Source of the DNA: an uncultured Candidatus Cloacimonadota bacterium | GTDB lineage: Bacteria; Cloacimonadota; Cloacimonadia; Cloacimonadales; JAJBBL01 | Assembly (NCBI GenBank): GCA_964464175.1 | Contig: CAYXFD010000015.1 | Coordinates: forward strand, 1,498 to 65,497 | Length of the DNA: 64,000 nt | Reading direction: 5' to 3' | Shown here: in pieces, positions 1 through 64,000 of the stretch | How positions within the stretch are numbered: the first letter of the stretch is position 1 | Layout of the letters: every line of letters starts with the position of its first letter | Program-made: the position numbers and the translations under genes | Notes under the pieces: generated by a model | What the model was told of the DNA's origin: nothing | The model's input: the letters and a program-made list of their open reading frames with translations, nothing else | The model's database searches: none

Positions 1-96
1 GATTCCTATGATAATTGCCAGCAGGGTGAGCAAGGAGCGGAGTTTGTGGGCAAAGATGTTCAGTAAACTGCTTCTCAGGGAATCTACGAGATACAT
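1..96 (-). CDS. ABC transporter permease, MacB/FtsX family (N-terminal fragment, runs off window edge)
   Basis: Not in the ORF track. Manual translation from ATG at 96 gives MYLVDSLRSSLLNIFAHKLRSLLTLLAIIIGI, the typical 'KLRSxLTxLxIIIGI' N-terminus of MacB-type permeases. Starts 2 bp after the topA stop. Confidence 0.75.
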   Translation of the reverse strand, partial: MYLVDSLRSSLLNIFAHKLRSLLTLLAIIIGI

Positions 97-98
97 AA

Positions 99-2315
99 TC
101 AGGACATTTCTTTTTTACACTGGGAACATCTGATTATTTTGTCCGAACCGGATTTGCTTATCTCTTCCAGATACTCAGATCCGCAAGCGGGGCATTTTCC
201 GGAAACCGGTTTATAATACGAGCGGAATTTGCATTCCGGATAACGGGAACAGCTATAGTATTTTTTTCCTTTTTTACTGATATTTTCCGTGATCTCTCCT
301 GTCTTACATTCAGGACAGGTTATCCCAAGAGTTATTTTTTTGGTGAACTTACATTTAGGATAATTACTGCACCCTAAGAATTTTCCGAATCTTCCCTGTT
401 TAACGACGAGGGGTGCTCCGTCTTTCGGGCACTTTTCATCTGTTTCGGGCTGCTCTTCGATCTTGACACTCCCCTCTTCGGTTCGTTTAAAACTCTTCGT
501 ATTCTTGCATTGAGGGAAACCGGAACAGGCAAGAAACTGCCCTTTAGAACCCCATTTAACTATCATCGGTTTTCCGCATTTTTCGCAGAGCAGGTCGGTT
601 TCTTCCTGCAAATCCTGCTTTGATTTTTTGATATCAGTATCCTCAATCAAACCAGTGATCCTTGAGTAATAATCTTCGAGCAACATCTGCCAGTTCATCT
701 CACCTTCTGCAATACTGTCCAGCCCGTCTTCGAGTGTCTTAGTGAAGGTAACGTTGAAGAGAGTGTCAAAATTCCCGATGAGGAACTTATTCACCGTCAT
801 CCCTAATTCCGTCGTATAGAATTTTTTCTCTTTCAGGATTACATATTTCCTCTCCTGAATAGTACTGGTTATAGAGGAATATGTCGAAGGACGTCCGATC
901 CCTTTTGATTCCAGTTCTTTGATCAGAGAAGCCTCTGTGTACCGGGCAGGCGGTTTGGTAAAATGCTGCCAGCCCTTCAAATCTTTCGTTTCCAGCAGAT
1001 CATTTTCTGAGTAATCCTGATGAATTGTTTCTCCAAGATTAAGATTCAGATGCCTGTAAACGGCAAGAAAACCCTGTTCTCTGATCACCCCGCCGGTAGC
1101 TTTGAATAATCCTTCTCCCGCCTCGATCAGCACATTCACCGTATCGATCTCAACCGGGATCATCTGAGTGGCAACAGTCCTTTCCCAGATAAGGGTGTAG
1201 AGTTTCAGTTGTTCCGGTTTCAGATAAGATTTCAGAGATTCCGGGGTTCTGCTGATCTCTGTCGGTCTTATTGCTTCGTGGGCATCCTGGGCAGAACTTT
1301 TATTCTTGTAAGTACGCACCTTGGGATTGATCTTCTCTTTACCGAACCGTTCTCCGATCAAATTACGGGTAGTTTCCAGCGATTCCTGGGAAAGCCGCAG
1401 GGAATCTGTTCTCATGTAAGATATCAGAGCGATCGAATCTCCCTCTATCTCAACCCCTTCATACAATTGTTGGGCAATGTTCATAGTCCTTTTGGATGAA
1501 TAATTGTGTATCCGGGAGGCTTCCTGCTGCAGCGTGCTTGTAATGAAGGGAGGCAGGGGCTGCACTTTTCTTGAGGAGCTCTTTTTTTCCCTTATTTTAA
1601 AGGTGCTTTTCTGCAGAGCCCGGACAATCTCCTCTGCCTCTTTTCCGGTTGCCAGCTCAACCTTTTTACCCTGCCACTTATGCAGGATACTATGAAAAGG
1701 GGGTAGTTTGTCTTTGAAAAAATCTGCCTCAACAGTCCAGTATTCTTGCTGCTTAAAGGCAGCTATCTCCTCTTCCCGTTCACAGATCAATCTCAGGGCA
1801 ACCGATTGCACTCTCCCGGCACTGAGCCGGGTAGTAATTACTTTCCAGAGCAAGGGGCTGATCTTATAACCGACCAGACGGTCTAACAACCGCCGTGCCT
1901 GCTGGGCATCCACCTTATTCTGGTCTATCTTACCCGGATTCTCCAAAGCCTGGATCACTGCTTTTTTTGTTATTTCATTGAAGGTTATCCGGTAGATATT
2001 TTTATCTCCGGTAACATCCTTCAGAGCATAGACAAGGTGCCAGGCAATTGCCTCTCCCTCCCGGTCATGGTCGGAAGCTAAAAAGATGGCATCATTATTA
2101 GCTGCTGAGGTTTTTAATTCTTTGATGATCTTCAGTTTGGATCGTTCAATTGTATATTGAGGCTGAAAACCGTCTTCTATCTTGATTCCCAGAGTATTCT
2201 TCGGCAGATCTCTGATATGTCCCATTGAAGCTTTTATCTCATAACTGTTACCCAGGAATTTACTCAAAGTCCTGGCTTTCGTTGGTGATTCGACTATTAT
2301 TAATCCCTTTCCCAT
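99..2315 (-). CDS. topA: DNA topoisomerase I with C-terminal Zn-ribbon repeats
   Basis: TOPRIM 'IVESPTKA', 'ASDHDREGEAIAWH', 'LSAGRVQS', catalytic 'ISYMRTDS', multiple C4 zinc ribbons. Confidence 0.98.
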   Translation of the reverse strand: MGKGLIIVESPTKARTLSKFLGNSYEIKASMGHIRDLPKNTLGIKIEDGFQPQYTIERSKLKIIKELKTSAANNDAIFLASDHDREGEAIAWHLVYALKDVTGDKNIYRITFNEITKKAVIQALENPGKIDQNKVDAQQARRLLDRLVGYKISPLLWKVITTRLSAGRVQSVALRLICEREEEIAAFKQQEYWTVEADFFKDKLPPFHSILHKWQGKKVELATGKEAEEIVRALQKSTFKIREKKSSSRKVQPLPPFITSTLQQEASRIHNYSSKRTMNIAQQLYEGVEIEGDSIALISYMRTDSLRLSQESLETTRNLIGERFGKEKINPKVRTYKNKSSAQDAHEAIRPTEISRTPESLKSYLKPEQLKLYTLIWERTVATQMIPVEIDTVNVLIEAGEGLFKATGGVIREQGFLAVYRHLNLNLGETIHQDYSENDLLETKDLKGWQHFTKPPARYTEASLIKELESKGIGRPSTYSSITSTIQERKYVILKEKKFYTTELGMTVNKFLIGNFDTLFNVTFTKTLEDGLDSIAEGEMNWQMLLEDYYSRITGLIEDTDIKKSKQDLQEETDLLCEKCGKPMIVKWGSKGQFLACSGFPQCKNTKSFKRTEEGSVKIEEQPETDEKCPKDGAPLVVKQGRFGKFLGCSNYPKCKFTKKITLGITCPECKTGEITENISKKGKKYYSCSRYPECKFRSYYKPVSGKCPACGSEYLEEISKSGSDKIIRCSQCKKEMS

Positions 2316-2335
2316 TCTCCTTCCTGTTTCACTTT

Positions 2336-2725
2336 TTAATTTATCAAATCGAGTTCACAAAGCTCATCTTCACACTCCCTGAACAGGGAAACAAAATCCA
2401 TATTACGCAAAGAAGCACCGTCAAAGAAGAGCAGCATATCAACGATCTTCTTGGTTCGTTCCAGAGACAATCTCTCCTTTTCGTAATAAGCAATGGAAAG
2501 ACTGTAATCAATGAATTTTTCCAATTTAACACTGTCAATTGTTCCTATCTGATAAAGACTCAAAAGATAGCCAAAAGATTCCGTATCCAGCAATTTCTTC
2601 TCATCAGGTGTGAGGATGCGGTTGTAAGCCCTTTTGAAAAAATCTCTCCCTTCGGGTAAAGACTCCAGACCGAGTTTCTCGATCAAACGTCTTATCCCCT
2701 CTTCATAGCCATTTATATCTTTCAT
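2336..2725 (-). CDS. DUF494/Smg-like protein (short form)
   Basis: 'RILTPDEKKLLDTESFGYLLSLYQIG' resembles the DUF494 C-terminal half; smg-topA adjacency is a known conserved arrangement. Confidence 0.6.
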   Translation of the reverse strand: MKDINGYEEGIRRLIEKLGLESLPEGRDFFKRAYNRILTPDEKKLLDTESFGYLLSLYQIGTIDSVKLEKFIDYSLSIAYYEKERLSLERTKKIVDMLLFFDGASLRNMDFVSLFRECEDELCELDLIN

Positions 2726-2887
2726 TGTTATGTTAATCCTTCACTGTTTCTTCTGTTTATCTAATATAACCGAAACTTTGGAAAACGATACAAAATAATA
2801 CGGAATTTACGTCAAGTTATTGGATTATTTAGTCCAATTCTATCCTTCAGAAAACGGTCTGTTAACCCGTTTATCCGGTTCTCAGCA

Positions 2888-5800
2888 TCATTGATTTGTA
2901 ACAGCACCGCAGCACTTTTTAAACTTCTTGCCGCTGCCGCAGGGACAGGGATCATTCCTGCCGACCTTGTTCTCTACTCTTCTCGGGGTGATTTTTTCAG
3001 GTTGCTGCTGAGCTGAGGAATACTTTTCTCCCTGAGGTATGATCTCGGCACTGTCATAGTGAAACGCCGAAATATCGGTATGAGTTGTGCGTGCTTTGGC
3101 CAGAAGATCTTCCAGTTCGGCGCGGGAAGATATGAAATGCACGGTAAAAACTCTTTTAGTAACACTATCCTGGATATTGCTGATCAGATTCTGGAAAAGG
3201 ACAAAACTCTCTTTTTTATATTCGATAAGCGGATCTTTGTTGGCATAAGCACGGAATCCTACCCCCTCCTTGAGCAGATCCATTTCATGTAAATGATCCC
3301 GCCAATGAGAGTCAACTACCTGCAGCAGTGAGAGGCGTTCCACTTTACGGAGTTGTTCTTCACCCAGATCCTCTTCCCTTTTTTGGTAAGCCTTGAAGAC
3401 TATTTCTTCGACATTTGCTTTCAGAATCTCCAGGTTCAGATAGTCACTCAGCAGATCCTCTTCTTTGATCACGATCCCGAGATTCAGCTTCAGCCACTGC
3501 ACGATCTTATCGTAACTCCAGTCTTCCTGGTACTCATGCATACTGATAAAACTATCTATCATCCGGTTGATACTCTCTTTGATCATCTCCATGATCTCGA
3601 ACTTCAGGTCATAGCCTTTCAGAACGCTTCTCCGGTATTTATAGATAACTTCCCGCTGCTGATTCATAACTTCATCATATTTCAGCAGCTGTTTCCTGAT
3701 CTCGAAATTATGAGCCTCTACCCTCTTCTGCGCCTTTTCGACGGCATTAGTCATCCAGGGATGGGTGATGGCATCACCCTCTTTGAGACCCAGCTTGGTC
3801 ATCATGGCAGCTATTCTGTCCGATCCGAACAATCTCATCAGATCATCCTCTAAAGAGAGATAGAATCTGGAAGTTCCAGGGTCTCCCTGCCTTCCTGTCC
3901 TACCTCTGAGCTGCCGGTCAATACGGCGGCTTTCATGCCTTTCGGTACCGATAACATGCAAACCGTCTTCCGGGATACCATAAGGATTTCCTTCCGAGAT
4001 ATGGTAGGACATTTTGCGGTATTCCTCCTGAGGAAGAGTTATAACCCCGTTACCGAGTTTGATATCCGTTCCTCTTCCCGCCATATTCGTGGCAATGGTC
4101 AAAGCTCCCGGCTCTCCGGCATTCATGACGATATCGGCTTCCTTTTCGTGATGCTTGGCATTGAGGACATTGTGTTTTACCCCTCTTCTGTTCAAAAGCC
4201 TGCTCAGGGTCTCGGAGACTTCAACGGAAACCGTGCCTACTAACACTGGTTTTTGCTTTTCATGCCAGTATATGATCTCCTTAATAATAGCATCATATTT
4301 CTGCTTTTTGGTCAGATAGATCATATCATCGTAGTCTATTCTGGTGATGGGAAGGTTCGTAGGAATTACCATAACAGAGAGTTTATAGATCTCCATGAAC
4401 TCGGTCTCTTCCGTAACTGCCGTACCGGTCATTCCTGCTATCTTATCGTACATCCGGAAGTAGTTCTGCAGGGTGATGGTTGCCAGGGTTTGAGTAGCCC
4501 CTTCGATCTTGACCCCCTCTTTTGCTTCCAGAGCCTGATGCAGACCATCACTGAAACGTCTTCCGGGCATCATTCTTCCGGTAAACTCATCAACAATGAT
4601 AACCTGGTTGTTTACAACTACATAATCGACATCCCGCTCAAAAAGAGAATAACTCTTCAGCAGTTGGGAGATGTTATGGAGTCTTTCATTCTTGTCCAGG
4701 AACTCCGATGTTATCTCTTCTTTCCGTTTCATCTTTTGTTCCAGAGAAAGGTCTTCCCGCTGTTCCAGTTTATCTATCAGATCATCAAGCTGGTCCATAA
4801 TGAAAAGGGAAGGATCGCTTTTGGACAGCTCTTCCCGTCCTTTATCACAAAGATCGGCACTATTACTCCTTTCTTCGATAACGTAGAATAACTCCTCATC
4901 GAGAATGTGCATCTTCTTATCGCGGAGATAGATCCCCTCCATATCATTCACCAGCTTCTTCAAACTGCTGTCTTTCATCAGTTTCTGAAACGGTTTGTTC
5001 CTGGGGGCTGCTCTCTTGACCAGGAGCATCTTTCTCCCCAATTCTTCCCAGTTAGGATTCTCTGCTTCCTGCATCCTCCTGATCTCTGACATATAACGGT
5101 TAACTAATGCCGTCTGGGCATAGACCAATTTCGCTATCTGCGGTTTTAACTCCGAATAGAAATTCTTACTTTCAGCTACCGGACCGCTAATGATCAAAGG
5201 AGTTCTTGCTTCATCGATCAATACACTGTCAACTTCGTCAATTATTGCAAAATAGAGATCTCTCTGCACTAAGTGTTCCGCCTGAGAAGCCATATTATCA
5301 CGGAGATAATCAAAACCGAATTCGCTGTTGGTTCCGTAGGTAATATCTGCCTCATAAGCTGCTTTTCGTTCACTAAAATGCATTCCGGTAGTGACCACGC
5401 TGACCCTCATACCATGAAAATCAAAGATCGGCTTCATCCATTCCGAGTCTCGCTGAGCGAGATAATCATTTACCGTTATCAGATGTACCCCAAGTCCGGT
5501 AAGGGCATTAAGAAATAAGGGCATAGTCGCTACCAGTGTTTTACCTTCACCGGTTGCCATCTCGGCAATCATCCCCTGGTGTAGAGCGATCGCCCCGATT
5601 AATTGAACATCAAAGGGGATCATGAACCAGGACTCCTGATGCCCTCTCACCTCATATTCTGTTCCGACAAGACGGCGGCAGGTATCTTTGACAATGGCAA
5701 AGACCTCGGGCAGATACTGATCAAGTATCTGCTGACGAATCTCTTTTAACTCTTCCGTCTTCCGGTCAATCTCATTCTCTAACCTATCCTTTTCACCCTC

Positions 5801-6031
5801 TTCATGTTCTTTCTGAAAATGATCCCGCAGTTCGTTCAGATTGCTGATATAGGGTTCCAGGTAATCTTTTAACTCCTTTCGGATATCATTGACCCGTTCC
5901 CGCAGTTCCTCATCACTGATCTTTTCCAGGGAATCCGTTTTTTCCTTTATTCTTTCCAGAATAGGCTCGATTTTCTTGTAATCACGTACATTTTTATCAC
6001 CGAACATCTTTTTGAGTAATTTTTCTAACAT
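2888..6031 (-). CDS. secA: Preprotein translocase ATPase SecA
   Basis: 'MATGEGKTL', 'IIDEVDS', 'TNMAGRGTDI', 'QLRGRTGRQGDPG', C-terminal SEC-C 'RNDPCPCGSGKKFKKCC'. The ORF track starts at 6088; ATG at 6031 (MLEKLLKKMFG, GAGGT upstream) is preferred. Confidence 0.98.
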   Translation of the reverse strand: MLEKLLKKMFGDKNVRDYKKIEPILERIKEKTDSLEKISDEELRERVNDIRKELKDYLEPYISNLNELRDHFQKEHEEGEKDRLENEIDRKTEELKEIRQQILDQYLPEVFAIVKDTCRRLVGTEYEVRGHQESWFMIPFDVQLIGAIALHQGMIAEMATGEGKTLVATMPLFLNALTGLGVHLITVNDYLAQRDSEWMKPIFDFHGMRVSVVTTGMHFSERKAAYEADITYGTNSEFGFDYLRDNMASQAEHLVQRDLYFAIIDEVDSVLIDEARTPLIISGPVAESKNFYSELKPQIAKLVYAQTALVNRYMSEIRRMQEAENPNWEELGRKMLLVKRAAPRNKPFQKLMKDSSLKKLVNDMEGIYLRDKKMHILDEELFYVIEERSNSADLCDKGREELSKSDPSLFIMDQLDDLIDKLEQREDLSLEQKMKRKEEITSEFLDKNERLHNISQLLKSYSLFERDVDYVVVNNQVIIVDEFTGRMMPGRRFSDGLHQALEAKEGVKIEGATQTLATITLQNYFRMYDKIAGMTGTAVTEETEFMEIYKLSVMVIPTNLPITRIDYDDMIYLTKKQKYDAIIKEIIYWHEKQKPVLVGTVSVEVSETLSRLLNRRGVKHNVLNAKHHEKEADIVMNAGEPGALTIATNMAGRGTDIKLGNGVITLPQEEYRKMSYHISEGNPYGIPEDGLHVIGTERHESRRIDRQLRGRTGRQGDPGTSRFYLSLEDDLMRLFGSDRIAAMMTKLGLKEGDAITHPWMTNAVEKAQKRVEAHNFEIRKQLLKYDEVMNQQREVIYKYRRSVLKGYDLKFEIMEMIKESINRMIDSFISMHEYQEDWSYDKIVQWLKLNLGIVIKEEDLLSDYLNLEILKANVEEIVFKAYQKREEDLGEEQLRKVERLSLLQVVDSHWRDHLHEMDLLKEGVGFRAYANKDPLIEYKKESFVLFQNLISNIQDSVTKRVFTVHFISSRAELEDLLAKARTTHTDISAFHYDSAEIIPQGEKYSSAQQQPEKITPRRVENKVGRNDPCPCGSGKKFKKCCGAVTNQ

Positions 6032-6253
6032 GGGCTCTCTTACCTCTCTCTCTGTCATAGTTTTTGTTTCAGGTTGAGTGTCAATCATTTTCGGGAGAGA
6101 GAAATTCTCATCTTTGCCGGGAAAACCTGCTCAATAATACATTTTTGTTGCCCTTAAAAACTCATTTTCAAAGGAAGAATAATAAAAAACAAATGATTTG
6201 ACAGGAATGACTTACATTATCACATAGAGAGGAAAAAAACGAGGAGCAAGGAT

Positions 6254-6832
6254 ATGATCAAAGACCTGATTATTAGAAACCGCAGTTACCGCCGCTTTTA
6301 TCAGAAAGAAGCAATCGGAGCAGATGTAATGCTGGATATGATAGATTGTGCCCGCAATTCAGCTTCAGCAGCAAATCTACAGCCTTTGAGATATCTCATT
6401 ACAGATAACGACACTACCAACAGGACTGTCTTTTCCTGCCTCCGCTGGGCTGGTTATCTATCTGACTGGCAGGGACCGGAAGAGGGTGAAAAACCTTCCG
6501 GTTATATCGTCATTCTGGGGATTCGTGGCCATGAGAAAAACTCCCATTACGATGCCGGCATAGCAGTACAGTCAATGCTTTTAAAAGCTGTTGAGACCGG
6601 CTGGGGTGGCTGTATTTTTGCCGCCATAGATAGGGAGAGATTAGCTCGTGAACTGGGAATCCCGAAGAAGATGGAAATCCTTCTCGTTCTGGCTTTAGGA
6701 AAACCGAAAGAAAAAGTAATTCTGCATGACATTGATGAGCAAGACGATATCAGATACTGGCGTGATCAGGAAGGGGTTCATCATGTTCCCAAAAGAAGAC
6801 TGAAAGACATAGTTATCAGAATTGACAGCTGA
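6254..6832 (+). CDS. Nitroreductase family protein
   Basis: 'RNRSYRRF', 'SASAANLQPLRY', 'GWGGCIF', 'VHHVPKR'. Confidence 0.9.
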   Translation: MIKDLIIRNRSYRRFYQKEAIGADVMLDMIDCARNSASAANLQPLRYLITDNDTTNRTVFSCLRWAGYLSDWQGPEEGEKPSGYIVILGIRGHEKNSHYDAGIAVQSMLLKAVETGWGGCIFAAIDRERLARELGIPKKMEILLVLALGKPKEKVILHDIDEQDDIRYWRDQEGVHHVPKRRLKDIVIRIDS

Positions 6833-6869
6833 AACATGCAGCAGCCGTGTCTGATCAGGTTCCTTTCCG

Positions 6870-8435
6870 ATGTATTTCTCCTATAAAAAACTGATACTCA
6901 TAACACTGATCCTGATAGTGCTCATCATCTATTTGAAAATGGATGAGCCATTTCTTGAGGGGAACAGCCGGAGGATGCTCAATAGTTCTCTCCGGATAAT
7001 CTGGGGTTTGACCGTTCTGACGGTGATATTTGTCCTGATCATGGAAAACCGCAGCCCCTCCAAAACTCTATCCTGGATACTGATCCTCTTTTTCCTTCCT
7101 GTGGCAGGTATTATCCTCTATCTTGTTTTCGGGAGAAATTTCCGCAAAAAGAGGATTTACACGAGAAAGGAATTCAGTGATTATGAAAAGTTGCGACAGA
7201 TAAATAAGATCGAGGATGAGGGTCTCTTAGGCGATAAGGTAGATCCCGGTACTGATCTGAAAAGAAATTATGATGCTTCCGGTCCGGCAACAGTCTTGAT
7301 CAACAGGTTACTGGAAAACAATAACAAAGCCTTTCTGAGCTATCACAACCGAATACATATCTACCGGGACGGAAAAGAGGTCTTTGCCGAATTGTGCGAA
7401 AGCATTGACCGGGCGGTTAAGAGTATTCATCTGCAATTCTTCGTCGTAAAGGGAGATGAAACGGGACAAATACTCAAAAGGCTGCTCATAAAAAAGGCTC
7501 AGTCGGGGGTCTCGGTCAGATTATTGTATGATGCAGTCGGAAGCTGGAACATCGGGAAGCGTTTTGTGAAAGATCTGATTGCAGGCGGAGTTAATGCAGT
7601 TCCCTTTTCGCCGGTTGAATTTCCCTTTATCAGCAGTAAAATGAACTACCGCAACCATAGAAAAATCGCGGTTATCGACGGAAAAACCGGATTTTTAGGC
7701 GGTGTTAACATTGCCGACAGATATCTGCACAAAGATAAATATTTCGGTTACTGGAGAGATACTCATCTGAAAATCGAAGGGGAGGCGGTTAGTCCTCTTC
7801 AGGCTATCTTTCTCAATGACTGGTCATTTGCCACAGATGAAGATCTCTTCCGAAAAGAGTTCTTTTCACCCCAAGAAGTTGAGTCGATCAATCCTTTGCA
7901 GATAATCTCCAGCGGACCGGATTCCGATTGGGAGAGCATTATGCAGGGGTATTTTGCTATGATCTCAACCGCAGCGGAGAACATCAATATTGTCTCTCCC
8001 TATCTGGTTTTGAATGAGAGCATGCTCACAGCGGTCAAGGTCTCGGCTCTGAGCGGGGTCAGAGTACGGCTGATAGTTCCCTGTAAACCTGATCATCATC
8101 TGGTTTATTGGGCTTCCAGATCATACTATCAGGAATTAATGGAAGCAGGGGTGGAGATTTACGAATACCGTAAAGGGTTTATCCACTCCAAGTATATTAC
8201 TGTTGACGGATATCTGGCTTCCATTGGTTCGGCAAATATGGATATTCGCAGCTTTACCCAAAATATGGAGGTTAATGCTTTCCTGTTCAGTAAAGACTTG
8301 ACTGAGAAGTTGAACGAGATATTTGAAGAGGACCTGCAGAACAGTGAACAGATAATTCTTGAGGAATATCATAACAGAGGTTATTATATCAGAATAAAAG
8401 AGTCTTTCAACCGGCTCTTTTCCCCTGTTTTATAA
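6870..8435 (+). CDS. cls: Cardiolipin synthase
   Basis: N-terminal TM helices plus PLDc_N, and two HKD motifs ('RNHRKIAVIDG', 'FIHSKYITVDG'). Confidence 0.95.
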   Translation: MYFSYKKLILITLILIVLIIYLKMDEPFLEGNSRRMLNSSLRIIWGLTVLTVIFVLIMENRSPSKTLSWILILFFLPVAGIILYLVFGRNFRKKRIYTRKEFSDYEKLRQINKIEDEGLLGDKVDPGTDLKRNYDASGPATVLINRLLENNNKAFLSYHNRIHIYRDGKEVFAELCESIDRAVKSIHLQFFVVKGDETGQILKRLLIKKAQSGVSVRLLYDAVGSWNIGKRFVKDLIAGGVNAVPFSPVEFPFISSKMNYRNHRKIAVIDGKTGFLGGVNIADRYLHKDKYFGYWRDTHLKIEGEAVSPLQAIFLNDWSFATDEDLFRKEFFSPQEVESINPLQIISSGPDSDWESIMQGYFAMISTAAENINIVSPYLVLNESMLTAVKVSALSGVRVRLIVPCKPDHHLVYWASRSYYQELMEAGVEIYEYRKGFIHSKYITVDGYLASIGSANMDIRSFTQNMEVNAFLFSKDLTEKLNEIFEEDLQNSEQIILEEYHNRGYYIRIKESFNRLFSPVL

Positions 8436-8452
8436 ACAATTAAGGAGTGAGA

Positions 8453-9526
8453 ATGTACCGATTTCGTAAGGATCTTGAAAATAAAGAAGCTGTGCAGTTA
8501 CAGGTGCCCAGAAAAAGAATAATGATGTCTCTCAATGAGAGTTCCCTAAATCCCCTGGGATTGATCATGGAGAATTTTCAGAATAATCTGAGTTCTGTTT
8601 CTCTGAACCGCTATTTCAGCAGTATCACCGATAAGCTTATGGAAAGCCTGCAAGATTACATCGGCTACGGGATAAGCAAGGAAGAAATACTGGTGGGGAA
8701 CGGTGCAGATCAGATGCTCTTTTATCTCTTCCTTTCTTTGCGGGATAAAGGAGAGAATTTCGCCCTTTCCTTAGCCCCCTCCTACTTTGATTACTCCAGT
8801 TATTCTTCAACTGTCGGTTTAGGATTTCAGACTTTAACACTAAACAAGGACTTTGATTTTTCGCCCCAGGAATTTCTGGCAAAGGGAGATGATGAAAACT
8901 GCCGCTTGCTGATCATCTGTTATCCCAATAATCCCACCGGTAACCTGTTTCCGGAAGAGAAGATCCTAAAAGTTATCAAGAAGAGTGCGGTTCCGGTTTT
9001 ACTCGATGAAACATATTACGAGTTCAGCGGTAAAACATTCATGGATAAGATCGCCGATTTCGACAATCTGATTATTCTTCGTTCTTTTTCCAAGTCATTC
9101 TCTTCGGCAGGAGTGAGATTCGGGTATCTGGTTTCTGCTGAGAAAAATATCCGCGAGATCAGAAAAGTATTTCTCGCCTCGAATTTGAGTCTGCTTGTTC
9201 AAACTTTTGCCTATTCTCTGCTTGAGAAGAGAGATCTATTTCTGGAACATAACAAAAACGTTATGGAACTGAGAAATAAGCTCTTCCAGCAGCTCAATGC
9301 CCTTGATGAGGTTACGGTTTATCCCTCGGAGACAAATTTCCTTATCTTCTCCGCCGGCAAAAAAACACAGGAACTTTTTGAATATCTGGGCAAGAATGAT
9401 ATCTCTGTCAGAAGTATGCACAAACTCCCTCTCCTGGAAAACCATCTGCGGGTAACGGTCAGCACAGAAGCCGATAATAACTACTTTCTCGAAAAACTGC
9501 AGGAGTTCATCACGAAACAGAACTAA
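8453..9526 (+). CDS. hisC: Histidinol-phosphate aminotransferase family (PLP class I/II)
   Basis: 'GNGADQ', 'CYPNNPTGN', 'LDETYYEF', PLP-Lys 'RSFSKSFSSAGVRFGY', 'LRVTVS'. ATG at 8453 follows an AAGGAG SD (ORF track starts at 8447). Confidence 0.8.
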   Translation: MYRFRKDLENKEAVQLQVPRKRIMMSLNESSLNPLGLIMENFQNNLSSVSLNRYFSSITDKLMESLQDYIGYGISKEEILVGNGADQMLFYLFLSLRDKGENFALSLAPSYFDYSSYSSTVGLGFQTLTLNKDFDFSPQEFLAKGDDENCRLLIICYPNNPTGNLFPEEKILKVIKKSAVPVLLDETYYEFSGKTFMDKIADFDNLIILRSFSKSFSSAGVRFGYLVSAEKNIREIRKVFLASNLSLLVQTFAYSLLEKRDLFLEHNKNVMELRNKLFQQLNALDEVTVYPSETNFLIFSAGKKTQELFEYLGKNDISVRSMHKLPLLENHLRVTVSTEADNNYFLEKLQEFITKQN

Positions 9527-9619
9527 GATAAACCTGCTGGGAAGAGCTAATCAGTCAGATAAATAATCAATACCAATCCGGAATAACTAACGAAAAAAGA
9601 AGATAGAAGAGGTAAAAAA

Positions 9620-10465
9620 ATGAATTTAGGAGCCCACATTTCAATTGCTAACGGGATCGATCTAATTTTCGAAAGAGCAGATAAAGTGACGGCTAATGCC
9701 CTGCAGATTTTCGTTACCAATCAGAATCAATGGTCAACCAGAGAACCTAAACCGGATGAGACAGAGCGGTTTTTTCTGAACAGGCAGCAGCACAACCCTT
9801 TTACCATAATAGCTCATAGCCGCTATCTCATTAATCTCTGCACCCCCGACCCTGAAAAGGAACAAAAATCAATAAACGCCTTTTATGAAGAGCTGCAGCT
9901 CTGCGAACGACTGGAAATCCCTTATCTCGTTCTCCATCCCGGTTCTTATCTTGACCGGGATGAAGAATGGGGTCTGAACAAGATAATTGAGAACCTTGAT
10001 CTGATCATCGGAAAATTCGAACAGCTCAAAACTGTTGTTCTGCTGGAAACCACTGCAGGACAGGGCACTAATCTCGGTTATAAATTCGAACAGCTCAATT
10101 ACCTGATAAAAAACTCCCGTTATCCTCAGAACCTGGCGGTCTGTTTTGATACCTGTCACGCTTTTGCAGCCGGTTATGATCTCAAAGATTCTTATGAAAA
10201 GGTTTTTGAAGAATTTGACCGGATCATCGGGACTGAAATGATCAAGGCATTTCATTTGAATGACAGCAAAAAAGGGTTAGGAGCTAAAGTTGACCGCCAT
10301 GAGCATATCGGTAAAGGAGATTTGGGAATCAAGCCTTTCGAAAAACTGGTCAATGATACCCGGTTCGAGAAAACCCCGATGATCCTGGAGACCCCCAAAG
10401 GAGAGAATGACGAGATGGATATCGTTAACCTTAAGACCCTGCGAGACCTGAGAAAGAGAGGATAG
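9620..10465 (+). CDS. nfo: Endonuclease IV (AP endonuclease 2)
   Basis: 'LGAHISIA', 'VLHPGS', 'LETTAGQG', 'CFDTCHAF', 'HLNDSK', 'DRHEHIG', 'ILETP'. Confidence 0.96.
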   Translation: MNLGAHISIANGIDLIFERADKVTANALQIFVTNQNQWSTREPKPDETERFFLNRQQHNPFTIIAHSRYLINLCTPDPEKEQKSINAFYEELQLCERLEIPYLVLHPGSYLDRDEEWGLNKIIENLDLIIGKFEQLKTVVLLETTAGQGTNLGYKFEQLNYLIKNSRYPQNLAVCFDTCHAFAAGYDLKDSYEKVFEEFDRIIGTEMIKAFHLNDSKKGLGAKVDRHEHIGKGDLGIKPFEKLVNDTRFEKTPMILETPKGENDEMDIVNLKTLRDLRKRG

Positions 10466-10470
10466 TCTGT

Positions 10471-11256
10471 ATGAATAATTCAGCTGATCTGCGACAGAAG
10501 ATCCATAACATAATTCTGCAAGCCGGCGAAATACTGCTCACTGAAGGGGAAAACAGGCTAAATGTCCGGACAAAATCTTCAGACAGCGATCTGGTGACCG
10601 AAATAGACCTGATGGTTGAAGAGTTTTTAAAAGAGAAATTCAGCCTATTACTTCCCGGCAGTCTATTTCTGGCTGAAGAAACAGAGTCCGATCTTAAGGA
10701 TGCGGAGGTCTTGTGGGTAATTGATCCGATTGACGGGACAACCAATTTTGTTCATCATTTCCCTTTTGCAGCGATCTCCGTCGCTCTTCAGATCAAAGGA
10801 ATAGCTAAACTCGGTTTCGTCTATAATCCCTTTCTGAGTGAGTTTTTCGAAGCTGCCGAAGGAAATGGAAGCCTGTTGAACGGCAAAAGAATAACTGTCT
10901 CTTCTGTCCGGACTATCGACAAAAGCCTTTTAGCTACCGGATTTCCTTACAATTCATCTGATATCGTGAATTTTCGTTTTTTCGAGCATTTCCAGAAACA
11001 GAGCCAGGGGATCAGAAGACCGGGCAGTGCTGCTCTCGATCTCTGCTATATTGCTAAAGGGTCTTTTGATGGTTTCTGGGAGTGGCATCTTAAACCGTGG
11101 GACGTGGCGGCAGGTATCCTTATCGTCGAGGAGGCAGGGGGAATAGTGTCCGATCTCTGCGGTGAAAACTACAGCTTTTCCAGCGATAATATTCTGGCAA
11201 CGAACTCTTCTCTTCATCAGAAAATGCTGATCGAGATGAAACAATTGCTTGCCTGA
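10471..11256 (+). CDS. suhB: Inositol monophosphatase family protein
   Basis: 'DLVTEID', 'LAEE', 'WVIDPIDGTTNF', 'RRPGSAALDL', 'WDVAAG'. Confidence 0.92.
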   Translation: MNNSADLRQKIHNIILQAGEILLTEGENRLNVRTKSSDSDLVTEIDLMVEEFLKEKFSLLLPGSLFLAEETESDLKDAEVLWVIDPIDGTTNFVHHFPFAAISVALQIKGIAKLGFVYNPFLSEFFEAAEGNGSLLNGKRITVSSVRTIDKSLLATGFPYNSSDIVNFRFFEHFQKQSQGIRRPGSAALDLCYIAKGSFDGFWEWHLKPWDVAAGILIVEEAGGIVSDLCGENYSFSSDNILATNSSLHQKMLIEMKQLLA

Positions 11257-11368
11257 AGATGGAGTTAATAGTAGAAGTAGTTTCATTCGGTTGAAAATAA
11301 TGCTTGACCAATAGAGGGCGGCTTAAAGAAACTAATCGTTAATTAGTCCTATTCTCGGGAGGTTTGCA

Positions 11369-13186
11369 ATGAAGTATTTGAAACTCATAATGATAACAAT
11401 TATTCTGCTCTGTCTGGCCTTGATTTCAGCTGAGCCTTATGAAGCAAACAGTTTGAGGAGAGGAACTCGAAACGAGTTTAACTCTCCGGAGATTACCAGG
11501 AACTCAGTCGATCAGAGAAACCTGATACCCCCTTCAGACTTGACTGCTACCTTATTGGATCTGGTAAATGTTCAACTCTCCTGGTCTGCTCCTACCGATC
11601 TTATCCATATTTTCTACCATGACGGAAACTTTGCCGATGGTTACTATCAGAGCTCTGACCGGGCATACGGGACCGTTTTCGACCTTACGGATTACCCGGA
11701 AGCGATCCTTGAATATCTCGATTTCCGGCATTCTCCCTGGGGTTTGAACGGTACCTGGGAATATTCGATCATCATCATCGACTGGATTGAAGGAACACTG
11801 CTGCAGAGGATCGATGACCTGACAACAACCGTTAATAACGGTTGGGAGTTAGAGGTACCCCTGGGAAGTCTGGACGGAGTTACTCAAACCGGGATATTTA
11901 TCATTCCTTTAGGTAACAGTGCTCTTGATGCTTTTCCGGTTGTTGATCTTGACGCTGAGTTGAATGGCTCTTCCTACGTTATCCATGCCGATGACTATAG
12001 TGTCGATGTTCAGGCTACCGGAGACTTTCTCATGGATCTCTGGATCAGAGAAGGTACCAGCCCGGCAAGAAGTATAAGCAGCAGTGGAATAAAAACAGCT
12101 GCTGTTCATCCACCTGCTCCTTTGAGGGAACGTCAGGAACTGCTCGGTTACAAAATATACCGTGATGAGAATGAAATACTGGAAATAACCGATCCGGCTA
12201 TTCTCTCCTATATTGACGAAGACCTTCCTGACGGAACCTTCACCTATTACGTTACTGCTCTTTACGATCAAGGGGAATCGGAACCCTCTAATGCGGTTTC
12301 CGTAGAGATTAACACAGGTCTGCAGGTCTTGTGGCGTGATAATTTCCAGGCTTATCCTGATTTCGCAACTGATTTTCCACCCTGGACTGTCCTCGATCTG
12401 GACGGCGGTCCTACTTATGGGTTTACCAACGTCACTTTCCCGGGTGAATATCAGCCTATGGGATTTGTGATCATTAATCCCTCAGCAACTTCTCCCCCCT
12501 TAACAGGACTGACACCTGTCAGCGGAAGTAAAATGGCTGCTTCCTTTGCTTCTTCCAATCAGCAAAGCAATAACTGGCTGATCTCCCATCTTTTCAATCT
12601 TGGAACGGAGTCTTCTCTCTCTTTTCAAGCCCGTTCTTATTCATCACAATACGGCCTGGACAGATTCCGGGTAGGAATATCTACTACTGATACTGATCCG
12701 GACAGCTTCACGATTATTTCAGCGGATGATTATGTCTCTGCTCCGGTTGCCTGGACTGAATTCACCTATGATCTATCGGATTATGATGAGCAGTCCGTCT
12801 ATTTTGCGATAAATTGTGTCTCAGATGATTCCTGGGTGCTTCTGCTCGATGATTTCAAGATTCTTTCAATCGGAGGTTCTGATACTGATGATGTTCTTTT
12901 AGATATCCCCGATAGTGCCGCGTCCCGAAACTACCCTAACCCCTTTAACCCTGAAACAACTATTGAGTTTTCCCTGCCCCGGGAGGGCGAGACCAGAGTT
13001 GAGATATTCAATCTCCGGGGACAAAGAATTGCTCTTCTTCTCGCTGAATATCTCCCCGCAGGATCCCACCGCGTTAACTGGTCAGGCAGAGACAGCAGAG
13101 AAAACGAAGTAACCAGCGGTGTTTACCTCTACCGCATCGTTTCTGAGGAAAGCACTCAAACCGGAAAAATGATACTGCTGAAATAG
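11369..13186 (+). CDS. Secreted protein: FN3 + choice-of-anchor J/cleaved adhesin + FlgD-Ig/T9SS type A-like C-terminal sorting domain
   Basis: Sec signal peptide; FN3 'LLGYKIYRD...YYVTALYDQGESEPSN'; cleaved-adhesin-like 'WTVLDLDGG...NNWLIS...YFAINCVSDD'; C-terminus 'NYPNPFNPETTIEFSL...SGVYLYRI...KMILLK'. Confidence 0.85.
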   Translation: MKYLKLIMITIILLCLALISAEPYEANSLRRGTRNEFNSPEITRNSVDQRNLIPPSDLTATLLDLVNVQLSWSAPTDLIHIFYHDGNFADGYYQSSDRAYGTVFDLTDYPEAILEYLDFRHSPWGLNGTWEYSIIIIDWIEGTLLQRIDDLTTTVNNGWELEVPLGSLDGVTQTGIFIIPLGNSALDAFPVVDLDAELNGSSYVIHADDYSVDVQATGDFLMDLWIREGTSPARSISSSGIKTAAVHPPAPLRERQELLGYKIYRDENEILEITDPAILSYIDEDLPDGTFTYYVTALYDQGESEPSNAVSVEINTGLQVLWRDNFQAYPDFATDFPPWTVLDLDGGPTYGFTNVTFPGEYQPMGFVIINPSATSPPLTGLTPVSGSKMAASFASSNQQSNNWLISHLFNLGTESSLSFQARSYSSQYGLDRFRVGISTTDTDPDSFTIISADDYVSAPVAWTEFTYDLSDYDEQSVYFAINCVSDDSWVLLLDDFKILSIGGSDTDDVLLDIPDSAASRNYPNPFNPETTIEFSLPREGETRVEIFNLRGQRIALLLAEYLPAGSHRVNWSGRDSRENEVTSGVYLYRIVSEESTQTGKMILLK

Positions 13187-13215
13187 TTTTTACCCATTGA
13201 ATTAACACGATTTTG

Positions 13216-13245
13216 AGGGGTACGGAGAACCGTACCCCTTTTTTT
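13216..13245 (+). terminator. Rho-independent terminator
   Basis: AGGGGTACGG-AGAA-CCGTACCCCT 10-bp stem followed by a T-run, 30 bp after the CDS stop. Confidence 0.9.
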
Positions 13246-13431
13246 CAAGAGGAGACCGGACGGGCTGTTTTGGTTTTTCTAACTGACTGGTTGAAGGATA
13301 TCCGATAAAAACTCCCCGCCTGATAACTATTGACACCATTTTACTTCAAATCAATCTGGCTATCTGAGAGAAGAGATCGGGAAACCTAAACGATCAATTC
13401 TGACAGATAAAGAACAGGATAAAAGGATCTT

Positions 13432-16026
13432 ATGTATTATTACGAGATAGCTCTGCCCTTGAATGTTGATCAACTCTTTACTTATCGTTGTGACAGGAAG
13501 TTAAAGCAGGGCTGCCGGGTACTGGTCAGTTTCAACAACACTCTCCAAACCGGGTTTATCTGGACGGAAAATGAATCTTTCCTCAAAGAGAAGCAATTTC
13601 CGGTAAAAGACATTCTGGAAATCATTGATAACACACCTCTTCTTTCCCCTGATCTTTTATCCTTGGCTGAATGGATGAGTAACTATTATCTCTGCAGTTT
13701 GGGAACCGTTATCATGGCTATGCTTCCGACAGCTCTACAGATACAGGTTGCCACAGAGATCAGGCTGCTGCAGGATCAGTCTAAGCTGTTAAGCACACCG
13801 GAAGATTTGGAGCAGAATAGCCAGCAGCAAGAGAATGAGCAGAGAGAAACCGCTAAGAACCCTCTCCGGACAGATGAAACAGAAAAGGGATTGCTTTCCA
13901 TTCAGGAAAAAAAGCTCCTCTCATTACTGAAAGAAGATGAATGGACTAAGCTCACAACCGTTAAAGAGCAGCTGCAGGGTTTCCCCATATATAAACATCT
14001 GGAGAAACTTGAAGATCAGGAAATTATCGAGATCAAACGGACTTTTGACCGCAAGATAAAGAAGAAATTTGCTAACTTCATCTTCTTAAATGAGGTTTCG
14101 GAAGAAAACCGGGAGTTAACGGCAAAGCAGCAAGAAGCCTGGAACAGGATAAGAGTTTTAGCCGGAGATGATCAACCCCTCGGATTACAGAAAAGGGAGA
14201 GAAGCAGATTGCTAACACCGGGCAAACTCCTCCCTTTGGCAAGAGTTGCCGATGATTACAGTTATTCGGTGATCAAAGCACTCCGTAACAAAGGACTGAT
14301 CAGCATCGAAGCCCGGGAAGTAACTGATACCCTTCTAAAAGAGAGAAAACCACAGGCAGCAGCTAATCTAATACTTTCTGAAGAACAGGATTCAGCCTTC
14401 CGAATAATCAGGAAAGAGCTTATAAACCACTCTTTCAAGACCTTTTTGCTTTACGGAGTCACCGGCAGCGGAAAAACCGAGATCTATCTCAGACTGATCA
14501 AGGAGTGCCTGGCTCAGTCCCGCAGTGCCTTGATCCTGGTTCCGGAGATCGCACTCACTCCTCAAATGGAAGAGAGATTTTATAACGCTTTCGGCGAAAA
14601 AATTGCCGTTTTGCATAGCCATAGAAATGAGCGGGAAAGATGGGAAGAATGGAAACGGATCCGAAAAGGTGACTGCCGGATAGTACTGGGTGCCAGAAGC
14701 GCTCTCTTTGCCCCTCTTGCCAGGATCGGACTGATTATAGTTGATGAAGAGCACGAAGGGAGTTACAAGCAGGACAATAACCCCCGTTATAATGCCCGGG
14801 ATTTAGCAGTATTCCGGGGCAAGCAGAATAATGCCGTCGTTGTGCTGGGTAGTGCCACTCCCTCCCTTGAATCCTGGGCAAACGCCCAGAACAAGAGATA
14901 TGAATTATTGCAGCTCACTCACCGCCCTCTCCGCATCCCGATGCCGGAAGTAACAATTATCGATATGAAAGAAGAACAGGGTGAGGATCTCTTATCCGCT
15001 CTTTTGAAAGAAAAGATTTTGGAAAGACTTGCCCGGAAAGAGCAGATCATACTTTTCCAAAACCGCCGGGGCTATGCCTCCTATGTTATCTGTCTCGGCT
15101 GTGGTACGATACACCGCTGTCCGAAGTGTGATGTCAGTTTGATCTATCACTCTTCCGAACACTTGTTGATGTGTCACTATTGTGGTTATAAAGAAAAGAT
15201 GTTTCGTAAATGTCCCGGTTGCGGCAGTTATGTCCTGGAATTCGGAACTGCCGGTACACAGCAGCTGGAGAAGCAGCTCCAGATTCTGTTTCCTTCCGCC
15301 AGAATTCTGAGAATGGATACCGATTCAACGTATGGCAAGGAGAGTTATGACAGGATGTATAAAAGGATGGGCGACGGAACTGTTGATATCCTGTTTGGAA
15401 CGCAGATGATAGCCAAAGGTCTGGACTTTGCCAATGTTACCCTGGTGGGAGTTATCTCAGCTGATAACAGTCTGAATATCCCTGATTTCCGCTCTACGGA
15501 ACGTACCTTTCAACTCCTGACCCAGGTTGCCGGAAGATCAGGCAGAGGCGACAGGAAAGGAGAAGTGATCATTCAAACCCATAATCCCAAACATTATGCC
15601 ATTCTTACTGCTCAGAAGCAGGACTTCTGCAGTTTTGTCGCTGAGGAATTAACCACAAGAAAAGCCCTCAACTATCCCCCCTTTGTCAGAATTGCCCGTT
15701 TACTCTTTTCTCACCGGGATGAAGCATTCTTAAAAGAACAGTTAGAAAAGACAAAACCATATCTTCATAATATCAGCCGATTCCATCAAAGTAAAGCAAA
15801 AAAAAGTCTTTCTCCCGGTGTAAACAAGTCTCTGGGAATTTTTACTATTCTTGGTCCGGTAACTACCCCCATTCCGAAAATCAACGATAGATATAGGTTT
15901 CATGTGATTATTAAGACCGATTCGGTGAAACATCTTCTCAGTGCGGTGCATTATCTGAGAGAAAATATTAAGCTTAATAAGGCAATAAAAATTGATATCG
16001 ACATCGATCCGTCATCGCTGATGTAA
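13432..16026 (+). CDS. priA: Primosomal protein N' (replication restart helicase)
   Basis: 'GVTGSGKTEIY', 'LVPEIALTPQ', 'IVDEEHE', 'GSATPS', Cys cluster 'CLGC...CPKC...CHYC...CPGC', 'GTQMIAKGLDF', 'QVAGRSGR'. Confidence 0.97.
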   Translation: MYYYEIALPLNVDQLFTYRCDRKLKQGCRVLVSFNNTLQTGFIWTENESFLKEKQFPVKDILEIIDNTPLLSPDLLSLAEWMSNYYLCSLGTVIMAMLPTALQIQVATEIRLLQDQSKLLSTPEDLEQNSQQQENEQRETAKNPLRTDETEKGLLSIQEKKLLSLLKEDEWTKLTTVKEQLQGFPIYKHLEKLEDQEIIEIKRTFDRKIKKKFANFIFLNEVSEENRELTAKQQEAWNRIRVLAGDDQPLGLQKRERSRLLTPGKLLPLARVADDYSYSVIKALRNKGLISIEAREVTDTLLKERKPQAAANLILSEEQDSAFRIIRKELINHSFKTFLLYGVTGSGKTEIYLRLIKECLAQSRSALILVPEIALTPQMEERFYNAFGEKIAVLHSHRNERERWEEWKRIRKGDCRIVLGARSALFAPLARIGLIIVDEEHEGSYKQDNNPRYNARDLAVFRGKQNNAVVVLGSATPSLESWANAQNKRYELLQLTHRPLRIPMPEVTIIDMKEEQGEDLLSALLKEKILERLARKEQIILFQNRRGYASYVICLGCGTIHRCPKCDVSLIYHSSEHLLMCHYCGYKEKMFRKCPGCGSYVLEFGTAGTQQLEKQLQILFPSARILRMDTDSTYGKESYDRMYKRMGDGTVDILFGTQMIAKGLDFANVTLVGVISADNSLNIPDFRSTERTFQLLTQVAGRSGRGDRKGEVIIQTHNPKHYAILTAQKQDFCSFVAEELTTRKALNYPPFVRIARLLFSHRDEAFLKEQLEKTKPYLHNISRFHQSKAKKSLSPGVNKSLGIFTILGPVTTPIPKINDRYRFHVIIKTDSVKHLLSAVHYLRENIKLNKAIKIDIDIDPSSLM

Positions 16027-16190
16027 ATAGCTGGAAACGTCCCGTACTACTTATTTCCCTGACAGATTCTCTCACTCTTGTTATCTGATTACTGTCATGG
16101 GTTGCTGACCTCCGCGTTGCTGACTACCGGGAGAGGGTTTCCGGCAAAGCAGATAAGAGCTTGCTACCTGCTATTGCCCGCCTTTAACTC

Positions 16191-17057
16191 TTATTGCTTT
16201 TCAAACTGAACATTTTTTATCATCAGATATGTACAGAAGATAGCTGCAGCATTAACTACCGGAATGATAACAATAACAGGGATTACATTAACACCAGCCA
16301 TTGCCATGGCCACAATTTTTGCCGTTAAAGCGGTCATCAGCAGAGATAGAAATCCCAGATATACAGTTGAATATCTATATCCTTCACTCCGTTTTTTATA
16401 GAGCAAAACAGCAACAACAAAACATATCGGCAATAACAATCCCAGATCAAAACCTTGCACGATCAGGGTTGTGAAATGGTACAATTCCGGCGGATATATA
16501 GTCCCCTCAACCAGGGGAGGAACAATTATACCTAACCAGAGAAACGTGATGGCAACGGTATTAAAGATCAAAAATCCTCCTACCCCTTTTGCCGGAGTTT
16601 TTTCTGAAAAAACATGGGTTCTCGTGGTTTTAAGATCTTTAATCGATAGAAACAGCCCGAAAAATGATAGAGCAAGAAGAACAACATAGCAAAGAAACAG
16701 GGCGTTGTACATTCCCATCGCAGTATAAAACAAATAAGTAACGAAGAAATAACCCAGGACACCACTTAAGAGATAATGTGACCGGATGGAATTCTTTCGG
16801 TATCCTATAAGCGTAATAATCAAAAGTGGGATACCAATAAACAGCGTTATATAATCTTGAGCAATACCCTGTATTGCTACATCACTGGGCATGTGTTGAT
16901 AAATACCTCTGCCATAGATCTCCACTTTGAGTCCCCGGATAGATTCATAAGTAAAAGAACCTTCACCAAATTCTAAAAAAATCCCGCTCCCGGCAGCTAT
17001 ACCCGCCAGAACAATAATGGCAAAAACAAGTACTGAAATCAAATTCTTACCACTCAT
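16191..17057 (-). CDS. Hypothetical polytopic membrane protein (about 8 TM)
   Basis: 288-aa ORF with alternating hydrophobic segments; overlaps the upstream gene by 11 bp. Confidence 0.75.
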   Translation of the reverse strand: MSGKNLISVLVFAIIVLAGIAAGSGIFLEFGEGSFTYESIRGLKVEIYGRGIYQHMPSDVAIQGIAQDYITLFIGIPLLIITLIGYRKNSIRSHYLLSGVLGYFFVTYLFYTAMGMYNALFLCYVVLLALSFFGLFLSIKDLKTTRTHVFSEKTPAKGVGGFLIFNTVAITFLWLGIIVPPLVEGTIYPPELYHFTTLIVQGFDLGLLLPICFVVAVLLYKKRSEGYRYSTVYLGFLSLLMTALTAKIVAMAMAGVNVIPVIVIIPVVNAAAIFCTYLMIKNVQFEKQ

Positions 17058-17451
17058 AATGCGATCTCTCCCTTTTCTTTTCGAGATAATATAGAATCAA
17101 GGCTGTTACGCCAAAACTAAACTCAGCTATAAAACTCAACCAGTTTGATCTGTCCCCCGCTCCGTCAAAAAAGATACCGAATAACCTGGCCAGAGAAGCT
17201 AAACCTATTGAACCGGCTAAGACGATCAAACCATAAATCACTCTTTCCTTCCTTAAGGCAAAAAAGAGCAACAAAGCTCCTAATCCGATTTCCATACCAC
17301 CTAAAACCGCACGAATATGATTTGCGCTGCTTCTGGTTGGTAATATTATCCCATCCAGTTCTGTGATTGCATCCGGATGAACAACAAACAACAAGCCGAA
17401 ACCAAGGTATATCAAGCTTCCCAGTACTAAAAAAATCCGGGACAATTTCAT
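17047..17451 (-). CDS. DUF4345-like membrane protein
   Basis: 134 aa, about 4 TM; 'NHIRAVLGGMEIGLG' and 'LARLFGIFFDG' fit the DUF4345 pattern. Confidence 0.7.
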   Translation of the reverse strand: MKLSRIFLVLGSLIYLGFGLLFVVHPDAITELDGIILPTRSSANHIRAVLGGMEIGLGALLLFFALRKERVIYGLIVLAGSIGLASLARLFGIFFDGAGDRSNWLSFIAEFSFGVTALILYYLEKKRERSHYEW

Positions 17452-17546
17452 TCAAATCTCCTCTCTCATCTTCTCACTTATGCTCTGCTGAATAATGCGG
17501 TTAGAAATCCTGCTAATGCTAACAAACTATCCGCTATGGAATATAA

Positions 17547-19016
17547 TCAGTAACCAACAATGATAATATATCCGTCGGTATAAGTCTTTATATCTCCCAC
17601 ATTGAAATGAAAATTGTCACCCTGATAAGATTCGGATGGTTGATTAGTACCAAATACCTCATAATCGGCAAACCGGTGAACATCATGAGGATGATTGTAG
17701 GGATTACCCGTTCCAAAACTGAGCGTGACGATCCTGGCATAACGGTCGAGAACTGCCTCTAAAAAGTAACCGTTAGAAGAGGTGCGGCTTCCGTGATGTC
17801 CTGCCTTCAAGACATCAGCCGATAAATGAAAATCATTATTAACCAGATAACTCTCTACCGATGCTTCAATATCTCCGGTAAAAAGATAGGCAACCTCTCC
17901 ATATTCTACCCTCAATACAACAGAACGATCATTCTCACTGCCGGAACTTACTCCCGGAGGAAGATCAATATTTAAGATCTCGAAACTAACCGCTGAGTCA
18001 ACAGAGAGAAAATCGCCCGTTTCAAAACCTAAGGGTTCATCGGGAGATAAATAAAAGTCATACTCGATCCCGTGATTCCGGATATCGGCTAATCCACCCC
18101 AATGGTCCATGTGATTATGAGTCTCGATCAGATAACGAAAATGTCCGATATCTTCATTCAACACATAATTTAACATAAAAGGATATCCTGCCCCGTTCCA
18201 GTAGGACGGACTCGAAAAACCGGGAACCCGCGATCCATAACCGCCATCTATTGCTATCGCCTGACCCTCAGGGGTCTGGATCAAAACTCCGTCCCCCTGC
18301 CTGACATCAATAAAATCTACCCGCAGCATGGGGTACTGGTTATCAGCAGCCAAAAAAGTCAGCATTGTATCATGAACCGCAGCTGCAGTTTCAACCCTTA
18401 GAGCCATCTCATAATAATAACCACCGCTCTCCACCGGGAGTGGAAAATCTACATAAGACCTTTTCACCGCGGCAGAATAGGCTTTATACCGCAGCCCGGT
18501 AAAATTATCTCTCCGGTAAGAAAGGGTCAGATTAACCGGTTCATTCGTTGACATGAAAAACCTGTTGTTGTGAATCAGCAGATCATTGATCAAAGACGCC
18601 TGTTCTTCCTGGATGATTGTGATCTGATGACTTACGGTACTGCTCCCGGTAGTCATTCCGGCACTGTTCCTCGCTGATACTCTGATCGTATAGATTCCAC
18701 TCTCCTGGTAGGCATAAGCCATCTCCAGAGTTGAGCCGCTGGGAGCTAAATCGGTATATTGCGAAACCGTACCGTTACCCCAGTCAAATCTTGCTTGTAC
18801 CTGGAGCTCTGCGGGGTCTTCTATGATAACTCTGGCTATAAAAAAGGTGTTGGTGGACAATGAATCAGGAGCTGCAATTTTACCGGTTATCTCTGGGGGG
18901 TGATAATCTGTGGAAAATTTCGTCCCCTCTCCACAACCGGTAAACAGCACAAGAAAGACGATGATCAGCAAAAAAATCAGCTTCCTGTAAAGCTTCGTCC
19001 GTTTATTATTTCTCAT
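17547..19016 (-). CDS. Lipoprotein with PKD-like domain and ComEC/Rec2-type MBL-fold hydrolase
   Basis: Lipobox 'LFTGC' (Cys28); PKD-like 'FDWGNGT...YQESGIYTIRVSA'; MBL 'DVRQGDG', 'ETHNHMDHWGG', 'LFTGDIE', 'LKAGHHGS'. Confidence 0.85.
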   Translation of the reverse strand: MRNNKRTKLYRKLIFLLIIVFLVLFTGCGEGTKFSTDYHPPEITGKIAAPDSLSTNTFFIARVIIEDPAELQVQARFDWGNGTVSQYTDLAPSGSTLEMAYAYQESGIYTIRVSARNSAGMTTGSSTVSHQITIIQEEQASLINDLLIHNNRFFMSTNEPVNLTLSYRRDNFTGLRYKAYSAAVKRSYVDFPLPVESGGYYYEMALRVETAAAVHDTMLTFLAADNQYPMLRVDFIDVRQGDGVLIQTPEGQAIAIDGGYGSRVPGFSSPSYWNGAGYPFMLNYVLNEDIGHFRYLIETHNHMDHWGGLADIRNHGIEYDFYLSPDEPLGFETGDFLSVDSAVSFEILNIDLPPGVSSGSENDRSVVLRVEYGEVAYLFTGDIEASVESYLVNNDFHLSADVLKAGHHGSRTSSNGYFLEAVLDRYARIVTLSFGTGNPYNHPHDVHRFADYEVFGTNQPSESYQGDNFHFNVGDIKTYTDGYIIIVGY

Positions 19017-19053
19017 TTATCTCTCAATTTTTTTGTTTCAGACTTGAATATCC

Positions 19054-20367
19054 TCAGTATTTTACTATAATGACCGTTCCGTCACTGAAGGTCTTTATTG
19101 TTCCTACATCGAAATGAAAGTTTGTTCCGGAATAGCTGTAACTCGGCATATTGGTTCCGAAGGTTTCATAATCTTTGAATCTCATCGGACTATGGGGATG
19201 ACCGTATGGATTACCGGTACCAAAACTCAGAGTGACTATTTTGGCAAATTGAGCGAGAACTGAGTTCAGGAAAGCTGGGGTCGATGAGGTCTGACTGCCA
19301 TGATGACCCGCTTTAAGGACATTTGCTGAAAGGTCGAAACCACTGCTGAGCAGATACTGTTCAACTTCCCGCTCACCATCTCCGGTCAAAAGATACTCGG
19401 TTGAACCGTATGTGATCCTGAGAACTATGGAAGTGTTGTTCACCCCACTCCCGATTGCATCAGGCGGATAACCGATATTAAGGATCTGAAAAGAAACGGC
19501 AGAATCGAGATTCAAAAAGTCTCCCCGCTGGTAACCAAGAGAATACTGTGACGACAGATAATAATCATAGCTTATCCCGGCATCGATTATATCCTGCAAA
19601 CCTCCCCAGTGATCCGAATGTCTGTGAGTCTCTATCAAATATGAAAAATGGTCAACTCCTGCTTCCTGGACATAGTTGAGCATCAAGGGCTCTCCTAAAC
19701 CATTCCAATCCTCTTCCGATGCCCAGCCGGGAGAATATGTCCCATACCCTCCATCGACGGCTATACTCTGTCCTTCAGGGGTTCTGATCAATGTTCCGTC
19801 TCCTTGGGCGACATCAACAAAATCAACTTTCAGAAAAGCGTTATCAACTGCTTTACCATAGAAGAAAAAGAGGGTATCCTTATAAGCAGTTTCACTGTAA
19901 ACGGTTATATCCATGCGATAGAGAATGTTATCACCGCTGACCGGCACCGAAAAAGTTCTTAAAGCTGATTTATCATTGCCTGAGTAACCCTTATAACGCT
20001 CTTCATTTTCATCGACATTGTGATATCTGAACTCCAGATCAACCGGCTCGAGTGCCTTTATCTCGAAGGTATTATCATAGATGGTGATGTATTCAATCAG
20101 ATAGGGATCGTAATTCTCTCCAGGAACGAACAGATTCTTACCGTCCCCGCAGGAGGTCAGAAGTATTACCGTAAAAAGAAGAAGTAGTGCTATCAAAGGA
20201 ACTTGATGTCTTGATCTTTTTTTCCCATTCTTACTCCCATTAGTATTACAGGAGTTTCCCGAACGATTCAGCTCTTCATCGGAATTATCACAATAAACAT
20301 TCTTCCGGACTTGACTCTTAAAGACGGTCAAGCTTATTAATGGTATTCTTCTTAAGTTCTTCTGCAA
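19054..20367 (-). CDS. Lipoprotein with ComEC/Rec2-type MBL-fold hydrolase (paralog of the adjacent gene)
   Basis: Lipobox 'LLTSC'; 'DVAQGDG', 'ETHRHSDHWGG', 'LLTGDGE', 'LKAGHHGS'. True start is uncertain (see findings). Confidence 0.85.
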   Translation of the reverse strand: MQKNLRRIPLISLTVFKSQVRKNVYCDNSDEELNRSGNSCNTNGSKNGKKRSRHQVPLIALLLLFTVILLTSCGDGKNLFVPGENYDPYLIEYITIYDNTFEIKALEPVDLEFRYHNVDENEERYKGYSGNDKSALRTFSVPVSGDNILYRMDITVYSETAYKDTLFFFYGKAVDNAFLKVDFVDVAQGDGTLIRTPEGQSIAVDGGYGTYSPGWASEEDWNGLGEPLMLNYVQEAGVDHFSYLIETHRHSDHWGGLQDIIDAGISYDYYLSSQYSLGYQRGDFLNLDSAVSFQILNIGYPPDAIGSGVNNTSIVLRITYGSTEYLLTGDGEREVEQYLLSSGFDLSANVLKAGHHGSQTSSTPAFLNSVLAQFAKIVTLSFGTGNPYGHPHSPMRFKDYETFGTNMPSYSYSGTNFHFDVGTIKTFSDGTVIIVKY

Positions 20368-21171
20368 TTTATGTACCTGCTTTGATCTATTCTTTTCTTA
20401 TATATTCTAAACAACTTACTTCTTTGAGCAAGATTTTTCATTCTAATTGTTGCTATTGCCTGTCAACCTCTTTTTCCATCTCTTTTTCCTGTTTCTACGC
20501 TCCTGATACCACCGTTCTCTTCAGAGCAAATCTATATTTACCTAACCCGCATCATATCTTGAAGCAGTTTAAGTGATATCAGATTTTCCCGTCCCGGATA
20601 GTGTCTTCTTCTCTCCTTACCCTTAACATGATCTTGAGGAAATTTATCCGCTCTTCTCCTGAAGCAGAGTTATCAACTCTGAATCCTGCAAGTTTGAACC
20701 CTTACTCTAAACTATTTATCCTTATCTCTCTGCTCACAGAAACAGATCTGCTGACTCCTTTATTCTGTGAATTAATCAAGATGAGATCTCAAGGTAATCA
20801 GAGAGAACTAATCCAGTTTATTCGAGCCGATTGTGGAGATACTCTCTGATTACCTAATAGTAAGCAAGAGATATTCCCTCACTCAAACTGCTGCCGGAAG
20901 GGTAGTTAATTGCAAGAAAATGAGTTATTGGTTAATCAATATGAGAAACAATAGCAAAAGTTCAGTCACAGAATAAAAGAAGGTGCCGCAAAAACCAGGA
21001 GATCTAACTTAGAACCGGTAAAAGTTCTTCTCCTTTTAAGCCGGGAGAGCAATTATCGAAACTCCAGATTTCCTCTAAAAAACTCTGACTGCTGAGCAAG
21101 ACAAGCAGGGTTGCATCTTTATCACAAAGGTTAGAAAGAAATATGGTCTTTTCAGGAACTACTTCCTGCCG

Positions 21172-22224
21172 TTACTCTTTTCTTAATTCCGGCAGCAGCT
21201 TAACAATCTCTTCAGCTGCTCTTAATCCGGCTTTCCCGTCTAATTTATCAAACATTATTCTATTTGCGGCAGCTCTTTCTTTTTCCCGCAATCCGGGAAA
21301 TGCTTCATACTTCTCTATTGCCGGCAGCAGTTCTTCGAATCTCTCTATCCTTAAGCTTATACTGTCGATGATCTCTTCAATTTCCTCTAAACCCCTTTTA
21401 CCTATTTCACATCTAAAAGTGATAATCGGTTTATTAAGGGCACAACATTCTCCCAGGATCGAACTGGTATCTCCCACACAATAATCAGAGATCATAATGT
21501 ATGGTAAAGTCTCTTCCTTTTCGATAAAAAAGATGCCGGGTGTGGAAGAGATAACTTGCCGGTGTTGTTTATCGATCCAGGGGTGCAAAGAGACAATAAT
21601 GTTGAAAGTATCGGACAGTTCGCCTACTCTCTCAGACCATTTAAAAAAAGCAGACATTCCTGACTCTATCCAGGTTGCTGTAAACAGGATAGTTTTTTTT
21701 GCCTTATCAATCTTAGCTTTCAGATAATACTCCTGCAGGGTCTCCTCATTCAATTCTCCGTTAAAAGCTCTGTCGAGTTTAGGAAAACCAACCGATTTCG
21801 AGCAATTAACCCCGATTTTTTCTGCTGCTTCCTGATCAGCTTCACTGGTCATCAGATAAAGATCAAAAAGATTGAAATTCGCAGCCTTGGTCAGTCTTTT
21901 AAAGTGATATGGACCATGCCGCATCCCAATCTTGATGATATCTTTTGCAGGGAATTTATGACAGGAATGCCGGCACATGATAACCGCTTTCGGGAAAAAA
22001 GGCATTCTATATACTGTTCTTTTTTGCCTGAGAAAAAGAGCTTCGGTTTGACGGTTATCAGTTAAAATCGGTAGGGGTTGTAAAAACTTTTGCACCGGTT
22101 GGAATATCTCCCAATCAAGATAACTTGGACAGTAGAAAACAACCGGTAAGGTTTTTTTCCAGCTGTTCAAAATCTTGTAGATAATCGTGTAAGGTATCCG
22201 ATATAGATAATAACTGAAAACCAT
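21172..22224 (-). CDS. CDP-glycerol:glycerophosphate transferase family (TagF/TagB-like)
   Basis: 'GMRHG', 'VGFPKLD', 'ILFTATW', 'LHPW', 'SDYCVGDTSSI'. Confidence 0.75.
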   Translation of the reverse strand: MVFSYYLYRIPYTIIYKILNSWKKTLPVVFYCPSYLDWEIFQPVQKFLQPLPILTDNRQTEALFLRQKRTVYRMPFFPKAVIMCRHSCHKFPAKDIIKIGMRHGPYHFKRLTKAANFNLFDLYLMTSEADQEAAEKIGVNCSKSVGFPKLDRAFNGELNEETLQEYYLKAKIDKAKKTILFTATWIESGMSAFFKWSERVGELSDTFNIIVSLHPWIDKQHRQVISSTPGIFFIEKEETLPYIMISDYCVGDTSSILGECCALNKPIITFRCEIGKRGLEEIEEIIDSISLRIERFEELLPAIEKYEAFPGLREKERAAANRIMFDKLDGKAGLRAAEEIVKLLPELRKE

Positions 22225-22529
22225 GCTGACTCCGTTTCTTCTTCTTGATAACTAAAAGAAAAACAACTCTCTGTTGCAGGCAAAACCCGTTTTTACAACA
22301 ATGTGTCAAGAAAAAGAACCATAACAGCGGCGATTGACCCCCGCAAGAATGAAAATGAAAGCTTCTCTTAGCCTATCTCGCTCCGATTATCAAAACTGGG
22401 TAAATCAGCTTAAGGAAATCCGCAAAAAGAGTTTTTGGTGTCCCTTGAGCGATTTGAGTTGTCGTGAACAATTTCAACTATTGAATCACCTGCCAACTAT
22501 TCTCCGGGCATAGAGAAGAAACCAAATCC

Positions 22530-22535
22530 TTGACA
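22530..22535 (+). promoter_or_regulatory. Putative sigma70 -35 box for the M42-murI-LPS operon
   Basis: TTGACA 65 bp upstream of the ATG; the 14-mer TTGACAAAAAAAGA is identical to the one upstream of the tRNA operon; no canonical -10. Confidence 0.5.
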
Positions 22536-22599
22536 AAAAAAGAGTTTGAGAGGATTTATTCAGAGTAATGATATAGAGGCAAGCAAGGAGAAAAATGAG

Positions 22600-23664
22600 A
22601 TGACTTCTTTGGAATTATTGATGAAACTGACACTAACCCCCGGAGTCTCGGGCTTCGAAGAAAAGATTTCCGGAATTATGATCGAAGAATTGGGTGAAGA
22701 TATCCCCTATCAAAAAGACAAACTCGGCTCAATTGCTTTTGAATACAAGGGAGAAAGTGACAGTCCGAGAATTATGATAGTCGGACATCAGGATGAGATC
22801 GGTTTTATTGTAACCCGGATTGAGAAAAACGGATTATTACGTTTTCATAATCTCGGCGGCTGGGATTGGAGAACGCTCCTGTCTTCACCCGTAACTGTTA
22901 TTAACAGCAAAGGAGAATTGATAAACGGAGTTATCGGTTCAGTCCCAATTCACTACGTCAGGGGTAATCTGACCGAGCTAAAACTGGAAGATATGTTCAT
23001 CGATATCGGAGCAGTTTCAGATGAAGATGTTCTGGAAGGTTTTGCGATCAGCCCCGGATCACCGGTAGTTCCCACCCCTCACTTTGTCCACCAGAAACGG
23101 AACAACCTGATCTTTTCCAAGGCTTTTGATGACCGGGTCGGAATTGCAGCAGCCATAGAGACCGGGAAGTATCTCTCCCGGCAGGCTCATCCCAACACCG
23201 TATATTGCTGCGGCAGTGTTCAGGAAGAGGTTGGTATTCGGGGTGCACAGACTCTGTCTGCCCTGATTAAACCCGATATCGCCGTCATCGTGGAAGGGGT
23301 TCCGGCTGATGATTTTCCCGGTAATGAAGGGAAAGCGCAAAACTGCTTGGGCAAGGGTGTACATATCCGGCTCTTTGACCCGACCATGCTGACTAAGCCT
23401 CCCTTAAGCAGATTTGTTATAGCTCTGGCAGAAAAAAACGGGATCCCCTATCAGACTTCAGTTCGTACTTCCGGCGGGACGGACGCTAAGGTTATTCATG
23501 TTAGTAATACCGGTGTTCCTTCAATCGTATTGGGAGTCCCCGTCCGCTATGCTCACAGTCACAATGGAATAATGTCACTTGCTGATTATGATTGTTGCCT
23601 GCAGTTAGTGAAGGAAATTGTCAAAAACCTTGATAGCCATAAATATAAGGAGATTTTAAGTTGA
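22600..23664 (+). CDS. M42 family metallopeptidase
   Basis: 'GHQDEIG', 'IDIGA', 'KAFDDRVG', 'QEEVGIRGA', 'GGTDA', 'RYAHS'. ATG at 22600 follows AAGGAG (ORF track starts at 22546). Confidence 0.93.
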   Translation: MTSLELLMKLTLTPGVSGFEEKISGIMIEELGEDIPYQKDKLGSIAFEYKGESDSPRIMIVGHQDEIGFIVTRIEKNGLLRFHNLGGWDWRTLLSSPVTVINSKGELINGVIGSVPIHYVRGNLTELKLEDMFIDIGAVSDEDVLEGFAISPGSPVVPTPHFVHQKRNNLIFSKAFDDRVGIAAAIETGKYLSRQAHPNTVYCCGSVQEEVGIRGAQTLSALIKPDIAVIVEGVPADDFPGNEGKAQNCLGKGVHIRLFDPTMLTKPPLSRFVIALAEKNGIPYQTSVRTSGGTDAKVIHVSNTGVPSIVLGVPVRYAHSHNGIMSLADYDCCLQLVKEIVKNLDSHKYKEILS

Positions 23665-24488
23665 ACGGTAAACCGATAGGGATATTTGATTCGGGAGTTG
23701 GAGGTTTAACCGTCTTTTCCGAAATACGTAAACGCTTTCCTGCTGAGGATTTGATCTATTTTGGTGACACCGCCCGGGTACCTTACGGACCGAAATCTAA
23801 GAATACGATTGTCGATTATTCGGTGCAAAATACCCGTTTTTTAGCCGGCTTTCAGGTGAAACTGATTATCGTTGCCTGTAATACATCCTCAGCAGTTGCT
23901 ATTGATCTTCTCCGAGAACAGTTTTCGCTTCCCATAATCGGGGTCCTGGAACCGGGAGCTGAAAAAGCAGTGGCAGCATCTAAAAGCGGCAGGATAGGGA
24001 TTATCGGGACCGAAGGGACGATCAACAGTTCTGCCTATCCCAAAGAGATTAAAAAGCTCAATCCCTCCGCTGCTACATATTCTCAATCCTGTCCCCTCTT
24101 TGTTCCCCTGGTAGAAGAAGGATGGCAGGACCACCCGGTCGCTTTTGAGATAGTTAAGGAGTACCTTGCTCCTCTGTTAGCAGAAAAGATTGATACACTT
24201 GTTCTGGGCTGCACTCATTATCCCATTTTAAAAAAAATGATCAAACGGGTGGTAGGAAATGATATTGCTTTGATCGATAGTGCAGAGACCATTTCGGAAT
24301 ATCTTGAGAACTATCTTCGCCTGCAAGATAATAATCCGGAAGCAAAAAGTCCTGACCGGCAGAAAGGGAAAGATTACTTTTATGTCAGTGATAATGAAAA
24401 GAAATTCAAAGACATAGCCTCCAGGATTTTACAAGAGAATATCGAGAATCTTGTCCGGGTTAAACTGGCGGAAAGCTGGTTCATCTAA
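23661..24488 (+). CDS. murI: Glutamate racemase
   Basis: 'IGIFDSGVGGL', 'DTARVPYG', 'VACNTSS', 'LGCTHYP'. Confidence 0.97.
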   Translation: MNGKPIGIFDSGVGGLTVFSEIRKRFPAEDLIYFGDTARVPYGPKSKNTIVDYSVQNTRFLAGFQVKLIIVACNTSSAVAIDLLREQFSLPIIGVLEPGAEKAVAASKSGRIGIIGTEGTINSSAYPKEIKKLNPSAATYSQSCPLFVPLVEEGWQDHPVAFEIVKEYLAPLLAEKIDTLVLGCTHYPILKKMIKRVVGNDIALIDSAETISEYLENYLRLQDNNPEAKSPDRQKGKDYFYVSDNEKKFKDIASRILQENIENLVRVKLAESWFI

Positions 24489-24499
24489 GGGAGAGATTA

Positions 24500-25444
24500 A
24501 TGAAGATCAGTGGTTTTTCATTTGTTCGTAACGGGATAAAACTATACTATCCGGTCGTTGAGTCCATTCGTTCCATTCTTCCTATCTGTGATGAGTTTGT
24601 CATTGCAGTGGGAGAAGGTGATGATGATGATAGAACCCGGGAAGAGATCAGCAGGTTGAAGGATCCCAAAATCAGAATAATCGATACCGTCTGGGAAGAG
24701 AAGTATTTTGACAGAGGAATTATCAACTCCCTGCAGACAGATGTCGCTAAAAATGCCTGTTCCGGTGACTGGCTTTTCTATCTGCAGGCTGATGAGGTTG
24801 TCCATGAACGATATTTACCGACAATAAAGGAGCGGTGCCGGGAACTTTTAACCAGGAAAGAAGTCGAGGGGCTCCTCTTCCGCTACAAACACTTTTGGGG
24901 AGACTATAACCACTATCATTCGGGGCATGGCTGGTATCCTCACGAGATAAGGATTATCAGAAATCACCCCAATATTCACTCCTGGCAAAGTGCTCAGTCA
25001 TTCCGTTTTTTTTCCCATTATGACAACCCCAGGCAGCCGGAAGGAACGAGAAAACTAAACGTTGCTGCTGTGGACGCTGAGATATTTCATTACGGCTGGG
25101 TCAGACCCCCACATCTCATGCAGAACAAGAGCAGAGCTCTTAATTCCATACACTGGGGTAAGAAAAAGGCAGATCAGTTCTATGAAAAAGCACCGGCAGA
25201 ATTTGATTACGGACCCTTGAACCTGTTATCGGTTTATCAGGATACACATCCTGAAGTTATGCAGGAGATGATCGCTGCCTTGAACTGGGAAGCCAAATTG
25301 CAGTATTCGGGTAAAAAGAGCCCTTACCGTGAACCTCATAAACATGAGATGTTCAAATACAGACTGCTTAGTTTTATGGAGCGGGTACTGAACAAAGGTA
25401 AACATATAGGTGGTTTTCAAAACTACAAGCTATTGAAAATATAG
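24500..25444 (+). CDS. Glycosyltransferase family 2 (Bacteroidota-like)
   Basis: 'MKISGFSFVRNG...YPVVESI', 'FYLQADEV', 'FHYGWVRPP'. Confidence 0.85.
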   Translation: MKISGFSFVRNGIKLYYPVVESIRSILPICDEFVIAVGEGDDDDRTREEISRLKDPKIRIIDTVWEEKYFDRGIINSLQTDVAKNACSGDWLFYLQADEVVHERYLPTIKERCRELLTRKEVEGLLFRYKHFWGDYNHYHSGHGWYPHEIRIIRNHPNIHSWQSAQSFRFFSHYDNPRQPEGTRKLNVAAVDAEIFHYGWVRPPHLMQNKSRALNSIHWGKKKADQFYEKAPAEFDYGPLNLLSVYQDTHPEVMQEMIAALNWEAKLQYSGKKSPYREPHKHEMFKYRLLSFMERVLNKGKHIGGFQNYKLLKI

Positions 25445-25458
25445 ATAGTCATCTCAAG

Positions 25459-26205
25459 ATGCCGGTTAAACTCTCAGTTACAATTATCACCAAAAATGAG
25501 GAAAAGAATATCGGGCGGTGTTTAGAATCGCTGGAAGGGGCAGATGAGATAGTCGTTGTTGATTCCGGTTCTACCGATAAAACCCTGGAGATCTGCCGGA
25601 GCTTTGACTGCCGGATCGTTGAAACGGAGTGGCTTGGATTCGGTAAAACAAAACAGTTTGCTGTAAATTTAGCAGCGAATGACTGGATTTTATCAATAGA
25701 TGCAGACGAAGAATTATCCCCGGGATTGAAGAGAGAGATAATCGCCCTAAAAAGGGAGGAATTCGGGAACAAAGCTTACAGAATCAAGAGAAGCTCTTTC
25801 TATTTGGGAAAGATGATCAGATTCTGTGGCTGGCAGACCGATGCCCCTCTGCGGATTTTCAACAGGTTACACGGAAACTTTAATGATAAACCGTTGCACG
25901 AATCTGTGGTCACCAAACAGCAGGTTACTACTCTCAAAAACAGAATGTATCACTACACTTACCCGACCCTGGAATCACACTTCACGAAAATGAGATCCTA
26001 CGGAGATATTGCAGCTCAATATTTACACAGTAAGGGAAAAAAGAGCTGCCAGTCCGAAGCATGCCTGCGGGGAGTTTTCAAATTCCTGAAGATGTTCATC
26101 CTGCAACTTGGCTTTCTTGATGGATTGACCGGCTATAAACTATGCAAGAATTCCGCCTGGGGTATAAGGTACAAGTACCAAAAATTAGCAGAATTGAATA
26201 GATGA
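25459..26205 (+). CDS. GT2 LPS beta-1,4-glucosyltransferase-like (WaaE/KdtX type)
   Basis: 'IITKNEEKNI', 'VVDSGSTDKT', 'WILSIDADE', 'LHES'. Confidence 0.88.
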   Translation: MPVKLSVTIITKNEEKNIGRCLESLEGADEIVVVDSGSTDKTLEICRSFDCRIVETEWLGFGKTKQFAVNLAANDWILSIDADEELSPGLKREIIALKREEFGNKAYRIKRSSFYLGKMIRFCGWQTDAPLRIFNRLHGNFNDKPLHESVVTKQQVTTLKNRMYHYTYPTLESHFTKMRSYGDIAAQYLHSKGKKSCQSEACLRGVFKFLKMFILQLGFLDGLTGYKLCKNSAWGIRYKYQKLAELNR

Positions 26206-27293
26206 GAGTCTTGCATATCGATACCGAAATGAGTTGGCGGGGAGGGCAGCAGCAGGCTGTATATCTTTATGAAGAGATGCTCAAACGGGGATTTGAGACA
26301 TGCTTTATCTGCCGTCCGGGTTCTAGAATAGCTGAATATTTCCTTTCCCGAAACCTTCCCTATAAGCAGATACCATTTTGGGGTGAATGGGATTTTTTTC
26401 ACGGTTTAAGGTTAGCTCTTTGGGCTAAGCAAGAGAGATACAATATACTTCACCTGCATTCTGCTCATGCCCTTTCCTGGGGTCTATGGACAAAGATTTT
26501 TTTTCCTAAGCTCAGGCTTGTAGCCGTCAAAAGGGTTTGCACTTCAGTAAAGAGGAATCCATTATCATCCTTAAAATACAAAAACAAGCTGCTGGATGTA
26601 ATCATCACCATCTCCGATACGATCCGTCAGGGATTAATCGCCGATGGTCTGGAAGAGAATAAGATTATTACAGTCTATAGCGGTATTGATCCGGACAAAT
26701 TCAGCAAATATAAGATGAATAACAAAGATGCCGACAGCTCTCATGACTCCTTGCGGTTGGGCACTATTGCTGCTTTTACCCGGGAAAAGGATTATCCGAA
26801 TTATCTGAGAGCTGCATCTCTGGTAATCAGAGAAAGACCTGCAATACATTTTCTGGCAGCCGGTGACGGATACCTGCTCCCTGAAATGAAGAAGCTGGCT
26901 AAAGAACTGGGAATAACTGCTAATTTTACTTTTACAGGCTTTCAATCTGATATTGGAAAGTATTTGGCTTCCATCGATATTTTTGTCCTGGCTTCCCGGA
27001 AGGAAGGACTGGGAACATCGGTACTTGATGCTCAGGCTGTTGGTCTTCCTGTAATAGCAACGAAGACAGGAGGAATACCGGAGATTATCAGTGACGGTGT
27101 AAACGGAATTCTTGTGGAACCAGGAAATCCCGGAAAACTGGCTGCAGCAATATTGAACTTGGCAGATAACCCGAAGAGAAGAAAACAGTTAGGCGACAAA
27201 GCTAAAGAGACTGTTCAAAATTTCAGCATCGAAAAAACCGTAGAGAAAAACATTATGGTTTACAAGGAACTTTTTGATGATAAAAGCAGATAG
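26202..27293 (+). CDS. Glycosyltransferase family 4
   Basis: 'WRGGQQQ', 'EGLGTSVLDAQAVGLPVIATKTGGIPE'. Confidence 0.9.
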   Translation: MRVLHIDTEMSWRGGQQQAVYLYEEMLKRGFETCFICRPGSRIAEYFLSRNLPYKQIPFWGEWDFFHGLRLALWAKQERYNILHLHSAHALSWGLWTKIFFPKLRLVAVKRVCTSVKRNPLSSLKYKNKLLDVIITISDTIRQGLIADGLEENKIITVYSGIDPDKFSKYKMNNKDADSSHDSLRLGTIAAFTREKDYPNYLRAASLVIRERPAIHFLAAGDGYLLPEMKKLAKELGITANFTFTGFQSDIGKYLASIDIFVLASRKEGLGTSVLDAQAVGLPVIATKTGGIPEIISDGVNGILVEPGNPGKLAAAILNLADNPKRRKQLGDKAKETVQNFSIEKTVEKNIMVYKELFDDKSR

Positions 27294-28281
27294 AATTCTG
27301 ATTGTACAAACAGCCTTTATCGGAGACGTAATACTTGTTACTCCCCTGATCCGGGAAACTAAAAAACTGTTTCCCGCCTCAGAAATCGATATTCTGGTGA
27401 TTCCTGCTACTGCTGCAATTCTTGCCAATAATCCCTATCTATCCAATATCTATGTCTTCGATAAAAAGGGAGAGAGGATCAAGTCTTTCTTTCGGATTTT
27501 AAGAACTCTCAAAAACGGAAATTATGACCTGGCTCTGATACCACACAGCTCATTTACGACTGCCTTACTCGTCACTGCTGCCGGAATCCGAGAGCGGGTG
27601 GGATTCAAAGGGAAATTGAAGTCACTATTGATGACTACTCTCATTGATCCCCGGGGGGCTGACCATAGGATAGATAGAAATCTCTCATTATTGAAACCTT
27701 TCGGTCTCTCCGAAAGAAGTCGGCAGACGGAGCTATTCCCGTCAGCAGAGGAGAGAAGTTATGCCCAAAATGCCCTTAAGGGAACAGAAAAAACATTAAT
27801 AGCTGTTGCTCCCGGTTCCGTATGGAGAACGAAATGCTGGCTGCTGGAATACTACATTGAGTTACTGAACAGCTTGAAGGAGAGAGCCTTTTTTGTTTTG
27901 ATTGGCTCAAAAGAAGAAAAGGAGTTATGTTCAATGATCATCAAGGAATCAGGATGCGACGGCTTGAATTTTGCCGGTAAAACCTCTATTCTGCAATCTG
28001 CCGCTCTGATTGATCAATGCAGTCTGATCCTCTGTAATGATAGTGGTGCTCTTCATCTTGCCAATGCCGTGAAAACGACTGTTTTCGCTTTTTTTGGTCC
28101 TACGGTTCGGGATTTCGGGTTTTATCCCTACCGGGAAGGGGATGTGATTTTCGAAAAGGATATTTCCTGCCGCCCCTGCAGCCATCACGGTCCGATGAAA
28201 TGTCCTTTGAAGCATCACAATTGCATGAGGCTGATAACCCCGGAGATCGTCCTGGAGAAAATTAACAAACTGATCGATTAA
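27274..28281 (+). CDS. waaF: LPS heptosyltransferase II-like (GT9)
   Basis: 'IVQTAFIGDVIL', 'APGSVWRTKCW', 'CNDSGALHLA', 'FFGPT', 'CRPC...CPLKHHNCM'. Confidence 0.85.
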   Translation: MMIKADRILIVQTAFIGDVILVTPLIRETKKLFPASEIDILVIPATAAILANNPYLSNIYVFDKKGERIKSFFRILRTLKNGNYDLALIPHSSFTTALLVTAAGIRERVGFKGKLKSLLMTTLIDPRGADHRIDRNLSLLKPFGLSERSRQTELFPSAEERSYAQNALKGTEKTLIAVAPGSVWRTKCWLLEYYIELLNSLKERAFFVLIGSKEEKELCSMIIKESGCDGLNFAGKTSILQSAALIDQCSLILCNDSGALHLANAVKTTVFAFFGPTVRDFGFYPYREGDVIFEKDISCRPCSHHGPMKCPLKHHNCMRLITPEIVLEKINKLID

Positions 28282-28439
28282 GATTGCAGTTTCGTGAATC
28301 TGCGCTCTCAAAAAGGTCTTAGTTATTCTTGAGAAATGAACATTAGCGGTTATCTACCAGAGTTTTCCGGGGATATCTCAGAAAATAATTGCCAATAATA
28401 GCCGGGACAATTTTATGTCTCGGTAATCAGGAGGAAGTA

Positions 28440-28763
28440 ATGGAAAAGAATGGTACCATTAACGATCATATTAATTTCGAGAACTTGTTAAAACATGGCT
28501 ATGCCGTTATCGACAGTCGCTTTATGCAATACGAAGTCTGTCCCCCGGCAACCAGTAAGTATGTGATTATCAAAGTTTCCAACAGGGATACTTTTTACCA
28601 GGAGATGTTTAAACAGTATTTTGGCATTGATGTTAAAGAAAAGGATATTTACGCTATCTGGCAGAATATTCTCGATCATAAACTTAAAATGAGCAATGTG
28701 CTGGCCAGAGATGTTTCCATAAAAGTAGCAGCTCTCGATTACTACAATATCTACGGATTATAA
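28440..28763 (+). CDS. DUF4032-like protein
   Basis: C-terminal 'WQNILDHKLKMS...RDVSIKVAALDY' resembles the DUF4032 motif. ATG at 28440 follows GGAGG (ORF track starts at 28389). Confidence 0.6.
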   Translation: MEKNGTINDHINFENLLKHGYAVIDSRFMQYEVCPPATSKYVIIKVSNRDTFYQEMFKQYFGIDVKEKDIYAIWQNILDHKLKMSNVLARDVSIKVAALDYYNIYGL

Positions 28764-28788
28764 TCTTTCCTCAGAAGGAGTTATAACT

Positions 28789-29202
28789 ATGACAGAAGAT
28801 ACTCTGTTATTGATAAAACCCGACGCCATAGCAAAAAGGAAGATCGGAGCTATCTTAAACACGATAGAGGATGAAGGTTTTGAGATCATTGCCCTGAAGA
28901 TGTTCACAATGGAAAAAGAGACAGCAAAAAAACTCTATTCGGTTCATGAAGGTAAACATTATTATGAAAGGCTTATCCGCTTTATGACCGGGAGTAAAAT
29001 TGTCGCAGCTATCCTGACCAGGGATAATGCTATTTCTCACTTACGAACTGTGGTGGGAGATACAGACCCTTCTCAGGCTGAAGAGGGTACGATCCGAAAT
29101 CTTTACGGAGATCATAATACGATAACTTATAATGCCGTTCATGCCTCTGACTCACCAAGTCATGCCGCTGAAGAAACAGCCATTATCTTTCCTGAGTTAT
29201 AG
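28789..29202 (+). CDS. ndk: Nucleoside diphosphate kinase
   Basis: 'LIKPDA', 'GTIR', 'NAVHASDS'. Confidence 0.97.
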   Translation: MTEDTLLLIKPDAIAKRKIGAILNTIEDEGFEIIALKMFTMEKETAKKLYSVHEGKHYYERLIRFMTGSKIVAAILTRDNAISHLRTVVGDTDPSQAEEGTIRNLYGDHNTITYNAVHASDSPSHAAEETAIIFPEL

Positions 29203-29289
29203 AATACCTCCCCGGCTGAAACTCTTTTCTGACTCAGATCGCAACCATTTCCCAACAAATAAATAAAAGATAAAATACAAGAGGTATCA

Positions 29290-30495
29290 ATGAAGATATT
29301 AACCATTAACTGCGGCAGTTCATCCATCAAGTTCAGTTTTATCAATACAGAAAAAGAGATCACTCTGGCTGAAGGTATCGTTGAGAGAATCGGTGAGACC
29401 GTTGGTCTCTTTACCTATATCAGTGACAAATACACAAAGAAAAAACGTGAGATCATTGTCGAAGATCATGAAAAAGGTATTCAGCTCATCCTTGATACTC
29501 TGTTAGATAAAACTCACGGTATCATTGAGCATGAAGGAGAAATTGACGGTGTCGGTCACCGTCTTGTTCATGGAGGTGAATTCTTCTCAGGTTCAGTGGT
29601 CATTGATAATCGCGTGATTGAAGTTATGATCGAGTGTTCTGACTTTGCTCCCCTGCATAATCCGGCGAATATTAAGGGTGTGCAGGCAGTCTCCAAACAA
29701 TTGCCTAACCTCCCCCAGTGCGGTGTCTTTGATACGGCATTCCATCAGACAATGCCTTCCAAAGCCTATCTCTATCCCCTCCCTTTGGAGTTTTATACGG
29801 AGCATAAGCTCCGCCGCTACGGATTTCACGGAACTTCCCATAAATACGTTGCTTTAAAGGCTGCAGAAAAGATACAAAAAGATATCACCGATTTGAAGAT
29901 CATTACCTGCCATGTAGGAAATGGTGCTTCAATAACGGCTATCAATAAAGGAAAATCGGTTGACACGTCCATGGGTTTTACCCCCCTTGAAGGTCTCATG
30001 ATGGGAACACGGTGTGGTGATCTGGATCCGGCAATTCCGATAATACTCCAGAGACAGTACAAGTATTCGGTTGATGAAGTTAATACCATAATTAATAAAA
30101 AGAGCGGTATGCTGGGTCTTTCCCAGATCAGCAACGATATGAGAGAAATTGAAGAAGAGATTCTGGAGAGAAATAATGCCAAGGCTATTCAGGCTTTTGA
30201 AGTTTACACTTACCGGATAAAGAAATATATTGGTGCCTATGCTGCTGTTATGAACGGCCTTGATGTCCTGGTCTTTACCGGAGGGGTTGGTGAAAACATG
30301 CCGATCTTACGGGAAGATGTCTGCAAAGACATGGAATATCTCGGAATGAAGATGGATTTCAAGGAGAATAATCAATTCACTAAAGGATTTTTAGTCCTCA
30401 ACGAAGCTGATTCTCAAGTGGCAATCTATAAAATACCGACCAATGAAGAATTAATGATCGCCCTGGAGACAAAACAATTATTGGAAAACCGGTAG
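29290..30495 (+). CDS. ackA: Acetate kinase
   Basis: 'INCGSSSIK', 'GHRLVHGG', 'APLHNP', 'FDTAFH', 'RRYGFHGTSH', 'CHVGNGAS', 'FTGGVGEN', 'IPTNEE'. Confidence 0.97.
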   Translation: MKILTINCGSSSIKFSFINTEKEITLAEGIVERIGETVGLFTYISDKYTKKKREIIVEDHEKGIQLILDTLLDKTHGIIEHEGEIDGVGHRLVHGGEFFSGSVVIDNRVIEVMIECSDFAPLHNPANIKGVQAVSKQLPNLPQCGVFDTAFHQTMPSKAYLYPLPLEFYTEHKLRRYGFHGTSHKYVALKAAEKIQKDITDLKIITCHVGNGASITAINKGKSVDTSMGFTPLEGLMMGTRCGDLDPAIPIILQRQYKYSVDEVNTIINKKSGMLGLSQISNDMREIEEEILERNNAKAIQAFEVYTYRIKKYIGAYAAVMNGLDVLVFTGGVGENMPILREDVCKDMEYLGMKMDFKENNQFTKGFLVLNEADSQVAIYKIPTNEELMIALETKQLLENR

Positions 30496-30546
30496 TCAGT
30501 CAGTTAAAACAGTATCAAGTATAATATTTTAGTATTCTCTCTAAAC

Positions 30547-30572
30547 AAGGAGTAAAGCTAACTCTCCTTTTT
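30547..30572 (+). terminator. Possible terminator downstream of ackA
   Basis: AAGGAG...CTCCTT stem followed by T residues. Confidence 0.35.
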
Positions 30573-30659
30573 AATCGGGAGGTAAGGGGCTTCTAACCGG
30601 TAGCTATAAACAGCGATGATCTTCTCATAAATGAATAGTATTGCTGTCTGAGGAGGGAT

Positions 30660-31985
30660 TTATTTGATCTGCTTAGCTTTTTTCTCGGAATACATATCCT
30701 TATCAGCTATTTTCAGCAGGGTATCAATGTCTTCGGCATCAATCGGATATACACTTGTACCGAGACTGAATCTGATGATCTCCTTCTTCCCTTTTAGCTT
30801 TATAGGTTGTTCAATACCAGCTGTTAATCTCTGGATGATCGCATCCAGTTCTACCTCAGATTGCAGATTATAAAGTGCTACCATGAATTCATCGCCACCG
30901 AATCTGCCGACAAAATCGAATGGTCGGATCAGACTCTTGAGTCTTTCAGCAACCTTAACTAAAACCTTATCACCGTAGGAATGACCGTAGGTGTCATTGA
31001 TCATCTTGAAATTATCGAGATCAAGAAACAGAATCCCTATCCTCTCTTTTGATCTCTTGGCAGCTGCAATCATCTTTTCCGTGTAATCATAGAATAAAAC
31101 CCTGTTCGGAAGTCTGGTCAAACTGTCGTAAAGAGCCATTTTTTCCAGGGCAAAAACCTGTTCTTTATGATCAGTAATATCAAAGTGAACACCGATTAGC
31201 CTGACAGGTTTCCCTTTTTCATTCCATAAGGCATGTCCACGATACAAAAACCAGCGGTAGGTACCATCTTTACAGCGAAGTCTTATCTCCGAATTCAGAG
31301 ACGGTTCTTTTCTGGTAAGATAACTTGTTACCGACTTTCGGAATCTTCTCTTGTCTGCTGAATGGATCAAATCAAAAACAAATTGTCGTTCATTTTTTAT
31401 CTCTTCTTTCTCATAACCGAGCATTTTCTTCCATTGTTCGGAAAGATGGATCTTATCCGTTCTCAAATCCCAGTCCCAAATACCGCCAATAACGTAATCG
31501 ATAATTACTTTCCATCTCTCTTCCTTTTCATCCAGCTCTTTACTTTGAATATTGACCTTATCTTCAAGAAAATCCCTCTCCTCTTTTAATTTGTCTTCTG
31601 CTTTTTTTAACCTGAGAAGAGCCCGGATCTGGGCAATCAATTCCGTGCTGTCAAAGGGTTTATTCAAAAAAGCCTCAGCTCCTAATTCCAAAAACTTTGT
31701 TTTCAGATCCTTCTTGTCTGTAATACCTGTAATAACAATAATGGGTATATATGCTAATTTATCTTTCTTGAGGATTCGGCAGACTTCACAGCCATTGATA
31801 TCCGGCAGTTTAACATCCAAAATGATCAGATCAGGCAGTTCCTTCTTGATCAGTTTCAGAGCTTCTCTGCCTGTATGTGCCGTAAAAAACTCGCTTTCGG
31901 GAATGAACCGGGAAATCAATTCAATTAACAGCTCTGTTAAGTTCTTGTCATCATCAACGATAACAATTCTTGCTTGTCTAATCAC
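30660..31985 (-). CDS. REC-PAS-GGDEF diguanylate cyclase
   Basis: Receiver 'IILDVKLP', PAS 'WDWDL...LIHSAD...RWF', intact 'GRFGGDEF' with an RPFD I-site. Confidence 0.95.
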   Translation of the reverse strand: MIRQARIVIVDDDKNLTELLIELISRFIPESEFFTAHTGREALKLIKKELPDLIILDVKLPDINGCEVCRILKKDKLAYIPIIVITGITDKKDLKTKFLELGAEAFLNKPFDSTELIAQIRALLRLKKAEDKLKEERDFLEDKVNIQSKELDEKEERWKVIIDYVIGGIWDWDLRTDKIHLSEQWKKMLGYEKEEIKNERQFVFDLIHSADKRRFRKSVTSYLTRKEPSLNSEIRLRCKDGTYRWFLYRGHALWNEKGKPVRLIGVHFDITDHKEQVFALEKMALYDSLTRLPNRVLFYDYTEKMIAAAKRSKERIGILFLDLDNFKMINDTYGHSYGDKVLVKVAERLKSLIRPFDFVGRFGGDEFMVALYNLQSEVELDAIIQRLTAGIEQPIKLKGKKEIIRFSLGTSVYPIDAEDIDTLLKIADKDMYSEKKAKQIK

Positions 31986-32066
31986 TAAACCCTCTCATCA
32001 GTCCATTTTCTCTCAACGTCTGTAATGCTTAATGCAACTCATTGAGTTAAATATGTTATCTTTCTG

Positions 32067-33413
32067 TCAAGGATAGTTTTGCTTTCCGGCAGCAACTTCG
32101 AGGAAGCTTCGCAGTCGAGATAAAGATCTGTCAGCAAGAGCCAGTTTTTTCATACGCTTATCTTTTATAGCCACAACTAAAGGGGGTAACAATCCATAAT
32201 TGGCATTTACGGGAGAAAAGACTCCCTTTTCTCTGGTTAAGATCTTTCTCCATAACTGACCGGTAACAGTCTCTTCCGGGAGATCCTTAACTCTGCCGCT
32301 TATGATTAAAGCAATCAGCAATCCTGACATTATTGATTCCAGATAACCCTCCACCCCTGATAGCTGACCTGCTATATAAATATGCTTACGGTTCTTTAAA
32401 GAGAGATCAGCATTCAGAACCTGAGGGGAGTTAAGGTAAGTATTCCGGTGAATAGACCCGTAGCGGAAAAACTCTGCCTTCTCAAGTCCCGGAATAAGAC
32501 GGAAAACCCTTTTCTGGCTCGCCTGGGTCATCATAGTTTGACAACCGACAAGATTATAGGCGGTTTTATCCTCATTTTCGGCTCGCAACTGTATAGCGGC
32601 ATAGGGACGTTTTCCGGAGACCGGATCCTCTAAGCCTACCGGTTTCATTACCCCATAACGGAGCGTATCATCTCCTCTCCGGGCAAGCTCTTCGATCGGA
32701 GTGCAATTCTCATAAAAGATCAGATCATCACTCTTTTTTAGTTCGTTAATGTATTGCTTCTCGAAATCCTTTCCGATATATTTTTCACTCTCCCTAAGCG
32801 CCTGGAGAAAGGTCAGGTATTCAGTCTTAGTAAAAGGACAGTTGAGATAATCAGCTTCTCCTTTGTCATAGCGGGCTTTATAATAAGCTTTGCTTTGATC
32901 AATGCTTTCTGTGGCAATGATGGGAGCGATGGCATCATAAAAGAAGAGATTCTCAAGCCCGAGAATCTCTTGCAGATTAGTGATCAGTTTCTCGGAAGTC
33001 AATGGTCCGGTCGCGATGATCGTTAAATCATCACTCAACTCCGTAACCTCTTGCCGGATCAACTCTATTCTCGGATTCTCATCTATTCGTGCTGTTACCT
33101 CCCGGGCAAAAGAATTCCGGTCAACAGCGAGGGCATTTCCTGCCGGTAAGCTGTTGTTTTCAGCTATCGTCAATAAATCACACCCCAGAAGTCTCAATTC
33201 CTCCTTTAATAACCCGGAGGCAGTTGTCAGAAGTTTAGATTTTAGTGAATTGCTGCAGACCAGTTCTCCCAAAAACTCTGTTTGGTGGGCGGGAGTTCTG
33301 TTACCGGGTCGCATTTCGTAAAGAAGCACTGACCATCCGAGTCTGGCGAACTGCATTGCCGCTTCACAACCAGCTAAACCTGCTCCTATAATTATTATTC
33401 TCTTGTGCTTCAT
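32067..33413 (-). CDS. trmFO: Folate/FAD-dependent tRNA (uracil-5-)-methyltransferase
   Basis: 'GAGLAGCEAA', 'ELVCSNS', 'YLNCPF', 'YNLVGCQT', 'GSIHRNT', 'AGQLSGVEGY'. Confidence 0.96.
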   Translation of the reverse strand: MKHKRIIIIGAGLAGCEAAMQFARLGWSVLLYEMRPGNRTPAHQTEFLGELVCSNSLKSKLLTTASGLLKEELRLLGCDLLTIAENNSLPAGNALAVDRNSFAREVTARIDENPRIELIRQEVTELSDDLTIIATGPLTSEKLITNLQEILGLENLFFYDAIAPIIATESIDQSKAYYKARYDKGEADYLNCPFTKTEYLTFLQALRESEKYIGKDFEKQYINELKKSDDLIFYENCTPIEELARRGDDTLRYGVMKPVGLEDPVSGKRPYAAIQLRAENEDKTAYNLVGCQTMMTQASQKRVFRLIPGLEKAEFFRYGSIHRNTYLNSPQVLNADLSLKNRKHIYIAGQLSGVEGYLESIMSGLLIALIISGRVKDLPEETVTGQLWRKILTREKGVFSPVNANYGLLPPLVVAIKDKRMKKLALADRSLSRLRSFLEVAAGKQNYP

Positions 33414-33481
33414 CTTCTTTTCCTCTACTCGCTGCCAAAGATCGTTTTCCGAATGAGCAGCAATAATTTCAGCAAACTGAT

Positions 33482-34156
33482 CTATTTACCAAGCAGGTAG
33501 GGAAGTGGATCTATCAACCCTGCTTCCCGGAAAGCCTTTAGTCTTAACTGACAACTGCCGCATTTACCGCAGGCTATCTCATTCTCTTGGTAGCAGCTCC
33601 AACTATGTTGGAAAGGAACATTCAACTCCTTACCGAGCAGCACGATCTCTTTTTTGGTCAGGTGCAGCAGAGGAGCTATTATCTCAATGGGGAACAGCCC
33701 TTTCGTGCCTTGGTTAATTGCTGTCTCAAAAGCAGAGAGAAAGCTTTCCCGGCAATCCGGATAACCTGAACTGTCCTCTTCTACCGCTCCGATGTAGATT
33801 CTTCCGGCGGATATTACTTCAGCCCAGGAAGCAGCAATAGCCAGCAGATGTGCATTCCGGAAAGGAACATAGGTATTCGGAACCCTACCCTTCTCTGCTT
33901 CGGTTTCTATCGGTAAGTTTTCATCAAGCAAACTGCTCTGCCCAATCTGCTTCAGATAGCCGATCTTGCAAATCAGGGAATCGACCGGTTGGAAGTGATC
34001 TTTAATTTCTGAAAATGCTTTCAGTTCTCTCTCTTCCGTTTTTTGCCCGTATTTTACATGTAAAAAATTGGTCTCTTTACAATCTTTCACCGCTATGGCG
34101 GAGGTAACCAGGCTATCCATGCCGCCGCTCAATAAGACAATTGCTCTATCTTTCAT
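33482..34156 (-). CDS. queC: 7-cyano-7-deazaguanine synthase
   Basis: 'LSGGMDS', 'YVPFRN', 'YPDC', 'WSCY...CGKCGSC..R'. Confidence 0.95.
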   Translation of the reverse strand: MKDRAIVLLSGGMDSLVTSAIAVKDCKETNFLHVKYGQKTEERELKAFSEIKDHFQPVDSLICKIGYLKQIGQSSLLDENLPIETEAEKGRVPNTYVPFRNAHLLAIAASWAEVISAGRIYIGAVEEDSSGYPDCRESFLSAFETAINQGTKGLFPIEIIAPLLHLTKKEIVLLGKELNVPFQHSWSCYQENEIACGKCGSCQLRLKAFREAGLIDPLPYLLGK

Positions 34157-35697
34157 TGATCTTTCCCTGCAAATTGTTTAATTCTCCCTTCCTTTATCAT
34201 CTCTGATGCTTCACGCAATGACAAGGGATCAACATATATAGTTTTCTGATTTTTATAGATTACATATCCCGGCGGGCTGCCGTGAGGTTTTGTGACAAAC
34301 CGGATCTTTGTATAATCGACCGGAACGTTCTGGGAATTCTTTGCTTTGCTGAAATAGGCTGCCAGTCTGCTTCCCAGATTTATCAATACCGGAGTGATCT
34401 CGCTCTTTTTATAATTCCGTAAAATGATGTGCGCTCCATGGAATATTCTCGTATGAAACCACCAGTCTTCGGGTCGGGCATATCTGCAGGTTAACTCATC
34501 ATTTTCTTTGTTAGTTCTTCCAATAAAGATTTCCCAATCTTCATTGATTTTAAGCTTCCTGAACCGGTCGCTCTTCTGTTTTTTCTTCTTTAGGGTCTCT
34601 TTCTGAGTCTTTTGAACTATCGAATTGCTCTCTTTGAGCTCACTAATGTCATTCTCCAGGTCGAATATCTCTCTGTCTAATTCCTCAATCTCTTCTTCGG
34701 TTCTAATTATCTGTTCCTTGATAATCGCTTTCCCGTTTATCCCCTTTCGATATTTGCGAAATAGATAGTTCATGTTTTTCCTCGGTGAGAGATCTTTTCT
34801 GAGAGGAATGGTCACTTTCTTATCTTCTGTAGAATAATAATCAGTTACAATTACTTCCGTCATACCCTGCCGAATCAAATGAAGCTGACTTTTTAGCAGT
34901 TCAGCCCTTTTTCTGTAAATCTCAGACTTGTCACTCTCTTCATATTCTTCCCGGAGTTTGAGCAGTTTTTTCTCTTTCTTTTTCTTGAGTTTTTGGATGT
35001 TTTTTTTCTCCTGCTCAAAAGCTCTTCGAGTTCTTTCCGGTAATATGATATCATAAACGAGAGATTCATAAAGGTCATTGACATTATCAAAATACTCCTG
35101 CTTCATAATGGGAATGGATTTGTTGCCTTTACCCGAAATGAAATCTTTAATGAACAAAGGGTATTCAACTTTTTGGGGAGAAAGGGTATGATAGTTTGCA
35201 TTATCAACTCTGTCAGGAAGCTTGTAAACTGAACCCGGTAAGAGCTGCCTGGTGGTATTGGCAGAGAGTGAGATATACTTCCAGCACTCGATGATATAGT
35301 CCTGATCCTTGTCCTGCCTGGTGAGTATTATATTACTTCGGTGGGGGATCAGTTCAAGATAGAGGTTATAGCAGACCAATGTGTTGAATATATCGGTTTT
35401 TTCCAGAGATATTCTGACAATCCGGTCATTATTGACGATCTCTGCCTCTTTTATCCGGGTATGGCTTAGATGCTGGGCAAAAGCTTCTATTCTGTTGTCT
35501 TTTTGGAAAGGGAGGGAAGTTTTATCAGTGATGAACAATAAAGGGTTTGTGCTGTCTAAATAGACCTGAAGATATTGCGCTTTCCCTTTAAAGTATAAGC
35601 TTATACTATCCTGTATTCGCTTTACCTCTACAATAATGTTTCCGCATAAACTGTTTCTCTCGCACGCTGCCCATTCTCTAATATATTTAATATCCAT
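34153..35697 (-). CDS. rqcH: NFACT family protein (Rqc2/RqcH, FbpA-like)
   Basis: NFACT-N 'DRIVRI...ELIPHRSNIIL', coiled coil, NFACT-R 'GRTNKENDEL...DWWFHTR..GAH...VPVDYT'. Confidence 0.9.
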   Translation of the reverse strand: MDIKYIREWAACERNSLCGNIIVEVKRIQDSISLYFKGKAQYLQVYLDSTNPLLFITDKTSLPFQKDNRIEAFAQHLSHTRIKEAEIVNNDRIVRISLEKTDIFNTLVCYNLYLELIPHRSNIILTRQDKDQDYIIECWKYISLSANTTRQLLPGSVYKLPDRVDNANYHTLSPQKVEYPLFIKDFISGKGNKSIPIMKQEYFDNVNDLYESLVYDIILPERTRRAFEQEKKNIQKLKKKKEKKLLKLREEYEESDKSEIYRKRAELLKSQLHLIRQGMTEVIVTDYYSTEDKKVTIPLRKDLSPRKNMNYLFRKYRKGINGKAIIKEQIIRTEEEIEELDREIFDLENDISELKESNSIVQKTQKETLKKKKQKSDRFRKLKINEDWEIFIGRTNKENDELTCRYARPEDWWFHTRIFHGAHIILRNYKKSEITPVLINLGSRLAAYFSKAKNSQNVPVDYTKIRFVTKPHGSPPGYVIYKNQKTIYVDPLSLREASEMIKEGRIKQFAGKDQ

Positions 35698-35742
35698 CTA
35701 TCTTCTCTGTTTCCTTGAATAAATTAAAGCCTGAAGAGTATT

Positions 35743-38700
35743 TCAATTGCGCAGCTGTTCCAGATAAATCAAGGCTTGTCTTCCCCAATCGCTGTCTCTT
35801 CCGTATTTGCGGATTACATTCTCCAGGATGCTGCGGGCATTGTCAATCCGTCCCTGTCTAATATATGACTCTGCCAGTTTTAATTCAGCAATCGCATTCC
35901 ATTGATCATATTCCGGATAAAAATAACCTACCTTAAGATATTCAGTGGCGGCATTATCGAATTGATTAAGACTGAAATAGCTCTCTCCTATCCAGTATTG
36001 TGCCTCAGCCTTCATTTCCCTGTCCGTCAAAAGAGGAATAGCTTTTTCAAAAGACTTAACGGCTTCACCGTATTGTCTGTCCCGAAACTGGCAATAGGCA
36101 ATGTTGAAGAAGGTTTCACCTTCAATACCGCTCTCTCCCCAGCGCTCCAGAATAATATGGTAGGCTTCAATCGCTTTCTGCCATTCTTCGATGGTTTTGC
36201 AGACAATAGCATAGTTCTTTGCTGCATCAAAAGCGAGATTCCTCTTCAGATCATTCTGAATAACATAATAGTAATGCTCTAACGCCTGTTGGAACTGCTC
36301 TTTGGAAAAACTGATTGTCCCCAGTTTCAAATTAGCCTGATTGCGTAAATGCTGATCCTCAGCCTGGAGTACCTCCTGAAAATCCTTTCGGGCCTCCTCG
36401 GTTTTTTTATTCTCGAGATGATTAACTCCCCGCCAAAAATATGCCTCTGCTCTGATCTTTTCCGGTAATTGCTGATTACGGGTCAGGCTTGTGAAGCTTT
36501 TTTCTGCCTTGCTTCGATTTATTGACATCTGATAGATTGCCTCATGGAGTTCGATCTCAGCCGTAACGACAGGATCGGTTTCAAGAATAGTTTTGAAGCG
36601 CTTTAAAACCGCATCTGCCCGTGGTCTGTTACTGACCCGGAATAAAGAAATCACCATCTCTTTACCTAACCTTTTTAGATCTAAAAAGGAATATTGGTCA
36701 TAATCGGTTCTCTCTCCAATCTCCTGTAGTAGCGATTCGTAAATCGTGACCGAACCTCCGTAATCTTCCTTGATAAACTCAAGATGTGCCAGATGAGACT
36801 TGGCAGTTAATCTGTTCTCCTTATCTGAAGTTATCCGGATTATATCATTATAGGTGATCTCTGCCATCAAGTAATCGTCTGTTTCGTAATGCAGTTCAGC
36901 TAATTTGAAGAGGACTTCCTCGTCTTTCTCAACAATAAACATCAGAGATTCTTTTGCTCTGTTCTTGTTACCGGTCATTAGAAAATCATCTGCTAACCGG
37001 AGATAATAATCCCTGTCCCTGAGATTCTCAGGGTACAATAGCATGTAGGCAATTACCTCATAATGATCTCCGCTCTGCCGGTAGTGATCGGCAATCAATT
37101 CAAGAGCTTTATAGCGGCTGGGAAAGAAGTGAGCATTTTTTACCAGGAATTTCAGTTTGTCCAGGCCTTTGGATTTTTCGTCAGTATTTAACAGAGCAAC
37201 GGCATAGAGAAACAGCTCCTCCGGTCTGTTAATATTTATCCTGTCGCTGATTCTTTCTACATAGCTGATAGCTTTCCCGAATTGATCATTCTTGAAAAAA
37301 TACTCTGCCATTTCTAACATTGAGTTCACATACTCTCGCCCTGGTATCTCCTGATCTTTAACTACCAGGGAGAACATCTCGTCTGCTTTGGCATAAACCT
37401 CTGACCGGAGATAATGAAAACCAGCCATAAAACGAAAACGGTTGGCAGCAATAGCTTGAGGATATTGATTGATGAACCTCTCTAATCGTATGAGTTCTTC
37501 GACGGAGAGAGAGTTTCCCTTGAGAAAATAATCTCTCTCTATTTCCAGCTCATCTTTCCATTCAGGATATAACTGTTCATCTAATTTAGCTATCTCCTCT
37601 TCTAATTTTTGCAAATACCGGTCTCTCTCGCTGCTCCTGTTCTCAAGGTCTGCTTTTTGTAATGCTTTGAGATAAGCTTTTCCCCGGAAATACCCCCCCT
37701 TTCCTGTCTGGTCGTTTTCTAAGAGCAGAAGGACACCCTCGGTATCCTTCTTATCAAACAACATCACTGATATCAAGTCATTTCTTAGTTTTGCTTTATC
37801 GTCTGTTTCAATATAACGGAAGAGAGAGCCGATCAATTTCGAAGATAATTGCTCAGTATCAACGATCTTATACCGGCTGAGCAATTCGATCTGTTTTAAA
37901 ATCTCCTCTTTAGAAGTCTCCTCTGTAACCGTTTCAATATCTATCTGAGACAATGAATTCAGAGCGGCTCTATAATCGTTTAAAGCTGTATAGCATAATG
38001 CCTTTTTATAGTTAGCCTTCCAATGATAATCACTCTTAAAACCCACATCGGTGATTATCTGGCTATAGTAGTTTATTGCTGACTGATACAACCGGAGCCT
38101 CTCAAAAAAGATATCGCCGATTCGCATCAGTATCTCTTCGGTAATAACAAACTGAGGATAATTGGAAATCAAATCGTGATAATCATTGATCGCCTCCAGA
38201 TAAACTCCGTTTCTCTCTTTCAGCCGTGCCTGCCAATATTTTAACTGGTAACGGTGCCTCTCCTCTTCAATTATTTCTTTGAGATCATCAATAATGAGTG
38301 AGGCTTGCTCAGTTCTATCGGTTAAATAATATGTTTCGATTACTTTCAACTGATAGTCAATAAAGAACGGTGAGTCACTGAGCTCCCTGAGATCGATTTG
38401 TCTGAAAAGCTCAATAATCTGCGGATAGCGGATTAGCTCAAGCTGCGATATCGTATAAAGGTATAGATATTCGGCTAAACCGTCTGATCTGTCGAATTTG
38501 TCAATTATCATCCGGAGTGTTTCCGCTGCTTTTTCGTATTTATCTTTCGTTATATAGAGATCAGCAATCTCCTTAAGGATTACCTCCTCATATTGCCGGG
38601 GTATGGTTTTAAGATCAAGATTCGTCAGATATTCCAAAGCTGCTGTTTCTCCCTGTTCCTCAAGAATCAATCGGTTTTGAACAATGACTGCTTCCCAGCG

Positions 38701-39312
38701 GGCATCGGAAAGAGGATGATCTCTTAAGAGCAACTCAAACATATTGTCTGCATCATTTCTCCGGTTCAGGTTTAAGTAAGAAACTCCCATCATGAAAATT
38801 ACATCTGAAATCCTTGGGTCCTGAGGGTAAGTCTTGATAAAATGCTGCCCCTTGGTTATCAGAGCCTGGTATGATGACGTTTTTTCATAACACCGGAGCA
38901 GATAGTAGATAGCAACAGCTTCATGAGTCGATGCCGGATAGGTTTCGGTAAAACTGCCGAAGAGATTTATAGCCGCAGAATACTTTTCCTGTCTGTACAG
39001 GCTGTATGACCAGTAAAAAAAGGCATCTTCCCGCAAATCACTTCTGGGATACCTTTCATAGAATTGCTGATAGAATTTCTCAGCTTCCCTGAATCTCTCC
39101 TCTTTCCTGTGTATCTCAGCCAGCAGGAAGAGTGATTCTTCTCCCTCCGGTGAAGTGGGTCTGCTCTCTGTTATTCTTTCGAAAACGAGAATTGCTTCCT
39201 GATAAAAGCCATCCCGGTACATTCTTTTTCCGAATTCAAAACTCTCCTGCTGAGCAGCAATATACTGCACAGTAATAAAGAGTAAGAATAGCGCTAAAGT
39301 CGTTTTTCTCAT
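35743..39312 (-). CDS. Large exported TPR protein (BamD-like N-terminus, CpoB/YbgF-like C-terminus)
   Basis: Signal peptide followed by TPR-like helical repeats throughout; ends 'AQYWIGESYF...YLKVGYFYP...AELKLAESY...VIRKY'. Confidence 0.85.
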   Translation of the reverse strand: MRKTTLALFLLFITVQYIAAQQESFEFGKRMYRDGFYQEAILVFERITESRPTSPEGEESLFLLAEIHRKEERFREAEKFYQQFYERYPRSDLREDAFFYWSYSLYRQEKYSAAINLFGSFTETYPASTHEAVAIYYLLRCYEKTSSYQALITKGQHFIKTYPQDPRISDVIFMMGVSYLNLNRRNDADNMFELLLRDHPLSDARWEAVIVQNRLILEEQGETAALEYLTNLDLKTIPRQYEEVILKEIADLYITKDKYEKAAETLRMIIDKFDRSDGLAEYLYLYTISQLELIRYPQIIELFRQIDLRELSDSPFFIDYQLKVIETYYLTDRTEQASLIIDDLKEIIEEERHRYQLKYWQARLKERNGVYLEAINDYHDLISNYPQFVITEEILMRIGDIFFERLRLYQSAINYYSQIITDVGFKSDYHWKANYKKALCYTALNDYRAALNSLSQIDIETVTEETSKEEILKQIELLSRYKIVDTEQLSSKLIGSLFRYIETDDKAKLRNDLISVMLFDKKDTEGVLLLLENDQTGKGGYFRGKAYLKALQKADLENRSSERDRYLQKLEEEIAKLDEQLYPEWKDELEIERDYFLKGNSLSVEELIRLERFINQYPQAIAANRFRFMAGFHYLRSEVYAKADEMFSLVVKDQEIPGREYVNSMLEMAEYFFKNDQFGKAISYVERISDRININRPEELFLYAVALLNTDEKSKGLDKLKFLVKNAHFFPSRYKALELIADHYRQSGDHYEVIAYMLLYPENLRDRDYYLRLADDFLMTGNKNRAKESLMFIVEKDEEVLFKLAELHYETDDYLMAEITYNDIIRITSDKENRLTAKSHLAHLEFIKEDYGGSVTIYESLLQEIGERTDYDQYSFLDLKRLGKEMVISLFRVSNRPRADAVLKRFKTILETDPVVTAEIELHEAIYQMSINRSKAEKSFTSLTRNQQLPEKIRAEAYFWRGVNHLENKKTEEARKDFQEVLQAEDQHLRNQANLKLGTISFSKEQFQQALEHYYYVIQNDLKRNLAFDAAKNYAIVCKTIEEWQKAIEAYHIILERWGESGIEGETFFNIAYCQFRDRQYGEAVKSFEKAIPLLTDREMKAEAQYWIGESYFSLNQFDNAATEYLKVGYFYPEYDQWNAIAELKLAESYIRQGRIDNARSILENVIRKYGRDSDWGRQALIYLEQLRN

Positions 39313-39403
39313 CTCTATTCCTCAATAATTGCTAATGCTGTTTCCTTTATCATTGTTAGTTCTTTCTTATGATATCTGCTTGGTCATTACTTATTCTGAT
39401 ACT

Positions 39404-39805
39404 TCAGGCAGTAAAAACAGTGACTTCGACTTTTATCCTGTCCGGATCTTCGAAAAACAGAGCATAATAATCTTTTCCCCCGGCATAAGGATGTCTATCT
39501 TTATAGAGTATTGGAACACCTCTGTTCTTTAACTCAGCTGTCAATGAATCTACCTCCCCCCTACTGTCAGCATAAAAAGCTATGTGATTTAACCCGGTAT
39601 GACAGCGATGATAGGGAAAACTCAAATACTTTTTTTCTGTTTGCACTAAGACAATATAAGTCTTCTCCTTTACCCAACTCTTGCCCATATCCCAAACCTG
39701 ATAAGACTCATACCCCAGATAAGTTAAGAGCCAATCCCAGAACTCAATTGATTTTCGAAGATCACTTACATAGATCTCAATATGTGATAAAGTACCTTTA
39801 ATTAT
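39404..39805 (-). CDS. VOC/glyoxalase family protein with apparent non-canonical start
   Basis: ORF track starts at ATG 39688, but the frame stays open upstream and encodes IIKGTLSHIEIYVSDLRKSIEFWDWLLTYLGYE, the first VOC module. 'LNHIAF' and 'EDPDRIKVE' follow. Confidence 0.8.
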   Translation of the reverse strand: MIKGTLSHIEIYVSDLRKSIEFWDWLLTYLGYESYQVWDMGKSWVKEKTYIVLVQTEKKYLSFPYHRCHTGLNHIAFYADSRGEVDSLTAELKNRGVPILYKDRHPYAGGKDYYALFFEDPDRIKVEVTVFTA

Positions 39806-39908
39806 AGCACTCCCGGCTTTTAGTCTTGCTAATCTCGCTTAACTCTGCTCTTGTGTATTAAAGATGTTACATCTTTCTGCTTAATGATAGAGTAAATCGT
39901 CTAAGCGT

Positions 39909-40379
39909 TTAATACTCCATCAAACCTGTCAATTCCGAAGGATCAAACCAAATTGCCGTCCCCTGAATTCTATCAAGTTCATTCTCCAGCAGCTCTTTGT
40001 GATTGTTCTCCTCCTCCACGAGTTTCAGGAAAAACTCTTTTAAATCTCCGTCAACACTCTCTTCTGCCATATACTCATATTGATCTGCCATGGCAAGTTC
40101 CCTGTCCATTGCATATTCAAGAATTGTTTTGGGATCGGAAAGATCTCTCCTGATATCTATTTTTGGCAGAAGCTCCGTATCAAATGTTGTTTTTGAAGTA
40201 TTAAATTCCTTTTTAAAAGCTGCAATGAGTTTCTCCTCATGGATCTTTTCCAAGGATTGCAGAAGATGAAAAGTCTCGATCGATTCCTCATTTTTAAAGC
40301 TTTTGGCGAGCATCATATAGAGATTTTTCGATTTAATCTCGTTTTCTATTGCTAAAACATACGCCTCTTTTCGGTTCAT
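39909..40379 (-). CDS. Ferritin-like/rubrerythrin family protein
   Basis: Two 'AIENE...Y...EKIHE' / 'AMDRE...Y...EENNHK' diiron halves. ATG at 40379 follows GGAG (ORF track starts at 40418). Confidence 0.88.
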   Translation of the reverse strand: MNRKEAYVLAIENEIKSKNLYMMLAKSFKNEESIETFHLLQSLEKIHEEKLIAAFKKEFNTSKTTFDTELLPKIDIRRDLSDPKTILEYAMDRELAMADQYEYMAEESVDGDLKEFFLKLVEEENNHKELLENELDRIQGTAIWFDPSELTGLMEY

Positions 40380-40395
40380 TGTAACTACTCCTTCT

Positions 40396-41307
40396 TTAAT
40401 CTTGCTCTTGATTATCATATAGAACGATTACATAATCAGCTATATTACTAAATTCCTTACTATATTCATATTTCTCTCCTACCGGGACAAGATAGGGACT
40501 GATCGAACTGATCTTCAAATCCTCATCAAGTAGCTTCAATTTAGTATAGATCCCTAAGCGATTCCTGATATGAAAATCTCCGGTTAGATGGACTACAATA
40601 CCTTCCTCCGTCTTCTCCCGAAAAAGAACAATACTTTCTGCCATCGTATCGTCTTTCAGGGACTGAGCAGCATAGATATTGAAAAGCCTTTGATTTGACT
40701 CCTCATCATCCCCGTTCATATGGTGAGCCATAAACTGCATTGTCTCAAAGAATCTCTCCTGATACTCATCTTCTGTAATGATGACCTCCCCGGCAAGATA
40801 GTCTCTCTCCTCTTCCGGGATGTTTTCCATAAAGGAGAGACCTACTCTGCTCAAATCAGCAGCATATCTGCGGGGTACATTAGCAGCAATGACCGATAAA
40901 TCATTCTCACGGGCATATTCGATTATTGGTCTGTAGTCAGTTCTGTAATTGTTCCATGCTCTTGCTTCAGCTATGAACTCCTCTTCCTCAATATAACCTT
41001 CCAAATACTTATCCAGAACTTCCTGCGTATCTCTTTCGAACATCTCCATAGAGATCACCAGCTCAGGTTTTAGCTCGTGCAAACGGGCAATCAACTCAGC
41101 CTGAAACCGGTGAATTTTCTCATTTCCGTGATATTCTCCCAGAAGAACTATTTCGGAATCTGATAGCTTAGCTGCCAGTTCCTCAAGAGATACCTGACCA
41201 CCTGTTTCCGTATCAAAAATCTGATACTCCTCTGCCCGGAAAGAACAGGAGCATAGAACAAGGCACAGCAACAAAATGCCAGCCATTAAGATTTCTCTTC
41301 TCTTCAT
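40396..41307 (-). CDS. ChaN family lipoprotein (haem-binding uptake, Tiki superfamily)
   Basis: Lipobox 'LCSC'; 'LLGEYH', 'SMEMFERD', 'AANVPR', 'KDDTMAESI', 'GDFH'. Confidence 0.9.
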   Translation of the reverse strand: MKRREILMAGILLLCLVLCSCSFRAEEYQIFDTETGGQVSLEELAAKLSDSEIVLLGEYHGNEKIHRFQAELIARLHELKPELVISMEMFERDTQEVLDKYLEGYIEEEEFIAEARAWNNYRTDYRPIIEYARENDLSVIAANVPRRYAADLSRVGLSFMENIPEEERDYLAGEVIITEDEYQERFFETMQFMAHHMNGDDEESNQRLFNIYAAQSLKDDTMAESIVLFREKTEEGIVVHLTGDFHIRNRLGIYTKLKLLDEDLKISSISPYLVPVGEKYEYSKEFSNIADYVIVLYDNQEQD

Positions 41308-41429
41308 CTAACCCTTCTCTTAAACTTTGATCAGTACTTAATAATTCTCGAGAAACAAATAAGTCAATAAAAACCTTGCTCTCTAAACGGAGTTATAAAA
41401 AATGTCATAAAAAAATTAAGGAGTTTAAT

Positions 41430-42428
41430 ATGGCTTTTAACCTGAGAAATCGTCATCTATTGACACTCTTGGATTTTACCCCTAAGGAAATCCTGTTTCT
41501 TCTGGAGCTTGCTGAAGATTTGAAAAAGGCTAAATATGCCGGTACGGAACAACCCCGTCTTAAAGGCAAAAATATTGCCCTCATCTTCGAAAAAGCTTCG
41601 ACAAGAACAAGATGTGCTTTTGAAGTAGCTGCCTTTGATCAAGGAGCTCATGTAACCTACCTTGGTCCGAGCGGAAGTCAGATTGGAAATAAGGAAACAA
41701 TGAAAGATACCGCCCGGGTTCTGGGAAGATATTATGACGCCATCGAGTACCGTGGTTTCGGACAGACAATAGTACAGGAATTAGCCGATAATTCAGGTGT
41801 TCCTGTCTGGAACGGTCTAACCGATGAATACCACCCAACCCAGGTATTGGCTGATTTGCTGACCATCAAAGAACACATCAAAAAACCTTTTGCTGACGTA
41901 GTATTAGCTTATGCCGGTGATGGCAGAAACAATATGGCTAATTCCCTGATGATCGGTTCGGCAAAGCTCGGTATCGATTTCCGCCTCATTGCTCCTGCCT
42001 CTGTTCAACCGGAAAAAGAACTCGTTCAGAGATGTCTTGCTATTGCTGAAGAGACTGGAGCAAAAATTACTCTTACCGAAAAAGTCGAAGAGGGAGTGAA
42101 GAATGCTGATGCCATCTATACCGACGTCTGGGTTTCGATGGGTGAACCGGACGAAGTCTGGGAAAAGCGGATTGCTCTCTTAAAACCTTACCAGGTCAAT
42201 AAAGAAATGATGAAAATGACAGGGAAGAAGGACACAATTTTCCTTCACTGTCTTCCCTCATTTCACAATAGAGATACGAAAGTAGGGGAAGAGATATTCA
42301 AAAAATTCGGTCTTCCCGAAATGGAAGTAACCGACGAGGTTTTTGAAAGCTCTCAATCTGCCGTTTTCGATCAGGCAGAGAATCGAATGCACACCATCAA
42401 AGCGGTTATGGTCGCTACTTTAGGATAA
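41430..42428 (+). CDS. argF: Ornithine carbamoyltransferase
   Basis: '[13 protein letters not shown]', '[11 protein letters not shown]', 'TDVWVSMG', 'HCLPS', '[10 protein letters not shown]'. ATG at 41430 follows AAGGAG. May be the catabolic ArcB type. Confidence 0.96.
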
Positions 42429-42546
42429 TACGATCTTGAGGAGCAACTCCCTATCACTGCAATGATTGGATCATTAATCTCCCAGTTAATTGATTAGATT
42501 TTTTGAGCAGTGAACACCGGGTTGCTCCCTTTATTGTCTCTGTAAG

Positions 42547-43308
42547 ATGCCCTTCAAAAGCTTGTCTGTCTTCTTATTCCTCATCCTGTGTACCCCTATG
42601 ACTGCAAGAGTATTTCAGGTTAATCAGGAACAAGCGTACCTTAACATTATCATCGGCTCTTCTTTAGAATGGACAAACAATCTCTATAATGAGAAAAATA
42701 TCAAAAACCTTTCTGATGATGAACTAAATCAAGCAACGAAATCCGATGTTCCCTTCTTCGACAGATGGTCAATGAGAAAGTATGATCAGAGTCTTTCCGA
42801 TACAGGCACCTATCTTACCCTCCTCTCACTCGGCAGTACAGTTCTCCTGAACAGCTGGGATGAACCATATACATGGGATAATCTGCTTGTCCTTAGTGAG
42901 ATACTCGTTGTGCAATCTACCCTTAACGGTTGGTCAAAAAGCCTGACTCAGCGGAAAAGACCTTATGTTTATGATGATAATGCCGACCAGGAGTTCCGTA
43001 CCGATAATAATGCCCGGTTATCTTTCTACTCAAGACATACTTCAACAGCTTTTGCTGTCGCTGTGTACGGTCACTACTACCAGTACCATACTGCCGGGAA
43101 TATCTACCTGATCACTTCTTCTTATGGTCTCGCTGCTTTTATCGGGATGAGCAGAATATTTGCCGGTGAACACTTTTTCTCAGATGTCGTGACCGGTGCT
43201 GTTATTGGAAGCCTGACCAGTTACCTTCTCTGCCGCTCTCACCGCTCAGCCTTAATCAGAACGCTCCATATCGGGCATAACTCCCTGAGTCTGCAATTTA
43301 AGTTTTAA
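42547..43308 (+). CDS. PAP2 family phosphatase
   Basis: 'K......RP' (KSLTQRKRP), 'SFYSRH', 'SRIFAGEHFFSDV'. Confidence 0.88.
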   Translation: MPFKSLSVFLFLILCTPMTARVFQVNQEQAYLNIIIGSSLEWTNNLYNEKNIKNLSDDELNQATKSDVPFFDRWSMRKYDQSLSDTGTYLTLLSLGSTVLLNSWDEPYTWDNLLVLSEILVVQSTLNGWSKSLTQRKRPYVYDDNADQEFRTDNNARLSFYSRHTSTAFAVAVYGHYYQYHTAGNIYLITSSYGLAAFIGMSRIFAGEHFFSDVVTGAVIGSLTSYLLCRSHRSALIRTLHIGHNSLSLQFKF

Positions 43309-43390
43309 GCAACAGTCACGCTGCGATCAATGATAGACAATATTCAGACGGTTTATTGACATCTATGATAAGCGGTTTGTATTCTCCCAG

Positions 43391-43435
43391 AAAATAAAAA
43401 AGGACAGAGAAGATCAGCTCCGATGATCTCTGTCC
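43391..43435 (-). terminator. Rho-independent terminator of the TPR-ExbBD-TonB-like operon
   Basis: Minus strand GGACAGAGATCA-loop-TGATCTTCTCTGTCC followed by TTTTTTATTTT, about 60 bp after the last stop. Confidence 0.8.
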
Positions 43436-43496
43436 GTTGTTTTGTATTACGTATCTCAAAATGAGTAAATTTTTTAGCTTCTGATCAGATATATCA

Positions 43497-44909
43497 CTAA
43501 TTCCTTTGAAATCTCTTTTGGAATGAGTAGGGAGGCAACTGCTTTGATGTCGGAACGCGCCATTGCATCATTATTTCATAAGCCTTTGCTTTGAAGCTAT
43601 CCGTAAAGAAGCTCCCCGGACGCTCTTCGATCTCTACAGCTTCTACCTGCCCATTGGGCTTGAAGAAGAGAGTAACCTGAACAGAACCGTAAATATTACG
43701 TACTTGCCTTTCCTGGATGAACAGTTCGTCCAATTGGCGCATGTTAGGATCAACATACTGCCTGATACTAATCACTGTTTCTCTTGCTTCCGGAGGCAAA
43801 GTCTCAATAGCAGCCTCATCAACAGTTTCCAAACCTGCCGATAAAGCTCTTTGTCTGGCTCTGCCAATCGCCTCCAATTGATCAGTCCTGGAAATCTGGG
43901 TGTAAGTAATTTCTCCCGTTTCTCCTCCAAGCACACTGGCATCAACGTCTCTCATACCAAGTCTTCTGGCTGTATCAATATCTCCCCGGAACAGCTCACC
44001 GGTCGGCGGGGCACTGGGTGATACAGCACCTACGTCAAAGCTGGAACGTGCTCTTCCCGGAGGTCCGGGTGCTGCAGTTCCCGGTCCGCTACCGCTTCTG
44101 CCTGCCCCTGCTCCTGAAGCTACAATTTGTTCACTGACAGTAGCTACTGCTGGTCCTGATGGTACTTCAACAGCAGGACCGGTAACCTCTCCCGCATCAA
44201 ATCCAAGAATACTCGCTGCTCCTCTTCTGGTAGCAACAGCATCGGTTGGTGCCTCTTCAGCAGGCGGACCTGTTTGCTCTTCAGCCGGTCCTGTTTCCTG
44301 TGTTGGCGGAGGTGGTGGCGGAGCAGGAGGAGCAACTTCCCGCGTAATTTGTACTCTCTGAGCAAGTGTTCTTTCGTAAACCGGTGGAGTATAAGTGTTT
44401 TCAAATACAACTGCTCCGATAATCGCAAGCAAGATGGCAATGATAAACACATTTCGAACTAATTTTGCCTGTGAGTCCAGTTCCGGGCGCCGGTGATATT
44501 CACGGATCATTCTTCTATCTTCATCAGTTACCACTCGGTGATAAGGTTTTACGAATTCATAGGCAATGCTCCAGTCTCCGGCATAAGATACATATCCGGT
44601 GGTATTCTTATCTAACAGCAGTTCATTGTTTTTTAGGAGTTTTTGAGAACGGAGACTATCTTCCGTTAGAATCTCATCTCCCTTCTTCACTGTCAGTTGC
44701 ATCCCTTTGTGAAGAATGAGTTTGAAACTGTCTGCTGCTTTCTTAATCAGTAAGTGCCGTTTGGGAAATGACTTATCCAGGATCTGCCAATGAATGTGCT
44801 TATCACTTCCTACTACAAATTTGTCTTTTATATCTCTGTTTTCTTTGGCGATATCGAGATTTTTACCTTTGTAGTAAAATCTCAAGCTGAGTATCTTATC
44901 TTCGGTCAT
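43497..44909 (-). CDS. GltG/AgmX-PglI-like TonB-type energy transducer (FHA-like N-terminus, TM, Pro/Gly linker, TonB_C-like domain)
   Basis: N-terminal beta domain ('FVVGSD'), one TM 'VFIIAILLAIIGAVVF', 'PPAPPPPPP' and Gly-rich linker, C-terminal 'GSVQVTLFFKPNGQVEAVEI...IMMQWRVP'. Confidence 0.7.
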   Translation of the reverse strand: MTEDKILSLRFYYKGKNLDIAKENRDIKDKFVVGSDKHIHWQILDKSFPKRHLLIKKAADSFKLILHKGMQLTVKKGDEILTEDSLRSQKLLKNNELLLDKNTTGYVSYAGDWSIAYEFVKPYHRVVTDEDRRMIREYHRRPELDSQAKLVRNVFIIAILLAIIGAVVFENTYTPPVYERTLAQRVQITREVAPPAPPPPPPTQETGPAEEQTGPPAEEAPTDAVATRRGAASILGFDAGEVTGPAVEVPSGPAVATVSEQIVASGAGAGRSGSGPGTAAPGPPGRARSSFDVGAVSPSAPPTGELFRGDIDTARRLGMRDVDASVLGGETGEITYTQISRTDQLEAIGRARQRALSAGLETVDEAAIETLPPEARETVISIRQYVDPNMRQLDELFIQERQVRNIYGSVQVTLFFKPNGQVEAVEIEERPGSFFTDSFKAKAYEIMMQWRVPTSKQLPPYSFQKRFQRN

Positions 44910-44921
44910 AAATCCCCCTTA

Positions 44922-45464
44922 TCATGATCCATAGAGTAACTGCGGATCATCCCCTCTTACCGTTGAAAAGTAAATATTGGCAAAGTCGGCATCAGCACCC
45001 AAGGCAACAATGTCTGTTATATAACGGCATTGAATCGTTTCATCTGCTTGTATCAACAACAATGGTAATGAATCAGGATTTTGAGCAACAATTTGAGCTG
45101 ACTGCTCACGCATAAACTGCAACAATTGATTTCTGACATCAGTATCGGTCATAAAATCATCCGGAGTACCAACATACATGTTCTCAGAACCTAACAGAAT
45201 CTGATCAGTGAATACCTTGAGAACAACACTTCGCCCGCTCTTTTCAAGCTCTTCTGCAACTATCGAAGAAGGTAAAGCCATTTGATCCGGAACTGTTAAT
45301 CTCTCAGCATCAAGAGATACATTCTTGATCAAGAAAACCAACAGAATGGTAAGAATGTCGATAAGGGAAGTGATGTTCAAGCTTCTGACTTTCTGGATCT
45401 TTCCTCTTGCTTTTCGCGGACCCCCGCTTGCTGCTCGATTTACTTTATAGGATATCTTTTTCAT
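44922..45464 (-). CDS. ExbD/TolR family protein (AglQ/AglS-like), channel Asp retained
   Basis: TM 'LNITSLIDILTILLVFLIKN' with D36; periplasmic 'LLIQADE'. Confidence 0.88.
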   Translation of the reverse strand: MKKISYKVNRAASGGPRKARGKIQKVRSLNITSLIDILTILLVFLIKNVSLDAERLTVPDQMALPSSIVAEELEKSGRSVVLKVFTDQILLGSENMYVGTPDDFMTDTDVRNQLLQFMREQSAQIVAQNPDSLPLLLIQADETIQCRYITDIVALGADADFANIYFSTVRGDDPQLLYGS

Positions 45465-45547
45465 TATTATCTCTCCAAATAACCTTTAAAATAACTCACC
45501 TTCGGCAATTCTCTAAACAAAGAAGCGAAGTTTTGAGCTATTAAGTG

Positions 45548-46057
45548 TTATAATACCATTACACGTGGTCGTTCATATTTAACTTCGGGGAAACCCCGCA
45601 GCTTTGAGATGTCAATAGCTCTGATCAAAGTTCCGTAATAGACATCCGGATAGGGAGTAATACCAATTTCAAAAACATCCTCATTCCGGCTTTTGATCTC
45701 TGTCAGATGATCATCAAGAGCCAGGTAATCATGTCTCGTTGACCCGTCTGGGGAGAAAATGGCCGGTATTAAAATGGGATCACTTACACCCTCTTCTCTA
45801 ATCTCAATCCTGTCTGTATAGAGAATGATCTTTATCTCTTTAACTTTTTCGACATCACTCGCTTCTCCCCCTTCTCCGCCGGCACCTTCTCCGCCGCTGG
45901 CAGCTAAGTTCAGGGATAACAGAGCCATATGAACTGTTACTGTGATCATAAGGAGCATTGGTATAATGGTAATGAAAAGGTTCATGATCGGCATGAGATT
46001 TAACTCTTGGACGTCTGAACCTTTTTGTGTCCTTCTTTTTGATACTCCTGAAGCCAT
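45548..46057 (-). CDS. ExbD/TolR family protein (AglQ/AglS-like), Asn at the channel Asp position
   Basis: TM 'ELNLMPIMNLFITIIPMLL' with N26; periplasmic 'V.YGTLIRAID...GFPEV'. Confidence 0.85.
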   Translation of the reverse strand: MASGVSKRRTQKGSDVQELNLMPIMNLFITIIPMLLMITVTVHMALLSLNLAASGGEGAGGEGGEASDVEKVKEIKIILYTDRIEIREEGVSDPILIPAIFSPDGSTRHDYLALDDHLTEIKSRNEDVFEIGITPYPDVYYGTLIRAIDISKLRGFPEVKYERPRVMVL

Positions 46058-46061
46058 AATG

Positions 46062-46793
46062 TTATTCCTTGATCGTGTTGTTGATTTGATTAATCATTTT
46101 CACACTGTATTCATCAATATCATTAATTACTTTTTCTGCCCTTGATGACAGAAATCCTTTGATAAACATTGTCGGAATAGCAACACTCAAACCCATTGCT
46201 GTTGTTCCCATAGCCTGCTGGATACCATCAGTAAGAACTCTTTGTTGATCAACCGGTAATGCTACCGCTAAGCCCTTGAAAGCTACCATAAGACCGTAAA
46301 TTGTACCCAGAAGTCCTAAGAGAGTAGCAACCTGAGCGATAATATCAAACCAGAAGAGACCACCGTCAATCTTATGGATTGTCTGTAAACCTGCTTCATC
46401 AAAAGCATTTTGCAGAGTGCTCTTCAAATCTCTACCTTTTACCCCGGCTTTACGAGACTCGTTAAAAACTCTCAATCCGCTCCAAAAAATGAACCCCAGG
46501 GTAGTGCCCTTAAAGTTCTCACTAACCTTTATTGCTTCATCAAAACTCTCGTTTTTGATATAGCCCTTCAATTTAATATAAAAACTCTTTGCATCCAATC
46601 TCTCTTTGACTGATAATTGTATAAACCTTACTATACCCATAATTATGGCACAGAGAAAAAGAAAAGCAATAATATGGGAAAACCAGCCACCACTATTATA
46701 GATCTCTGCTACCTGAGGCCTGGGAGATGATTCTTGTGCGAATAAAGATACATTCATCAGAATTGTTCCCAAAATAATAACCATTTTTTTCAT
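46062..46793 (-). CDS. MotA/TolQ/ExbB proton channel family protein (AglR-like)
   Basis: 'ATLLGLLGTIYGLMVAF', 'AMGTTAMGLSVAIP'. Confidence 0.93.
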   Translation of the reverse strand: MKKMVIILGTILMNVSLFAQESSPRPQVAEIYNSGGWFSHIIAFLFLCAIIMGIVRFIQLSVKERLDAKSFYIKLKGYIKNESFDEAIKVSENFKGTTLGFIFWSGLRVFNESRKAGVKGRDLKSTLQNAFDEAGLQTIHKIDGGLFWFDIIAQVATLLGLLGTIYGLMVAFKGLAVALPVDQQRVLTDGIQQAMGTTAMGLSVAIPTMFIKGFLSSRAEKVINDIDEYSVKMINQINNTIKE

Positions 46794-46818
46794 AAAGAAC
46801 TCCTTTCTCCTTAATTTG

Positions 46819-47088
46819 TCAGTATAACTCTTTATTTGATTCCAGTAAAATCTCTCTGAGATAATTCAAGGTAAAATTTATTTCATCCGTTCTGGTTCGA
46901 GGTTGAATAGAGGCTTCAGGAATTCTTTCCACAATCTCATCATCAAACACTTCTGTATCGACTAATACTCTTGTACCGCCTCTCCGCGTAGTTGTTTGCC
47001 CGGATTCCTGTGCTATCAGTGATACCGAAAGAACAAAGACAATCAAAATTGCTAACAGAACTATTATACCTGTCCGCTTGTTTCCCAT
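46819..47088 (-). CDS. Small exported protein, GltF/CglF-like
   Basis: 89 aa with signal peptide; 'FDDEIVERIPE...RTR...EILLESNKEL' echoes the recalled CglF pattern 'F-D-D-I-G-P...R...F...S..EL'; position between the TPR genes and exbB. Confidence 0.6.
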   Translation of the reverse strand: MGNKRTGIIVLLAILIVFVLSVSLIAQESGQTTTRRGGTRVLVDTEVFDDEIVERIPEASIQPRTRTDEINFTLNYLREILLESNKELY

Positions 47089-47102
47089 GGTCTATCCTCC
47101 GA

Positions 47103-50100
47103 TTATCGTTTACTAACCATTACTTCCATATTGAAAATGATAGCCTGATCATCAGCGCTGCCATCAGTTTCAATCAGGATGGTGTTTTGTCCCACAACAA
47201 AATTCTCTATCGGTATATTTATATTGTGGATATAATACGACTTTTCTAATTCTTCGTCATACACTATTTCAGGCTCAGATACTATTGAGTAGCCGTTGAG
47301 CATAATCATACTGGTATCGTAAGCCACAAAACTCAGAGAAGCTTCAACCACTTCCCCATCAACTTCGAAATTTCTCATGAAATATGCCTTCTCTTCTCTG
47401 GCTTCAACTTCGCTATCCAAATTGAGGGTATCCGGTTCTGCGATCTCTGTTTCTGCTGCAGACAACCATATCGGAACAGCTTCTGTCTCATCCATTCCGA
47501 TCATCTCTTTCAATCTGGAAACTTCAGAAACTATTGCTGCTGTATTCCAATCAGCCATATCCAGATTGTCAATCAGATCGGAACGGGCAGCTAACCAGTC
47601 ATTATTAGAATATAAATACATTCTTTCTGTTAACAATCCCCAGTCTCCAAGTCTCTCCATGGCTGCTTCGGTGAATTGGTCACTATATTCCAAATTGTAG
47701 ACAAAATTTGTGACAAGATTGTTGTACCAGCCGGCACTTTCATACCGGAGAAAGTTAACATACGGTTCCCGGTAATTCACGTTAAAAGAATCGATATAGA
47801 CGTTGTATTCATCTTCATCGTAATCACGCAGTTCTCTCATCTGATTTGATACATTATAGAATCGTTCCATCTGGATATCAACGACTTCGGCAGCATAATC
47901 ATATACTCTTCCGATAAGGTAGATAGCCCGGGTGTTAAGTTCAAGACTTACGCCTTCTTCATAATCTCGTGCCTGTACGAGCAGACCCATAATAGTATCA
48001 CGCTGTTTGTCAGCTTCTGTTATGATACCGTCTAATCTTTTTACACCTCCCGCCATGTGCTCCATCCAGGTTGTATGCTGATTGACCCTGATCAGATCAT
48101 TTGGTTCGGCATTGACAAAATTCTCTTCGATTTCATCCAATGTTCTTTCGAAAGCAACCAGAAATGCCCTGTATTCTCTGATCCGTTCAACTGTAAAACG
48201 GAAATCCTCAAAATCAAGATAAAAATCTTCCAGGTCCAGAACCAGATTCTCTTCTCTGAATTGACGGTCTAAGTCCCTGAATTCTTCGATTGCGGCAAAC
48301 ATTTCATCAAATTTTTCTTCGCTTAACAATTCTACAATATCATCATATTTCTCCAGAATTCTATTTCTGGCAATATTCTCATATAATTTGGAATCCGGAT
48401 TTCTCTGAAAGATATAACGGGCAAGTTCTTCGAATTCTTCCTGCATATCCATTTCCAGGTATTGCCCGGCAACATATTCCAATAGACCGTCAGTTCTGGG
48501 ATCTTCGGAATACCTCTCAGTAAAACCTAACATCAGGGATACTAAGAATTCTTTGTCTTCCGAATCGTGATATAGATTGATCGCATCATAATATATATCT
48601 TCTGTATTATCATCTCCGTGATCAATCCTGCCGGCAACTGCGTCTTCATGGAGTTCTAACAGCATATCTGCTGCCCGGTACTTAGTCTCCTCTTCCCGTG
48701 CCAGCTCTTCGATTATCTCATATCTTGTCCGGTAAGCTTGATTAGAAGCAGGATATTTCTCAACATATTCATGTCTTATCTCATCTCTTAGAATTTTATC
48801 ACTCATCAAAGTATCAGCAATATCCCAGGCAGACACATAAAGAAAATATGCCTCCTGCGGTTCACTTCTGTACTCTGACAATCCGATCAACAGATCAATG
48901 GCAGTTTCATATTCTTGAGCCTTAACATAGGAATTGATGGCTTCGTGAGTTAAGCCGACAAATCTGGAAACATCGGTAGTCCTGAATTCTTCAGCAAGCC
49001 TGAGATACTCCTGAGCAGCTTCCACATAGGAACTGTCGGCGGCGAGAGTATTTGCTTGTTCTTGCATCAGACGCCGGTAATTGTTTCCGATATTCTGTCT
49101 GTCATCTTCATCCAGAGCAAAGTCAGCAGCACTTCTGAAATAATTCTCTGCCTGCAGATAGTCTCCCCGAGTTCTGTTTATATCAGCTAAATTGACATAG
49201 ACCTCTCGTTTCAATTCACTGGAAATTTCCAGATCCAAGAGTGCTAACATATCGGCTTCAGCCTCAGAATACATCTCTTTGTCGAGATAGATCAGACTTC
49301 TCTTGTAATATGCTCCGATAATGTCTTCCAGATAGTCTTCAATAATCTCCGGATCAGAAAAGGTATCAATGAATCCCTGAGTACTGGTAATATATATATC
49401 TGAAAGGTCTTCTTTACTAATAGTCAGATCCTTTTCTTCATTGCTGTATGGTTCTTCCTCTAATTGATCATTAAGCTGGGTATAGAGATTTTCAATAACC
49501 AAAAACTTGCTGAACTCATATTCCAGATAATCATCATTATCCGGATACATCTCGTTGAAGTCAGTAATTATCTGATATGCCTGCAGATAATAAAAGGGTT
49601 CCTCTTTGGATTGAGCAAAATCGAGAGCACCGCTTACAATACTGTTCTGAGCCTGCTTTAACCATTTCTCCCCCCTCTCATCGCTAAATTCGGGAAACTC
49701 CTGATAGCGGGCAACAAACTCACGATACTCAGCAAAACTATCATCACTTCTATCTGTAACAAAACGGTTGAAATATCTCGGCTGCAAGAATTCATAGGCA
49801 GAACGGATCAATTCAATTTGTTCGCTGATATCATTTTGAGAGTTGTGTTGATACCACTCAGTATCTACGTGGAAAGCTGTTATCAGTTTCTCTTTCTGGG
49901 CATATACTCTGTTTCTGACTTCTTCTTCATCGGTGATCATATAGGAATATCGTTGATACATTGTTGCCATGGAATCAACTATCATCGGATTCTCTGGGGC
50001 GAGAGGAAACATCTCCAAAAAAGCTTCCATATAATTTACAGCGTGAAAAGGTGCATTCAAATCGAGCTTAAGCTCGATAACCCGGCGTATGATGCTGTCT

Positions 50101-51014
50101 GAGTATTCATCGCTATCAATTAGATCAAACAGATTATCTTGAGCAAATTCCACCGATTTGGCTGGAGAAAAGTAATCCCCTTCATCCATTCTTTCCAGGC
50201 TATAGGCAATATTCTCTATCGCATCATACTCGAAGTACGATCTCAATATCTCGTCCTCTTCAACTACATTCAGAATATCAGAAAAATCCTCAATAGCTTC
50301 GGTGAAACGTCCCGTGCTGAAGTTAGCCCAGCCTCTTTGATACAAACCAAAATAACGGTAATCATCTTTGTCTTTTTCGACTACCTGATTCAGCAAATTC
50401 TTTGCCCGTTCATAATACTCTCTCGGCACATCTGCATCCAAACCAATTTCATAGAGCAAGACAGCCAGTCGATAGATACTCTCGGAATGATATCTTGATT
50501 CAGGAAAACGTTCGATTATCTCCTTGTAGGAATCTACAGCCTCTTTCAGACTCGCTTCCGATAATCTGTACTCACCTTCCCAGGTTAAGATTGGCTCTAT
50601 TCTCTCCTCTTCCTGCAACTTGCGGATATACTCCGCTCTTCGTTGATCACGTTGTTTTTTGGCATAGTCGGAAGAGTAGAAGGCAATATTGTAGAGAATG
50701 ACATCACGCATGGGATGATAAGGATTGATCTCTAAGACTTTCTGATAATTCTTCAGTACTTTTTCCGGCTCGGTCAGGTAGATCTCCGAACTCAGTTCTG
50801 CTAATTTCAAATAAAGCTCATCAATGTTGTTATAATCGGGATGCTTTTCGATAAAATCTTCGATTGCTTCATATACCTGATGTTTATACGTCAAATTATT
50901 ATCATAGATCCGAAGAAGTTCCTTTTCCGAAGCAAACAAACTTGCCGCACCAAATACAAATATGAATAACAGTCCGAGTAATAACGACAGACGACCATTG
51001 TTATGTTTCATCAT
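47103..51014 (-). CDS. Large exported acidic TPR protein (GltD/AgmU-like) with C-terminal jelly-roll domain
   Basis: Signal peptide, TPR-like repeats ('DVILYNIAFY', 'SIYRLAVLLY', 'YQRGWANF'), beta-rich C-terminus. Confidence 0.75.
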   Translation of the reverse strand: MMKHNNGRLSLLLGLLFIFVFGAASLFASEKELLRIYDNNLTYKHQVYEAIEDFIEKHPDYNNIDELYLKLAELSSEIYLTEPEKVLKNYQKVLEINPYHPMRDVILYNIAFYSSDYAKKQRDQRRAEYIRKLQEEERIEPILTWEGEYRLSEASLKEAVDSYKEIIERFPESRYHSESIYRLAVLLYEIGLDADVPREYYERAKNLLNQVVEKDKDDYRYFGLYQRGWANFSTGRFTEAIEDFSDILNVVEEDEILRSYFEYDAIENIAYSLERMDEGDYFSPAKSVEFAQDNLFDLIDSDEYSDSIIRRVIELKLDLNAPFHAVNYMEAFLEMFPLAPENPMIVDSMATMYQRYSYMITDEEEVRNRVYAQKEKLITAFHVDTEWYQHNSQNDISEQIELIRSAYEFLQPRYFNRFVTDRSDDSFAEYREFVARYQEFPEFSDERGEKWLKQAQNSIVSGALDFAQSKEEPFYYLQAYQIITDFNEMYPDNDDYLEYEFSKFLVIENLYTQLNDQLEEEPYSNEEKDLTISKEDLSDIYITSTQGFIDTFSDPEIIEDYLEDIIGAYYKRSLIYLDKEMYSEAEADMLALLDLEISSELKREVYVNLADINRTRGDYLQAENYFRSAADFALDEDDRQNIGNNYRRLMQEQANTLAADSSYVEAAQEYLRLAEEFRTTDVSRFVGLTHEAINSYVKAQEYETAIDLLIGLSEYRSEPQEAYFLYVSAWDIADTLMSDKILRDEIRHEYVEKYPASNQAYRTRYEIIEELAREEETKYRAADMLLELHEDAVAGRIDHGDDNTEDIYYDAINLYHDSEDKEFLVSLMLGFTERYSEDPRTDGLLEYVAGQYLEMDMQEEFEELARYIFQRNPDSKLYENIARNRILEKYDDIVELLSEEKFDEMFAAIEEFRDLDRQFREENLVLDLEDFYLDFEDFRFTVERIREYRAFLVAFERTLDEIEENFVNAEPNDLIRVNQHTTWMEHMAGGVKRLDGIITEADKQRDTIMGLLVQARDYEEGVSLELNTRAIYLIGRVYDYAAEVVDIQMERFYNVSNQMRELRDYDEDEYNVYIDSFNVNYREPYVNFLRYESAGWYNNLVTNFVYNLEYSDQFTEAAMERLGDWGLLTERMYLYSNNDWLAARSDLIDNLDMADWNTAAIVSEVSRLKEMIGMDETEAVPIWLSAAETEIAEPDTLNLDSEVEAREEKAYFMRNFEVDGEVVEASLSFVAYDTSMIMLNGYSIVSEPEIVYDEELEKSYYIHNINIPIENFVVGQNTILIETDGSADDQAIIFNMEVMVSKR

Positions 51015-53068
51015 TCGTCCTCCCCTTCAGAAAAAGCCCTTTCATCCTGCTCCATCAAATACCGGTACTCCTGATTTCTTCTGATGTTTTCCTGGAAAAG
51101 AATATCTAACAATGCATACTCATATCCCTGATTGATCTGCTCAATGTCGCTTCTGGTTTCCTTTATACTTTTCAGTATTGTTGTATGTGTCGGTTCACTC
51201 TCCTGGAATGACTCGATATTCATTCTCTCAATTCTATCTGCCATTCGTTCGTGATAAGATTCAGCAGCCTGAGCTTTCATGGAGATCAGGCTTGTTCTGG
51301 TTTCGGTGACAGTTGCCATCTCCTGCATTATGTCATTCACATAAGGATCCTCCTGATCAATGTAGCCAAACATCAGATCTGCCTCTTCCTTATAAAGATC
51401 CAAAGTCTCTGCTACAAGTGATTTGTCATGCTCTGACAATCTCTCCTTATTATCTTCCAAAAAATTCTGGTAATAGACTATTCTTGTAGCTATTGATCTC
51501 GCTTCTGCTGCTCTCGCGTCCAGCCATTTCTTTCGTTCCGACATGTATAAATGTCTGGCATAAGCAGTATTACCCCGTCCTCTGACAGATTGAGGAACAA
51601 ATTCATCCATTACATTATTAACATACACCTCAGTCAAAAGATCGACTTTCAATGTATCCAGATCATAGATTTGATACTGGATTTGCCTGACTATCGGGTC
51701 ATTCGGTCTGGTTCTTACAATCTTGGCAAGTTCGTAAGTCTCCGCAATAACTTCCAGTAAGCCGACATATTCTTCATTGATCATCTTATTGACATTAAGT
51801 GTGTACCAATCAATTCCGAAAACTTCCAGATTCGTTTTCCTCTGAGTAATCTCTTCATATTGAAATATATTGTTGAACAGCTGATCTATTACTTCCAGAT
51901 TATCTTCGTAAACTATCTCTTCTACACGATCTCTCATTCTTTCAATGAGTTTGGTTTCATATTCCAGAAAAGTATGATAGGTCCTGTTAGTAAATAAAAC
52001 ATCACTGATAATATCCTGTGATACCTCAAAACCTTCGGTAAATACTTTAATCCCGGCTATCTGTGTCAGAGCCTTTTCGTATATCGGACTCTGTTCTGCA
52101 TATTCAATAATCTGCTCCAGATAAGACAATGCCCTGTCATAATCACCCAGAGCATAATAGATCAAAGAAATCTCATATAACAGCTCATCAGTCAGCTGAT
52201 TATCGATTATGTTAACGTATTGTTCATAGTACTGCAGAGACTGGACAAAGTTACCCTGCTCTCCATAGATACGAGCTAATGTCAGGATCAAAAAGCCATA
52301 GTACTCTTGACTTTGATCATACTGATCTGCTAAACTTTGCAAAATGCCTGTTGCCTGTTCCGTATCAAAGGTGGCATAGGCAATAATTCCCAACATTACC
52401 CGGGAACGGAAACCAAAGTCAGCATTAGTACTCAGATTTTCGAATACCCTCCGGGAATTATCGTATTCCCTGAGATTGAAGTAGGCATGCGCCAACCTGT
52501 AGCTGCTTTGGGGACTTGAGAATTGGGGAAATCTGATATGGAGATTTACAATTTCTCTGTTCAATCCCTCTCTGAAATAAAGAGTATCAAGAAAGCCAAA
52601 AGCCTGCCTGATCTTCGAGGATTGCTGATAATTATCGACAAAGTAAATCAGCTTGTCTTTTGCTTCAGCAAAGTTTTGTTGATAATAATCATAGAGAGCA
52701 TCATAAAATCGGTAGAGATCTTCCACATACTCAATATCTCTGTAAACTATTCTTATCTCCTGATGTTTTCTCTCAATGAACAAAACATCATATTCACTAT
52801 AAGCTGCCTCTAACTCATTAACTACTCTGTTGAAGGACTCTAAGATCAAACCCCGGTGACCTGCTTTCTGATATTGCTCGATCAAATCCTTTTGCTCGGT
52901 AAGATAATTAAGATACTGCAATTCTTCTTCAACACTATCCAGTAATTCCTGTTCGGCTCTTATGTCGGCAAACAATAGATTAGGGTTGGAAAAAAATTTC
53001 CCCGAGATCAGAATTGAACCAATAAATAATATATGTAGAATATAAATTACCTTTCTCATAGTTTCCAT
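51011..53068 (-). CDS. Exported TPR protein with coiled-coil tail (Glt TPR-like)
   Basis: N-terminal hydrophobic leader, TPR repeats ('YRLAHAYFNLREY', 'LLYEISLIYYALGDY'); 4-bp overlap with the next gene. Confidence 0.75.
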   Translation of the reverse strand: METMRKVIYILHILFIGSILISGKFFSNPNLLFADIRAEQELLDSVEEELQYLNYLTEQKDLIEQYQKAGHRGLILESFNRVVNELEAAYSEYDVLFIERKHQEIRIVYRDIEYVEDLYRFYDALYDYYQQNFAEAKDKLIYFVDNYQQSSKIRQAFGFLDTLYFREGLNREIVNLHIRFPQFSSPQSSYRLAHAYFNLREYDNSRRVFENLSTNADFGFRSRVMLGIIAYATFDTEQATGILQSLADQYDQSQEYYGFLILTLARIYGEQGNFVQSLQYYEQYVNIIDNQLTDELLYEISLIYYALGDYDRALSYLEQIIEYAEQSPIYEKALTQIAGIKVFTEGFEVSQDIISDVLFTNRTYHTFLEYETKLIERMRDRVEEIVYEDNLEVIDQLFNNIFQYEEITQRKTNLEVFGIDWYTLNVNKMINEEYVGLLEVIAETYELAKIVRTRPNDPIVRQIQYQIYDLDTLKVDLLTEVYVNNVMDEFVPQSVRGRGNTAYARHLYMSERKKWLDARAAEARSIATRIVYYQNFLEDNKERLSEHDKSLVAETLDLYKEEADLMFGYIDQEDPYVNDIMQEMATVTETRTSLISMKAQAAESYHERMADRIERMNIESFQESEPTHTTILKSIKETRSDIEQINQGYEYALLDILFQENIRRNQEYRYLMEQDERAFSEGEDE

Positions 53069-53148
53069 CCCATAAAATGGCTTGTTAGTGGGTAACTCAT
53101 GCTGCCGAGATCACTATTATGGTCTTTAAGTTTTTTTTTGGATCCGGA

Positions 53149-54093
53149 TTAATCCTCTTCCAACAACAATCTTCTGATCTCTTCCAGTTCTCTTTCAGCC
53201 CTTTCTCTTTGACGTCGGATTCTCTGCAATTCATCGAGGGTTTCCTCGTCTGTTTCCCTTCTGCGGTCTCTGATCTGTGGATCACCGGGTGCCGCTGTTC
53301 TTGGTGTTGGTAAGATCACAGCCCGTTCATCCGGAGAAACATAATGGTCGAAAACATAAGAGAGAGTCAGAGCAAATTTCGGATCACGCCTGCTCCATTC
53401 CTCAACCCGATAGAGATCCACACGGGCAGAAACGTTGTTATTAAAACTATATTCAGCACCCATATTCAAGTTGTGTCCGTCAATCTCAAAAATAGTGGAA
53501 AGATTCCTCATTGGTTCAAACTGGAGAGCTCCAAAAATACCGCTGAACTGCTCTGAAAAATCTACGGTCCCCTGAAAACGATGTGCCCCGGCACCCAATG
53601 TTACCCTTGCCGGGATTTCTCCCATTTCAGGAAAGGCGGTAAAGAGAGTTGTTTTGGATATAGCTACATACATGGAATTACCTCGGTAATTGTGCTCATC
53701 AATCATATCAAGGTAATCTTTCGTATTGGGTTTAGCAGAAACTGTCGAGAAAGCATTATCCAGACCGATGGCTATATCTGGCAGGGTTAATGTCTCTCTT
53801 AATATTCTTCCCTTGAGATGAGCATAATATACTTCATCACCGGTAGCCACAAATCCGATCTCTCCATAATTCAAAATCCCAATATTGACTGCACCTGCCC
53901 AGTTATAGGCAAAATCGTCACCTTTCAGATTATTTTCTGGGTACATGTAGTTATTGATCGAAATTTTCCCCATAAGATGAGGCATAACTCGGGCATCAGG
54001 TACTCTTATATTACCGTAATTTGCAAACGGAAAGGCATTCAAGTATCCAATGAAAACTAAAAAAACGATACAAAACACAAAGCACTTTTTCAT
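53149..54093 (-). CDS. YjbH-like outer-membrane beta-barrel with C-terminal coiled-coil tail
   Basis: Signal peptide, 'GNIRVPDARV', alternating amphipathic strands ('FGALQFEP', 'NLNMGAEYSF', 'FALTLSYVF'), then a Pro-rich linker and an R/E-rich helix. Confidence 0.6.
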   Translation of the reverse strand: MKKCFVFCIVFLVFIGYLNAFPFANYGNIRVPDARVMPHLMGKISINNYMYPENNLKGDDFAYNWAGAVNIGILNYGEIGFVATGDEVYYAHLKGRILRETLTLPDIAIGLDNAFSTVSAKPNTKDYLDMIDEHNYRGNSMYVAISKTTLFTAFPEMGEIPARVTLGAGAHRFQGTVDFSEQFSGIFGALQFEPMRNLSTIFEIDGHNLNMGAEYSFNNNVSARVDLYRVEEWSRRDPKFALTLSYVFDHYVSPDERAVILPTPRTAAPGDPQIRDRRRETDEETLDELQRIRRQRERAERELEEIRRLLLEED

Positions 54094-54732
54094 TTTAACC
54101 CCCTAAGGTTTACTCTGTTATAGAAATTATCTTAAGCCTATAACCTAAGCTCCTAATCTTTTTTTCAGGGTACAAGTCCCTTACAATTAAATTACTTAAC
54201 TGAAAACATCTCAATTTATAGTCTTACCTACACTGCTATCTTTTATACCTGTCAATGGATGTCAAGCTATTTCTCAATATTTTTCTCTCCCTTCTAAATC
54301 AATTGATTTCGGTTTTCGGTTTGCTTTCTTATAATGCTTCTATAGTTAACGATTGTTCTTCTCTACACCGTAAAGTTCTCGTTCCCTGATTATGCAATCT
54401 TCTCATTGTGAGAAAGTCTATTCCCATTGTTTTTTAAAATCGGTCTTCAAGAAATTGCTAAGTCTGGATAGCGGGTTAAGAATAAGCACTTCTCGAGACA
54501 ACTCATATCATGTTTCCGTTAAGAATTGTCTAAGATTACCATGCAAGTAATTTCAGGACTTTACAATTAGAAGACCGTTCTCAGGCAATTCAAAAACTCT
54601 ATCCTTTTGGAGAGAAGTGGCAGGAAAAGAAAAAAACTCCACTTTTAGCGTATCGCTGCAGAGAATAAAAAGAATTGACTAATCATTGTTAGCCACAAAA
54701 TCTGGCAAATAAATATAATTTTAGAGGTTTGT

Positions 54733-56424
54733 ATGAAGAGGATACAATTCAGCAGTAACAAAGAGATAGATTCTCTGCTTAATAATGTAGTTCGTAAGAT
54801 AGACAGCTTTGTCCAGAAGCAGCGTAATAAGATTGAACGCCTGACTAATATTGGTTTAGCCCTCTCCTCCGAAACAGATATTAACGATACCTTTGAGACC
54901 ATTCTGGAGGGTGCCCTCGATTTCACCTCCGCTGATGGAGCTACTCTCTACATTGTCTCGGCTGATAAACAGGAGCTGGAGTTCAAGTTGGTTTATAATC
55001 GTTCTCTTCTGGTAAGATTCGGGGGGAAATCAAAAAAGCCGGTTCCCTGGCCCAGTGTTAAGCTCTACCATAACGGTGATGAAAGAAATCTTAATACCAT
55101 GGTAACCTACGTTTTTCATACAGGGAAAGCGTATGTTGTTGATGATGTATATGAACAGCGGGATTTTGACAATTCGGGAACACTCAAATACGATAAAGAG
55201 AACAATTACCGCTCCAAATCAATGATCGGCGTTCCTCTCAAGAATAATGACGGCGATGTTCTGGGGGTTATTCAGCTTCTGAATGCTACCTCCTCCAACG
55301 GTAAGGTCGTCAGTTTCTCTGAGGAGCAGGTAGTTCTGCTCAAATCATTGGCATCTCAGGCTGCCATTGCTTTGACCAATAAGTCCTTGATTGCTGAGTT
55401 GGAAAGATTGCTGCACGATTTTGTCAAAACGATTGCCTATACACTTGACCAGAAATCCCGCTACTCGGGGAAACATATTTCACGGGTTGCCACATTAACA
55501 GAGATGCTCTCTAATAAAGTCCATGAATGCGAATGTGAAGCCTATAAAGATGTCTCCTTTTCAGAATCTCAGCTGGAAGAGATATCCATGTCGGGCTGGT
55601 TGCACGATATCGGGAAGATCGTAACCCCTGAATACATCATGGACAAATCAACGAAACTGGAAAAGATCATAGATCTCATCGAGATTATCGAGCTTAGATT
55701 TGCCTTAGTAAAGACTGCTGTTGAAAAGAAGATCTTACATTTGCAGCTCGCCGGAAAAGCCCACAAAAAAATTGTTGAGTATGAAAAATTGTTGGCAGGA
55801 TTTGATGACGATCTGGAATTTGTCAGGAAGCTCAATATCGGAGCTGAATTTGTTGAAGATTCGGCCATAGAGAGGTTGAAACGAATCCGGGATTTCAGAT
55901 TTAACGACGGCGACAGGGATTATTATCTGATCTCCGAGGAAGAGCATTTTTTACTTTCGGTCAGAAAAGGAACTCTGAGTCCTCAGGATTTGGTCATAAT
56001 GCGGGAACATGTTGTCAAGACCGACGAAATATTATCGCAGCTCTCCTTTCCGAAGAAGTTCGGGAATCTTCAGCTTTATGCTTCCTCCCATCACGAAAAA
56101 ATCAACGGCAAGGGTTATCCCAAAGGTTTAAAGGGAGAAGAGCTTCCGGTCCAGGCAAGAATAATTGCCATCGCTGATATCTTTGAGGCAATAACTGCTG
56201 CCGACAGACCGTACCGGAAAGGTAACAAACTATCAGCAGCCTTGAAGATCATGGCTTTTATGGTCAGAGATGGGGAACTTGATAATAATCTCTATACTCT
56301 TTTACTGGATTCGGGTCTTTATCTGGAATATGCAAATAAATATCTCAAAAAAGAGCAGATAGACGAAGTAGATATCGAGCAATTAAAAAGTATTGCCGCA
56401 ATGATCAAGTTCGCTTCCAATTAA
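54733..56424 (+). CDS. GAF + HD-GYP cyclic di-GMP phosphodiesterase
   Basis: GAF 'ADGATLYI...KSMIGVPLKN...GVIQLLN'; 'LHDIGK'; 'HHEKINGKGYP'; 'IADIFEA...RPYR'. Confidence 0.93.
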   Translation: MKRIQFSSNKEIDSLLNNVVRKIDSFVQKQRNKIERLTNIGLALSSETDINDTFETILEGALDFTSADGATLYIVSADKQELEFKLVYNRSLLVRFGGKSKKPVPWPSVKLYHNGDERNLNTMVTYVFHTGKAYVVDDVYEQRDFDNSGTLKYDKENNYRSKSMIGVPLKNNDGDVLGVIQLLNATSSNGKVVSFSEEQVVLLKSLASQAAIALTNKSLIAELERLLHDFVKTIAYTLDQKSRYSGKHISRVATLTEMLSNKVHECECEAYKDVSFSESQLEEISMSGWLHDIGKIVTPEYIMDKSTKLEKIIDLIEIIELRFALVKTAVEKKILHLQLAGKAHKKIVEYEKLLAGFDDDLEFVRKLNIGAEFVEDSAIERLKRIRDFRFNDGDRDYYLISEEEHFLLSVRKGTLSPQDLVIMREHVVKTDEILSQLSFPKKFGNLQLYASSHHEKINGKGYPKGLKGEELPVQARIIAIADIFEAITAADRPYRKGNKLSAALKIMAFMVRDGELDNNLYTLLLDSGLYLEYANKYLKKEQIDEVDIEQLKSIAAMIKFASN

Positions 56425-56635
56425 GCGAACAGTGAATTATTGCTTCACTAAATCCTGGAGAAACAGCCAAACAAGTTAGCAACATTGAGCTTTCTCCACT
56501 TCAGGATTTCCATCAGTTCCCTGCATGATAAAATTGCTTCCTGATTTTTTCTCTTAAGAAACTATTGGATAAGGAGATAGGCTTTATCTGACCTTAAGAA
56601 AACAGTAATCCCGGAGGAAAAAAACAAAAAGAAGG

Positions 56636-56641
56636 TTGACA
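56636..56641 (+). promoter_or_regulatory. Putative -35 box of the tRNA operon
   Basis: TTGACA 44 bp upstream of tRNA-Lys. Confidence 0.55.
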
Positions 56642-56684
56642 AAAAAAGACCCTTTCTGAGTTTGACGAAACAGATGAATCATGT

Positions 56685-56759
56685 GGGCCTGTAACTCAGC
56701 GGTAGAGTATCTGCCTTTTAAGCAGAGAGTCGATGATTCGAATTCATCCAGGCTCACCA
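56685..56759 (+). tRNA. tRNA-Lys (UUU)
   Basis: Acceptor GGGCCTG/CAGGCTC, D-stem ACTC/GAGT, anticodon stem TCTGC/GCAGA with loop CT-TTT-AA, T-loop TTCGAAT, encoded CCA. Confidence 0.95.
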
Positions 56760-56766
56760 TTTTGAT

Positions 56767-56842
56767 GGCCCCTTCGTCTAGTGGCCTAGGACTCCAGATT
56801 TTCATTCTGGCAACAGGGGTTCGATTCCCCTAGGGGTCACCA
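56767..56842 (+). tRNA. tRNA-Glu (UUC)
   Basis: Acceptor GGCCCCT/AGGGGTC, anticodon stem CCAGA/TCTGG with loop TT-TTC-AT, GGTTCGATTCC, encoded CCA. Confidence 0.97.
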
Positions 56843-56854
56843 AAATATTCATCT

Positions 56855-56930
56855 GACCCATTCGTCTAGTGGCCTAGGACTCCAGATTCTCAGTCTGGCA
56901 ACAGGGGTTCGATTCCCCTATGGGTTACCA
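56855..56930 (+). tRNA. tRNA-Glu (CUC)
   Basis: Acceptor GACCCAT/ATGGGTT, anticodon loop TT-CTC-AG, T-arm identical to the UUC copy, encoded CCA. Confidence 0.95.
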
Positions 56931-56935
56931 ATTGC

Positions 56936-56970
56936 ATAGTCATTGCCGGACGGTAATGGCTATTTTTATT
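56936..56970 (+). terminator. Terminator after the tRNA operon
   Basis: ATAGTCATTGCC-GGAC-GGTAATGGCTAT (12 bp including G-U pairs) followed by TTTTATT. Confidence 0.75.
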
Positions 56971-57189
56971 ATAGAGTGTTCTGAGCCCGGAGTTGACGAA
57001 AGAATCATTTTGCTCGAGATAAATTTGTAATAAAATTTCTTCTCGATACGTTAGTCAGTTGTGATGAGTTACGAAAACCGGTAATTGAAAAGAGACAGGT
57101 CTCTTCGATAGTATCCGGAGATAATGGAATAATGATTGTATCTCACAAAACAAGCTTTCAACTAAAACTATTAAGGTTAAGGAGCCAAT

Positions 57190-58167
57190 ATGATTCGAAT
57201 TGATAATTTGACCAAGTATTATGGTTCTGTCAGAGCAGTCAACAGAATCAGCTTTCAAGTCGGTGAGGGTGAGATTCTCGGTTTTCTCGGCCCTAACGGT
57301 GCCGGTAAATCGACAACCCTGAAGATCCTCACCTGCTTTCTGACCCCAACAGAGGGTAATATCTTCATCGATCAGTATAATATCTATGAGAACTCCACCA
57401 AGATCCGGGAACTGATCGGTTATCTTCCTGAAAACAATCCCCTTTATCTCGATATGACAGTCTATGATTATCTCCGTTTTATCGGTGAATTACGGGGTCT
57501 GAGCCAGACGGTTTTTAACAGGAATCTGCGTAATGTTATTGATAAGTGCGGGCTTACCGGAGTTGTCTCGAAACCGATTCATACTTTATCCAAAGGTTAC
57601 AGGCAGAGAGTCGGGATCGCCCAGGCAATTCTCCATGACCCCAAGATCCTGATCCTTGACGAACCAACAGCGGGACTTGATCCCAATCAGATAATGGAGA
57701 TCAGGGACTTGATAAAGGAATTAGGCAAGGAAAAGACCCTGATCCTTTCCAGCCATATCCTGCAAGAGGTTCAGGCTGTCTGTAACCGCATAATCATTAT
57801 CAATAAAGGTGATATTGTCGCCGACGGGACAATAGATGAATTGCAGTCAGCTCTTCAGGGTAAAACGAGGTTAAATCTGGAAGTAATAGCTGAGGGTTTT
57901 GAACCGGAGGAGCTGAAAAGCAGCATTCCCAAACTGGATATCCTCAGTATCTCTGCTAATCCTTATCTGAAAAAGAGAGACGATATAGAGAAGGAACAAC
58001 CCGATAACCTTTATCTTGTTGTTGAATATAACTCTGAGGAAGATTTACGGGAGGTTATCTTCAATTACTTCAAAAACCATAACTGGACAATCCTGGAAAT
58101 GCATAGAGAATTTATGAGTCTGGAAGACTTGTTCAGAACACTCACAATCGAAAGAGGAGTAGCCTGA
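57190..58167 (+). CDS. ABC transporter ATP-binding protein (GldA-like)
   Basis: Walker A 'GPNGAGKST', 'LSKGYRQRVGIAQA', Walker B 'ILDEPT', 'SSHIL'. Confidence 0.93.
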   Translation: MIRIDNLTKYYGSVRAVNRISFQVGEGEILGFLGPNGAGKSTTLKILTCFLTPTEGNIFIDQYNIYENSTKIRELIGYLPENNPLYLDMTVYDYLRFIGELRGLSQTVFNRNLRNVIDKCGLTGVVSKPIHTLSKGYRQRVGIAQAILHDPKILILDEPTAGLDPNQIMEIRDLIKELGKEKTLILSSHILQEVQAVCNRIIIINKGDIVADGTIDELQSALQGKTRLNLEVIAEGFEPEELKSSIPKLDILSISANPYLKKRDDIEKEQPDNLYLVVEYNSEEDLREVIFNYFKNHNWTILEMHREFMSLEDLFRTLTIERGVA

Positions 58168-58883
58168 TGAAGAACAAAACAGCTATACTCATCGCCCATG
58201 AATTAAAAAACTATTTTCATTCCGCAACAGCCTACGTCGTTCTGGTTGTTTTTCTCTTAATAACCGGATGGTTTTTTGCCAGCCCCTTGTTTCTCGTCGG
58301 ACAAGCTGAATTAAGATCTCTCTTCAGCACCATACCCTGGATATTCCTGCTCTTTATCCCGGCAATAACAATGGGCAGCATAACAAAAGAGAAAACCTCC
58401 GGAACCCTGGAAACTCTGGCAACTCTCCCTTTGAAGGAGAGCCAGATCGTAATGGGTAAATACTGGGCAGCAGTTCTGCTGACCTTAACCGGAATTATTT
58501 TTACCCTCGTTCATCTGGTAACGATCGTTCTTTTGGGTTCCAATATAGATTACGGAGCCATTTTTTGCGGTTATCTCGGTCTGGTTATGATCGGAGCAGT
58601 TTACTCGGCAATAGGGATTTTTACTTCATCACTGACCAGTAATCAGATCGTAGCCTTCATCGTCAGTTTCCTGTTCATCTTTTTCTTTGTCATAGCCGAA
58701 TTTATTCTCATTTTCCTCCCTGGTCCGCTCGTTGAAGTTTTTCAATATCTCAGCATTGGCTATCATTTCTCGAATATCTCCCGCGGGGTCATTGATACCA
58801 GAAACGTCATCTATTTTCTGAGTTTGATAATCCTCTTCCTGCGGCTGGCGGTGGTAACCCTGGAATCGAGAAAGTGGAAATAG
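58167..58883 (+). CDS. ABC-2 permease (GldF-like)
   Basis: 6 TM; 'FIPAITM...EK.SGTLETL.TLP', 'GKY', 'SNQIVA', 'RGVID'. Confidence 0.9.
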   Translation: MKNKTAILIAHELKNYFHSATAYVVLVVFLLITGWFFASPLFLVGQAELRSLFSTIPWIFLLFIPAITMGSITKEKTSGTLETLATLPLKESQIVMGKYWAAVLLTLTGIIFTLVHLVTIVLLGSNIDYGAIFCGYLGLVMIGAVYSAIGIFTSSLTSNQIVAFIVSFLFIFFFVIAEFILIFLPGPLVEVFQYLSIGYHFSNISRGVIDTRNVIYFLSLIILFLRLAVVTLESRKWK

Positions 58884-58893
58884 GGGGCAAGTC

Positions 58894-60561
58894 ATGAAGA
58901 AAAATCAAACCTCAACCAATGGAAATGATCTCAGGAAAAACAAGAACAGAAGGATTCATCACAAGGGAGTAATCTTTAACATTGCCGTCATTCTCGGTAT
59001 TCTGATTGTCGTTAATCTGATCTCGATCAATGTCTTTGCCCGTCTTGACCTTTCCCGCGGCAAGATCTACTCTCTTTCCCGCTCCAGCAAAGAGACCGTC
59101 AGAGAATTACCGGACAGACTATTGATCAAAGCTTTCTTCACCCAAAACCTTCCTGCTCAGCTGGCTGATGCTCACCGCTATACCAGAGACATGCTCGCCG
59201 AATATCAAGCCTATTCCAGAGGAAGGATCCGTTTCGAGTTTGTCGATCCGAGTGACGAAGAACAACTCCGCCAGGAAGCCCAGAAAAATCAGATCATGCC
59301 GGTTTCCATGAGAGTAGTGGAAGATGACAAGCTCGAGATCAGAGAAATATACATGGGGCTGGTATTCTTCTACCGGGGAGAGACAGAATCTATCCCCTTC
59401 ATTCAGGATACAAGAGGACTGGAATATGATATTACCAGCACAATTAAGAAGATAACGGACATCGGGAGAAAGAGTGTCGGCTTCTTCAAGTCAGAGGAGG
59501 AAATGCCTCCGGTAATGCCGGGCAGGCAGCAGCCTCAGACAAGATACGAAAGATTTACGCAGATGATCTCCGATCACTATGACCTTGAGACCATAGATCT
59601 GATGTCTCCCGTTGAACCTCATATTAAGACAGTAGTACTGGGAGGAGTCACTGACTCTCTGCATATAGAACAGCTATACAATCTCGATCAGTTCATCATC
59701 AGAGGAGGCAAAGCCCTGATCTTTCAGCAAAGGGTAAAGGCAGACCTGCAAAACATCTCTGCCGCTCCGATCAAATCTAATCTCTTTCCTCTTCTGGAAC
59801 ATTACGGGATAAGGATGAGAGAAAATCTGGTAACCGATGCCAATGCCGGTCAGATCCAGGTGCAAAGACAGCAGGGGATCTTCAGTTTCGCTACCCCCGT
59901 CAACTACCCCCCCTTCCCGGTAATCAATAATGTCAATAAGGATAATCTCATCACCAAAAATCTCGAGAATATCCAGCTTGTCTTCGTCTCGGAACTTGCC
60001 ATCCCGGAAGAGCAAGATAACCCGGCAGTTACCCCTCTCTTGAGAACTTCCGATTTTTCAGGAGAGATTTCAGCTCCCTCGTTTGATATCTCATTCGAAA
60101 AATACATGCAGCAGCGGGATTTGCGCCGTATCTTAACTGCACCGGCAAAAACTGTCGGAGCCCTCTATGAGGGAGTCTTTGAAAGCTTTTATCTCGATAT
60201 GTTCCCTGAGGAGACCGATCCTCTGTCCGAAGATTTCCATTACCGGACAACTGATGCCGGAATCATTCTGGTCGCTGATTCCGATTTCATCAAAGACGGT
60301 GCCGGTGCCGGCGCTAATGCCAATATGGACTTCGTTCTCAACTCCATCGACTATCTGATGGGAGACACCGCTCTGATCGAGATCAGAGCGAGAGAGACTG
60401 TTTTCAGACCCTTAAGAGAACTGAGCAGTACTCACCGCAAATTTGTCCGCTGGACAAATATCCTGCTCCCCTCCTTTCTGCTGCTGGTATTCGGATTGGT
60501 CTATTACCGCAAACAGATCCGGAAAAGAAAACTGATCAGAAAGATCTATGAGCAGGAATGA
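58894..60561 (+). CDS. GldG family protein (DUF7088 + ABC-type uncharacterised transport auxiliary domain)
   Basis: 'RLDLSRGKIYSLS.SSKE', 'EFVDP', 'LEYDITSTI', 'ADSDF', 'N.DFVLNSIDYL', C-terminal TM. Confidence 0.9.
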   Translation: MKKNQTSTNGNDLRKNKNRRIHHKGVIFNIAVILGILIVVNLISINVFARLDLSRGKIYSLSRSSKETVRELPDRLLIKAFFTQNLPAQLADAHRYTRDMLAEYQAYSRGRIRFEFVDPSDEEQLRQEAQKNQIMPVSMRVVEDDKLEIREIYMGLVFFYRGETESIPFIQDTRGLEYDITSTIKKITDIGRKSVGFFKSEEEMPPVMPGRQQPQTRYERFTQMISDHYDLETIDLMSPVEPHIKTVVLGGVTDSLHIEQLYNLDQFIIRGGKALIFQQRVKADLQNISAAPIKSNLFPLLEHYGIRMRENLVTDANAGQIQVQRQQGIFSFATPVNYPPFPVINNVNKDNLITKNLENIQLVFVSELAIPEEQDNPAVTPLLRTSDFSGEISAPSFDISFEKYMQQRDLRRILTAPAKTVGALYEGVFESFYLDMFPEETDPLSEDFHYRTTDAGIILVADSDFIKDGAGAGANANMDFVLNSIDYLMGDTALIEIRARETVFRPLRELSSTHRKFVRWTNILLPSFLLLVFGLVYYRKQIRKRKLIRKIYEQE

Positions 60562-60632
60562 TGAAAGCGAATCATCAAGTAAGAAATTAAGAATAACGAA
60601 GAGAGAAACTGAATTGAAGGAGTATAGAAATC

Positions 60633-61550
60633 ATGAGTAAGAATAATAGAATCCTTATCCTGCTGCTGGCAGTTCTCACAGCCCTGTTTTTTATTGTCAG
60701 GCATTCAACGGATCACACAGAGAAACGGGCCCGGCTGTTTGATTTCAACCATAATGATTTAACTGCCGTCGAGATGATAACGGCAAGAGATACTCTCAGG
60801 ATCTCCCGTCAGGATTTTACCTGGGTCATTGAATATCCTTTCTATTTCGATGTTAACCAGTCACGCCTGGATAGTTTCTTCGACCAGGTTCTGCCGGTAG
60901 AAAAATCCAGTATTCCGGTGGCTTTTTCCGAGGACTCTTTCCCGAAATATCAGGTAACCGAAGAGAATGGAACTGTTCTAAACCTCTACGATACCAATGA
61001 CCGGCTTATTGACTCTGTTATTATCGGGAGGAGCGGTCGCTTTGCCTATGCCCGCCGCCCTGAGATTAATGAGGTCTATCAACTGACTGAAAACATCTCT
61101 TTCACGGTCAATCCCGGGTTAAATCAGTGGCGCTCTAATATCATCGTCTCAATTCCCCGAAGTCAGATAAAAAGCTTAGAAGTAAAATATGAACTAAATA
61201 ATTACACCCTGACTGCCACCGACACCCTCTGGCTTTTTACCGACAACGAAAACAGCTTCTCAGTCGCAGAGAATACTAATGCCATGAGCAGATTATTGTC
61301 AAAGATCGAAAGAATGAACTCTTTCGCCTTCAAGGATTTTGCCTCCGAAGAATACGAGAATCTGCTGCAAGATCCTCAGCTTATTCTTAATATAAGGACA
61401 TTTGACGACTCTGTTCTCTCCCTGGCTTTCGCCTATCTCGAGGATGAGGAAAACTTCATCGTCCGGAGAGATGAGATGATCGACCATCTCTTTGTCATTG
61501 ATCCCGAAACAGTTGACCTCTTTACCAAAGACCCGCAGCATTTCCGGTGA
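60633..61550 (+). CDS. DUF4340 domain protein
   Basis: N-terminal TM anchor; 'W.IEYP', 'IIGR...YARR...VYQL', 'WR'; usual position after GldG-type genes. Confidence 0.8.
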   Translation: MSKNNRILILLLAVLTALFFIVRHSTDHTEKRARLFDFNHNDLTAVEMITARDTLRISRQDFTWVIEYPFYFDVNQSRLDSFFDQVLPVEKSSIPVAFSEDSFPKYQVTEENGTVLNLYDTNDRLIDSVIIGRSGRFAYARRPEINEVYQLTENISFTVNPGLNQWRSNIIVSIPRSQIKSLEVKYELNNYTLTATDTLWLFTDNENSFSVAENTNAMSRLLSKIERMNSFAFKDFASEEYENLLQDPQLILNIRTFDDSVLSLAFAYLEDEENFIVRRDEMIDHLFVIDPETVDLFTKDPQHFR

Positions 61551-61688
61551 GCTATTATAAGATCGTGACCCAGGAGACTGTTCTTTTGGCTGGCAGGCGG
61601 ATTTAGAAAAACAGTCTCTAACCCGGTTACCTGCTGTTTGATTATTGATTTCTTGACAAAATGAAGAGAGGGAGTTGTTTATCAGTTT

Positions 61689-62372
61689 ATGAAATTACTT
61701 GAACTTTTACGAAAAAAAACAGTGTTCTTGCTTGCTTTGACCGGCATGGTTTTCTTCCTAAGCAGAGCCTTTTCTCTGGTTGACTCACCCCAGCTTGCCA
61801 GACTCCATTATGACGGTGGAGGAGACTGGTATAACGACCCCGACGCTCTCCCCAATCTGGTCAGCTTTGTAAATGCAGAACTTAAAACAAACTTCTCTCC
61901 GGTCCAGGCAGTAGTCAGACTCTCGGAAGCGAGTCTTTTCGATTTCCCCTTCCTCTACCTGACCGGTCACGGCAATATAAGTTTCTCCGAACGGGACATC
62001 CGCAATCTGAGAGACTATCTGCTGAAGGGGGGATTCCTCTATGCTGATGATGATTACGGGATGGATGAAGCTTTCCGGCGGGAAATCAGAAAGGTCTTTC
62101 CCGACAGGGAAATGACTGAGTTGCCGGCAGATCATCCGCTCTTTCATTGCTATTTCCCCTTTCCCCGGGGCATTCCCAAGATACACGAACACGACGGAAA
62201 GAGACCTCAGGCTTTCGGGATTTTCGATGATACAGGGAGATTGCTGGTCTTATATACCTATGAAACCAATGTCAGCGACGGCTGGTCCGATGCCCATGAC
62301 AACCCTCCGGATGTAGCCGAAGAAGCCTTCCGGATGGGAACGAACTTGCTTTACTTCCTTTTTACTCACTGA
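61689..62372 (+). CDS. DUF4159 domain protein
   Basis: 'ARLHYDGGGDWY.DP', 'PFLYLTGHG', 'GGFLYADD', 'P.IHEHDG', 'D.SDGW'. Confidence 0.9.
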   Translation: MKLLELLRKKTVFLLALTGMVFFLSRAFSLVDSPQLARLHYDGGGDWYNDPDALPNLVSFVNAELKTNFSPVQAVVRLSEASLFDFPFLYLTGHGNISFSERDIRNLRDYLLKGGFLYADDDYGMDEAFRREIRKVFPDREMTELPADHPLFHCYFPFPRGIPKIHEHDGKRPQAFGIFDDTGRLLVLYTYETNVSDGWSDAHDNPPDVAEEAFRMGTNLLYFLFTH

Positions 62373-62386
62373 GCCGGGAGTAAATC

Positions 62387-63121
62387 TTGCGAGTCTATAT
62401 AGTCTCTGACTTTCATCTCTCTTTTTCAGCGAAAAATCCTGCCGAAGAAAAGAGGAACAGCGATGTCACCGCCTTTCTCGGAACTCTTGCCGGAAAAGCC
62501 GATATCCTGATCTTAGCCGGAGATATCTTCGACCTCTGGTACGACTGGCAGAACACCATTATCAAAGGCTACTTTCCGGTTCTGAAAAAACTTGCCGATC
62601 TCTCTGAAAGCGGTTGCCGTTTGATCTTCATTGCCGGTAATCACGATTTCTGGTTCGGTAATTTCCTCACCTCATATCTGAACTGTGAGATTTATCCCGA
62701 ACACTTTTCCGAAGTGATCGACAACAAGCGGGTCTTTATCGCCCACGGAGATGAACATACAGCCAACGATATCCGCTATCATATCTTCCGCTCAGTACTC
62801 CGGCACCCCATTGTCCGCTTCCTCTTTGCCTCTCTCCACCCTGAAATTGCTCTCCGCCTGGGAAGACTGATCTCCCGGACAAGCAGGAAAACGAGCCCGG
62901 AGCAGAAAAGAAAGAACCCTTCTAACCGCTCTTCCGGTCTTGACCGGGCTGCCCGAGAACTTGCCGGCTCTCACGACCTGATTGTTTTCGGACATTCCCA
63001 TAAACCGGTCAAGATGCCGTTCGGCAATGCACTCTATGTCAACACCGGAGACTGGTTAACTCACAGATCTTACCTGCTGATGAATGATGGAGAGGTTGAA
63101 CTCCTTTATTATCAGGACTGA
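62387..63121 (+). CDS. lpxH: UDP-2,3-diacylglucosamine diphosphatase
   Basis: 'SDFH', 'GDIFDLW', 'GNHDF', 'AHGD', 'FGHSH', 'NTGDW'. Confidence 0.85.
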   Translation: MRVYIVSDFHLSFSAKNPAEEKRNSDVTAFLGTLAGKADILILAGDIFDLWYDWQNTIIKGYFPVLKKLADLSESGCRLIFIAGNHDFWFGNFLTSYLNCEIYPEHFSEVIDNKRVFIAHGDEHTANDIRYHIFRSVLRHPIVRFLFASLHPEIALRLGRLISRTSRKTSPEQKRKNPSNRSSGLDRAARELAGSHDLIVFGHSHKPVKMPFGNALYVNTGDWLTHRSYLLMNDGEVELLYYQD

Positions 63122-63295
63122 TAAGTAATTCCGTTTTCCGGTCGGATAAAACTAACATCTTGGCTTGACTAATTCCTTATCCTGAAATATTTTGCCTCTG
63201 AGAGTCAAGAAACTTTACCTGACAATTTTTACCTGATCATTCATGATAGTGATCATGAAAAAAATACTGACAAAGAAATAAATCTTGGAGGAAAA

Positions 63296-63574
63296 ATGAC
63301 AAAAGCCGATATCGTTAAAATCATATCACAAAAAACAGGATCTTTGCGCGAAGAGACCGCAGATATAGTCGATGCCTTTCTCGAAACGGTCAAAGAGAGC
63401 ATCATAGATGGACATCACATAGAGATCAGAGGCTTCGGTACAATGAAGACGAAAGAGAGAAAAGAAACCGTCGCCAGAAACCCCAGAACGGGAGAAAAGG
63501 TCAAGATCCCGGCCAGAAAAGTTCCGACCTTCAAATTCTCTCAGGATTTCAAGGAAGCAGTAAACAAAAAATAG
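63296..63574 (+). CDS. HU/IHF family DNA-binding protein
   Basis: 'MTKADIV', 'IEIRGFG', 'ARNPRTGE', 'VPTFK'. Confidence 0.96.
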   Translation: MTKADIVKIISQKTGSLREETADIVDAFLETVKESIIDGHHIEIRGFGTMKTKERKETVARNPRTGEKVKIPARKVPTFKFSQDFKEAVNKK

Positions 63575-63669
63575 TTAGTATTCGCCTCTACCCCGGTTTA
63601 GAAATTAATTCTGAGAGCAAAACCCTGTCTCAGATACGCTGACTAAGCAATTAAACCCAAGGAGGTCTG

Positions 63670-64000
63670 ATGAAACCGTTGCTTTCTAAAAAAACAGGCA
63701 GCTTTCCGGCAGTAAATAGCATTCTTTTCCTCCTCTTTTGCCTGCCGGCTGCTCTCTTCTGCCTGAGCGATGAGGAGCGTAATATACCGGGAATCTCTCC
63801 CGCCATTACCATAAAACTACCCGCCCCTGCTCTGGATAGTGATTTCTCAGTCGAAAAAGCTCTGGAAAGCAGACGCTCGGTCAGAAGATTCAAAGACGAG
63901 TCTGTCACTATTCAGGATGTCGGTCAGATTCTCTGGTCAGCTCAGGGCATTACTCATCAAGAGCGGGGATACCGTACTTCTCCCTCTGCCGGAGCCACTT
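63670..64000 (+). CDS. SagB/ThcOx family dehydrogenase (nitroreductase fold), truncated by the window end
   Basis: Not in the ORF track. ATG 63670 after GGAGG gives signal-like MKPLLSKKTG...LFLLFCLPAALFC, then 'KLPAP...SVEKALESRRSVRRF...LWSAQGIT...RTSPSAGA'. Confidence 0.85.
   Translation, partial: MKPLLSKKTGSFPAVNSILFLLFCLPAALFCLSDEERNIPGISPAITIKLPAPALDSDFSVEKALESRRSVRRFKDESVTIQDVGQILWSAQGITHQERGYRTSPSAGAT

Follow-up and report, generated by a model that had tools for sequence, protein, structure and literature searches.

The closest described systems are the proton-driven Agl-Glt/Nfs 'core complex', above all its Fibrobacter version, and the Agl-Glt gliding and Nfs spore-coat machines of Myxococcus xanthus, which go back to such a complex. 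The published core, the Group B genes, consists of aglR, aglQ, aglS, gltC, gltD, gltE and gltG (Luciano et al. 2011, PMC3169522). GltF falls outside this definition, and the core genes alone were held to be insufficient for gliding (PMC3169522). In Fibrobacter succinogenes S85 the core cluster is Fisuc_1892-1897, for which the GltE entry is absent (Table S3 in PMC3169522). The kind of system described here is already known, as the core complex of Luciano 2011 that has been reported in Fibrobacter.

The window analysed is a stretch of 64,000 nucleotides from the genome of an uncultured Candidatus Cloacimonadota bacterium from sludge; named homologues bear out the Cloacimonadota origin. On its minus strand, from 54093 to 43497, eight tightly packed, co-oriented genes are followed by one strong terminator, and neighbouring genes overlap by 4 nt at the closest and are up to 83 nt apart. 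All eight reading frames and the terminator of the original prediction were recovered. The products are, in order, an outer-membrane beta-barrel, two periplasmic TPR proteins, a secreted protein of 89 aa, an ExbB/TolQ homologue, two ExbD/TolR paralogues and a protein made up of an FHA domain, a transmembrane helix, a linker and a TonB-C domain:

53149..54093, minus strand: P0001, 314 aa, predicted outer-membrane beta-barrel with a signal peptide
51011..53068, minus strand: P0002, 685 aa, periplasmic TPR protein, possibly GltC-like by position and weak profile similarity
47103..51014, minus strand: P0003, 1303 aa, periplasmic GltD-like TPR scaffold
46819..47088, minus strand: P0004, 89 aa, small secreted protein, possible GltF counterpart by position and motif
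46062..46793, minus strand: P0005, 243 aa, AglR-type TolQ/ExbB stator subunit with a signal-like N-terminal extension
45548..46057, minus strand: P0006, 169 aa, ExbD/TolR paralogue 1, in which Asn26 replaces the channel Asp
44922..45464, minus strand: P0007, 180 aa, ExbD/TolR paralogue 2, which retains the channel Asp36
43497..44909, minus strand: P0008, 470 aa, GltG-like transducer
43392..43435, minus strand: intrinsic terminator of the operon, a 13-bp hairpin GGACAGAGAUCAUCGGAGCUGAUCUUCUCUGUCC then UUUUUUAUUUU, about 60 nt past the last stop codon

A scan for sigma-70 promoters at the operon gave no signal over the shuffled background, and a search for transcription data turned up sludge DNA metagenomes but no RNA runs. 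The flanking genes are unrelated: one flank carries PAP2 and ornithine carbamoyltransferase genes, the opposite flank an HD-GYP/GAF gene, and no gene for TolB, Pal or a TonB-dependent receptor was found near the operon. This agrees with the earlier view that it is not a standard Tol-Pal or TonB uptake locus, as it carries no evidence for either. A GldA/GldF/GldG-like ABC transporter is encoded 3 kb from the operon, an adjacency that is not kept in relatives.

The motor subunit P0005 matched the Pfam MotA_ExbB model (2e-21), and its best PDB sequence matches were TolQ structures (3e-10), TolQ also being its best NCBIfam match. Its nearest relatives outside the phylum, from Myxococcota, Bdellovibrionota, Fibrobacterota and others, were found either in Glt-like clusters, which form the context in 42 of the 68 loci of the nearest non-Cloacimonadota ExbB relatives, or in stand-alone ExbB-ExbD-ExbD triplets. 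Such a triplet is the arrangement of M. xanthus aglRQS. An ExbB tree, which included few canonical outgroups and loci selected by similarity to the query, placed P0005 within a 78-row clade of Agl/Glt-context motors (SH-aLRT 91) that excludes E. coli TolQ and ExbB as well as the two other ExbB of the same genome (C19 and C3). P0005 is thus found outside the canonical Tol-Pal and TonB group, and on this point the proposed relationship stands.

The two ExbD paralogues matched the Pfam ExbD model (2.6e-5 for P0006 and 1.2e-9 for P0007) and differ at the channel Asp. The Asn that replaces it in P0006 is found in all 18 Cloacimonadota orthologues and in 31 of the 40 motors adjoining GltD-like genes in other phyla, while the Asp of P0007 is conserved in 17/17 Cloacimonadota orthologues and 59/60 others. 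In one locus (L040), the two proteins at the ExbD positions matched no ExbD profile. The tree and the Asn/Asp split bear out the assignment of the three motor genes to the AglR plus AglQ/AglS type.

P0002 and P0003 both contain TPR repeats (Pfam). In hhalign comparisons, the P0002 family matched Myxococcota GltC-like proteins at 93.2% (E 3e-7, 275 columns), though GltD also reached 88%, and a KSB1 protein at the same position at 97.7% (E 2e-12). Like GltC, P0002 is encoded directly upstream of the GltD-like gene; it gave no match to NF033756 (NCBIfam). Position and profile similarity tentatively point to a GltC-like protein. The P0003 family matched the proteins at the GltD position of Myxococcota Glt clusters at 99.8% (E 3.4e-30) over 878 columns, almost end to end, whereas generic long TPR controls aligned over just 89-155 columns. 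A BcsC-like TPR protein aligned with the P0003 family over 565 columns (1e-17), which shows that kinship need not be close for long TPR solenoids to align. When the P0003 profile was searched against 1.8 billion representatives, it returned Myxococcota TPR proteins located inside Glt clusters, and the GltD-like gene has the same neighbours as in Glt clusters, being preceded by a GltC-like gene and followed by the motor genes. Relative to the generic TPR controls, the GltD link of P0003 is specific at the level of profile alignment.

The Myxococcota Glt-cluster proteins used for comparison themselves match the NCBIfam models for GltC, GltE and GltG. The GltE profile found no match in any Cloacimonadota locus, and a third TPR gene is absent from the operon. 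The two TPR proteins, originally predicted to be GltD and GltE, are therefore better described as GltC-like and GltD-like, with no GltE homologue. The last ~170 residues of P0003 (about 47106-47620) make up a beta-rich domain, possibly of a galactose-binding-like type, for which there were sub-threshold hints from PF21467 (0.004 in two of seven members) and a GH35 beta-galactosidase (E 0.13). P0002 and P0003 are fused in some Cloacimonadota, in forms of 2148 aa (L035) and 1739 aa (L036). A fusion was also considered for a lineage with a protein of ~1950 aa, in which the N-terminal ~530 residues had no BLAST similarity to P0002, and fusion is accepted only for the other two forms.

To our knowledge, GltF has so far been thought to be confined to Myxococcota and Bdellovibrionota. 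The small secreted protein P0004 has a conserved C-terminus, SNK(E/L)LY, and 16 of the 17 other Cloacimonadota clusters in the comparison have an open reading frame of 72-117 aa at the same place. Its core motif, (I/V)xGx(I/V)xKP, is common to small proteins upstream of ExbB in at least nine other phyla, including the GltF-like proteins of Myxococcota. With hhalign, P0004 matched a 27-sequence cross-phylum GltF-like set at 86.6% (E 4.5e-6) over 37 columns at the conserved motif; the P0004 family compared with only two Myxococcota GltF-like proteins gave <30% probability. Position and the short motif weakly suggest that P0004 is the GltF counterpart, as predicted from the 89-aa reading frame. 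The prediction had also counted GltF among the core members, and this does not hold under the published definition (PMC3169522).

In the AlphaFold2 model of P0008, residues 1-120 form a cytoplasmic FHA-fold domain, followed by a transmembrane helix at ~150-172, a disordered Pro/Gly-rich periplasmic linker at ~184-340, and helices with a TonB-C-like domain of the AgmX/PglI type at ~342-467. Every top Foldseek match was an FHA domain, and most single-domain FHA targets reached TM-scores of 0.6-0.72, whereas the PDB sequence search with P0008 gave nothing significant. At the C-terminus, matches to Pfam TonB_C (0.013) and to the NCBIfam AgmX/PglI tail (0.003) were weak. The latter model (NF033768) was matched by 18 of the 19 P0008-family members, all under the 40-bit cut-off, and the generic TonB C-terminal model by two. 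Among the window proteins no NCBIfam Glt model reached its cut-off, the matches to this AgmX/PglI tail and to GltJ (0.034) being weak. Compared with Myxococcota GltG-like proteins, which match NF033760 at 1e-47 to 1e-51, the P0008 family gave 98.1% (E 7e-14) over 392 columns, its full length. The FHA-like N-terminus, the AgmX/PglI-type C-terminus and the identification with GltG, all proposed from the sequence at the outset, are supported by these results.

The beta-barrel anticipated at the start of the operon is supported by an AlphaFold2 model of P0001 (pLDDT 73.7, pTM 0.66), in which a barrel of 12-13 strands (about residues 42-248) precedes a disordered linker and a predicted, conserved C-terminal periplasmic helix (residues 272-313) with the motif LLxELxxIRxxRxxAEKELxEIR. 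The best Foldseek matches of the model in the PDB were FapF, the OmpF/OmpC porins and KdgM (TMt 0.65). No family match was found in Pfam or NCBIfam. When the barrel family was compared with the genes that precede the first TPR gene at 36 loci from other phyla, none matched except one from KSB1, where the match covered 32 residues of the C-terminal helix only. Among the genes preceding GltC in the Myxococcota clusters there was likewise no detectable counterpart. Elsewhere, HMM matches of the barrel came from a contig labelled 'Desulfuromonas sp. SDB' (2e-49) and from Gemmatimonadota, where they were weak.

A GltD-like gene was found in 115 of 151 Cloacimonadota genomes and is missing from the other 36. 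The order of the eight genes was identical in the 24 clusters checked, 14 from sampled genomes of other families and ten from named MAGs, although the two TPR genes are fused in some of these and two loci run into a contig end. Because the order is kept across these 14 genomes and ten MAGs, the arrangement is not due to chance. Gene set and order are thus conserved across the Cloacimonadota. The neighbours of the cluster in relatives are housekeeping genes, either dnaE and priA or, in L046, ParAB, an M23 peptidase and bactofilin. The core is a conserved and largely vertically inherited module of the whole uncultured phylum.

The operon is a true relative of the proton-driven core complex that was the source of the Myxococcus gliding and spore-coat machines, and very probably encodes an envelope-spanning machine of the Agl-Glt/Nfs 'core complex' type. 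Sequence comparison establishes homology of the motor to AglR-type ExbB, of the ExbD pair to those of such motors, of P0008 to GltG and of P0003 to GltD. The original prediction of an Agl-Glt-core-like envelope motor operon was largely right, given the ExbB tree, the hhalign matches to GltD and GltG and the GltF-like motif.

In such a machine, an ExbB pentamer would surround a heterodimer of the two ExbD paralogues, in which only Asp36 of one paralogue could be protonated, and the stator would use proton flow to move the single-pass GltG-like protein. The long Pro/Gly linker and AgmX-type TonB-C head of P0008 would span the periplasm and contact the GltC/GltD-like TPR scaffold, the GltF-like protein and the 12-stranded outer-membrane barrel, the last through the barrel's own periplasmic C-terminal helix, while the FHA-fold domain could be a cytoplasmic docking or regulatory site. 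From the relatives and the phylum-wide vertical conservation, we infer that the role is most likely that of a basal PMF-driven device pulling or moving an outer-membrane or surface component, for example a surface polymer, or serving in outer-membrane tethering.

An alternative is that the operon is a functional equivalent of Tol-Pal, with a TolQ-TolR-TolA-like motor, CpoB/YbgF-like TPR proteins and an outer-membrane anchor, which would act in outer-membrane tethering and division constriction rather than in surface transport. The TolQ matches of P0005 fit this, as do YbgF matches that are weak for P0002 and P0003 and strong for GltD-like relatives, and the wide, vertically conserved occurrence of the cluster amid housekeeping genes. 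In this 100%-complete genome neither TolB nor Pal reached the model cut-off, and none of the 151 genomes of the phylum did so for TolB, but a Bacteroides control likewise falls short of the TolB cut-off, so the absence of TolB is not conclusive. Genomes of the phylum with TolB-like frames of ~400 aa also carry the cluster, so the two are not mutually exclusive, and the GltD-like gene is missing from 36 of the 151 genomes. The ExbB clade, the Asn-bearing ExbD and the AgmX-type tail all link the cluster to Glt systems. We regard a Tol-Pal equivalent as unlikely; it concerns function alone and is compatible with a Glt-core ancestry.

Surface motility had also been suggested for this locus, and a working gliding motor in Cloacimonadota would be in keeping with the homology to the Agl-Glt core and with the nearby GldA/GldF/GldG-like ABC transporter. 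Nothing in the locus supports motility, however, and the core alone is held not to drive gliding (PMC3169522). GltJ had no match genome-wide, and no GltA/B/H/K-like genes are in the cluster; the ABC transporter is not a neighbour of the cluster in relatives. A gliding motor is very improbable here, and the operon is probably not one. It is hardly credible that the operon is a TonB-ExbB-ExbD nutrient uptake system energising an outer-membrane transporter, for although P0008 has a weak TonB_C match and the operon includes an outer-membrane barrel, that barrel is plugless with ~12 strands rather than the 22 of a TonB-dependent receptor, P0005 lies outside the canonical ExbB group, the AgmX/PglI tail is far commoner than the generic TonB C-terminal model in the P0008 family, and the genome has a separate ExbB-ExbD-ExbD-TonB set adjoining a 985-aa receptor-like gene plus an ExbB-ExbD-TonB set.

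Under the core-complex reading, the Glt core is now a conserved module of an uncultured phylum abundant in anaerobic digesters, where it has an identified outer-membrane partner. Signatures that seem to hold across the family are the Asn/Asp split between the two ExbD paralogues and the KP motif of the GltF-like protein; with the barrel, they offer starting points for structural modelling and for genetic work in tractable carriers, for example Fibrobacter, Cellvibrio and Cytophagia. A bolder and rather doubtful extension is that the Glt core might represent a third general class of envelope machine with a 5:2 motor, beside Ton and Tol-Pal, present in at least ten phyla and marked by an intrinsically asymmetric Asn/Asp ExbD heterodimer, a transducer of the AgmX type that bears an FHA domain and a small GltF-like protein common to all; in the Cloacimonadota, which may lack a canonical Tol-Pal, this machine would have a 12-stranded barrel of its own and would be the housekeeping link between outer and inner membranes.

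In common with Tol-Pal (TolQ, TolR, TolA, TolB, Pal and CpoB), the operon encodes an inner-membrane proton motor of the 5:2 type, a single-pass periplasm-spanning transducer, CpoB/YbgF-like TPR content and an outer-membrane partner. Unlike Tol-Pal, it has two ExbD paralogues, one of them without the Asp, an FHA domain on the transducer, giant TPR proteins and an ExbB outside the TolQ/ExbB group, and the locus is without TolB and Pal. With the Agl-Glt and Nfs machines of M. xanthus it shares a TolQR-type motor with two TolR paralogues, an FHA/TonB-C transducer (GltG, NfsG), periplasmic TPR proteins (GltC/D, NfsC/D) and a small GltF/NfsF-like protein. The order in M. xanthus, A/B (barrels)-C-D-(E)-F-G, is paralleled by barrel-C-D-F-[motor]-G in Cloacimonadota, whose cluster also includes the motor genes. 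The Cloacimonadota operon has no counterparts of GltA/B/H/K or GltJ, is without the GltE of M. xanthus and of the proteobacterial core, and nothing ties it to motility or sporulation. The core of Fibrobacter has the same gene order and similar sizes, with a GltC-like protein of 746 aa (685 here), a GltD-like protein of 1292 aa (1303 here), ExbB, two ExbD and a TonB-like GltG. It also shares the ExbB clade, the Asn in the first ExbD, a KP-motif small secreted protein upstream of ExbB and the lack of GltE. The GltG-like protein of Fibrobacter as listed is 308 aa, whereas that of Cloacimonadota is 470 aa and keeps the FHA domain. The Cloacimonadota GltD-like protein differs in ending in one or two beta-jelly-roll-like domains, and to the Fibrobacter gene set the Cloacimonadota operon adds a dedicated outer-membrane barrel of ~12 strands with a periplasmic C-terminal helix.

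The eight co-oriented minus-strand ORFs were all found exactly where the original prediction had placed them; neighbouring genes overlap by up to 4 nt or are at most 83 nt apart. A strong hairpin with a U-run behind it was located ~60 nt past the last stop codon, in agreement with the predicted arrangement of closely spaced genes sharing a terminator.

Features of the window referred to in the text (coordinates, strand, description)
35743-39312, minus, 1189-aa TPR protein
43497-54093, minus, eight-gene operon (barrel, two TPR proteins, small secreted protein, ExbB, two ExbD, GltG-like transducer)
46062-46793, minus, ExbB of the operon
46819-47088, minus, small GltF-like protein of the operon
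54733-56424, plus, GAF + HD-GYP (c-di-GMP phosphodiesterase-type) gene
57190-61550, plus, ABC ATPase, ABC-2 permease, ABC_transp_aux (PF09822, GldG family) protein and DUF4340 protein

TPR repeats were detected in the 685-aa and 1303-aa proteins (Pfam, NCBIfam), and the 243-aa protein was identified as MotA_ExbB (Pfam, 2e-21), with Pfam matches to ExbD for the 169-aa (2.6e-5) and 180-aa (1.2e-9) proteins. The 470-aa protein gave a weak match to TonB_C (0.013) and a match to the AgmX/PglI tail (0.003) in Pfam/NCBIfam. The flanking genes (PAP2, ornithine carbamoyltransferase and the HD-GYP/GAF gene) are unrelated and differ in orientation from the operon, and none of TolB, Pal or a TonB-dependent receptor was found among them, in line with the original prediction. 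The GAF + HD-GYP gene and the operon are divergently transcribed, with 640 nt of intergenic sequence between them, and the gene is a possible regulatory neighbour. The ABC set at 57190-61550 is a GldA/GldF/GldG-like transporter and lies 3 kb from the operon; in relatives it does not adjoin the cluster.

The 'core complex' defined by Luciano et al. 2011 consists of clustered aglR, aglQ, aglS, gltC, gltD, gltE and gltG together with one extra gene (PMC3169522). A profile covering residues 30-1080 in the 1303-aa family was run against 1.8 billion representative proteins. The family itself ranked first, and next came proteins 1000-1500 aa long (E 1e-20 to 1e-12). Two named proteins among these next matches were Myxococcota TPR proteins, both within Glt-type clusters. 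One cluster (L040) encodes TPR proteins of 809, 1111 and 434 aa, a 127-aa protein, ExbB, two small proteins and proteins of 454 and 199 aa, and the other (L041) includes proteins of 779, 1200, 465, 89 and 451 aa. Proteins from the two clusters match the NCBIfam models for GltC, GltE and GltG and the AgmX/PglI tail at E 4e-14 to 4e-51. In profile-profile comparisons, the Cloacimonadota 1303-aa family aligned with GltD (99.8%, E 3.4e-30, 878 collinear columns), the 470-aa family with GltG over its full length (98.1%, E 7e-14, 392 columns), the ExbB with AglR-like proteins (97.5%) and the 685-aa family with GltC (93.2%, E 3e-7).

Generic long TPR controls, including the 1189-aa protein of the window, reached only 89-155 aligned columns. 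A BcsC-like control also gave a long alignment (565 columns, 1e-17), so the TPR evidence must be read together with synteny. Within the 470-aa family, 18 of the 19 members matched the AgmX/PglI tail model and only two the generic TonB_Cterm model. The reading of the operon as an Agl-Glt-type core is supported, but the TPR pair, originally assigned as GltD/GltE, is corrected to GltC/GltD; no GltE-like gene is present, although GltE is part of the published core (PMC3169522). The C-terminus of the GltD-like protein comprises one or two beta domains, for which hints of a galactose-binding fold were sub-threshold, and GltJ was not found in the genome. The 1189-aa protein is very rich in YbgF-type TPR_6 repeats (2.9e-43) and is not related to the GltD-like family beyond ~100 columns; proteins of ~1050-1100 aa that resemble it were the strongest generic TPR matches in the representative search.

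The genome carries three MotA/ExbB genes. At its other Exb loci, a TPR(533 aa)-ExbB-ExbD-TonB(258 aa) set is preceded by a GWxTD-domain gene (C19:35500-37400; L004 7529-9349), and a receptor-like 985-aa gene is followed by ExbB-ExbD-ExbD-TonB(209 aa) (C3:44700-50100; L005 4765-10103). When the ExbB alignment was scanned against one genome per GTDB species, the closest relatives after Cloacimonadota were found in Bdellovibrionota, Myxococcota, Fibrobacterota, KSB1, Nitrospirota, Gemmatimonadota, Zixibacteria, Gammaproteobacteria, Cytophagia and Calditrichota. A GltD-like gene was upstream of ExbB in 42 of 68 loci, and most of the others were ExbB-ExbD-ExbD triplets standing alone, as aglRQS does in M. 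xanthus. In the ExbB tree, a 78-row clade (SH-aLRT 91) contains all sequences from a Glt/Agl context and the Cloacimonadota clade (support 99), while TolQ and ExbB of E. coli and both other ExbB proteins of the genome fall outside it. This placement is supportive but not conclusive, because sampling was biased toward the query.

At the position of TolR-D23, the first ExbD paralogue has Asn in all 18 Cloacimonadota sequences and the second retains Asp in all 17. Outside Cloacimonadota, Asn was found in 31/40 motors beside a GltD-like gene and Asp in 16/19 stand-alone triplets. Asn in the first ExbD is a shared derived character of core-type motors. The ExbB of the window has a signal-peptide-like N-terminal extension (…SLFAQE), and the position of the acidic residue in TM3 of E. 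coli TolQ/ExbB is apparently Gln, by eye, and varies in relatives.

Of the 17 other Cloacimonadota clusters compared, 16 have an ORF of 72-117 aa, encoding a signal peptide, between the GltD-like gene and ExbB. In at least nine other phyla, the ORF at this position, including Myxococcota GltF-like proteins, has the motif (I/V)xGx(I/V)xKP with a hydrophobic strand after it, and the Cloacimonadota family aligns with this cross-phylum set at the KP motif (86.6%, E 4.5e-6). Because the motif is shared by ORFs in the same position, GltF and the 'extra gene' in the published core probably belong to one family, with moderate support. Most families conserve SNK(L/E)LY at the C-terminus of the small protein, which is NKWLKESK in a lineage with a ~1950-aa TPR protein and EPF in Myxococcota GltF-like proteins; as a conserved free end, it may function as a docking peptide.

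In the model of the 470-aa protein, built with 19 aligned homologues, residues 1-120 form a confident beta-sandwich. A TM helix follows at ~150-172, then a disordered segment rich in Pro and Gly (~184-340), and the C-terminal module is helical and TonB-C-like. For the N-terminus, all of the top Foldseek PDB matches were FHA domains, as predicted, and most single-domain FHA targets had TM-scores of 0.6-0.72. This may be a non-phosphopeptide FHA domain, because the canonical phosphothreonine-binding Arg and Ser are seemingly replaced ('GS', 'FPKRH') in the family when aligned by eye. In the model of the 314-aa protein (17 homologues; pLDDT 74, pTM 0.66), a signal peptide precedes 12-13 beta strands, after which come a disordered linker and a long C-terminal helix that is conserved. 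Its best fold matches were the outer-membrane barrels FapF, porins and KdgM, which supports the reading of the first gene as a beta-barrel. No counterpart of the barrel was found upstream of GltC in other phyla, except for weak matches in Gemmatimonadota and one in a 'Desulfuromonas sp. SDB' contig (LKUE01000281.1, 2e-49). The ExbB on this contig is sister to the Cloacimonadota clade, and the cluster has either been transferred horizontally or the contig is mis-binned.

Named homologues were from Cloacimonadota MAGs, and the DNA of the window was found in sludge metagenomes; a search for RNA data yielded none. The 1303-aa homologue is present in 115 of 151 Cloacimonadota genomes (35 of 53 genera), and gene order in the cluster was identical in each of the 14 sampled genomes of other families and in ten named MAGs. 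In two lineages a single polypeptide (2148 aa; 1739 aa) matches both the 685-aa and 1303-aa proteins, and this fusion indicates that both work together. In several Cloacimonadota (L006-L010), priA often flanks the cluster at one end, with dnaE, one or two GWxTD-domain genes and yraN at the other; this neighbourhood is absent from the window.

A housekeeping role in the envelope is consistent with how widely, and mostly vertically, the cluster is conserved across Cloacimonadota, and with the absence of TolB and Pal, neither of which was found above the model cut-offs. Replacement of Tol-Pal by the cluster is only a possibility, because Bacteroides is likewise missed by the TolB model and no anti-correlation between TolB and the cluster was seen. 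The core is described as a basal transport machinery, unable to power gliding on its own (PMC3169522, PMC3858216). Our literature search found no paper on such a system in Cloacimonadota. Known carriers of the core complex are Gamma- and Betaproteobacteria, Geobacter and Fibrobacter, and its role was left unassigned by the authors (PMC3169522). The cluster in Fibrobacter succinogenes encodes a GltC-like protein of 746 aa, a GltD-like protein of 1292 aa, ExbB, ExbD and a TonB-like protein of 308 aa (Table S3 in PMC3169522), in the same order as the Cloacimonadota operon and with similar sizes. The evidence supports the operon joining these already known, functionally uncharacterised core-complex machines, with Cloacimonadota as an added carrier of the type.
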